From the NCBI GenBank assembly GCA_030167865.1, contig JALAGF010004474.1:1-46856 (forward strand): a stretch of DNA of 46,856 nt, given 5' to 3'. The notes beneath the pieces were generated by a model. The model made no database searches and was not told where the DNA came from. It was given only the letters and a program-made list of their open reading frames with translations. A program made the translations under genes and the position numbers. Below, one piece after another: positions 1-46,856 of this stretch; position 1 is the stretch's first letter; each line of letters starts with the position of its first letter. The DNA comes from Craspedostauros australis. Taxonomy: Eukaryota.

Positions 1-1318
1 CATGTTTTGGCGTTTGGGTGAATGTGTTGATGTTTGTGCTTGCAAGTGTGTGATGTTGGATGTGGTGATGTGTACGGTCTGCGTCATTTGTTGACATGAA
101 TGATCACAACATGACTTAGTCAGAGGAGTCGGCAATCGCTTGGACATGCACAAACTACACAGGAACAAGAATCCACGAAAAAATCATACTCGTTCCCATT
201 CAGCAGCACAGGTGAATGTGTGTGCTACGCTGGTACGGCAAGATAACAGTTGGCAAACAATCCAGATCTATTCTACACAGAAAATCAAAACCACACAGAG
301 TAGAATAGTAGGGTGCGAGTCGAGCATGCAGCGCACATGATGTTGTGACGAATGTAGAAGAGTATGATACGAGATCGCTCAGCAAAAACGTGCGGTGCAA
401 AAAACGAAGAGAAAGCGAGAATCGAACCGAAGCAAAAGAATGTCGTCATTGCGTCTTCAGAGCGCCCACAATGCATTGCTGCAACAGAGCATACAAAATT
501 CAAATACCGTCGATTGCCTTCGCGCTCCCACGACCAGCGTCGCAAACACACACTTCGAAATGGATTGGCAAACGCTGCGCTTCTGAAACCAAAACACACG
601 CGAAAATCAGGTCTGATCTGAACCAGGTGGAATGAAGACGTCAATTCGAACGTCTGTCCAACCACACACAACTTTGGCGATGTCACGCACCACGGAACAT
701 GTGACATCATACCGTGCTTAACGAAAACAAGAACGACGTCATCGCAGGCTCGACTCCGGTTAACGTCCGTAACGTTCACATCGGCACCTCAATTTTTTCA
801 AATCAAGCTTCCCACCAAGCAAAACACAAAGAAAGCGAAAATCAGATAGAAATGGGTTCCACGTGTCGTGACATGATCACCAAAAAAGAAACATCTGTCC
901 GCTTGCACCGTATTTGGCCTCTAAAACAGTAGATTGCCACTCTTATAATTTTATAACTAAGGCCTGGACTCACCATCTAACACCTGAATCATGTTACCAT
1001 AACGATAAAGTATATAAATGTAGGTTTTGATTTTTATGAGGGGCCGTACAAGCTTGGGCCAAAATGCATTCTGGATGGACCGCACCGCTTTTCGCTCACA
1101 CGGGTCATATGTATAAGTACGAACATGAAACTCAGATGATTCCACCCGAATAGCGTTTCAGTTCAGCCATTTGCACACAAGGAGTCGGTTGGCAGCGCAC
1201 TGTTGATACGATGCATCTTTAACTTCTATTATAGTAGCTGCTGAGAGTGTCATACTGTGTGCGAGTGGACACGATGGAGTGGCCTGTCGTACCATGCGTA
1301 TCGTCCAACCAATCTCCA

Positions 1319-2365
1319 TCACGCCAACGCGCTGAGCTCCGCCATCTCCGCATCCGTCAGCTGAAAGTCAAAGATGTTGAGATCCTCCGTGAAATGATCC
1401 TTGTTCTTGCTCTGCGTCGTGAACGAGGCGCCCGTCTGCACGATCCATCGCAACGCCACCTGCGCGTAGCTCTTGCCATACTGTTTGCCAATCTCGGCAC
1501 ATTTGCCCTTCATCGACGAGCTGAACCGCCCGCCCAGACTGCCACCCAACGGCGCCCAGGCCTGCACCAGCACGCCGCGTTTGGTATTGTCCGCGACCGA
1601 CTTGCCGGGATGATAGGCCACGCTGTACGGCAGCTGATTGACGAGCGGTTTGCTGGCCGTGTCCATCGACAGCACACAATCCATCTGGGACGGCGAGAAG
1701 TTGGAGACCGACAAAGTCTTGGTCAAGCCGGCCTGTCGCATTTCTTCGAACGACGCCCATTGGCCTTGGATCGAGGCGCAATCGGGTCCGGGATAGTCCA
1801 GCATGATCTGATCGAGGTAGGTGATGTCGCCGACTTCGAAGCAGTCCATGTTGCGCTGCCATCCCTTCGTGGTGTCCTTCTTGGCCTTGTCGTAGCCTTG
1901 CGCACGGTTCGACACGACGGATCCGCAGATGAAGAGATCCTCGCGCGGGATGCCGCTGGCCTTGACGGCGCGTGCGAATCCCTTCTGGTTGCCGGCCAGG
2001 ACGCTGGCGAAGAAGTTGCGGTACCCGACTTCCAAGGCCGTGAGGGTGAGCTTGTAGGCCGTGTCGTCGTTGTAGATCTGCAGACCGAAGGAGGCCAGGG
2101 GAAATTGCGTGACGCCGTCCGACAGCGTGGCGATGGGGTTGATGGCGGACTGCGTGGCGGCGAACGCAGGCGGGGATGGCAGCAGCAGCCCGCCCGAGGA
2201 TGCCACGAAGCCCGTTGTCAGCTGTTGGATGGCATCGCGTCGATTCGGGTTGCCCGCGTTTGGTTGTGGGATGGACAGCGCATCAGCGTGCGCAAGAAGA
2301 GATGCTGCTGTTAATACTGTTGCTGCGATGCTCGCGGAGAGCAGGTGGGACCTTGGCATCATCAT
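1319..2365 (-). CDS. Aldo/keto reductase-fold protein, plastid-targeted and probably thylakoid lumenal; catalytic tetrad not conserved
   Basis: AKR-like segments ALEVGYRNF, GIPREDLFI, LSVSNFS, VQAWAPLGG, AQVALRWIVQ, EDLNIFDFQLTDAEM. ATG at 2365 gives a signal peptide (ADA-L), followed by an RR...hydrophobic...AFA second signal. Confidence 0.85.
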   Translation of the reverse strand: MMMPRSHLLSASIAATVLTAASLLAHADALSIPQPNAGNPNRRDAIQQLTTGFVASSGGLLLPSPPAFAATQSAINPIATLSDGVTQFPLASFGLQIYNDDTAYKLTLTALEVGYRNFFASVLAGNQKGFARAVKASGIPREDLFICGSVVSNRAQGYDKAKKDTTKGWQRNMDCFEVGDITYLDQIMLDYPGPDCASIQGQWASFEEMRQAGLTKTLSVSNFSPSQMDCVLSMDTASKPLVNQLPYSVAYHPGKSVADNTKRGVLVQAWAPLGGSLGGRFSSSMKGKCAEIGKQYGKSYAQVALRWIVQTGASFTTQSKNKDHFTEDLNIFDFQLTDAEMAELSALA

Positions 2366-3214
2366 TGTGCGTGGTGTTGATGCAGTTGCTGTCTTGGCGA
2401 GTTGGTGAGTCAGTGAGTTGATGGCTGCCATCAATTACTATTACAGGTATGATACGATCTATACCTCAAGCATTGATGTGAGTGCTGATGACGAGATGGT
2501 GTCAAGTTGTTTGCAACGCAGCCACCAAAACAAGATCCACGATCAGAAAATCCATCACGGAATCAGGATCTTTGGCTGTGCTGGATTGGGTTCGGTTTGT
2601 TTGGCGAAAATTTGCGCGCGAATGAAGAAAGGCAGACAGACGCCAAAGAATTCGGAACAGGTGCCATTTTCGTTTTCGCGCTTCCGTTCGACCATGCAAC
2701 GGAAAAGAATCTTGGGCCTCCCCCCAGGGATGCGGGACTTGCACATACCTCCGAGCACGGTGCGAGCAGAGCCTGATCGCATGTTCGATGTTTCACTGTT
2801 TGGTTTGATTTTATGATTGCCTATTTTTTGATACAGATCATGATCCACGCAGCGACCTCCTCGCAAGATGTTCAATGTTTAGCTTGCTGGGATGGATGTT
2901 AATACGGAATGGAATGATGACATAGAAAGATGTGTGGCAGGAGTGGTGGAATGCAGTCTCTCATCGTATCCTCTGAGCTTGGAAATGGCTCTGGGGGACG
3001 TTGTACGGCATGGCGCCTCGTCCATTCCTAGTGGAATGATGCAGCCACGGAGAAATGGAGACTGATCTTCTTTGTTGTCCTCCTGTCCACGACATGGATG
3101 TGCAAGTAGGAGCGTGGACTTGGACCTCCAATCGCAATTGCGATCGGCAAGGTCGAGTAAATGCCCGATGTTCGCGTGTGTGTGCGTGCTTGTAGACAGG
3201 GCGGTTCTGGCACC

Positions 3215-4217
3215 TTACTTGGCTGCCTCGAAGAAGTTGGTGTTGATGAAGATGGTGGTGCCCATGAGAATACCCTTCTGGTCGGCGCTGGAGTTTTCTG
3301 GGAAATCAACCTCGAACGCCTGCGCGTCGGTGAAAAGCTCGGTGGCCACGGACTTTGGCTTTCTGAGGATGGAACCGACGAACGGGGCATCGCCGTTGGT
3401 CTGCTGCTGATCCGCTGGGTACACGCGGAAGGAGGCCTTGCAGCAGCCCTTGCCGCACGGGTTGCCTTCAGCGCAGCAGTTGACGCACACACCGCCGCAG
3501 CAGGTTGGCTGGTGGAGCTTGTACATGGGCTCGCCGTTGCTGTCGAAGATCTTGAAGGATGGCACGCAGTACCAGTAGTCCTCCTTGATGCTTCCCAGCG
3601 TAGTTCCATCGCTGGTGAAGGAAGCCACCTGGTAGCAGCAGCACTTACATCCGCATGGCATGCAGCTCATTGGACGATCGATGGTGACGAGCTCGGCGTC
3701 GGTGTTGAGCTCCTTCACGGTCATCTTGTACGGATGCACTGGAGAGCAGCAGAAGCGGCAACAGCAGCTGGCCTCCTCGATGGAATGGAAGACCTGGTCG
3801 TTGCCCATGAAGTACTTGAACTCAGTCAGGGCCTCGCAACCGAGCAGTTCCTGTTTTTAGCAGAGCAGAACAGAAGTGGTGATTGATTATGCATGGGTAT
3901 TTTGGCAGGATTGCGCATGACAATCATTTTCAAGTTTTTCGAATGGGTGACATGAGCATCGTTTGGCAAATGATGTGAGTGTTGATGAAGGGATGCCGAA
4001 GGGAAATCGAAGACCATTCTGCGTGGCTGCTGCCGTTCATTGTCCACTGCACAATGTACATTGTCGCCATCATGCGCATCATCCATCATGTAAGAACGCC
4101 ATCGTCGCTTACCTGGCACCATCCACGACGAGTTTGGCGGATGTCGAGCTTCTGGCACCCTGCCATGTGGGTCTTGAGGGCATTGCTGCCGCGGTCTTCC
4201 ATCTTGTTGGCCTCCAT
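3215..4217 (-). CDS. Phospholipid scramblase family protein, Cys-rich; exons 4217-4113 and 3850-3215 (~246 aa)
   Basis: A GTAAG...CAG intron joins RGWCQ|ELLGCEALTEFKYF in frame. Scramblase-like segments EEASCCCRFCC, IDRP, ELFTDAQAFEVDFP, KGILMGTTIFI. Confidence 0.85.
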
Positions 4218-5244
4218 CTTGAATGCGTTTGGTTTGTTGTTGTTGCTTTGTGTTGGTGGTGATGCCTTTGTGCTCGTCTGGACGATTGAGAGTGTCGAGT
4301 TCTGATTTTATGGTTGTTGTGGTTGCGAAATTATGATTTTGGTGTGGTGCCGCATCTTGGTGCAAATTGTTGCAAGTTGTTACGAGTTGTTTTGCTTGCG
4401 ATGTTGCGTGTTGTCGTGCTTCGCATCGTGTTGTGGTGCTCTGAATCGTGGTACTGGTGGTTCCGCTTTGATCCGGCGCCTCCTCATGAGTTCCAGCTTC
4501 CAGGCGATGCGCGTGCGAACAAGTTCAATTCATGGATCTTGTCATCAGCATTCTACGCTGGGGTTGCACGAAAAGCTTCTCAATTATGACTGGTGCCACG
4601 ATCACATAAACTTGATAAACCAATCACGAGCCGTAATTATGGACTGTTGTTGAATCACTGCAAGCCACAATGAGAATGCGAAACCAGACAGAACAGGATC
4701 TCCTGCCAAGCAGGAATCTTGTGAGCCAACATCACCATCCACAAGGTCAAGTGTCACGTGGCCACGCGCAGCAGCGAGTATGCACGCTTTCGTGGTTGCA
4801 CATTTCGGTCGTTGCGCCTTCCGCGAACGGCGGCTGCGCACTCTTCCTTGGGTGCTATCTTCTCGCGGGAGGGCGAAGGTCGTGGTGGCAACATTCCATG
4901 CGTTCGGGCGAAAGGGACACAAACACCCTCTTGCAACGACTCCAAGGTGGATTCCTCGGCGTGTCGGGAGAGTGATTGAGGCTCCTTCCGCGTCCAAAAC
5001 AATGCGCCATGCAATGTTGGGAAAGATGCGGAAGGCGGGGGCGATCCTTTGGCTGTGCCGGAACGCTTCGCCAGACAGGAGGTTGTTTTGACGCTGGACG
5101 CATCTTGGAACCGCCCACCGTCTCCTCCTCCCCCATCCATTGAACCACCAACATGAAAACGCACGACATGGAAGCCTGAAAATTGCTCTCTGTGCTCTAC
5201 GAAAACGTGGCGCTATCATTCATCTTATTGCCGTTCACCATTGC

Positions 5245-8200
5245 TTACTTGCCGTACACATCCTTGATGCCAGACGAGAGCTTCTCGACGGTGTCCTTGG
5301 CGTCACCGAGCAACATGTCTGTGTTGTCCTTGAGGAAGACTGGATTGTCGACGCCGGCATAGCCAGCAGCCAACGATCGCTTCATGACGACGACCTGCTT
5401 CGAGTTCCAAACTCTCAACACTGGCATGCCAGCAATTTGAGAGTTGGGGTCGTCTTCGGCGGCAGAGTTGACGGTGTCGTTGGCACCGATGACCAAAGTC
5501 ACGTCCGTGTCACCGAAATCGTCGTTGATCTCCTCCATCTCTTCGACGATATCGTACGGCACACCGGCCTCAGCGAGGAGGACCTGTTCGTGATGTGAGT
5601 TGAAGTAGAGTAATGCAATGTGCATGATGAATGTCAAGCAATTGGAATGGTGTGAGTTTTGGTGGCGGTGCCAGCGGTGAACACTATACCATCGATGGCA
5701 ACGACAACGACAACAAAATTGAACAAAGCCATGTGGCGATCAATCTTCGCATCACTCAACATACGCAAATGGATGCACATCGTCATGACGCTCAACGCGA
5801 TGCACTTACGTTCAGCTGGCCAGGCATGCGGCCTGCGACCGGATGAATGGCAAATCGAACCTTCTTGCCGGCATTCATCAATGACTCTGCCATCTCCTTC
5901 AGTGGATACTGCGCGTGCGCCACGGCCAGTCCGTAGCCTGGCACGACGATGACGCTTTCACTCTCCGCGAGCAACTTCACCGTATCGTCGATGTTCGTCA
6001 TGGTGGCTTCGCCTTCGAACTGCATGGCCTCTCCGCCGCCGGTGGCCTTGGTTCCGAATCCGCCCAAAATCACGGACACGATGTCACGATTCATGGCGTC
6101 GCACATGATCTTGGTCAGTGCTGCTCCGGAGCATCCGATCAATGCCCCGACTGTCGTCAAGATGGGCATGTCGAGCATGAATCCTTCCGCGCACAGCGCC
6201 CATCCGGAGTAGCTGTTGAGGACGGTGATGACGACTGGCATGTCCGCACCTCCGATGGATGCTGTCATGTGCCACCCGAGCGCTCCGCTGGTGGTCAATG
6301 CGGACGTCAGGGCGGTCATTCCGACACCGAGTTCTGGTGCTCCCATGACCACCGCACCTGCGCCAACCGTGGCAGCTCCCAAACCCATGTTGAGCTGATC
6401 ACGATATCCGAGCTTCATTGGTGTTGACGACATGCGTCCATCGAGCTTTCCGAATGCCACCAAGGATCCGGTGAATGTGACGGAACCAATGACCGTCGCA
6501 AGGTAGACGCTGCTGAGGTGCACGCCGTCGAGCTGGGTTGGGTCGGCAGAGTTCAGGTAGTCACCGACGGCCGCAGCGCTGGCTGCAAGACCGACCAGGG
6601 AGTGGAACGCAGCAACGGTTTGCGGCAGCGAGGTTGGGTCGACACGTTGGGCGATCATGTTACCAGCGACACCGCCAATTCCCATGAGACCGGCGATGGA
6701 TGCTGCCGAGCCGAGGGATGGCGAAAGGTGACCGAAGGTGGATGCGACGCCCAAGGCCACACCGGCCTGTCCGGAGGTGGCGCCCAATCGAGCGGTGCTC
6801 TGGGAGGACAGTCCTGCGATACCTCCGATGCAGAGGAGGCCGGAGAGGGTGGAAGCGGCAGTGTCAAGCTCGGGGAACTTGCCAGTCATGCTGCCAACGC
6901 CGTAAAGACCCATCGCGCCAGCAGCCGGGAGACCGTAGTAGTGGTAGTACTCAGGAGGATCCGTAGGTCTCTTGAACATGTCCAGCATCTTTCCGGTGAC
7001 GATGAATCCGCCTATCATCAATAAAATAGAGCAAATCAGAAAAGGTCATTGTTGTTGCATTCGGTGTTGAGTGATGGAGTAGAATTGGGTTGAGTTGATT
7101 GCGTGGGTCGCATGGGACCATTGCGCGAAGCAAACGATCAAATCGGCCATGGCCGTACATCCATACAATGCACAATGCACAGTCACGCAAGCAGGCAAGC
7201 AAGCAACTAGTCAACGGTATAACCAAACTCACCGACGATGTTGACCGTGGACATGCTGGTGGCCAAAGCTCCCAACATGGACACGGAGGCGCTGGTGGAA
7301 TGCGCCATGAGATGCATGCCTCCGAGAGCCGTCGTTCCGGAAATGGCGTTGGTGACGGCCATCAACGGGGAATGCAGAGCATGCGTGACACCGAGCACGG
7401 CTTGCACTCCAATGACGTTGGACAAGGCGAAGGTGGTGAACATGCTGGAGAAGGCCGCGTTGGGCGCGACGGCTCCGAATGCCAGGATAGACGTGGAGAC
7501 GATGGCCGCGTTGCGCGCGCCGGAGATGTAGGGTGCCTTGTAGTCGATCTCAACGACTGCAGCCTCTTTCTCCTCCTTCTGTGCCGTGGGCGGCGGCGGT
7601 GGTGGCAGCGGCGCTGGGTACATCATCTTTCCGTTCTCGACGACGAGCATGCCGCGCACGGCCTCATCTTCGTGGTCGATGTGGTAGTAGCTGGGCTCCT
7701 TGGTGGTGTGCGGTCCTGCGCTGAGCAGGAATTTGGAGATGTTGTTGGAGTACAGCGTGGACGATGTGGTTGGAAGGCGCGATGGCAGGTCCGTGTATCC
7801 CAGGCACGTGACGCCGTTGGGCGTGATGAACTTCTGATCCTTGACGGTCGTCTCGATGTTGCCGCCGGCCTCGGCCGCGAGGTCCACGGTGACGCTGCCG
7901 TTCTTCATCTTGGACACCATGTCCTTCGTGACCATGATGGGCGCCGTGCGTCCCGGAATGAGCGCCGTGGTGATGACGATGTCGACATCCTCGCACTGCT
8001 TCGTGAGCATGGCCCTGGCCGCCGCGTGCCACTCCTTGGACATCTGCTTGGCGTAGCCGCCAGCGCCGGAGCCGTCCTCCTCGTAGTCGACCTTGAGGAA
8101 CTGCGCTCCCATGGCCTCGACCTGCTCCTTCGTGACGGGACGCACGTCGAAGGCCCGCACGACGGCCCCCATGTTCTTCGCGGTTTGGATGGCGGCCAGA

Positions 8201-8868
8201 CCGGCCACGCCGGTTCCAATGACGAGCACCTTGGCCGGCGGGACCTTGCCAGCGGCCGTCATCTGGCCGGCGAAGAACCGGCCGAACTCGTTGGACGCCT
8301 CCAGCACGGCGCGGTAGCCGGAGATGTTGGCCTGGCTGCTGAGCGCATCGTAGGTCTGGCCTCGCGACAGCGTTCTGGGGATGCAGTCCATGGCGAAGAC
8401 CGTCGATTTCTGGTCCTGGAACTGCTGCACCAGGTCCTTGTTCTGCTGCGGGTAGATGAAGCTGATGAGCGTCTTGTCGCCGAGCTGCGTGGCTTCGTCG
8501 GTGGTGGGCGGACGCAGCTTGAGGACGATGTCGGCATCGGCCCACACCTTCTCGCCCGGAACGAGCTGCGCGCCGACGGCCTCGTAGGCGGCATCGGAGA
8601 AGTAGGAGGCCTCTCCCGCACCCTCCTCGACGATGACGGAGAATCCTGGCTTGATCATGCGCTCGATGGATTCCGGAGTGGCCGCCACGCGCTTCTCGAG
8701 CGGGAAGGTCTCCTTGGGAATGCCGACCGTCAGCTGGGAGTAGGCCGTTCCCTTCTTCACCGTGTCCTCAGACGATGCTGACGAGAAGACGCGCAGGGCT
8801 CTCGTGCGCAGCGCGGAACGGGCATACCGGCCGGCGCCTGCGTGGGTTGCGGTCACCAATCGCAGCAT
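5245..8868 (-). CDS. NNT: Proton-translocating NAD(P) transhydrogenase, single-chain alpha-beta type, mitochondrial; exons 8868-7233, 7011-5810, 5583-5245 (~1058 aa)
   Basis: Motifs [95 protein letters not shown]. Two GT-AG introns restore the frame. Arg-rich N-terminal presequence. Confidence 0.96.
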
Positions 8869-9911
8869 GGTTTTGGCCGTGATCGTTGCGCGCAAGTGTT
8901 CGCGATCGGAATCCAAAGAAGAACAAACCTTTCTTGCTCTGCGACTACGATCGTGCTGAAGCTGTGGATGCTATGAGTACTATATTGGCGCAACCTATTC
9001 TACGCTGGCACCTTTGGAGTATAGCGGAGCTCTTGCCGATCAATCCGTTGAAGGGTATTATACGACCTCTGCCTTGTCACTTCGACCAAGCCAATGGAAA
9101 TGGGGATGTGGTGCGCTCTCCAGCAAGCGATATCTACTGCCACAAGGAGTATGTATGATCCTTCGCAACCAGAAGAGCGAAGGTCCAACAAGGGGAAACC
9201 AGTGATGCTCTTTGATGTTCCCATCTTGGTTGGATCCTTGACACCCGCACAACCAACAGTCACAACGAGGTGTTCGTGCCTGTTTTGACAAGACACGCAT
9301 GCGGACAGAGAATCGGCAATCCGCGATCTTCAATCCCATCAAAGAAAGATACGGCCATCGACCTATTCGAATAATGTCAGGCTACGACCAAGAACTAGAA
9401 GCAAGTCTCGTGTTGTTACTCAGAACAAGATAGGTACCATGCAAGAGGCACCTGACCAGGACAAGAGGCTACTCCTACTTCCTGTATCGTGCGGGCACGA
9501 TGCGACATCCATCGTTCATATCTCATCATCTTCCAGGCTCTCTGCAAAGGTATGGTCGTATCGAAGGGATTGTTCGGTCAGAGTTTGCAATGGGAGGCAA
9601 CGCTGATGGAGTCCTTGTGGAGCAGCCCGCATTGTATGTAAGTATGGTACTTATTTCAACCATCTTACACCATCGCATGCGGCTAATCTCCGGAACAGCA
9701 TGGTATTGGAGAAGAGAAAGACGAGTGCTCAATTACTACAATACGTTTCACATGGCCGATTTCATTGAACACACCATTGTGCATCATCCGGCCATCACGC
9801 TTGCGCATCTCGAGCGTTCGACAACACTGAAGAAGCATCATTGGTGAATGCCTTGTTGTCGCAGGAATGCCCATGCCCCCAAACGAAACCATACCAGTAC
9901 TGTATCGCTGT

Positions 9912-11408
9912 TTATGCCGTGACGCTGGTGTCATCATCGATGGCGCCGTTGGTGGTCTTCCATGTCACCGTCTTCACCTTGTCCTTGGCGGGTTCGTACT
10001 GCGTCGGAAACGGCCGCATGACCTTCTTGCCCACCATAATGTCGACGGTCTTGCGCAGACGCTCAAAGACGGACTCCTGCACGTACGGCACACCGTACTT
10101 CTCGCAGATGGCCTTGAGCTTGGGCGCGCCCAGCTGGTACTGCAGCATGCTGAGATCGGGCCACACGTGGTGCTCGATCTGGTAGTTGAGCCAGCCGTGC
10201 GCAAAGTCGACGCGGTCCGTGCCGTACGCGTAGTTGGCGGAGCCGATGACCTGGCGCACGAAGAAGGGCCCGCTCTGCGGTTGCACCGCGTCGTCGAAGG
10301 TGTACATGTCATCGCCGGCGTGGTTCGTGACGATGGTGATGAAGGCGTGCACGTTGGAGACGAGATCGGCCACGACCAGGTTGATGAGGGCGTTCATGGC
10401 GAGGGTCGTGCCCCATGGCTGCGGCAGGAGGATCGCGAGCATGGCGGGGATCGCGAGGAAGCGGCATGCCAGCATGGGTCCCATGATGGTGGTGAAGAAC
10501 TTGAGCGGCGAAATCAGCTTGCGGACGGCGGCGCCGCGCTTGGGACTCAACAGGGAGACGACGGTCAGGGCCTCTTCCTCATTCAAATCAGCCGGCAGCT
10601 CCTTGCGCTGCGCCTTCCACTCGCTGATCTTGAGCTCCTTGTAGGTGTTGGGAGCGTAGTAGTACCACTTCCACACGGGCATGAAGGCGGCCACCATGAC
10701 GTACTTGGCGAACATCGGGATCTTCATCTCCTGCAGGAACTCCAAATTGCGTTGCACGAGATCGGGATCCTTGCCCTCGTTGAGCCGGTAATGATGCAGA
10801 CGATTGTGCTCGACGTTCCATGCCTCGGGCTGCATCCAATCCAGCCAATCCACGACGCGATTGACGGCACCCAGCGCGAACTTGCGGCTGTTGAACCGCC
10901 CGGCTTCGACGCGGTTGTATCCACCATGGCACGTGTGATGCGCAATCATGGTCCAGCTTGCGTAGGTCCACGTGCTGAGCGCGGCGATGGTGAGCGGGTT
11001 GGGTGTGGCGCAGACCGTGGCGAGGCCCACGACGGCGGCGATGTTGCGCCATTGCACGATCTTCATGAGATGGTTGACGTCGGCGTCGCCCGTGTTCTTG
11101 CGCAGCTCGCGGCCCAATGCCGCCACCTCCTTGCGGAATCCTTCGTAGTCCATGTCGGCGATCCAGGCGTCTTCTGGTGCCAGCTTGACATTCCTGTTGT
11201 CATTCTTGTTCAGCTGTTGCTGTTGTTGCTTTGGTGGTGCGGGGACGGTGGTTGGGATTCCATCCGGCATTGGAATGGCGACCGCATTCTGACGCGTCTT
11301 CGACAGGCCGCTTGCCTGGTTTCTGGCTGGGCGGATGTTAAGGGCAGACGCTGCGTGATCACTGGTGCCGACAGCGGCCAAGACGATTGCCAATGATGTT
11401 GATCTCAT
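9912..11408 (-). CDS. Membrane fatty acid desaturase, front-end-like His boxes, no cytochrome b5 domain, probably plastid-targeted
   Basis: His boxes HHTCH, HNRLHH and QIEHH. N-terminus MRSTSLAIVLAAVG...ASA-L resembles a bipartite presequence. No HPGG motif. Confidence 0.88.
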   Translation of the reverse strand: MRSTSLAIVLAAVGTSDHAASALNIRPARNQASGLSKTRQNAVAIPMPDGIPTTVPAPPKQQQQQLNKNDNRNVKLAPEDAWIADMDYEGFRKEVAALGRELRKNTGDADVNHLMKIVQWRNIAAVVGLATVCATPNPLTIAALSTWTYASWTMIAHHTCHGGYNRVEAGRFNSRKFALGAVNRVVDWLDWMQPEAWNVEHNRLHHYRLNEGKDPDLVQRNLEFLQEMKIPMFAKYVMVAAFMPVWKWYYYAPNTYKELKISEWKAQRKELPADLNEEEALTVVSLLSPKRGAAVRKLISPLKFFTTIMGPMLACRFLAIPAMLAILLPQPWGTTLAMNALINLVVADLVSNVHAFITIVTNHAGDDMYTFDDAVQPQSGPFFVRQVIGSANYAYGTDRVDFAHGWLNYQIEHHVWPDLSMLQYQLGAPKLKAICEKYGVPYVQESVFERLRKTVDIMVGKKVMRPFPTQYEPAKDKVKTVTWKTTNGAIDDDTSVTA

Positions 11409-11530
11409 GGTTGCTGTTTTTGTGGATTGCTTTGGTGCCCTTCTGATGCAGGTTGAACAAACAAATGAAAACAATGACTGTGAAATCGAATCCTTTTCCG
11501 AATTGTGTGGTCGTGTCGTTGTCTTTGTGC

Positions 11531-11595
11531 TTGTTGTTGTTGTTGTTGTTGTTATTGGACGACGACGACGACGACGATGACGATGATGATGACGA
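11531..11595. repeat. Compound microsatellite (GTT)n/(GAC)n/(GAT)n upstream of the desaturase
   Basis: Directly visible trinucleotide runs. Confidence 0.85.
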
Positions 11596-12388
11596 TACAA
11601 GTGACCACAACAATAATACCGATGGGTTCCAGTCGATTGTTCTGTGATAGTGATGCGGCACATGAGATGAAACGAGGAATGAAGAAGAAACGTGGTGCAA
11701 CGTTGCCTTGTGGACCAATCAGAGAACCAAAGCGCCGAGCAGCCACATGAACTGCCGATACCACCACATCACGCATGGATGCGACACAAACAAACTTGTG
11801 GCGGAAAAATGACTGAATCCGCGCGAAATGCGCGAAATGAAAGTTCCCATCCACTCGTGACCAAGCGAGAATGAATGGAAACAGGACTGTTGAGATTTAT
11901 TGGTTGCTCGAAGTAATCGAGTGCCAACATTCGACAAGAGCGACTGCAACGGAGTCGTCAGCAGTACGTCAGTCAACATCAAAAGCATGAAAAAGAGAGT
12001 CAGGATCATCACTACGACAGTTTGATCTTGCTGATGTGTTGGCCACCATGGTGGCGTTGACACGCGAGATGGATCCACGCTGCCAGCAACGGCCATCATC
12101 GGCACGAGAAAAAGTGGACAGCGTCAACATCTGCATCAGCATCCGTTTGTTGGAGTCATCGGGCATCATCGACAAGAGCAGAACATACAATAGCTACAAC
12201 CAGGGTACGAGCAGCCAATAGACCGCACCATACAACATCCAGCAACCTCCCATCCCGTCATCTCACTTCCTCCTCAGCTCACCAACTGTCTCTCAAGACC
12301 CGTTCGCATTCATCCAGAGACATCAGTCCGTAGATTCATACACATTCACGTACCATACTCCAAAGTCCTCCCTCACATCACCGCCATC

Positions 12389-12904
12389 ATGCTCACAAAG
12401 CAACTGCTGACCATCGCGCTGCTCGTCGCAGCCGCAACCTCGTGCGATGCCTTCACCATCTCATCATCAAGCGTCGCCAGAACAACCCGTCTGCATGCCG
12501 AGGAGGCCGAAGAAAAGGCCACCGAAGTGCCAGAGGGCATGAACCCCGACAACCCCAACTTGCCCGCGTTGAAGGGCGATTTCGATTGGGATGCCAAATT
12601 CGCCGGCGACGATGACTGGATCACGGAGAACGTGCCAGGCAAGATCGTCCTCAACGAAATCGAATTGGCCCAGCAGGCCACGGAAATGAACAAGCTGGAA
12701 GAGAAATGGCGCAAGGAGCGTCAGTTTGCGGAATACGAGGCTGAGCGCAACGTGGGATGGACGGCGAATGCCGAGCTGCTCAATGGACGATTCGCGATGT
12801 TCTTTTTGGTGACCGGCTTGCTGACCGAGTACTGGACCGGCGTCTCCCTGCCAGGGCAGGTAGAGGAGCTGCTGAGAATTGGTGGTTTCATCGGATTTGA
12901 TTAG
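12389..12904 (+). CDS. OHP2: One-helix LHC-like protein, OHP2 type, plastid-targeted
   Basis: A single C-terminal LHC motif, ELLNGRFAMFFLVTGLLTEYWTG...QV, follows a long soluble N-terminus. Signal peptide ends CDA-F. Confidence 0.8.
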   Translation: MLTKQLLTIALLVAAATSCDAFTISSSSVARTTRLHAEEAEEKATEVPEGMNPDNPNLPALKGDFDWDAKFAGDDDWITENVPGKIVLNEIELAQQATEMNKLEEKWRKERQFAEYEAERNVGWTANAELLNGRFAMFFLVTGLLTEYWTGVSLPGQVEELLRIGGFIGFD

Positions 12905-12940
12905 ATCATAGTGCGAGTAGAGCCAACAGATGATCGAATC

Positions 12941-12963
12941 AACGAACGAACGAACGAACGAAC
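12941..12963. repeat. (AACG)n microsatellite in the OHP2 3' region
   Basis: aacgaacgaacgaacgaacgaac. Confidence 0.85.
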
Positions 12964-13325
12964 AGTCTTGTGTCTGACATTCATGAAGGATACTTCAGCA
13001 GAGTACGCAGCTCTACAAATTCTCCTGCGGCGGTGTTGGCAGATGGCCATCAAGAGGCGGCATGCTGTGTAGCCGACATCACGTGACGACGTCGCAAAGC
13101 GAAGCTATCGAACTACAATTTGTTGATCTTCATGTGCAAAACATGGAACCTAAACAAATAAAGGACTCTGCTCGACAACATGTTACTCGAATAAGACCAC
13201 GCTGATCCCACGGGATAAGATAACAACATAGCTATTGGAGCAGCCTTCTTCTGAAGACACGACTATGTTGTTGTTTGTCATAACGTGCGTTCTTTGTATC
13301 TTTATAATAGTATTCCATTCCTTCA

Positions 13326-15578
13326 CTACAAGGAATCATCGTCATCGCCGATGCTGAAGTTGCTGATGGCGTCAGTGGCCGACGCAATGTCCGTTCCGAG
13401 CCAATCCAAATCGCTGGCGCCCACGTCGGCCTCGGCTGGTGCGGGTTCTTCCACAGGCGCGGGTGCCGGCGGAAGCGCCACGATCGTGGGAGCAGGCTCC
13501 GGCGTTACAGGCTGTTGCGGGGGACTCTTTTTCTGCGACAGACTGAAGGCCGGCGTGCCACGGATTTTGCTGAAGAAGCCACCGGCCATGCTGCCTGCCT
13601 GGGCCATGACGCCTGTCATCTTGTTTTGCGACGGTGGTGCGACGCCGGCAGCATCGGATTCCAACTTTCTCTGGTTCTGCTGCTCCGCTTTCTGGATTCT
13701 GCGCTCCAGCTGGTGCTGGTACTTGACCTTGAGTCTGCCGGCGATCGAACGCAGTTCCGCCACAGTCTTTGGGCCCGCGCCCAGCAAGTCGTCGCGCACT
13801 CGACGTTCAGTGCGTTCCAAGATCATGGAAAAGTCAAACACAGTGACCTACAAGTGTATCGAATGGAATGGAATGAAGTGAAATGAATAATGTGAGAATA
13901 TGAATCATATTTGATGACACATGGGCAAACCCTGCACATACCACACAATCATTACACACCACACTACACTCACCTTCCCATCCTTATCATGTTGCATGTT
14001 ATCGTCGTTGGTGGACAGACCCGGCACTTGACGTTCCTTGCCAAGCTCGACAACGACGTCGCAAAGCATGATCATTGCCAGTTCCTGCACCGTGAGGATG
14101 GCGTTGGGGTCGCCGAACATCTTCCAGAATGGCTTTTGGGACAGCAATGCGTCCATCTTGTCCGTGCTCTTGGCCAGCATGAGGAACTTGGCGATCATGT
14201 CCGTGACGTTGATGCAGGTGATTCCAAAGGGCAGGACGGCGGCGTCGCCCGTGAAGAATCGTTGGCAGATGTCGGGGCAGGACTCGACCATGTAGACCAT
14301 CATGCCGAGGGATAGGACGCCGCCGGAACGAAAGTCCGTGACGGGGTCCGTCTGCTGAAAGCCGAGGCGTTCCACCCAGAAGGTGTGGGGCACGGGAGGA
14401 AGTCCGTCATCACCGAGGTGGGTTTCCACGTCGGCCTCTGCACCGTCGGTTGGTTGGAATGGCAGGATGGCACCATTGAGCCAAAGTCTCGAGATGAGGT
14501 TGTCGTAGCTGATGACCATCTTCTTGGATTCCTCAATGCCGCGCTCCCACCATGGCATGTGCATGACGGCCTTCTGCGCCGCCGTGGCTTGGTACGGCCG
14601 GCTGAGCTTGAGTCCTGGTCGGCACGATGTGTGCAGCAGCTGACGATACATGAGCACCTGCGACGCCACCGTCTTGTCTGGCAGAGTGTATTTGCGCGTC
14701 GTGATGTTTTGCAAAGTGGCCGTCGGCAAGAGATTCCCGATGGCACGGCTTGCATCATCCGCGAGGCCCCTTGCCAGCATGGCGGTCTTGCGCAATCCCT
14801 GCGGAGTCTGCGGACGTGGCGGAGGTTTGTCCTCCGTCTGCTGTGCCGTCTGCTGCTGGTCGGCCTGCGCTGTATCATCCGGTTTGGCGGTTTCGTTGGC
14901 CATGGCTGCTGTTGTCATCGCCCTGCGATAGAGAGTCCGGCAACGTGGATCGTCCGGATTGTGAGCGACGCCAATGTCTTCGAAGTCGAATTCTGTGTCC
15001 AATACAATGCAAGGCGCGATCTGATCAAAGAGCGCTGTGGCGCCGTGAGAAGACCCAGCAGAGTGTTGACGAGATTCGTCGGATTTGCGATTGGGAAGGG
15101 TGAAGCAAGCGTTGTCCACAACGAAGTCACTGTCGTTGTCCGTGCCGCCAAGCGTGTACGGCTGAGTGCACTGGAAGGCGTCCGTCACTTGCTGCTGTGT
15201 CCAGGCAAACAACGATGACGAGTCTGAGGTCTGTGGATCACAAGCTCCTGCTGATTCCGGCGGCGTTGCTGATGTTCCTGAGGCTGATCTGCTGCGACTC
15301 CCCTCTTCTGAGGATGGAACGACGACTCGAAACGGCGACGATCTCTTGTTATGGGCGTAGCTGTGGCTGCTTTCGGTCGTGGCCGTGCTGTTGCTGCTCC
15401 TCTCGCTCTTGTCGATGCGATCAAGGTGGCGCAGGTTGCTCCTGTGAAATGCCTTCGCTCTTCTGCGGCCACTGTCCTTCGCAACGGAACGACGTTGCAG
15501 ACGCGGCTGGCTGCTCCTTCTTGTTCTCGCCGGACTGGTGATCTTGTCGACTGTTTGGCCTGTCGACGAGGCTGCCAC
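13326..15578 (-). CDS. ELMO/CED-12 domain protein (ELMOD-like, putative Arf/Arl GAP); exons up to 15578-13974 and 13847-13326; true start uncertain (first in-frame ATG at 14918)
   Basis: Motifs WVERLGFQQTDPVTDFRSGGVLSL (Arg-finger type) and PFGITCINVT. A GTGAG...TAG intron joins DGK|VTVFDF in frame. Confidence 0.82.
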
Positions 15579-16502
15579 TCAACCGAGAGTGGATTGTTCT
15601 TCGCCTGTGGTCTCTTGCAACGCTGCGAAGTGCGAGCACAACTTGCTGATTCGTGGCAGCCCGTATCAGTAATAGGTCGTGCTAGCAGCAGTAGTAGTAG
15701 TAGCACGATTGTGGCACAAGAAATGCTGAATCTCGCCGAATGTCTCGAAGCTGGATGGATGAACCTCTGCGATGAGCTATTAGACGATCTATGTCGAACA
15801 ACAAGTCTTGGAACGATCCTCTTCAATGGAACTCTATCTCTGTGGAGTGTTGTGATGATGGCTGATGGTTGGTCTGCGAGAATGCCGTTGGGCAGAACAA
15901 CAACAGGACGCGCTTTGGTGAGATGTCGTCTGTCTTCTTTGTTCGCTGCGCTTCGTCTTGTGCGCTCTTGTCACGCTGTATTGTGTCGTGTCGTGTTGTT
16001 TGTTGGTTCCTTCTCTTGTTTTGCAGCACAGGGATCCGAACATCACGGCGAAGCCGTGCTGCAGCAATGACACGCGCACAAGGCCAACTGTTCCTTTGCG
16101 ATGTTTGTCGGGACTCGCCGAATTGTCATTGAGTCTGTTGAATCGAATTGTGGACCACTCGGACTCTACATGACGTCATTTGATGTTGCTCACGCCCATT
16201 GCGATGTTCGGCGAATCGGCAACAACGCACTTCGTTGTGCAATCCTCCATCCATCAAACTGTGCGGCGATACTGGCGGAGGAAGTCCACGGCATGCCGAT
16301 GCAACACAACGCGCTTCGAGACGGAGCACATTCATGCAACGCTTCGAGGCAGTCAGTAAAGAAGTATTCTACCATATCATTACATACGTAATACTCCACA
16401 AGCCGCCCTTTCTCACTGAACATATTATTATACGTCCAATTGGAGCCTGGGCAAGTTCCATTCCTCGACCCACCGCCGCCACATCCACTCTATCCAACCG
16501 TC

Positions 16503-17483
16503 ATGCCGTCGTCATTTATCGTCATGATCGCGGCGCTATCCGTGCTCGCATCTTTGCTGCTGCTGGCATCGGTGGATGGCTTCACTCCTGCAAAGATCCA
16601 CACCGGGTTCCGTCGCAACGTCCAAGTTGCCGATGTAATGCGTCCGCACAACCGCCTGCGGAAAGCGCAAGACGATGATTCCATGGAGACTGCCGACGCA
16701 CCTTCCAACGTGCTCAACGGCAACACCACGCGCATGTCCCACGTCATGCTGCGCACGAAGCATGTTCCCGAATGCGTCGACTTTTGGAAACAGCAAGGCG
16801 GATACGTCGTGTCCACCGGCGGCAATACGGACGCCAAAGGACCGCCCAAGAATACCTTCATCACGATGGGCCACAGCCGCCAGAACAACAATCCCAACGA
16901 CGACACGACCACCGCCAAATGCGCCTTCGATGACACGCCCACATTCCGCATCGAATTCGCCAACGCACCCGGCGACTGGACGTTGGGCAACAACATCCGG
17001 TACATGGGCGTAAGCATGCTGCTGCAATTCCAAAATGATCTCAAGGGCATCCTGCAAGGATCCCAGTCGTCGACGACATTGCCGACGACGGACCCCAACG
17101 GTATCCCCGTGCGATCGGCGGCATCGGCGCCCGGCGATTACCTGTGTCGTTTCGCCATCGCCACGAACGATCTGGCGGCGTCGTTGCAATTTTACGAGAC
17201 CGTGCTGGGCATGCAATGCAAGGCGCAAGATGACGCGATGATTTGCATGCGGTATGCGCAGGACGATGGCGTGCCCACGACGTTGGTGTTGGAACATACC
17301 GACGACGAGATTGTGCACGGCACGTGTTTGGATCATATCGTCATGGATACGACGTGCGATATCGAGGCCGTGCACGCCACCCTCGACGCGGCGCAATGTT
17401 TTCTGCCGCCGACGCGCATGTTCGGGCGGTCCGTTGTGGGGATCCTGGATCCGAACGGATACAAAATCGTGTTGGCGAATTAA
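16503..17483 (+). CDS. Two-domain VOC/glyoxalase (lactoylglutathione lyase-like) protein, plastid-targeted
   Basis: Motifs MSHVMLRT, SLQFYETVLGM, LDHIVM, ILDPNGYKIVL. Signal peptide ends VDG-F. Confidence 0.8.
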   Translation: MPSSFIVMIAALSVLASLLLLASVDGFTPAKIHTGFRRNVQVADVMRPHNRLRKAQDDDSMETADAPSNVLNGNTTRMSHVMLRTKHVPECVDFWKQQGGYVVSTGGNTDAKGPPKNTFITMGHSRQNNNPNDDTTTAKCAFDDTPTFRIEFANAPGDWTLGNNIRYMGVSMLLQFQNDLKGILQGSQSSTTLPTTDPNGIPVRSAASAPGDYLCRFAIATNDLAASLQFYETVLGMQCKAQDDAMICMRYAQDDGVPTTLVLEHTDDEIVHGTCLDHIVMDTTCDIEAVHATLDAAQCFLPPTRMFGRSVVGILDPNGYKIVLAN

Positions 17484-17612
17484 TGATTGGTATTATACGA
17501 TGCTATCATGGTATGGCAATATAGCAATGCCTTACGTTGGATGCTTTCCACGATTCTACTCGTACCCGTTCATACTCGTAGTATGGTATTATATGATTCT
17601 GCTTGTCAAGTC

Positions 17613-18344
17613 CTATGGCATCTTCTTGCCAAGAAACTTCTTGCGCTGCCGGATGGTCGATTGGATGTCTCCCACGATACGCTGATTGGCTTGGCTCGTG
17701 GCATCGGATGCGCTGCTCAAGGCCGATTGCACGGCGCGTTCTTGTATCCCACCCTCGATGCCGCTCAGCAGCAACGCGGCGGGCAAGGTGGACATGGAGA
17801 CGTTGGGATTCATCATCATCGTCTTGAGGAACTCGAGACCGTATTCCACATCGGAAGCATGGAAACTGAGCAGCTTCGGAGTGATGCTTGTCGCGCTATA
17901 GTTCTGCGATAACAAGTACTGCGCGGTGTCCAGCACCATGGCCGTATCCAAACGATACAGTTGGGGACATTCCTGCTGCACAGCCTCATCTTTCATGTGA
18001 ATGCCAAGATGTTCCAACTCCGACTTGGTTTGATCCCAAACAATTGTTGGGATGTCATCGTAGTCGTCATCGTAGTCGTCGTTGCTGTCGCTATTGTCAC
18101 TTGCCAGAAAGCCGCGATGCTTCGACAGATCCAACACTGGCTTCTGTGTGGATTCCTCCAACTTTTCCCACACCAACTTTTCTTCCACACGTTGCAAGAA
18201 CTCATCGGAGTACTTTGCACATCGCAGTGCATTGGATTGCAATCGATGCCGTTGCATGCAGAAAGCATCGACACGGCGTGGCATTCCACAAAGGGTGCCC
18301 AAACTGCATGCAAGAATCCCTGTCGTCTTCAATGTCGGCATCAT
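17613..18344 (-). CDS. Plastid-targeted hypothetical protein with possible mTERF-like repeats
   Basis: Presequence ends VDA-F. Segments LEHLGI...CPQLYRL...AQYLL and TPKLLSF...LEFLK resemble mTERF helical repeats. Confidence 0.6.
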   Translation of the reverse strand: MMPTLKTTGILACSLGTLCGMPRRVDAFCMQRHRLQSNALRCAKYSDEFLQRVEEKLVWEKLEESTQKPVLDLSKHRGFLASDNSDSNDDYDDDYDDIPTIVWDQTKSELEHLGIHMKDEAVQQECPQLYRLDTAMVLDTAQYLLSQNYSATSITPKLLSFHASDVEYGLEFLKTMMMNPNVSMSTLPAALLLSGIEGGIQERAVQSALSSASDATSQANQRIVGDIQSTIRQRKKFLGKKMP

Positions 18345-18564
18345 CGTTGTCGTCGTCGTCTTTCTGGTTTCTGCTGTGGCCTCTTCATGATGTCTGGGCA
18401 GAGCGGCAATGCCAAAGAACATGAAAGATCGCATGTGGCGGTGATGGCCATGATGACAGCGACGACGACGATGATGGATGTCACGCAATTTTCTGATGTG
18501 TGACGATTTGGAAGTCGAACGAATCCTCGTGATTGACATTTTAGTGAGAAAATCCTTCTCCCAG

Positions 18565-19160
18565 GGACACCCAATAATTTGTCCAGAATTTGTGTGTTGA
18601 CATCTTTTCTAGTCTTGCGGGACTGGAAAAGGACAGAACCACAGTATCGATCAAGTTTATCATTATTTTCTTCTAAGTCGACCATGAGAGAAAAAATTCA
18701 GCAATGGCGAGCAATGACTTAACGGACTCTATCGGACAAAGCTGAACATGAGGACAAATCCGGACAGTCCATGGCAAATCCGGACAGATCCGGACAAATC
18801 CGGACAAATCTGGACAAATCCGGACATCTACGACTACATGGAATCATAGTTGTACCCGGTAAGTGTGGAGGCTTGTCCGGATTTGTCCGGATCTGTCCGG
18901 ATTTGTCCAGATTTGTCCGGATTTGTCCGGATCTGTCCGGATTTGTCATGGACTGTCCGGATTTGTCCTCATGTTCAGCTTTGTCCGATAATGGAATGTC
19001 CGTTAATGGAAATTGCGCATTTAAAGGAATTTCTCGCTTAGTTGTCTTGTTTGAATGAATAATGCACAATTCGATTATCGCACTGATTTTCTCTTGATTT
19101 AGTCCCGCAAGACTCCATAACATGTAATTTTCGGAATTCAGGACAAATTATTGGGTGTCC
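18565..19160. mobile_element. Non-autonomous foldback/MITE element (596 bp), PIF/Harbinger-like, with CAG target-site duplication
   Basis: 26-bp TIRs (18565-18590 / 19135-19160, 25/26 match). CAG lies immediately outside both ends (18562-18564 and 19161-19163). Further inverted blocks sit at symmetric offsets. No transposase ORF. Confidence 0.85.
18730..18990. repeat. Near-perfect ~95-bp inverted repeat built largely from 10-bp units (ATCCGGACAA), with a short spacer
   Basis: atcggacaaagctgaacatgaggacaaatccggacagtccatg... pairs with ...catggactgtccggatttgtcctcatgttcagctttgtccgat. Confidence 0.93.
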
Positions 19161-19441
19161 CAGGAGTGACCGAATCCTCATGGATCTCCCACAAGACACA
19201 CCTTCGCGCCACCAAAGCAACAATGTCGCCACCAAATTCTTGGTGTGCTCTGCTCTTCGATGTTCGGCGATGGAACTTCTCTCTGGAGCCGAAACCGCGC
19301 TGTGCTACGTTCAATCCATCGGAAGCAATGCATACGACCTGCTGGCACGAGCAGCTCCCCATAAAACGGGTCTCGTCTCAAACGAAAACCAACACAACAC
19401 AGCGCAATACTTCACCAAACAACAACACAAGGAAACTCGCA

Positions 19442-20230
19442 ATGAATAGCAGCATCTTCGGACGCATGCCATGGCCAGAAATGGTCCTGTCGACGGCAGC
19501 AGTCGTGGCGACCATGGCCACCGTCACGGCTTTTCGATTGGCATCGACACCTTCTCCTGAAGCACCCAACAACAAGGACGCTGCCAACAGCCATCGCAGT
19601 CGGCACAGGACGAACAACAGGAACTCCAATCCGGGACGGCATTTCTCCCAGCTGGCAACTGCAGCGACGACGGCGCCATCCAGATCATCCAGCATGCCCC
19701 CGTTCCTCACACCCGCAACAACGCGATGCGATGCCCTGCGACAGGAGGACACCGCATCGCATCCGCCGTTCCTCTCGTCCGACTTCGAACGCATGCCGCT
19801 GCCCGCACGCGGCGTCCTTGAGACGCACGCCGTCTTTGGCTTGCTGCACGACGACGACCTCATCGAACAGTACGACATCTACCGCAACACGGATCCCAAC
19901 GACGCCACGGCCGTGGTGGGCGTCGTCCAATTCGGCAAGCGCCTCGACGGCCATCCCGGCATCGTGCACGGCGGTATCCTGGGTCTCGTGCTCGATGATA
20001 TCTTCGGCTTTGGATTCTTCGCGCTGGGCGTGCGCATGGCCGTGACGGCCAATTTGAACATCGATTATCGTGCGCCCGTGCCGGCCGGGTCGCAAGTCAA
20101 GGTGACGGTGCAATTGGAACAGCGCGAAGGGCGCAAGCTGCACTGGAAGGCGCGCATTGAATCCGTCGACGGCAGCGTGCTGTACACGGAGGCCACGTCG
20201 CTGTATATCATTCCCAAGAAGTACGCGTGA
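19442..20230 (+). CDS. Hotdog-fold acyl-CoA thioesterase (PaaI/THEM4-like)
   Basis: Motifs DGHPGIVHGGILGLVLDD, AVTANLNIDYRAPVP, EGRKL. Hydrophobic N-terminal segment. First plausible ATG after a CA-rich leader is 19442. Confidence 0.88.
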   Translation: MNSSIFGRMPWPEMVLSTAAVVATMATVTAFRLASTPSPEAPNNKDAANSHRSRHRTNNRNSNPGRHFSQLATAATTAPSRSSSMPPFLTPATTRCDALRQEDTASHPPFLSSDFERMPLPARGVLETHAVFGLLHDDDLIEQYDIYRNTDPNDATAVVGVVQFGKRLDGHPGIVHGGILGLVLDDIFGFGFFALGVRMAVTANLNIDYRAPVPAGSQVKVTVQLEQREGRKLHWKARIESVDGSVLYTEATSLYIIPKKYA

Positions 20231-20729
20231 GGGCCTTTTATCGTGGGAGGATGTTGATGGACAAGCTGAGGTGATGGCGGGTTGCTTGATACAAGCTCAT
20301 GTATAGGTACACTGATGATAGGGTTGAAACAGTCAATGAGTCTACCATTGTAAAATAGTGTGCAATCGATCCATCCTACTGTGGCAATGGAATAACATCA
20401 TATTCTCCAGACACACACACACAGAGAGAGAGAGAGAGACAGAGAGAATGAAAATGACATGCTCTCTGGCTTTTGTATTGTTTGTCTTTTGACTGCAAGG
20501 TCGTCAGCCTTCCCACACACTTCCCGCACAAGGCTGACAATGTGGAAGAGAACAAAACGATGCGCATCAGCTCAAGCAGAGGACGACTCTGCCAGTCTGA
20601 TCTGTCTGCCACAGCACCGCACCATCCCACGCCTCATGCTAGCCCAATGCTGTCATAGTACTCTAGAGTATCATAATATAATACTTTACCAGCACGACAG
20701 CGCACAGCAGCCACGAACCAACTTCCCCC

Positions 20730-21902
20730 TCAATCTTTCTTCTTCATCTCCTGAAAGTAGGGCTGCACGAGAACTCTGCCATTTTCGCCACGAATAAGGA
20801 TCAATGATTTCTTCTGATCCTCCTCATCCAGATACGACGTCATCATGTGCGTGATTTGGACGCGCCATTTCTTGGCCATTCGATCGATGCCGTACATGCC
20901 GTCAAATCTGGGATAGATGCGGCCATCGCGCGTGGGAACGAGCTGCGACTTGCGACCCCTCGCTCTCAAGTCCAGCGTGTCCTCGAAGGTCGCCAGCACG
21001 AGATGCTTGATGGGTGGCTTGACCTGCGCGCAGGCCCGTAATATGTTGGTCGCCGTCTGCTCTTCCAAGGGAGAGTCGAAGCGTTCCCAGTACTTGGTGA
21101 CCATGAAGGCGCGCGTGCAGCCTTCGGCGACCTTGAGCAAGGAGGACTCGTCGCTCCAATCCGCGACCTTGACCGTGACGCCGTCGAGCTTGATCAATTT
21201 CTTCGTCTGCCGCGATGTGTAGACACGCACGGCCGCCACGACTCGCAGTCCCTTCTCCGACAAGACGCGTACCATGGTGGAGCCTTCGGGCGTGTTGGCA
21301 TTGAAGACCGCCACCTGCTCGGCACCCGCGAATCGATCCTGCACGAGCTGTTTCATGGAGGGTGGGCGAGGCAGGTACGGGTCCCATTCCTCCGTCAGAC
21401 CGCCATCCTCGCTCGTGGCCAGCTCGAATTCTCCCTTCTTGCGCGTGGGCGTCCTTGAGGCTGGTTTCTTGGACGTGGGGGTGGACGGGACGACCGCCGC
21501 CGTCTGCGTAACGTCCTCCGAATGTCCCAGATGACGGATCGAATTCATCACAAGGACATGCTTATCAACTCCCTCCTTCTTGCCGCCGTGCTCTTCACCG
21601 GCATTCTCGGGCGTGGTGATGCTAGATGCCTCCATGCCAATACTCCCGTCTTCTGCTGCAGCTGCAGATTCTGGCGCTGGGGCTTGTGCCACTGGGGCTG
21701 GTTGCTCCTCCTCCTTCTCCACCATCGGCTCATTGGGCGGCTCGTCTTCGATGATCTCCTCTTCCTCGATGATCTCTTCCTCTATGATCTCCTCTTCCTC
21801 CACCACTTCCTCCTCAATCACCTCCTCCTCTTCCTCCTCACCATCTTGGACTGTTTCCGCAGCAGGTTGTGCCGTCGGTGTGGCCTGTGCTTCTCCTGAC
21901 AT
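20730..21902 (-). CDS. NmrA-like NAD(P)-binding Rossmann protein with an acidic low-complexity N-terminus
   Basis: Segments VAVFNANTPEGSTMVRVL...VVAAVR, GVTVKVADWSD, EGCTRAFMVTKYWE, IKHLV match the NmrA/HSCARG pattern. EEEVIEEE repeats at the N-terminus. Confidence 0.72.
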   Translation of the reverse strand: MSGEAQATPTAQPAAETVQDGEEEEEEVIEEEVVEEEEIIEEEIIEEEEIIEDEPPNEPMVEKEEEQPAPVAQAPAPESAAAAEDGSIGMEASSITTPENAGEEHGGKKEGVDKHVLVMNSIRHLGHSEDVTQTAAVVPSTPTSKKPASRTPTRKKGEFELATSEDGGLTEEWDPYLPRPPSMKQLVQDRFAGAEQVAVFNANTPEGSTMVRVLSEKGLRVVAAVRVYTSRQTKKLIKLDGVTVKVADWSDESSLLKVAEGCTRAFMVTKYWERFDSPLEEQTATNILRACAQVKPPIKHLVLATFEDTLDLRARGRKSQLVPTRDGRIYPRFDGMYGIDRMAKKWRVQITHMMTSYLDEEDQKKSLILIRGENGRVLVQPYFQEMKKKD

Positions 21903-21920
21903 GGTGATCGTTGTGTTGTC

Positions 21921-21972
21921 GTTAGTGAGGTTGTTAGTGAGGTTGTTAGTGAGGTTGTTAGTGAGGTTGTTA
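21921..21972. repeat. 12-bp tandem repeat (GTTAGTGAGGTT, ~4.3 copies) in the 5' leader of the NmrA-like gene
   Basis: Directly visible. Confidence 0.9.
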
Positions 21973-22573
21973 TTGTTTGTGTTATTGCTTGTGTTATTGC
22001 TGGTCTTGCAACTGGAGTCGCAGTCGCATTCCTGTGCACCGATGGGTGTCAACCGATCCGATTGTTGGCACAGTGAAACAGGGAGAGGGCAACGAGGTGC
22101 ACGTCTTCCCTTCTCCCCTCCATGTCTCTCTTGGCCTTCGCGGAGGACACGAAAAGGAAGGCTTCTGCCTCTCGGATTTGATTCACTCTTGTCTTGCGTG
22201 CCAACGTATCTTGTGTCCCGGTCATTCTTGGATGCCACAGTCACACAGACATCGCACACCCACATCATCCACCAAGCGCACAGACAATCCTGCGGGACTG
22301 ACGTTTTCCAAATGATGTGGTCGTGATTCCATCGTCCACCAACAACACATCAAACGTCAACGCATCAACCAACAATCAAATCAACATCACGGATCGCGGT
22401 CTAACATCGTCATCTCAAACGAATACGATCCACAGCAATGCAGGAATCTATTCTCTGTGAGTTGAGAGGCACCCTCATCGATCTCCATCTCTTCCGAACC
22501 ATCGTCGTCCTGAGGTGCATTGATTGAAGGAACAGCGCTTATCATAACAGAAGAAATCGATATATCCATCACC

Positions 22574-23789
22574 ATGAAGCTCGCCATCATTAGCATCATT
22601 CTCGCTTCCATCCACGGAAGCGCCGCCTTCACGGCACCGCGTCTTGCGTACAGCAGCCAGCAATCACTGACGAGAACGACAGTATCCCTCAACCTGCTGG
22701 ACCCCAACCACGTCCTGGAATCCGCCTCCAACTTCCTGGCCGACGTGCCAGACAAGGACTTCATCCCAGGCACGTCCGGCGAGGTCACGTACTCGCGTGC
22801 CAGCTACTACACCATCCTGGGCCTTTACCTCACCTCCTTCCCAGGACTGTGGTCCACCGTCAAGCGTTCCACCAATGCCAAGATGAAGAAGAAGACCTAC
22901 GTCACGCCTGGTGAAAACGTGGATGATGGCAAGAGCTTGCGGGAGCAGGCTGGTGAAATCATGGCCTGTGAGTTATCTGCGTCGTCGTTGGTGTTGGTAC
23001 TTGGGATTGCTATGGTGCATGCTGTTGCCATCATGAATTGCATTGTATTGTATCACATTGCTTCGGAGCGTTCTATCACATTTCATCCACTTCGAATACG
23101 CAAACTCCAGGGCTCCACAACCATTCACAATTACAGCACTATACTCACCCATGCATTCCATGAATCACATCAACTCCAAACATTACGACACACGATCGTG
23201 CAACACTCAGACATGAAATCGAACAATTACGAAGTCGTGGAGGCTGGTGAAACCATCACATTCCGTGGCCTCGTCCAACGCAGTTTGTCACAAGCCATGT
23301 TCTTGGTGTTCTGCACTGCCATCGGTATGGCATCGTTGGCGTTGGTCTTGCAGATTCAATTTCAGGGTTTGGGTAAGTACTGTCCTCAATTGCATTGTAT
23401 TGCGTTGCATCATATTGTATTGCATTGCGTTGTATTGCATTGTGTTGCATGCCCCGTTTTCTCTCATTCGACATCATTCCAATTCTCACATTATCATTTG
23501 TATGATGTTTCACAAACAACATACAATATCCCATATACGCACAGTCCTCCCGGTGATCGGAGAGCCCAACTGGTTCCTCCTCTGCCTCATCGCACCGTAC
23601 GCCGGAATTTACTACTGGACATCGGGCGATCGCGTCGATGATTGCGAGGTCAAATTGGAAGCCAATGACGATGACACCGAAAATTCCATCACCGTGTTGG
23701 GATCGGAGGAAGAATTGGAACGTATGTGGCGAACGCTGGAATGGCAAGAAAAGGGAATGGTCAAGGTGCAAGGATTGTTGGACGCGTAA
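22574..23789 (+). CDS. CCB1: Cofactor assembly of complex C subunit B, CCB1 (cytochrome b6 heme ci attachment); exons 22574-22967, 23211-23372, 23545-23789 (~266 aa)
   Basis: Motifs YSRASYYTILGLYLTSFPGLWSTVKRS, GETITFRG, PYAGIYYW, EELERMWRTLEWQEKGMVKVQGLL. Two GT-AG introns restore the frame. Presequence ends SAA-F. Confidence 0.9.
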
Positions 23790-24092
23790 GCGGGTGGCGC
23801 AGGTGGGAGTGTCGTACAATGTATGGCAAACATTGGATCACGCTGTGCTAGATATAGTTGGAAATGATCCTGGGATAGCACATACACAAAGCAGAGATCG
23901 CAAAGCAGAGAGACGAAGATTCTATGGTGAACCCACGCTCAGTCACGCGATCCCCATACATTTGCACTTGCGGTTGGACTACAATACGCTATGTACCACG
24001 GTCTCAAATCTGCTTTTCAATGGACACGATACAAGCGAAGTATTCCACCATTCTATAGCGTTACTATTAGTCTCTCTCTCTCTCCAACATTC

Positions 24093-27000
24093 TCATAACA
24101 CGCCCACGCAATATCGTTGATACCGATCGTACCAATCTGTCCTCCAATTCTCCAAACTCTCATCGACCAACGCGTTGACGTACTCCATGCAGGCACGATC
24201 GTTGAGATCGAGACGGAATCGTTCGCGCAATCCTCGAATGGCGTCGTCCGGTCGTCCGCGGAAGCATGCCAGGTCTTCGTTGCCCTTCTTCAGCATTTCC
24301 ACCAGCAGAATGATCTCCATGCAGTTGCGGCGCAGGGCGATGAAGCATTTGTAACACAAGAGGCGGAACGTGCGGAATAAGCGTGATTCGGGTCCATCCA
24401 TCACCTCCACCATCTCGCGGGATAATTTGAACGGCGCGCTTTCGAATCCGGTGTTCTTGCCCGGCGACGACAGGAAGAAGAATCCGAAGTCAATGTGAAT
24501 CAAATGACCCAGATTGTCCAGCAGAATATTGCCGTTGTGTCGATCCTTAATCTGAAGCAAGAAGCAGACGATGGAGTACGCCGCGAGGCTTTCGCAGAAG
24601 TTGGCCTTCGCGGCCGCCAGATCGTCCGACTCATCACCGAAGAAGGTGTGGAAGAAGTCCCGCAAGTTGGTGTAGTCAGGATCGTTCTTCTTGAGGGATG
24701 CGATGGAAATCGTGTCGGGGATGGCCTCGATGATGCCACCTCTGTCCGTGATGGCGAGGATCTCGTAGGGGCACAGCCACACAGGGACTCGTTCGCGAGC
24801 AAGGATCATGGCGATTCGGAAGATGAGCTGCGATGCCAGCTGCTCCTGCCTCAGATCGTCGTTGGACTTGATGAGGATGGGAACGAGCTTCCAATCGGGA
24901 TGCGACCCATAGATGGACTTGGCGCTTATCCTGTCCTCCTTGTCCATCCATTGCTCCTTGAAGACGACCGGAGGTGGCCGTGCCTTGTTCGCCTTGCGTG
25001 GATCCTGTTGGATGCTATCTCTCGAACGGGTCCGTTTGTGGGTGCGCGTGGTGGCTTGCGTTCTTCGATTCGTCACGCCATGCGCGCCGTAGGTTTGATG
25101 ATCGCTGTTGTTGTTGTTGTTGTTGTTGGCGGCGGAAACTCGATTGCGTGGAGCGTTCTGCGAGACGATCATGGTGGGCATCACCAGAGAATCGTCCATG
25201 GGATCCACCACGCTCTTTTGGGACATACGGGCGTGAACACTGGGTGAGGCCCATTGTCCCATAACTTGTGTGCTCTTTCTGGCTCGCGGGGTTCCCGGTG
25301 GTGACGGAGGGATGACCACATCTGCCGACTCATCAAACGTGACCAATGACCTCCTCATGCCTGGACGACTCGGTACCTTGAGAACACCGCTGGCCTTGCC
25401 GTTGGGTTCTGCGCGCTTTTCGGATCCTTGCGCTGGTTTGGATGGCGTCCCGGATTGCGATTCATTGGGACCGCGTTCGATATCCGTGGTAACCACGGGC
25501 TTGCCCGATTCTGTTGGCGACGGCGGTGCCGATTCGTCAATGTTGTCGGGGACATTGAGAGTGAGCATTTCGCGGATACTCTGATTCGTCTCGCGCAGCG
25601 TGTGTCGCACACTCGTTCTCATCTGATGCAACGGGATTTTGCGAATGCTATGACGCACCGAGTGTGCCAACTTCTTCAACGGGGCATCGCGGCGATGGGG
25701 ATCGCGATCTCCGAATCGCCATTCCTGCAGCAATTGGTATTCTTCTCGCGACGTGGACGCATCCAACCCGCTGCGCGAGGTGCGATGAAGCGTTCTCCTG
25801 GCCTCGCCCGATCCCGCCTTCGATGGACATTGGATGACTTCCAAACAGACGATGCATGGCACGCGTTCCTTGGTGCTGATGGCGATGGATTCATCCGCGA
25901 CGATCCTCCACACTCTGTGGTCACAATCGCGAATCGGGAGGTAGACAGAATTGGACGGCAACGCCTGGCACTCCAAGATCTTGAGCCGTCTCACGAGCTC
26001 GTCGGCCCGTTTCTCTTTCGGTGTTTCGAAGAGACGATCGGCCATATCCAGCAAAGAGTCCAAGAAGAGCGGCGTGACATCGAAGAAGGTGTCGCCGAGA
26101 TCGGGTTCGGCGCTCGCCGTGAGATCCAAAGGTAGGAAGCCGAACTTGCGCTGCGCCGAATACGAATCCCAATGGCGCGTCGATGGCATGCCCGTCTGCG
26201 GATCGATCGGGATGGTCCCCGATTCTGCCGCGAGCATCAACGCGGACGGCGAGACCTCGATGGTGGTTTCCGCGTCAGCGTGGCCGTTGCCAAACTGCTT
26301 CAACCTCGCGGCCTCTTCGCCGTACTCCATGACGCGGATGAGAAGTCCTTCGAGGACCATGCGCTCCTGCGGCAGGAACTTGTTTTCGGCGCCGCTCGCG
26401 TCGTCATCCATGGATGCGAGCAGCTCGGTGCTGGACGCCGCCACCATGCTGGACATGCTGTTGGAGCGACTGATCCTCTGCTTGTCGGCCGACTCCTTGA
26501 TCTCGAGGCACCAGGCACGCAGGAACCAGTAGCAGCGATGCGCAAAGTAGACGTTGCGCTTGCACTTTTCGAGCACCCAATTTTCTAGGTCGGCGGACGA
26601 TTCGTACGCGCCGTGGAGGAGGAAGGATAGCAATTGCGGCACGAAGAACATGAGCGAGGCGCCATCATCGGCCGCGTAGACGTAGTCGAGATGGCCGTTG
26701 CGCAGGACGTCTTCGTAAGCAAAGAGCTGCAGCAGGACGCGGAAGGGGGTTAGCTGGCGATGCATGATGTCCTGGCCGTTGTGCGAGCGGCTCGTGGAGG
26801 ATCGGTAGTCGCTGAGGAACTTGGTCCACTCCTTCTTGGTCGCCTTCATGCGCGACTGCACCTCGTGCACGAACTCCGCCGTCATGAGCTGCAATCGGTT
26901 GTTGAGGGAGCCGTTGGAGCCCTGTCGACGCAGCGGTCTGGGGGCATTGTCGGTGGACTCGACCGATCCGGGCAGCAATGAATTGAGCTCCGGGTCGTCG

Positions 27001-27506
27001 CCCTGCTCCCGCACGAAGTAGAAGAGCACGCGCTGCCTGCGGCCCTGAATGTCGGCGCTGGCGGGCGCCGTCGATCGCACATGCAGGAAGAGGAGGACGT
27101 GGCACATCGCGGACAGCAGGGACAGGCCCAGCAGGGTCCACACGTGCCTGGTCAGCTCGTCGTGGTGCGTGAACGAGCGTCCCGGCGTCGGCACAAGCGT
27201 CGTGAGGCTCTGCGGATCCACCATGCCGAGCGACAGCATGTGCAGCAGCACCGTGAAGATGGTGGCGACGTAGAACGTCTGGTAGAGGCAGGGGCATTTG
27301 ACGGCCGTGCCCGTGTAGGATCGGTACGTCAGAGGCACGATGAGCAGCACCAGCCGCAGTATCGCCACAGGCAAGATGTAGGGGGTCTTGAACACCGCGC
27401 GTGCCTCCAGTTCGGCCTGCGCATTCGCCACATCGGCGTGCAACGAGAAGTGGACGACGATGGTGTCGCACACGGCCGCTCCGATGGCGGGGATGAGGAA
27501 CGGCAT
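24093..27506 (-). CDS. Phosphatidylinositol 4-kinase, type III-beta/Pik1-like, with N-terminal hydrophobic helices
   Basis: Motifs IKSNDDLRQEQLASQLI, IKDRHNGNILLD, HIDFGF, FESAPFKL, STKERVPCIVCLEV, and helical-domain FFVPQLLSFL. Confidence 0.93.
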   Translation of the reverse strand: MPFLIPAIGAAVCDTIVVHFSLHADVANAQAELEARAVFKTPYILPVAILRLVLLIVPLTYRSYTGTAVKCPCLYQTFYVATIFTVLLHMLSLGMVDPQSLTTLVPTPGRSFTHHDELTRHVWTLLGLSLLSAMCHVLLFLHVRSTAPASADIQGRRQRVLFYFVREQGDDPELNSLLPGSVESTDNAPRPLRRQGSNGSLNNRLQLMTAEFVHEVQSRMKATKKEWTKFLSDYRSSTSRSHNGQDIMHRQLTPFRVLLQLFAYEDVLRNGHLDYVYAADDGASLMFFVPQLLSFLLHGAYESSADLENWVLEKCKRNVYFAHRCYWFLRAWCLEIKESADKQRISRSNSMSSMVAASSTELLASMDDDASGAENKFLPQERMVLEGLLIRVMEYGEEAARLKQFGNGHADAETTIEVSPSALMLAAESGTIPIDPQTGMPSTRHWDSYSAQRKFGFLPLDLTASAEPDLGDTFFDVTPLFLDSLLDMADRLFETPKEKRADELVRRLKILECQALPSNSVYLPIRDCDHRVWRIVADESIAISTKERVPCIVCLEVIQCPSKAGSGEARRTLHRTSRSGLDASTSREEYQLLQEWRFGDRDPHRRDAPLKKLAHSVRHSIRKIPLHQMRTSVRHTLRETNQSIREMLTLNVPDNIDESAPPSPTESGKPVVTTDIERGPNESQSGTPSKPAQGSEKRAEPNGKASGVLKVPSRPGMRRSLVTFDESADVVIPPSPPGTPRARKSTQVMGQWASPSVHARMSQKSVVDPMDDSLVMPTMIVSQNAPRNRVSAANNNNNNNSDHQTYGAHGVTNRRTQATTRTHKRTRSRDSIQQDPRKANKARPPPVVFKEQWMDKEDRISAKSIYGSHPDWKLVPILIKSNDDLRQEQLASQLIFRIAMILARERVPVWLCPYEILAITDRGGIIEAIPDTISIASLKKNDPDYTNLRDFFHTFFGDESDDLAAAKANFCESLAAYSIVCFLLQIKDRHNGNILLDNLGHLIHIDFGFFFLSSPGKNTGFESAPFKLSREMVEVMDGPESRLFRTFRLLCYKCFIALRRNCMEIILLVEMLKKGNEDLACFRGRPDDAIRGLRERFRLDLNDRACMEYVNALVDESLENWRTDWYDRYQRYCVGVL

Positions 27507-28554
27507 GTTCGTGGCTGTGTCTGTGTCTATGCCTGTGTCTGTGTCTGTGCCTTTGTATTGAGGCTGCCGTTGCTATACCCCAATAGAATACAATATTAGA
27601 TGATGGAGCCGTATGATCCCGTGCGCAATTGGGGATGCTCTGGTGGCGAAGCTGACGGGAACGAATCTCAGTAGCGTGCGATTCGTCTCCGCTGCGCGAG
27701 TGGGCACTATAGTATTCTATTCTGCTATAGTCTGCTCTATTGCCTCTCTTGCTCTGATCGGCACAAAAAGCACAATACAGCACAGTCTCTGATGTCTGAT
27801 GCGCTGTTGTAGAATATGTGCTCAGGGTGTGCTTGCCTTATCTTGTGTGGTGTCTTGTGGAGTATGATCTGTTTGTGTTCCTGTGGTTGTGGTTGGCGAC
27901 GCAGTCCCCGTTTTCTCCAGATGCCTCTCCTTCTTCATCTCCCCACCAACCGCAGACATGGCAGCAACAACGACAAGAACAGCGACGAAGACGAACTTGA
28001 CAGTCGTGGCGCGCGTTTTTGGAGGCATTTCGGAGACGCCTTGTTCTCTCTCGTCCTCTAGCTTCGTGGTAGCGTTGCACGTGATTGACCTTTTTGAACG
28101 AAGAAGACATGGGCAAGACATCTTGTACGACAAATGTTTGTCCGATAAGATATTTTGGTTTTCCGTTCACTGCGCACGTTTCGAATAATGCTATTTAACT
28201 CAAATTCACCGCTTCTCCAAGGAAAGAGGAAAAACGGAGGATGCGAGATCGCGGAAGTCTCGATGTAGAGCAAACGAAGCTACAAGTATGTGTGTATCTG
28301 CGCATTTCGTCCCTGGATCGGTCGCGAATGAGGTCGGTCTCCCCATCTCATTCCTAGTCCATCCAGTCTCGCTTCAGCCTTGTTCCGACATCACTGTTGC
28401 ATCGTGGCTACCATCGCATTCATTCCTTCATCAGGCACGATTTGCCAGCTCGCAACCTTGCTTCCTATAGAATAGAGCATTATAGTGTATCACATCACAT
28501 CACATCATGTCATATCGTATCATTTTATATTCGACCATTGAGAGAGTAATTGAA

Positions 28555-29937
28555 TCATAACTCCACGTGGTAGTGCTCCCCATATTGCCCCTCTACCGTG
28601 TACAATTCGAAGCCTTCCTCCTTGTCCTCCGTGTACAGCCGGAATGTGTGGCCCGGGTGGGACGACTCGACGAAGGTCTCGCCCTGCTTGATGTGAGAGA
28701 CCTGGATCTCTCCGCCGTACTCGTGATCGGCCCAGTAGAGATCGATGTCCTTCGTTTTGGCGGAGAAGGTCACCTTGACGTAGGCATCGTGCGGCAGATC
28801 CTCGCCGCTGAGCAGGGCCTCGACTCCTATGGCGACCACCTGCACCTGCTCGTCGGTCAGGACGGGGATGCGGGACAGCGCGACCGCGGAGTTCTCCTTC
28901 ATGTGCCCGAGGTTGGTGCTTCGCGGAATGACGGTGATGTGGTGCTGAATGAGCCACGCCAGAACGATCTGGGCGGGAGAGATCTCCTCGCCGGGATTGA
29001 GCGCGTCGGCCTTGTAGAGCTCCTCGTCGATGCCGCTGGCGACGGACATGATGTGGTGGAAGGCGTTGGGCGCGCTGTTTCCTTTTCGTATGACGGACTC
29101 CATGACATTGAACGTCATCAGGTGAATGTTGTTCCTGTGACAAAACTCCACGAGCAGCGGGTCATACAGCAGCGACCACATGCTGGTCTGCACGATGTGC
29201 GGCTGCACCTTTGCCAGCTCCGTGAGCTCCGTCAGCTCTTTGGTGTGAAAGTTGGAAACGCCGATGCTGGCGACGGGGCTGGACTTATTGAGGTACAGCT
29301 CCTCCAGGGCCTTCCAGCTGCCCTTCCAGGCGTTGTCTTTGTCGAGGTGCGGTGCCGGTCCTGCCGCCTTGACGTAGCTGGGCAGCGCCAATTCCTCCTG
29401 CTCGCAATCCATCCATTGGATGCTGTCGTAGCAACGCGGCCAGTGGATCAAAAAGTGGAGCTTCAAATCAACATCCTTGTCGTCTATGACCTCCTTGAGG
29501 TCCGCCAGCGACCCTTCCACAGCCAGCTTCGTGCGCTCGTAGCCAAGATGCGTGTACCAGATCTTCGTGACAACATGAATTTCGAGCCGCTTGGTGGTGG
29601 TCGTCGCTCTTATCTCCTCAACGCCCTCCACGATTCCTTTGGCCACATACCGTTCGTTCCGACTGATGTGCGACGTGTCGATTAGCCGGATCTTCTTGTC
29701 GTCGCGGATGGCATGGTTTATAACGGCAGGGATGACCTCGGCCATCATGTTGCCGACGCCGAGTCCGACGAGGGGGAGCTTGACTCCGTTCGACAATCTG
29801 GCTGTCGGGATCTCGTCGTCATTCCGTCTTCCGCCGAACACGCGCTTGAAGAACCCTTGCTGTGCATCGGAATGTCCTATCAGTGAGAGCAGCAAACATG
29901 CCAGATGGATACCCCTGAGCTGTAATATTCGCTTCAT
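28555..29937 (-). CDS. Secretory-pathway AKR-fold protein with a C-terminal VHL-beta-like domain and an HVEL end
   Basis: Signal peptide (SDA-Q). AKR segments LSNGVKLPLVGLG, IDTS, VTKIW, IHWP, WKALEELY, IGVSNF, VIPRS. C-terminal DLYW...G......SHPGHTF segment. Confidence 0.85.
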   Translation of the reverse strand: MKRILQLRGIHLACLLLSLIGHSDAQQGFFKRVFGGRRNDDEIPTARLSNGVKLPLVGLGVGNMMAEVIPAVINHAIRDDKKIRLIDTSHISRNERYVAKGIVEGVEEIRATTTTKRLEIHVVTKIWYTHLGYERTKLAVEGSLADLKEVIDDKDVDLKLHFLIHWPRCYDSIQWMDCEQEELALPSYVKAAGPAPHLDKDNAWKGSWKALEELYLNKSSPVASIGVSNFHTKELTELTELAKVQPHIVQTSMWSLLYDPLLVEFCHRNNIHLMTFNVMESVIRKGNSAPNAFHHIMSVASGIDEELYKADALNPGEEISPAQIVLAWLIQHHITVIPRSTNLGHMKENSAVALSRIPVLTDEQVQVVAIGVEALLSGEDLPHDAYVKVTFSAKTKDIDLYWADHEYGGEIQVSHIKQGETFVESSHPGHTFRLYTEDKEEGFELYTVEGQYGEHYHVEL

Positions 29938-31302
29938 GTTGATTCGCTCTGGTTGGTTGGTTGCTTGGTTGGTTGATGGTTGCTAATGGATGGTTGCCAA
30001 TGGGTGATTGCCAATGGATGATTGATGGGTGGATCGGTCCGACTCGTGTATGTACGAGGATGGATGAGTGAGGGAGTATGCGAGTGCGTGCGTGCGTGCT
30101 GCCTACCTCTCAATGGAGTATGAATAGAGTATGAATAGTGTACGATTGAGTATAGTGGTCTGAAGGGTGAATAAATGAATGCCTAATCCGACGGCGTTGA
30201 TAGATTGGTTGATGGATCCGATGGATGGACGCGCCGATGCTCGGATCGCTAGATGAACTGATTGGGTTGATGCGTTGATGGCTATGATTGAGTCCAGCTA
30301 TCGATGCTCACAAGAGAATGTTTGTGTTACTTGGACGAAGATGGAATGGAATGGAATCGAATGCTTTTGATGATGTTCAGCCAATGACTCTGTACAACTA
30401 CGAAGTCTCTGATGGCTCGAAAGACCTCAGCCACAAGATTCGGAGTGCGAAAAAGGTTGGATGTCCCTTGTGTTCGCGATGCAGCAGGTTGGGATTGTAT
30501 TGGCGCGGTTGCAGGAACAAGCGGATGCTCCAGAGCGGTTGCAAGATGAAGGCAGATCTGTGATGAGCCTCGGCAGATGTCGACGGCTGTGATTGATGCC
30601 GAATGGTGACAGAGATGAGGATGTCCGTGGTGGCGGTCCCTTGTTTGTTGTCCCGTGCTTGCTACCTTGTTGAGTGTCAGTGTGTCGGTGACTGCTAGTT
30701 GCTCTCTTGTGTGGTATGTCTGGGTGTGGCCACGAGTAGTCGTTATGGTTTAGTCTTCGCCTCAGCGCAATCTTTTCGTCACAATTTGATGCCCCTGCAA
30801 CTCGTTCGATTATCACAACAGAGGGCCAGGCGTGGAGTAGTTGTTTGCCATGCAACCGAACCCTCTCCTCCTTGGCATCGCGTCGTTTTGTCTGACTTCG
30901 GCGGAAGATTTTGGCTGTTGTGCCAGCTCGATGACCCCCCGACGAGGTTTGTGTCCATCGAGGTCGTTCCTCGTGATGTGACGATGACCTCTTTTTCCGA
31001 TTGCTCGTGACTGGAGGTCCCGTACCTTCCATTTGGATTGGCAACTACAATTGGGACTTTCATAGTACATCCGTCGCCTTCCTTTCATCCACGACTGCAG
31101 CAACGTTTGAAACAACCGAAGCCGAATCGTTTGACATCACCAAACAAACACCCAACATGTCTGGTCTCGCGGCGGCACCGGTGCTGATGTGTGATGTTGT
31201 CTCCGTCCCTCCTCACCCTGACGAATTCCATCGCGGACGCGTACACACACGCAGCCTGCAGACACAACTCCACCCATCGTAACTGACAGTCGCAGCTCCA
31301 AC

Positions 31303-31383
31303 ATGGTGCTCTTCCTTCTGCAAATCAAGGCTGACACCGAGAATGTGAGGTATGGATTGATTGATTGATTGATTGGTTGGTTG

Positions 31384-31415
<32 letters not shown>

Positions 31416-32196
31416 GGTTGGTGGCAATGCTCCATGCGCCACATGTTCGATGAGGCCAGCTGGTGCTGAGGACTCTAACTCCAACAGCGACGTCGACAGT
31501 ACCACCAATGTCAGAGCATTTCTCATCTCCCGCGTCTTGTTACACCTTTCTCCATCTCTCATACAATGCCTGACGCCAACTTCGCACAAACACAACACAA
31601 CACAACACTCCTCGGTCTCATGCGGTACTTTGCTTTGCTCTTCTCTCTGCTATTGAACCGTACATGCCCCACCCCCGCTCTACTGCCCCGTCCCATGCCA
31701 CCCACTCAGCGAGGTCGCTCTGAAACGCGATGTGAATCTCCGAGTCTCCGTTCGCAACCCGCTCAACGACTACGAAGTGCGCGAGAATGTCGTCTTCAAT
31801 CCAAGCGAAACGCGGGAGCAGGATGAAGGCGCGCGAGAGCCAGCGCACCACTTCGCCCTGAAGTGGGAAGGCAGCAAGAAGATGTCCATCCTGCAGGTCC
31901 TCGACGACAAGGAGGCGGCATCGGCGCTCAAGAAGAAAAAGGCAAAGGGCCTGCAACCGAGGTCCATGACAAGCGAGGACAACGGCGGTTGGGTACCGAT
32001 CCTCGCCATGGAATGCAGAGGGCTGGAACCTTACGCGTTTCATCCGATGTCGGAGGAATTCGTCATCACGAGCGAAGGTGGCACCACGTTCGAAGAGGAG
32101 GTCGAATTGGGAGAAGGCGACTGGGCGGATTACGATGAGGACAATGATGCGCCCGTGTCGATGGAGGGCATCGAGTTCAAATTTGAGGCCGTCTAG
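31303..32196 (+). CDS. UPF0587/DUF866 (CZIB, C1orf123-like) homologue; exons 31303-31349 and 31710-32196 (~177 aa)
   Basis: N-terminus MVLFLLQIKADTENV, then MECRGLEPYAFHP, GTTF, DWADYDE, PVSM. A phase-2 GT-AG intron restores the frame. Confidence 0.85.
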
Positions 32197-33101
32197 AGCG
32201 TTCGCACAGCGTGTTCGAATCCACGCGGGGCATCCGCGGGTCATTGCGCTGGTTGTTGGAACTTCCATTGGAGACCATCCCCTGATTGAATTCATGCCAT
32301 GACGGGTCATCAGCAGCCTCATCCACAAGCTGAAACAAACTTCTGCGGCCTTTGGTCCTGCTACCATTGCTTTGCACGCATTCGAGATGCGATTGAGGCA
32401 AGACAACTATTGCAGCACAGTGGAAACTATTATATGATAGAGTAAATGAAAGACTGACGACTTAGATCGCACTGCAGGAGGATCAATGTATTATATTACA
32501 CGTCCCATGATCCAATCTCTCATGTGGAGTGCTCAGAGATGGTCGCCAAGTTGGGTGCATCATGTCGTGGTAGAACAGATCCAGCTTCTTGCTTCGTTTC
32601 TGCAATATCAATCGTGAATTGACTCGTTCGATTACAGGTCAGACCATCAAGAAGATCATGAAAGAAGAGAACACGAAGCCAACAGAGAAACCTGAAACCA
32701 CAACGCGCGACATCAACAGATACCATCGTGTCGCGTTCCACGACGCAACATCGTGTTGAGATGTCATGTGATGCCATGCGATTCAGAAAGAACATTCTGA
32801 TGATGGGTTGACGATCGACTGTCCAAACACAAGCATACTATACTATGCATACGAGCAGACCATAGGGAGAGAGGCTCTGAGTGACGACAACATCCATATA
32901 CATAGAGAGAGAGAGAGAGCGTCGTACTCTACCATACTTGTGCGAGTTCAAGTGCGAGGACGAGCAGGAGCCTGAGCACATCACGAGAGCAATCCGAGAC
33001 ACGATCGTGGAAAGCGGTCAGTCGTTGCGCGAGAGAAGAACACAGAGCAGAGTGCTCTGCCACAAGAAGAGATCATCAAAGACAACTCATAACGAAGAGA
33101 A

Positions 33102-34379
33102 ATGAATCGAGCCGGCGCAAAGCCCAACAGCGACATGCCGGACGTCTACCTGCTGGGCAGAAAGTACAATGCCATCCACGAGCATGACAAGCGGAAGCAG
33201 TACGAGACGTCGCTGTTTTGGTTCACGTACCGCTGCGATTTCCCGAGCATCGAGCCGTACAAGATCACGACGGATGCCGGCTTCGGCTGCATGCTACGAT
33301 CCGCCCAGATGATGCTGGCGCAGGCTCTGCGGATGCACTTCCGATCGCGGCATTGGAGACCTCCGCGGCAGGTGCAAAAATGCAGAGACGATCCCTTCAT
33401 GGCGAAGCTGTTCACGTGGTTCGCCGACTATCCAGGCAAGGAATGCATCTACTCCGTGCATAACATGATCGCGACGGGTCTGCAGTACGAGATCCTTCCC
33501 GGTGAATGGTACGGCCCAGGATCCGCGTGCTGCGTCGTCCGAGACCTGGTCCAGATGCATTCGAAGCAGAATGAGCTGAAGGATTTGTTCCGCGTCCACG
33601 TGGCTTCCGAAAGCACAGTGTACAAGGACACGGTATACGAGGTCATGACCACGCAGAGCGGACAACGCGCGAAGCAGCGCGAGTCTGTCAACTCCACGCT
33701 GGATCCGCTTGCGCAACATCCCTTGGATCCGTGCCTGCCGGATCCCATGGAGGAGACCAAGAAGCTGCGCCAGCTGGAGTGGGATACTGGATTGCTGCTC
33801 TTGATACCGTTGAGACTGGGGCTCGATCAATTCAACGAACGCTACTCGGAGCTGTTGGCGAGAACCTTCTCTTTTCCTCAATCGGTGGGCGTGCTGGGTG
33901 GACGGCCGCGGGGTGCGCGGTGGTTCTACGGGGCGCACTCGGATGGAAGCAACGTGCTGGGATTGGATCCGCACACGGTGCAAACAGCGCCGCAGCGACG
34001 CACCATCCGAGCTGGGAAGCTCAGCAAAACATCCGTCAGCGTGTCGGAGGACTACGTCCATTCCATATTCACCACGTGCCCGGAAACCTATCCCATATCG
34101 AAGATGGATCCTTCCCTTGCGTTAGCGTTCTATTGCAGCGACCGAAAGGACTTCCTGCATCTGGAAGAGTTATTCCGAGACCTCAAGCAGACCGACCCCG
34201 AACAGCTGGAACTGTTCACATTTTCTGATTCAAAACCGGACTATTCGTCGGGTGCGCTGAATAGCATGATGCAGGGTGGGGGTGCAGGAATCGCAGACTT
34301 TGACGACGATGACGGCATTGATGGATTTGATGAGGAGTCGGATGCCGTCAGCGATGAAAGCGACTACGTCCTTCTGTAA
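33102..34379 (+). CDS. ATG4: Autophagy cysteine protease ATG4 (peptidase C54)
   Basis: Motifs WFTYR, TDAGFGCMLRSAQMMLAQAL (catalytic Cys), GEWYGP, LIPLRLG, LDPH, MDPSLALAFYC. Acidic C-terminus ends in LIR-like DYVLL. Confidence 0.94.
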   Translation: MNRAGAKPNSDMPDVYLLGRKYNAIHEHDKRKQYETSLFWFTYRCDFPSIEPYKITTDAGFGCMLRSAQMMLAQALRMHFRSRHWRPPRQVQKCRDDPFMAKLFTWFADYPGKECIYSVHNMIATGLQYEILPGEWYGPGSACCVVRDLVQMHSKQNELKDLFRVHVASESTVYKDTVYEVMTTQSGQRAKQRESVNSTLDPLAQHPLDPCLPDPMEETKKLRQLEWDTGLLLLIPLRLGLDQFNERYSELLARTFSFPQSVGVLGGRPRGARWFYGAHSDGSNVLGLDPHTVQTAPQRRTIRAGKLSKTSVSVSEDYVHSIFTTCPETYPISKMDPSLALAFYCSDRKDFLHLEELFRDLKQTDPEQLELFTFSDSKPDYSSGALNSMMQGGGAGIADFDDDDGIDGFDEESDAVSDESDYVLL

Positions 34380-35639
34380 CGCAGCAGAACATGACGAGGA
34401 CTGCTCTACATGTAGAGTGTCGATTTGGGACGAGTACTCGGCCAATACTCCTAGTAGTATACTTTAGAAATCAATAGAATAGCATGGCATATGGAGATCA
34501 TGCGCTCAAGCCACATGATATCTCTTTCACACGCATACTCTGCGATAGATCATTCATCACGTCCGCAGAAACGGTACTCATAGTGTGAGTCAAGTAACTG
34601 GGACCGATCCATGCCGATGGTGGCGAAAGGGAAGCATGGGCCAAGAATCTGGCGCCAGGCAAGATTGAGCCCGCGTGGATGACAGAAACGAAGCGGGCGA
34701 GGACGCTGTGGCGGTTGCGATTGCGGCAAGCAAGGATGCTGTCTCCGCGATCCACGGACTTTTTCGTTGTGTCTCTTGTTGTCGAAGACGAGAGAACGCG
34801 GAAGGAACGGTCTCATGAGAAGCCAACACCTCCGCGATTGCAGTTTCAGCACCAAGCAGCGTGTTTGGCGAAGAATCGGATGAGAAGGCCTTGTGAAGTT
34901 GCAACCACCCGAAGAAGAACAAGAACTCATGTGCCAAACACCCTTACAAGAAGTGGAAAACAATCAACACGGTAACCAAGGAGATGACAGCTTCCTTGTC
35001 AGACCGCAACCAGCCCCAAGAATGGATGGTTCGGTCGCGTGAGCCCTTGCGCCAAAACTTGGCCACAAGACGTCTGAGTGACGAGACGTCAGTTGGGGCG
35101 AACATGTCATCACCTTGGTGCAACTTCAAAGACGCAACTACAAAGGCTGTCAACTTCGCTTCTCGAATCGTGCTGGCCAGAAGTCGCTTGCGGCTTTGTT
35201 GTGGCGAAGCAAACATTTTCGTACGATACCGCCCATCCATCGTGCGACAGCGGAGGGAGGTCAACTCAACAGACGCGTCAAACATGGGATATCGACCCAC
35301 CGTCAGAGCAACCCGTGTCGACAATGAGGACGAATGCAGCACAAACGAAGCTAATCTTTAGCATGTGGGCAACGCGCTTTTGCCATCTTCTATCGTTCGA
35401 TTTGCGTTTCCTGCCGATCAGATGTATCGTATCGTATGCGCATGTACAGTATGGGTGCGAGTTCATCGTCGGGGGCCGTGATGAAGTCTGTTCCATCACT
35501 CACTCTCTCTCTATGGGATGAAGCTTAATAATATGTACTGTATGGTAATCATGCGCAATGTGCAATCGTCTCGGCATGGTAGAGTATACCGAATCAACGA
35601 ACGGTCCATGCGTTCGCTCTTTCTTCTGTCCACCGATCG

Positions 35640-36323
35640 TCATTCGACCAAAGTTTGATGTTGCTGTTGCTGCTCTTCTTCCTGTTGATGCTGACGACAC
35701 TTGATGTGAATTGGGTGGATGAGTTCATTCGATTGCACGCAACGGTACATCTCGTCATCCTCAATCGATGACTTCCAATCCCATCCCTCAGCTGCGAACT
35801 CCAGAGCATTCCGCTGGACATTGCGCAACATCTCATCCTTGGGAATCCACAGCTGATTCTTGATCCTCTTCGAGTACTCCTCTCGCCTTGGGATCGGGCA
35901 TACGGTCACTTTCTCGTCGAAGGCCAGCTTTCGTCTGCGCCTCGTGGAATCGCTATTGGCGGTACTGTTGCTGCTGACGGAGCCGGCGCAAGAGAGAGAG
36001 CCTGAGCTTTCGTGTTCCTGCGGCGTGCGGAGACGACTTATCAACCATTGCAACCTCAAAGCAAAGCCGTTCGCTTCGGCTTCTGTCGATGAGAGTTCAG
36101 CGATATCATTCAACGGGACATGTGTGAGTGGGACTCCTCCGAGCATGGACCTTCGATCCCTTCTCGCAGCATGCAGCTGGTGGCTAAACTCGCGTTGATT
36201 CAGAGCTCCTTTGACATCCACACCGAGCTTGTACATCAAGTCTCTCCGCAGACGAGAGGCTCTGTCGTCTCGCCGCGTGGTGCTTACAATGATCTTCTTG
36301 CCCATCGTGATTGCGCCTGCCAT
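35640..36323 (-). CDS. Hypothetical protein, diatom-type family with an RVxF-like segment
   Basis: RRRKLAFDEKVTVCPIPRREEYS...LW...RNALEFAAEGWDW pattern, which I recall from diatom hypothetical proteins. ATG at 36323. Confidence 0.7.
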   Translation of the reverse strand: MAGAITMGKKIIVSTTRRDDRASRLRRDLMYKLGVDVKGALNQREFSHQLHAARRDRRSMLGGVPLTHVPLNDIAELSSTEAEANGFALRLQWLISRLRTPQEHESSGSLSCAGSVSSNSTANSDSTRRRRKLAFDEKVTVCPIPRREEYSKRIKNQLWIPKDEMLRNVQRNALEFAAEGWDWKSSIEDDEMYRCVQSNELIHPIHIKCRQHQQEEEQQQQHQTLVE

Positions 36324-37346
36324 GTTACTTGATGCTGTGTGTAGAGTATGTCGTCCCTGTAGCACTGTCGCTCTTTGTTCCCTTCCTTGCTCTTGGCGGT
36401 CTGCTTGCTTGTTTGTCTTCCTTCTTGCCTTCTTGCCTTCTTGCCTTTTCTTGCGTTTGGTTGTGCCGTGTTCGGTTTGTTCGTGTTCGTTGTGGCAAAT
36501 TCTGTTTTTGTGAGCCTCGAGCGCTTGTCAATTCTTGCGGGCGACGAACCAGAGAAGAGGACGTGTCACCTTCATCCACACGAACACCATCATGATCAAC
36601 ATCAACACCACAATCACCATCATCGCAATCAGCAGAACACCCCTCACACAAACGATCACAAGAAGAAAAGCCCAGCACTCCACCAGTACGTGAGACAACA
36701 ACACGTGTTTCTCAAGTGTCACGAAGTGACACAATTCGCTATTGGTTGCGACACAGTGGCGTCCGCCAGAGTTGTTCTGCACTTAATGGCAGCATTCCCA
36801 ACCCACGATACGAACGCAATCCCGTTCCAAGTTTTGGCACCAAGGACACTCCTGTGGGAAACAAAACAAACGGCTGCGCCAATCATTGTTCGCGGAAGAA
36901 GTCCGCAACGAATTCATGGGACCACGACGAACCAAAATCGGAGATGGCGTGTCGAGGGGAGTCGGCAGAGTACGACTATGGTATGATAGAGATCGGAGGA
37001 GCTCCTCTCAACGCTTGATGGCTACCACTTCGCCGCTCTCCTCTGGATGTGCATTACAAGCCACGAGCTACGAGTCACCGTCTATGTAAACGAGACATAT
37101 GGAGGAAGGGAAAGAGCATCCATAGTTCATTGAGAACACTCTATGCCATCCTATCTACAGGTTCGTTGCAGCAAACCAAAAAAGAGCAGACTACTCTTTG
37201 TGTGCATACGGCCTATGGCATGTGCAAGCTATGGCTGGCAACTATTATACCAGAGACGGAACTATGGAGATGCAAAATGGATGGAGGCAACCCCCCGGAG
37301 TTTGATGACTGTCTTCTGAAGCAAAACAGATAGCGATCAGCACCCA

Positions 37347-37420
37347 TACAAAGACCGGGAATCGAACCCGGGACCTCAGCTGTGTTAAAGCCGCGTCATA
37401 ACCAACTAGACCATCTCTGC
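37347..37420 (-). tRNA. tRNA-Val (anticodon AAC)
   Basis: GCAGAGA TG GTCTAGTTGGTTATGAC G CGGCT TTAACAC AGCTG AGGTC CCGGG TTCGATT CCCGG TCTTTGT A folds as a 74-nt cloverleaf. A T-run lies ~20 nt downstream. Confidence 0.95.
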
Positions 37421-37874
37421 CGAGCTGACACCGTGCAACCGTATCGATTTTCATTTCATTTCGCACACTACAATCAACACAATCGATGCAACACTGTGAC
37501 GACACAACACTTCGCCACCAAATCACAACTCTCAACTCGCGAGTTCGCAGAGACCAAAGTATGTACACTCGCATCTCGCTTTCTGGAAAAGTCTCATCCT
37601 CGTACTGTCACCAAACAATCTGATCATGCCACCATTGGATGGTCTTGTTGGGTTGAGTGGGCTTCGAGTCGCTGTGCTCTCGTGTATTCTATTGTATTAT
37701 AATAATAGAATAGAATACTAGAGATAAGTTTCTGGAGCCCAAGTTTCATCTCGATCGAAGGACCAAAATCAAAGAATCCTGGATGGACCGCACCGCTCTT
37801 CGGTCGCCCCGGTTTTGTACTTCCAGTTGCGATCGCAATTAGGTCTGCAACAGGATCAGAACAACAACACAGGA

Positions 37875-39430
37875 ATGTCGTTTGGAGACAACTTTCGAAT
37901 GCTACCTTCCACAGCCACCATGGTGAGGAACGAGGACGAGAATGCTGCGAGCATCGGCAACACCAATGCCAACAACGACCGCAGCATGCGAACGACCGCA
38001 GGTTTTGGAATCCTTCCCTCGTCTTTGCTACCAAGTTCAGCTGCAACAGATCCCAGCACATCATCACAAAGGACGTCGACCAGTCTAACCGCGAGCATCA
38101 CAACTGGCCCAAGTGGCAGCATTGTGGCTGAAGGCTATCTGGAGGCCACCATCTTCTCTGTCTACGATCTTACAACGAGTCGTCAGCCCATTGCGGTGAT
38201 CATGAACATTGGCAACGTGACTGTTTCCACAGGGCCTCCAGTTGCCAAGCACAAGGATCGAAACTCCTCGCGGTCCAGCACTGGCAATGCATCCACGCCA
38301 GCATCGGCAGCTGCATCGTCCAGCATGCGCACTTCATCAACGGACAGCGCGAACAACGTCAATGCGAAAAGCCACATTCTGCGCATCGCCAAGCCCTTTC
38401 CGCAGCCGTACAGATCGACCGCGACGATCCGCCTGATCTGTGATGACCCAGATCTCAACCTGGAAACGAGGCTCTCGCTCAACGATCTGCGCATTCATTA
38501 AACATCCTGGCAGATTCTCAATTTCATCCAATCGCCATCATCATCGTCATCACCAACATCAACACCACCTGAAACAGCAGCAGCAGCAGCAACAATAACT
38601 GGAAGGATCCCGAATGCTGCTGGCAAATCTGCAGCTACTCGTGCGGCGACAGCATTGGCCGCGGCAAGATCATTCGCTTCATCGGTTGGCGATGACGTCA
38701 GCGACAATCCATCACCGACCATACGAGTCAAGCTTCATCTGGATGCCCCCGTACCGACCCGAAATTGCAGCGTTCATCGCCATCGCACAATGGTGGTTCC
38801 ATCTCGTCGATCCATCCGATGATTGGATACGGGACGCTGCATCCAAGATACGCCTACCGACATCCTCCAATATGCTTCTCCTGCCATTGATTCTGCTCAT
38901 CACGGTCCTCGTGGTGGTGTCGACCGCCATGATGGACAAGCTCCTCGTTCTCCTGCCCGTCGCGTTGCCGTTCATCATCATCGCGATCACCCCGATCGTC
39001 GCGTCCAACCTCGTGATGTATTCCAGCACACGGCATGGACGCGAACGTGTTGGCGGCACGGTGTTCATACCCTTCGCCGATTTGTTGCTGTTGCCATCCA
39101 AGGCAGGGCAGCAACTGATCTACCAAACTGGACCGCGCCCAACGCCCGTCAGCCTCGTGCGGTACATCCTGCCGACTGATCCCAACTCCCTGTGGGTGTC
39201 GTTGGCGATAGACTTCGTGGATTCATCGTCGTACCTGTTGCCAGTCGTCGGCAAACTGTGCGATGTGATATGCACGCCGATCCAATCCATGCCGGTGATA
39301 GCCATGTACGACTCCGTCCACTCCGACTTGAAGTACGTGAGCCTCGTGGAGGAGCTGATGCCGTTCACAGATATCGTGTCAGCGGTGACAATTGGATGGA
39401 CCAGGGAGCACTACGGTGTTCATTCGAAGG
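37875..39430 (+). pseudogene. Disrupted gene: C2-like N-terminal region plus membrane domain, with a premature stop and a frameshift
   Basis: Protein-like text continues through TAA at 38499-38501 (LRIH*TSWQILNF). It then switches frame at a C-run, 38746-38750 (TIRVKLHLD / PYRPEIAA). The 3' limit is approximate. Confidence 0.65.
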
Positions 39431-40048
39431 GCACCAACGGGTCGAGGATGGAGGAAATGAAGCAAGCCGCGAGACCTGGCCATGGCCGCCGGCTGTTTGC
39501 GTTGCGACTCCATGCGGCATGCGCAGATTTGCCGATTCTATCATTCTCCGACACGAAAATACTGTGGAACCGACAAGTGATATCTTCTCTCTCTCTCTCT
39601 CTCTCTCTCTCCAGAGACTTCCAACGCCTCCAGTTCCATTCTTTTCTCCTGGTCCGTAATACTATTGTATTATGAATGTTGGGTATGAGAATGGATTTCA
39701 TGCAGTCCTCGTACCCGGAGCGTATCACCACGGAATAAACATGAATCCGATCAAAATGGTAGCAAGCACACCTGCCATACGTACAAGAAATATTCTGCGA
39801 GCGGTCTGCATACGACGAGCTATGCGGACGGAGGAGATTGGTAATGCACGTATGTATGTGCTTCTGTGAAGACGTTATAACATGTATCATACCATGGAGT
39901 AGACTGTTCATTCTTCAATCCTCGGGCTTCGATGGCATCCGTCATCCCATGGTCAAGGATTGTGACACAGCCTGGCGAGAGACCACCATCTGCCTTCATT
40001 GCTGCAACAGGAGCTGGATGCACGAGTATCCATACTCGTTGAGTGGTC

Positions 40049-43000
40049 TCATTTGGAGCTCTTCGACAACTTGCTTGATTTGGGTGACTTGGGAGACTTC
40101 GTCTTGCTCTCCTTGGATGACTTGTCCGATTTGTATGATTTCGCCCCCTTCGTGCTGCGCATGTAAGATGGTTGAGAGGAAGGGAAGGACGACGGCGTGG
40201 ATGGTAGCGCAGATGACGGCGCGGACGACAGCGCAGATGGTGTGGACGACAGCATGGATGACGGAGCGGATGACGGCGCGGACGACGGCGTGGATGGTAG
40301 GGCAGATGGCGGCGCGGACGACAGCGTGGATGGTAGCGCAGATGGCGGCGTGGATGACGGCGCGGACGACAGCGCAGATGATGGTGTGGACGACAGCATG
40401 GATGACGGAGCGGATGACGGTGTGGATGACAGCATGGATGACGGAGCGGATGACGGCGCGGACGACAGCGTGGATGACGGAGCGGATGACGGCGTGGACG
40501 ACAGCATGGATGACGTCGCGGATGACGGCATCATCGAGTTGCCGTCGCAGAATTCCAGTGAACCCATGAAGTACTCAAAGAAACCATCGTAGAGAGGAGG
40601 AGGATAATCACCGACACCAGCGCTCGCCATTCCCGTAAAGATAGTGAATGGGCAATTGTCGCAATCAAGCCAGTCTGGAGGGATGGGAATGATGTTCCTC
40701 GAGAAGTCATCCCCCACGTTCGTTCGTGTATCGATGCGTATGGAGATCACGCCGTCGCTTTCGGACACAGCCAAAGGTTGGTCGAATACAATCACATCTG
40801 TGAATTCACCATCACCTCTGGCCTCGATCGTTCCCGATGCAAGTTCTGTCCAATTTCCGGGTGCATCCCAAGTACTTGGGCGGTAGAAGATTGTGAAAGC
40901 TTGGTTCCCCGTCGGTGGCAGGACAAGTCTCATGCCTGTGATGTCGACACTATCCAGAATCTGAATGTCGTGTCGCACCGAAGCGACCGAGTCGTCATAG
41001 AATGATCTTGGGAGACCTGCTGTTTTTGCGTCGTGGCAGGTGTCTGTTGGTGCCTGTGTGGGGCCTGCGGATGGCTGGATTGATGACGATGGTGTCGTAG
41101 TGGGGGGAGCAGATCCAGTGGGGGGAGCAGATCCAGTTGGCGGCATCTTCGAGTTGCCGTTGCAGAATTCCAGTGAACCCATGAAATACTCAAAGAAATC
41201 ATCGCAGAGAGGAGGAGGATAATCACCGACACCAGCGCTCGCCATTCCCGTAAAGATAGTGAATGGGCAATTGTCGCAATCAAGCCAGTCCGGAGGGATG
41301 GGAATGATGCTGTACGACAATTCATCCCCTGTGCTCGTTCCTGTATCGATGCGGATGGAGATCACGCCGTCGCTTTCGGACACAGCCAAAGGTTGATCGA
41401 ATACAATCACATCTGTGAATTCACCATCACCTCTGGCCTCGATCGTTCCCGATGCAAGTTCTGTCCAATCCCCGGGTGCATCCCAAGTACTTGGGCGGTA
41501 GAAGATTGTGAAAGCTTGGTTCCCCGTCAATGGCAGGACAAGTCTCATGCCTGTGATGTCGACACTATCCAGAATCTGAATGTCGTGTCGCACCGAAGCG
41601 ACCGTGTCGCCAAAGAATGATCTTGGGAGACCTGCTGTTTTTGCGTCGCGGCAGGTGTCTGTTGGTGCCTGTGTGGGGCCTGCGGATGGCTGGATTGATG
41701 ACGATGGTGTCGTAGTGGGGGAAGCAGATCCAGTTGGCATCTCGGTGCTCAGATCCGGGCAGAATTCGAGGATGCCGAAAAAGGCGGGGAACCGATCGCG
41801 GAAATTGGGCGGTCTGTTTCCAACTTCGAGGCTACCTTGTCCGGTGAATACCTCGAATGGGCAGTCTGGGCACTCGAAGAAGCTCTCCGGGATCACAATC
41901 GGAGATGATGAGGACAAAGCCTTCAATCTGTCGGCCATGTCAATGCGGAAGGATACAATGTCATCCTCCGCAGACACCACCACTGGCTGATCAAATATGA
42001 GGGAGGGGGAGAAGCCAGACGAGTCCTTTCCCCCGTTGTTTCCTGATGCAATCTGAGTCCAGTTGCCATCGGCATCCCAGGTGCTTGGACGGAAGAAGAT
42101 CGTGTATGGCATGTTGGTGAATTCAGCAGCCACGGAGACCTTGATGGCGGTGANTTCGANGCTGTCCAGTATGCGAACATCGAATCTGAATGACTCAGTG
42201 CGCTCAGCTGAGCGAGGTTCGCTGGNCGNNGTGAACTCCCACACGTCGCAAATTCCGGTTGGGACTGATGACAATGATGGTGCCATGGAAACGGATGGTG
42301 CCACACTTGGTGATCGACTGAGATCGAATTTCACGCTCACCGTCGCACACATGGGTGTGGTCGAGTCATCATCGATGTTGGATACCGAAATGACGATCTC
42401 ATCCAGCAAAGACGACTGGGCATCAATTCTGTACGATGATTGTGTCATGTTCAGGATGGCCTCCAGATGAGAGAATCGCCTCTGGGCAGTGCCGTGGTCT
42501 TGTGCCCTTGTCACGAGGACCTGATCCCTGCCCAGCGGAGAATCGGCGTTGAAGCCAATGGCTCTGTTGAAGGCGATGTAGTAGTTCAATTCACTCTCAG
42601 GATCGTCAATTCGGATGATGACATCGAAACTGGTGTCAGCGGGGTCATAATCGACCACTCCGCAGAGCCTTCCCTCGAAGTCGATGTCTTGACCTCCAGT
42701 GAGCAATGTGGTCTGATCGGAGTACCACCCCATCAGCCAGCTCTTGGCACCTATGTGTGGTGGAGGGGCAGGCGCATGAGTAATGATATTGAAGAGGTAG
42801 GTTTGCAGCATGAGCATGAGAGCGTGAAATGATTTGGCGTGGACGTAAAGAACGAAACGATTGGTGAGGCAGTGTACGCAGACCGTCGCATCGCGTCGTA
42901 TCGCATTGTATGCGATGAGGTGACAAGACTCCTCCTGGACCGGAATCATCTGGGTCCTTGCTCTCCACAAGGCGGCACCGTAGCACTTACCGTTGTATCC

Positions 43001-44811
43001 CACCTTATCGGTCAGAGTTTCATTACCAAATGGACCAAAAACTGTTCCGCCCATCGCGCCGCTGCGGAATAATAGTCGATGTTGGGGTCGGAATCCATTG
43101 ACCGGAAAACGGCAACAATGAGGAAGAGGATCCACGAAGACGGGGGTTAGATGGGCTTCGACGGAGAAAACAGGGTCCCTATCATGTGGTGAGGACCAGA
43201 ACATGGCAGACGCGTCCAATGTGCTCTCTCCGGAGTTCGATTGTGTGCGTTCTTGTGTCCGATCGTCCATCCGCCTGCAAAGATTGATGCAGAATGTCAC
43301 AGATCGTCTCCAACCTCTCTCTCTCTCTCTCTCTCTGCTGACGCGTTGGCTGCGCTTACCTGGAATCGTCATACTCTACCCCGTTCCGATTGGAATGGTC
43401 AAGCCCAAAGTTGTGACCGAGTTCGTGGATGATGACGTAAGGGTTGGTTGCCCAGTGCGTGTCTGGATAGTTTCTGATGCTGTTGTACATGCTGATCTTT
43501 TGGTCGAGATAAGCGTACGCTGTGAATCAGTGGTGTGTCGGTTGCATTGGTGCGCGTTAATAATCGGGAGAGTTTGATTCGCGCGGAAAAAGATGGTGTT
43601 ACACGTTGGAGTGAGATGGGTTAGATAGGAGTATGGGCATGGGTAGAGCTCATCACGATACCAGTGCGTAATGTTGACATGGAAGATACGAGTTGTGTGG
43701 TCCTTGTCGGCACTTACCGGTCCAACCAGTTCCAAAGCGGTTCTCCAACCCGAACGGGACCATGATCAAGAAGAAATCAAAGTCATCATAGATCTTGACC
43801 TCCTGCTTCAGATATTGTGAGATGGCATTATCAACTCTTCTTGCCTCGAGAGTGGTGGGATCAACGTCAGGTGAAAACCCAACTGTCAAAATCCCATCAT
43901 CTGTCCCATTCGTCGGCATGGTGGAGAGCCTCAGCTTGTCAAAAGACATGGCCGCGAACTGGCCAGTGAAGTTGGGTTGAGAGCCGAAGATCTCGTCTTT
44001 GATGAGGGATTTGGGAACTGTGTAGTTGGTTTGGAAGACGACCTGGATGAGGAGGAACTTCTTGTCGCCAGAACCACGGACATCAGGAGTGGTCAGAGAA
44101 CGACCATGTCCATGGCCATCGCTTTGTTCGCTTGGTTGATGATGCTCGATCGTCATGTCATCGATGGTCGTCAAGTCCGGCAGCTTCAAGGAGAAGTCGG
44201 TGACATCGATGATGACATTCTCCAGAAACAACGTGGACTTGGAAGAGAAAGTTGGCCATGCACGGTTGTTCTTGGCCCATTCCGGCGTCAGCCCTTCGAT
44301 GGTCAAATGCACAGGCCCATGCGCTTCCGCATCGGAGCCTTGGAGCATGCACGAGAAGTCAGTTGCATCATTTCCGTCGACAGTGCCAATAATACATGCC
44401 GAGACGAGGCATGGCTCCTGTAGGATACTGTGTTCGCCCGAGGCAGCGCCATGCGTCTGAATTGAGTTCGATTCAGTTGTTGGTTGTGTGATGAAGGACG
44501 TGACACGACGTGATGTGAAGTCATGCGTTGTAATGTAATGCATTGTATTATATAATACAAGGTGCAGAATCATGGTTGAGTTGAGGATGAGGTCATTGAA
44601 TTGGATGCACGTACGCGTATGTCTGTGGATGTGGATGCGGCAAGGCGAGAATGCCAGCAAAGAAGGAGCCCCCACACGTCGAGACAACAGTGACAGTTGC
44701 CATCTTGCTCGTACTCACCAACCACCTTGACATCGGGGATGCCGCTGCCGTAACGACAAGCACCGCAAGCACCAGAGCAGCAAGGATTCGTTGGTAGAAG
44801 TGAGAATGCAT
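40049..44811 (-). CDS. Secreted gametolysin-like (M11) zinc metalloprotease with three tandem beta-rich domains, a Ser/Pro stalk and a KxxK tail; exons 44811-44719, 44456-43718, 43519-43360, 43061-42991, 42750-40049 (~1254 aa)
   Basis: Signal peptide in exon 1. Exon 3 encodes HELGHNFGLDHS. Splicing gives GWT|AYAY, EYDDS|SGAMG (Met-turn) and GYN|GAKSWLMGWY. All four introns are GT-AG and the exons sum to 3765 nt. Confidence 0.86.
40190..40530. repeat. Coding minisatellite of 12-bp units encoding SSAP/SSTP/SSML/SALP
   Basis: Tandem gacggcgcggat / gacggcgtggat / gacagcatggat variants. Confidence 0.9.
40536..41738. repeat. Near-identical intragenic tandem duplication, period 615 bp
   Basis: aacccatgaa occurs at 40561 and 41176; tgtctgttggtgcctgtgtg occurs at 41041 and 41656. 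Confidence 0.93.
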
Positions 44812-46276
44812 GGCTTTTCGTCATCAACGAGATGAAGGATTTATGAGATGATTTGGAGTCCTTTGGAGGAAGGAACGAACAGCAATAGGAACTGCTGCCA
44901 TTCCTTCACCAGCCACCACCTTCGTTGTTTTTCGCATGCGGTGAACACTCCCCTCTTGTGTGGGTGGGCTTTTCGGTCGCCTCTTTTCGCAACTGGGGTT
45001 GATGGCAGGTTGGGGGTGTGTTCATGATCGGTGGTGGAGCACTCGTATTGGCACGGTATCCATGGAGAAGACGGGGAAGTGGATGGGCGGGAAAGCATCT
45101 GTCGCAGAATAGCAGCCAGGTGTACACCTGTGGGTTGCTGCGCCATGAGCACGCGTACGACAATGAGTCGCTCGCTCGCGCATCACGTGTCATGGTGGGT
45201 GGTACTGGTGTTGTCTCTGTGGCCGTTCGCTGGAACTTCGTGTGCCGACGTTGCTCAACTCCATCACGTGATTGTGCAGAGAAGCCACCCCCGACAGTTC
45301 GCTTGGAAAGATCCGGCCAACACCAATTTTGTGGAAGAACAGAACAACGTTGTCGTGTTGATGTCGTCGGAACGATCCGTTTGTGGCCAACCTCTTGTCA
45401 CACGTTGTCAACGGAACTCAAATTTATTGCTGGAACTACCCTGAGCGCACTTGAGTGATCGTGACATCGGATTTGTGGCATTTTGCGCCCATTGGGTCAT
45501 CGAAGTGACGATCGGATGACACCATCCGCGTTTGGGCGCTTCGCACAAAAGTATCAAGGAATCCCGGATGAAATTGACTCGCTCGACTTATCTCAGTCGT
45601 GGAACGAGCCAAGACCGATGATCCATGTTCCGAATTTCGTCTTTTTGGTTCTGAGCCCATTCAGTCACAAACCAACGAGTCGCGGGGGGAGACATTTTTT
45701 GGTAGTTGGTCCGTCCTTCCGAGGCTCTCACAGTGCGCCGTGTTGTAGCAATGCTCCGTCGGTCCGACTTTTTGACGAGAACCGTCAATCTTCCGTCAAT
45801 GCCGGTTCAACAAAAACGGGTTGCAGCAAGACGTCGTGTTGATGGTCCACACAGCATTTCCACCTAATTTGGGCCGTGTTTTGTTGTTCTTGTTCGGCGT
45901 GTCGCGGAGTTGTGCTTGTGCAAACAGGCATGCTCGTTTTGGCGAGAACCATCACCATCGCCCGTAGATTTAGTACTGGATGTTTTTATCGCACATCCGA
46001 GCCGTCGCTGCCTGAGCCTTCGCGTATGTTGGCGATCGTGTTGACAGACAGACATATGTGTTGCGCTTTTGACTACTGTCGGTGCGGAAGAGTCGTTTTG
46101 CTTCGGTGATTTTTTCAGTCTGTTCAGGTGATCGTCGTGTTCGACATCACAGCACCGTTGTGTCACAGAATGCGATTACTGGCGACTCGACTTGCACTCT
46201 CGACAGGAACGGAACAGGAACGGAACAGGAACAACAAAATTCCGTCTGCTTTGTCTGGTCAACCAGGGCCACAGGT

Positions 46277-46382
46277 GATCATCATCACCATCATCATCAT
46301 CATCACCATCACCATCATCAATAATAATAATAATACTAAACACAATAATAATAATAATAATATAATAATAGTAATAATAATA
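46277..46382. repeat. Compound microsatellite (CAT/CAC)n followed by (AAT)n
   Basis: Directly visible. Confidence 0.9.
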
Positions 46383-46580
46383 GCAATGGCAATGTGGCCT
46401 CCACTGGCCATGTCAATTGTGAGGATGAATCCGGCTTAGAGATCTGCTGTCACTGAGGATTTGCATGTGTCTCTGGTTTCTCTACTCTGCACCACATCCG
46501 AGGCGCAGCGGATGAATTGGCTCATGAACAAAGCGAGAGATTTTTCTCCTCGAGCGCTTGTGTTCTGAAATGGCGCGAAG

Positions 46581-46674
46581 NNNNNNNNNNNNNNNNNNNN
46601 NNNNNNNNNNNNNNNNNNNNNNNNNNNNNNNNNNNNNNNNNNNNNNNNNNNNNNNNNNNNNNNNNNNNNNNNNN
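46581..46674. other. Assembly gap (94 N)
   Basis: Run of N. Confidence 0.99.
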
Positions 46675-46856
46675 GCATACGAACACTTTTGTATTCGTCA
46701 ATCCGTGTTTTGATGGTTTGGGACCCCGTAGGATCCCTGCGGACGTGTCTGTGGAGGTGGTGTTTCGCGTCATTGTTGTGGTGGTGGTTCCAAACTCTTG
46801 TGTCCAGCAACCAGCACTTCACGCATCACTGTTCCCATACGCACCAACGCGATACC

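Follow-up and report, generated by a model that had tools for sequence, protein, structure and literature searches.

Introduction

Gametolysin of Chlamydomonas belongs to the peptidase family M11 (Pfam PF05548, MEROPS M11), for which a role in wall proteolysis has been proposed (PMC11499653, PMC8769554). In diatoms the family is reported to be expanded in Pseudo-nitzschia (17, 50, and 33 genes) and in Chaetoceros tenuissimus. Proteins annotated as 'peptidase M11 gametolysin domain-containing' are listed from Cyclotella cryptica (the P0066/P0274 cluster), Cylindrotheca fusiformis (P0031), Detonula confervacea (P0015), and Conticribra weissflogii (P0104). The M11 expansion in diatoms is already known, so the gene described here adds one more form to a familiar family.

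Two kinds of wall-related systems are relevant to this architecture. The first are silica-associated proteins with lysine clusters. The pentalysine expression K..K..K.{1,2}K..K, i.e. five lysines in 12-14 aa, is reported to match 27 (29%) silica-associated proteins as against 1.5% of background proteomes (bioRxiv 10.1101/2021.09.18.460806). A lysine-enriched region (LER) is described as two or more K(X)2K motifs separated by four residues at most, and a screen for a signal peptide, no transmembrane segment and an LER-like region led to Tp5357, which was localised to the frustule (both PMC9650480). Biosilica-associated proteins are reported to have their propeptides cleaved at the motif RXL (PMC5647440, PMC5525289). 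The second are secreted proteases that are linked to the silica wall or co-expressed with cingulins and silaffins. They comprise TpSSP7 and TpSSP35 from silica-associated proteomes and Si-responsive enzymes secreted by T. pseudonana, and they have been proposed to process RXL sites or to trim wall proteins. The protein described here may share secretion and a wall link with these enzymes, but those named are serine proteases whereas it is an M11 metalloprotease.

Gene structure

The window, that is the whole stretch of DNA analysed (46,856 nt), carries on its minus strand a five-exon gene (44811..40049) with a joined coding sequence of 3765 nt, which contains no internal stop and encodes 1254 aa. 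A hidden five-exon gene had been proposed at this place in the initial annotation, and the open 1254-aa frame and four GT..AG introns bear this out. The introns measure 262, 198, 298, and 240 nt, with the donors GTGAGT, GTAAGT, GTAAGC, and GTAAGT and the acceptors CAG, CAG, CAG, and TAG, respectively. As a control, an intron in the transhydrogenase gene of the window (GTGAGT..TAG, 221 nt) was found to be of similar style.

Exon 1 (44719..44811) contains the start codon and the predicted signal peptide within residues 1-31 and is followed by the GTGAGT donor; its ATG at 44811 is the first in-frame ATG downstream of a stop (ORF 44593..44820). Exon 2 (43718..44456), joined to exon 1 in phase 0, codes for the propeptide, which spans roughly residues 25-152, and for the catalytic domain's N-terminal half, beginning near residue 160. 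The zinc-binding sequence HELGHNFGLDH at 43427-43395 lies in exon 3 (43360..43519, 160 nt), exactly as first noted. This exon is easily overlooked because its frame is just a 56-aa stop-to-stop ORF (43356..43526). Exon 4 (42991..43061, 71 nt) supplies the Met-turn segment with M334 at 43054-43052, and exon 5 (40049..42750) comprises the last catalytic helix, a beta domain, the repeats B1-B3, a stalk, and a Lys/Ser tail. All exons are on the minus strand, and the order previously read from the sequence (signal peptide, prodomain, catalytic domain, repeats, stalk, tail) was recovered with every part in place.

No indel occurs at junctions 2/3, 3/4, and 4/5 in the alignment to 15 M11 relatives, so that these junctions are supported by homology, on comparative grounds. 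The exon 1/exon 2 junction, to which homology lends no backing, is proposed from splice signals, reading frame, and the signal peptide. Taken as a whole we are highly confident that this is a real gene encoding a secreted M11 zymogen.

Catalytic domain

Pfam was scanned with single-exon translations. In this profile search, which had been suggested at the outset, the translation of exon 3 by itself matched positions 126-162 of the 303 in PF05548 (Peptidase_M11) with 30.2 bits (cut-off 21 bits) and an E value of 2.9e-07. Exons 2, 4, and 5 gave no Pfam family when scanned singly, and for the 899-aa translation of exon 5 this held up to E<=1; compared with gametolysin and the M11 profile, only the zinc exon of the present protein reaches significance alone. 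The zinc site H309-E-L-G-H313-N-F-G-L-D-H319 retains H309, E310, H313, and H319 (HExxHxxGxxH, residues 309-319), and in the alignment with 15 M11 relatives M334 coincides with their conserved G-x-M-G. Hence the metzincin signature of HExxHxxGxxH plus Met-turn is present, and it is shared with gametolysin like the M11 profile score.

An exhaustive phmmer search with residues 356-1091 yielded 387 matches at E<=0.001. Of 16 long matches that were scanned, 15 passed the Pfam M11 profile; P0104 fails. The spliced protein aligns with diatom M11 proteins as one BLAST segment over residues ~160-515 at ~29-31% identity, and residues 160-277 from exon 2 fall inside this same segment. The best example, P0001, aligns over residues 161-515 with an E value of 5e-35, compared to 1.3e-13 with exon 5 alone. 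All five relatives bearing a species name are diatoms. On the strength of these alignments residues ~160-519 are homologous to diatom M11 proteins, and since profile score, zinc site, and family alignments agree, the M11 (gametolysin-type) assignment made at the outset is solid. The present protein differs from its diatom relatives in that two cysteines kept in 15/15 aligned sequences are both absent; their loss as a pair points to the disappearance of a disulfide and not to decay.

Predicted signal peptide and propeptide

The Kyte-Doolittle profile (19-mer) peaks at residue 9 with 2.43, the highest value of the protein, and does not exceed 1.11 outside residues 1-40. By hydropathy the protein thus combines an ER signal peptide with the lack of a transmembrane segment, as in the screen of PMC9650480. 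In our own reading the predicted signal peptide has an n-region with R8, a hydrophobic core at 9-24, and an AxA-type cleavage site near A22-A24. It would direct the protein into the ER and is probably not of the plastid type because there is no Phe at +1; the protein is expected to be soluble in the lumen because no further hydrophobic segment follows.

About 125 aa, the predicted propeptide, precede the catalytic start. The prodomain had been described as ending in GRSL, and these residues (149-152) do lie within an RxL column that is conserved in the family. R150-S-L (44094..44102, minus strand), a candidate RXL-type propeptide cleavage site, sits 8-13 residues ahead of the first catalytic-domain strand. 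In 19 of 31 relatives (3.0 expected) the 40 aa that precede the catalytic start contain an RxL, compared to 0-6 of 31 (or 6 of 24) in the other 40-aa bins, and the boundary motifs of the relatives align into a single column with R150-S-L. Within the 1254-aa protein RxL is found four times (3.0 expected), which is not above chance, so only the position of the motif is informative. The conserved RxL column at the putative propeptide/catalytic boundary is a new observation. The propeptide would hold the enzyme latent, and its removal at or adjoining R150-S-L seems somewhat more likely than not. Like gametolysin, the protein would be secreted as a zymogen whose propeptide is N-terminal, and it shares a predicted signal peptide, the lack of a transmembrane segment, and an RXL site with Tp5357-type LER proteins.

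C-terminal modules

Compared with gametolysin and the M11 family the protein adds a C-terminal extension of ~900 aa with three B modules, the stalk, and the Lys tail. Exon 5 starts with the last catalytic helix and a family-conserved beta domain (residues 355-519, 42257..42750), a region covered by all 150 listed phmmer matches; such a post-catalytic beta domain and the RxL column are common to the diatom M11 proteins, many of which also have Pro/Thr/Ser linkers. The AlphaFold2 model of residues 355-519 has a pLDDT of 82.8. Its top match among solved structures is the zymogen of the M6 peptidase InhA2 (Z 10.6, rmsd 2.8, 132 aligned), the next row having Z 6.5, and Foldseek found nothing for this model at E<=0.001.

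Three repeats follow on the minus strand: B1 (residues 520-706, 41696..42256) with Cys 522, 648, 651, and 685, B2 (residues 707-893, 41135..41695), and B3 (residues 894-1092, 40538..41134), a recent tandem copy of B2. B2 and B3 are 91% identical at the amino acid level, and B1 is 41% identical to B2/B3 with conserved cysteines and core motifs. Compared as DNA without gaps, B2 and B3 match best over a 300-nt segment (93% identity); the copies lie 615 nt apart. Over 188 codons dS is 0.049 and dN is 0.047, i.e. dN/dS is ~1, as calculated from 6.3 synonymous and 19.7 nonsynonymous changes.

We considered whether the model could be partly wrong or the gene decaying, in which case the 3' half would end or splice otherwise, or the copy would be unexpressed, and modules, stalk, and tail would not be made as read. 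The dN/dS of B2/B3 would fit this, as would five N bases in B1 (42230, 42229, 42226, 42160, and 42154). No orthologue was found among 15 billion predicted proteins either, nor was the product of the window itself listed in the 90%-clustered protein collection. However, a 2.7-kb frame has stayed open across repeats that would soon gain frameshifts, B1 is old and has still kept its four cysteines and core motifs, the catalytic residues are intact, and the two missing family cysteines are gone as a pair. We therefore regard decay or a wrong model as very unlikely.

The AlphaFold2 model of B2, which is of low confidence (pLDDT 56.4), shows eight strands, suggestive of a beta-sandwich module. With this low-confidence model VIA-align returned PHR at Z 11.0, 9.4, and 9.4 (top PHR rmsd 3.0, 140 aligned) and the lectin-like domain of Cwp84 at Z 8.7. 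In the Atlas the nearest named clusters were Lectin_like PF18560 (0.89) and PHR (0.85), which do not reach the lead threshold of 0.9, and Foldseek gave no match for B2 at E<=0.001. At the sequence level neither PF08005 nor PF18560 was matched in the exon 5 translation at E<=1, and an HMM of the B modules matched none of 273 proteins, including the 150 listed relatives, at E<=1. The models thus hint weakly at a PHR- or lectin-like fold. The arrangement of a protease head with a beta-sandwich module behind it would be shared with Cwp84, the surface-layer cysteine protease of Clostridioides difficile, though as an architectural analogy only: there is no sequence match, the model is of low confidence, and catalytic class and organism differ.

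Stalk and lysine-rich tail

The modules are followed by a mucin-like Ser/Pro/Ala-rich stalk (residues 1093-1219, 40157..40537, minus strand) with 56 Ser, 24 Pro, and 15 Ala in 127 aa. Its DNA is a tandem array with a periodicity of 12/24/36/72 nt. Of the 150 listed relatives, 31 contain a 60-aa stretch in which S/P/T exceed 60%. The stalk is presumably O-glycosylated.

The protein ends with a Lys/Ser tail (residues 1220-1254, 40052..40156, minus strand) before the stop TGA at 40051-40049. A silaffin-like tail with 12 Lys in 33 aa, mostly as KxxK, had been noted from the start, and this is what we find: the last 33 aa contain 12 Lys at spacings of 3, 3, 3, 3, 3, 2, 3, 3, 3, 3, and 3, so that 10 of 11 are KxxK. 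Published definitions apply as well, since the tail qualifies as an LER and contains five overlapping matches to the pentalysine expression, starting at residues 1222, 1225, 1231, 1239, and 1242 (40150, 40141, 40123, 40099, and 40090). The expression matched nowhere else in the 431 six-frame ORFs of at least 60 aa in the window, and in none of 120 ATG4 control proteins. The tail, with 12 of the 32 Lys, is the sole basic cluster of an acidic protein (D+E 149 vs K+R 78).

In composition the tail is close to LER3-W2 (KSSKGSSKSSK) and LER-5357. The carrier, in contrast to silaffins and cingulins, is a large acidic folded enzyme and not a small disordered Ser/Lys-rich protein, and its only cluster lies at the very C-terminus, with P, E, D, Y, T, and L in addition to S and G at the X positions. 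A silaffin or cingulin proper is ruled out by the length of 1254 aa, the folded domains, the excess of acidic residues, and the confinement of the Lys cluster to the last 33 aa; judged from the sequence, only the tail is silaffin-like.

Whether the tail has a targeting role can be viewed in two ways. The protein could be a freely secreted soluble M11 protease, its tail being a low-complexity extension of the stalk that does not target silica and at most binds acidic extracellular polysaccharide by unspecific electrostatic attraction. The tail indeed adjoins a fast-evolving tandem-repeat stalk; Tandem Repeats Finder, however, found no DNA-level repeat at 40052-40156. The tail is not a family feature, because only 3 of the 150 listed relatives match the pentalysine expression, all in KK/R-rich patches of another kind, and many carry PT or SPT linkers but no such tail; the only comparable C-terminal K/S cluster among them is in the fragment P0048. 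None of the relatives has an S-rich pentalysine tail, unlike the protein described here. Against a mere stalk extension stand the regular KxxK spacing with five matches, unique among the 431 ORFs, and the restriction of basic charge to this one place. The literature speaks for both sides: the enrichment of pentalysine clusters in silica-associated proteins argues for targeting, but some background proteins match as well, and two LERs of CinW2 were poor targeting signals. According to the targeting data in PMC9650480, GFP carrying CinW2 LER3 or LER4 was mostly intracellular in T. pseudonana, and CinW2 1-187 was not mislocalised by deleting LER1 and LER2. LER3 and LER4 of CinW2 are the lysine-enriched regions nearest to the tail in sequence style. 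We give the soluble protease an appreciable chance, though one well below even. That the tail anchors the protein to silica or wall is plausible by analogy, if still tentative.

Stalk and tail could also embed the enzyme in secreted adhesive or raphe mucilage, and not in silica, and the enzyme would then remodel the trail. Raphid pennate diatoms are the group in which the host falls, and a mucin-like stalk next to possibly lectin-like modules would suit such a role. Anchoring to secreted adhesive had been suggested initially but found no support: in the one adhesive-trail proteome paper searched (bioRxiv 10.1101/2023.03.06.531300) the main text contains none of the words protease, peptidase, metallo, lysine, or zinc, and the B modules, as stated above, had no relative among the proteins searched. 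We consider an adhesive role, which would be inference only, very improbable.

Possible function

The explanation that we favour as a whole, at somewhat less than even confidence, is that of a 1254-aa secreted gametolysin-type (M11) zymogen of a raphid pennate diatom which is tethered by its tail to the silica wall or matrix. The three putative beta-sandwich modules would act as binding or spacer units and the presumably glycosylated stalk as an extended tether. The polycationic Ser-rich tail could hold the C-terminal end at the silica wall or its acidic organic matrix in the manner of pentalysine clusters, a step that we hold to be plausible though somewhat less likely than not. From this anchored position the catalytic head might process proteins of the wall or the extracellular matrix as the wall matures, as cells separate, or in sexual stages. 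If so, the protein would be a natural example of an enzyme fastened to the diatom glass wall.

A far more speculative extension, which we think has very little chance of being correct, is that diatom M11 peptidases activate themselves at their own RxL boundary, have RXL specificity, and are the 'yet unknown protease' cutting the RXL domains of silaffins, cingulins, silicanins, and SAPs. The member with the pentalysine tail would then be delivered to the silica deposition vesicle and become entombed in or tethered to the wall, as a natural counterpart of engineered enzyme-silaffin fusions.

The published targeting experiments were all performed in the centric T. pseudonana, and the host of the present gene is pennate. 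For an ATG4 ORF in the same window the best named relatives are from Cylindrotheca fusiformis (55%) and Nitzschia (52%), followed by Pseudo-nitzschia, Epithemia, Mayamaea, Fistulifera, and Seminavis.

Gene structure of the M11 metalloprotease

The initial annotation proposed a five-exon gene for a metalloprotease of the M11 (gametolysin) type on the minus strand between 44811 and 40049. In the gene model, scripted from the minus strand of 39800-45100, the exons are situated at 44811-44719, 44456-43718, 43519-43360, 43061-42991, and 42750-40049 (minus strand). All four introns have GT..AG boundaries, with lengths of 262, 198, 298, and 240 nt and the donor sequences GTGAGT, GTAAGT, GTAAGC, and GTAAGT, respectively. 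The joined coding sequence of 3765 nt ends with a TGA codon at 40051-40049 and encodes a product of 1254 amino acids. The zinc motif HELGHNFGLDH (residues 309-319) was located exactly at the reported position 43427-43395 (minus strand) inside the 160-nt exon 3, where just 56 codons of its reading frame are open. Exon 3 alone is recognized by the Pfam family Peptidase_M11 with 30.2 bits at a cut-off of 21. Such short zinc-site exons conceal members of the expanded M11 family from ORF-based annotation.

For the exon 2/3, 3/4, and 4/5 junctions the support provided by the sequence is comparative. A 16-row alignment with M11 relatives contains no indels at these three junctions, and introns 3 and 4 are flanked by the Met-turn and its downstream conserved segment. 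The evidence favouring the exon 1/2 junction consists of the splice signals, the phase, and the resulting predicted signal peptide. As a control we considered the intron of the NAD(P) transhydrogenase gene (window 5795-8970, minus strand), which is located at 7232-7012 between the parts encoding the Pfam domains PNTB_4TM and PNTB. This intron (GTGAGT..TAG, 221 nt, phase 1) is of the same style as the M11 introns and its splicing restores continuous reading. With GT..AG introns, an open frame of 1254 amino acids, and an alignment with M11 relatives in one segment, the proposed five-exon gene was upheld, and we are highly confident that the gene is real and that it belongs to the M11 family. The predicted signal peptide, the sequence 'GRSL', three repeated domains, a Ser/Pro stalk, and 12 lysines in the last 33 residues were likewise recovered in the spliced product.

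Relationship to the M11 family

The M11 family is already known in diatoms. An expansion of M11 peptidases to 17, 50, and 33 genes has been described in Pseudo-nitzschia (PMC11499653), expansion has also been published for Chaetoceros tenuissimus (PMC8613185), and in a survey of stramenopiles M11 was confined to diatoms and algae among the groups covered (PMC8035641). During mating of Pseudo-nitzschia multistriata an 'autolysin' is induced early (PMC8769554). Metallo-endopeptidases are enriched among the silaffin-like response genes of T. pseudonana (PMC3478156); file 6 of the supplement of that study lists 12 'metalloendopeptidase' GO entries among these genes, and within this file neither 'gametolysin' nor 'M11' occurs. 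In PMC6617621 the mentions of 'gametolysin' refer solely to the signal peptide from Chlamydomonas.

Residues 356-1091, the part of exon 5 that precedes the stalk, served as the query of an exhaustive phmmer search, which yielded 387 proteins at E≤0.001, seven of them at E≤1e-10, with a best identity of 38%. Among the best 150 of these 387 rows, 149 match within query positions 1-197 only, corresponding to model residues 356 to about 550. For one relative, P0043, the phmmer row gives query positions 1-362, yet BLAST against the model aligns residues 300-524 only. Pfam M11 was present in 15 of the 16 long relatives chosen for scanning, the exception being P0104. BLAST aligns the spliced model with the relatives in one segment that covers residues ~160-515, and relative P0001 was matched with an E-value of 5e-35 by the spliced model compared with 1.3e-13 by exon 5 alone. 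The word-indexed protein search gave no match at E≤0.001, neither with exon 5 nor with exon 2 (lengths 'longer') as query. All five M11 relatives carrying a species name are from diatoms (Detonula, Cylindrotheca, Cyclotella, Conticribra, and Striatella).

Catalytic region and post-catalytic domain

Residues 1-24 are the sole strongly hydrophobic stretch of the protein and are followed by a putative propeptide of about 125 residues. The catalytic domain begins near residue 160 and comprises the zinc site H309/E310/H313/H319 and the Met-turn M334. Two cysteines that are present in 15 of 15 aligned relatives are both substituted in this protein, one in exon 2 (window 43718-44456, minus strand) and one just before the exon 4/5 junction (window 42991-43061, minus strand; 16-row alignment). 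Judged from the alignment, the loss of both conserved cysteines looks like a paired loss of a disulfide and not like decay.

The subsequent region, residues 356-519 (window 42257-42748, minus strand), is conserved in the family and is predicted to consist of one helix and a beta domain (pLDDT 82.8). Among solved structures this model has one clear counterpart, within the zymogen form of InhA2, an M6 peptidase (rmsd 2.8 over 132 aligned residues, Z 10.6); the next row has a Z of 6.5. Foldseek against the PDB identified no match for the model at E≤0.001, and phmmer of relative P0031 against the PDB sequences gave zero matches. The similarity of the predicted structure to InhA2 hints that M6 and M11 peptidases may share a post-catalytic domain.

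The RxL motif at the propeptide boundary

The sequence R150-S-L (window 44094-44102, minus strand; part of 'GRSL', residues 149-152) is a candidate propeptide cleavage site. Within the M11 protein itself an enrichment of RxL was ruled out, with four motifs seen and 3.0 expected. The motif was then counted in 31 relatives with at least 60 residues ahead of the catalytic start. RxL occurs within 40 residues upstream of the catalytic start in 19 of the 31 relatives versus 3.0 expected from composition; in seven other 40-residue bins it was found in 6/24, 1/29, and then 4, 1, 6, 1, and 0 of 31. In a local alignment the motifs and R150-S-L fall together in one column, and the first catalytic strand follows 2-13 residues downstream; single positions are approximate because the anchors come from ungapped offsets of BLAST coordinates. 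A methionine followed by a hydrophobic N-terminus is present in only 12 of the 31 relatives, and consequently many of them are 5'-truncated.

RXL has been described as a propeptide cleavage site 'thus far only found' in biosilica-associated proteins (PMC5647440), and RXL domains are removed 'by a yet unknown protease' during the maturation of diatom wall proteins (PMC5525289). In the best-matching literature listed for RXL, diatom, and protease we found no description of RXL in diatom proteases. The family-wide RxL column is new to us; our literature search was limited, so we do not claim that it is unpublished. We favour, with some reserve, an RxL-dependent activation of the M11 zymogen.

An RXL-type motif at the propeptide boundary of a diatom M11 family links M11 to the processing of biosilica proteins, with the M11 proteins being either substrates or the enzyme. 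Secreted proteases that are co-regulated with cingulins and silaffins have been proposed to act on RXL sites or to trim the wall (PMC5501833). Since the conserved site fits substrates of another convertase equally well, it is very unlikely that the M11 enzymes themselves are the RXL protease.

Repeated modules and Ser/Pro stalk

The domain formed by residues 356-519 is followed by three repeated modules, B1, B2, and B3, of about 190-205 residues each. B2 and B3 are 91% identical at the protein level and 93% identical at the DNA level over the best ungapped stretch of 300 nt; the two modules (window 40538-41695, minus strand) result from a recent tandem duplication of 615 nt. Over 188 codons dS is 0.049 and dN is 0.047, and this dN/dS of about 1 derives from too few changes for an inference on selection. 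An extra cysteine (residue 870) is present in B2 and absent from B3. B1 has 41% identity to B2 and B3 with the four cysteines and the core motifs kept. The coding region of B1 contains N bases at 42154, 42160, 42226, 42229, and 42230, giving five X codons and leaving the frame intact.

The B modules correspond to no Pfam family and have no relatives among the best 150 of the 387 phmmer rows. A B-module HMM gave no match at E≤1 in the 273 retrieved proteins, and two metagenome scans, one using the B alignment and the other exon 5, revealed no relative. B2 is predicted, with low confidence (pLDDT 56.4), to form an eight-strand beta sandwich. The best structural neighbours of this model are PHR domains (Z 11.0, 9.4, and 9.4) and the lectin-like domain of Cwp84 (Z 8.7), and the nearest named clusters in the Atlas are Lectin_like PF18560 (0.89) and PHR (0.85); Foldseek against the PDB found no match at E≤0.001. 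The leads obtained from the predicted structure, PHR and lectin-like, agree and are each under the confidence line of their own tool. The modules are followed by the stalk, which contains 56 serines and 24 prolines in 127 residues. What we regard as new is the architecture of the C-terminal part, with its three orphan modules of a putative beta-sandwich type.

The lysine-rich tail

The pentalysine expression K..K..K.{1,2}K..K, the silaffin-type silica-targeting motif, has been reported for 27 (29%) of the silica-associated proteins of three centric diatoms versus 1.5% in background proteomes (bioRxiv 10.1101/2021.09.18.460806). The tail contains five matches to this expression. No match was found in the remaining ORFs of the window (431 stop-to-stop ORFs of at least 60 amino acids scanned), nor in any of 120 ATG4 proteins. 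The lysine spacing is KxxK in 10 of 11 cases, and the tail agrees with the definition of the cingulin lysine-enriched region (LER; PMC9650480). A formally valid silica-targeting lysine cluster carried by an enzyme is new. The protein as a whole is acidic (D+E 149, K+R 78), with 12 of its 32 lysines in the last 33 residues.

In composition the tail is like LER3-W2 and LER-5357. LER1 and LER2 of CinW2 carried GFP to the frustule, and LER3 and LER4 of CinW2 left GFP mostly intracellular (PMC9650480). Tp5357, which came from a screen for a signal peptide, no transmembrane segment, and an LER-like region, was frustule-localised (PMC9650480); the same three features are predicted for the M11 protein.

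The relatives provide the case against an association of the tail with the wall. Among the best 150 relatives the pentalysine expression occurs in three, as KK/R-rich patches of another kind, and a comparable C-terminal K/S cluster was seen in one fragment only, P0048, after a Pro/Thr linker. In P0001 and P0144 an LER-like K/S/G cluster is located in the propeptide. A further relative, P0026, has a silaffin- or cingulin-style K/S/G cluster near its N-terminus. Our own estimate combines the enrichment of 29% versus 1.5% with a prior of a few percent for proteins that are secreted and not membrane-bound; from it we only tentatively suggest a tail-mediated association with the silica wall or with the organic matrix of the wall.

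An ER-retrieval or GPI signal was ruled out, as the protein has no transmembrane segment or hydrophobic C-terminus and the lysines are not at -3/-4 or -3/-5. Plastid targeting is judged by the ASAFAP rule and was ruled out by the residue following the predicted signal-peptide site. Anchoring to a secreted adhesive, also considered in the initial annotation, found no support.

Going beyond a secreted zymogen, the protein would be activated in an RxL-dependent manner and would be tethered to the wall by its tail, the tethering being possible but doubtful. With a formally valid silica-targeting cluster at the C-terminus of an enzyme, it becomes possible to investigate whether enzymes are naturally immobilised on silica in diatoms. 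If the tail is inert, the protein is merely another member of a family known to be large in diatoms.

Genomic neighbourhood

The ORF at 33093-34376 encodes ATG4 (Peptidase_C54) and has its best named relatives in Cylindrotheca fusiformis (55%), Nitzschia sp. (52%), and Pseudo-nitzschia (51%), further named relatives being from Epithemia, Mayamaea, Fistulifera, and Seminavis. The host is accordingly a raphid pennate diatom, and the collections searched contained no closely related sequenced species. By Pfam, the neighbouring genes at 1322-2434, 9915-11768, 13908-15578, 22514-23638, 24096-27572, 28558-29982, and 33093-34376 are eukaryotic housekeeping genes, comprising two aldo/keto reductases, a fatty-acid desaturase, ELMO/CED-12, plastid CCB1, a PI3/PI4-kinase, and ATG4. 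Besides the M11 gene no wall-related gene was seen by Pfam in the window.

An open frame of 358 amino acids at 38599-39675 (plus strand) runs towards the M11 gene from its 3' side. No Pfam family matches this frame, and it contains several long hydrophobic stretches; judged from its sequence, the product may be a membrane protein. A (TC)13 microsatellite is located at 39586-39611, about 440 nt downstream of the M11 stop codon, and an (AG)n microsatellite is present in intron 3 of the M11 gene at 43315-43336.
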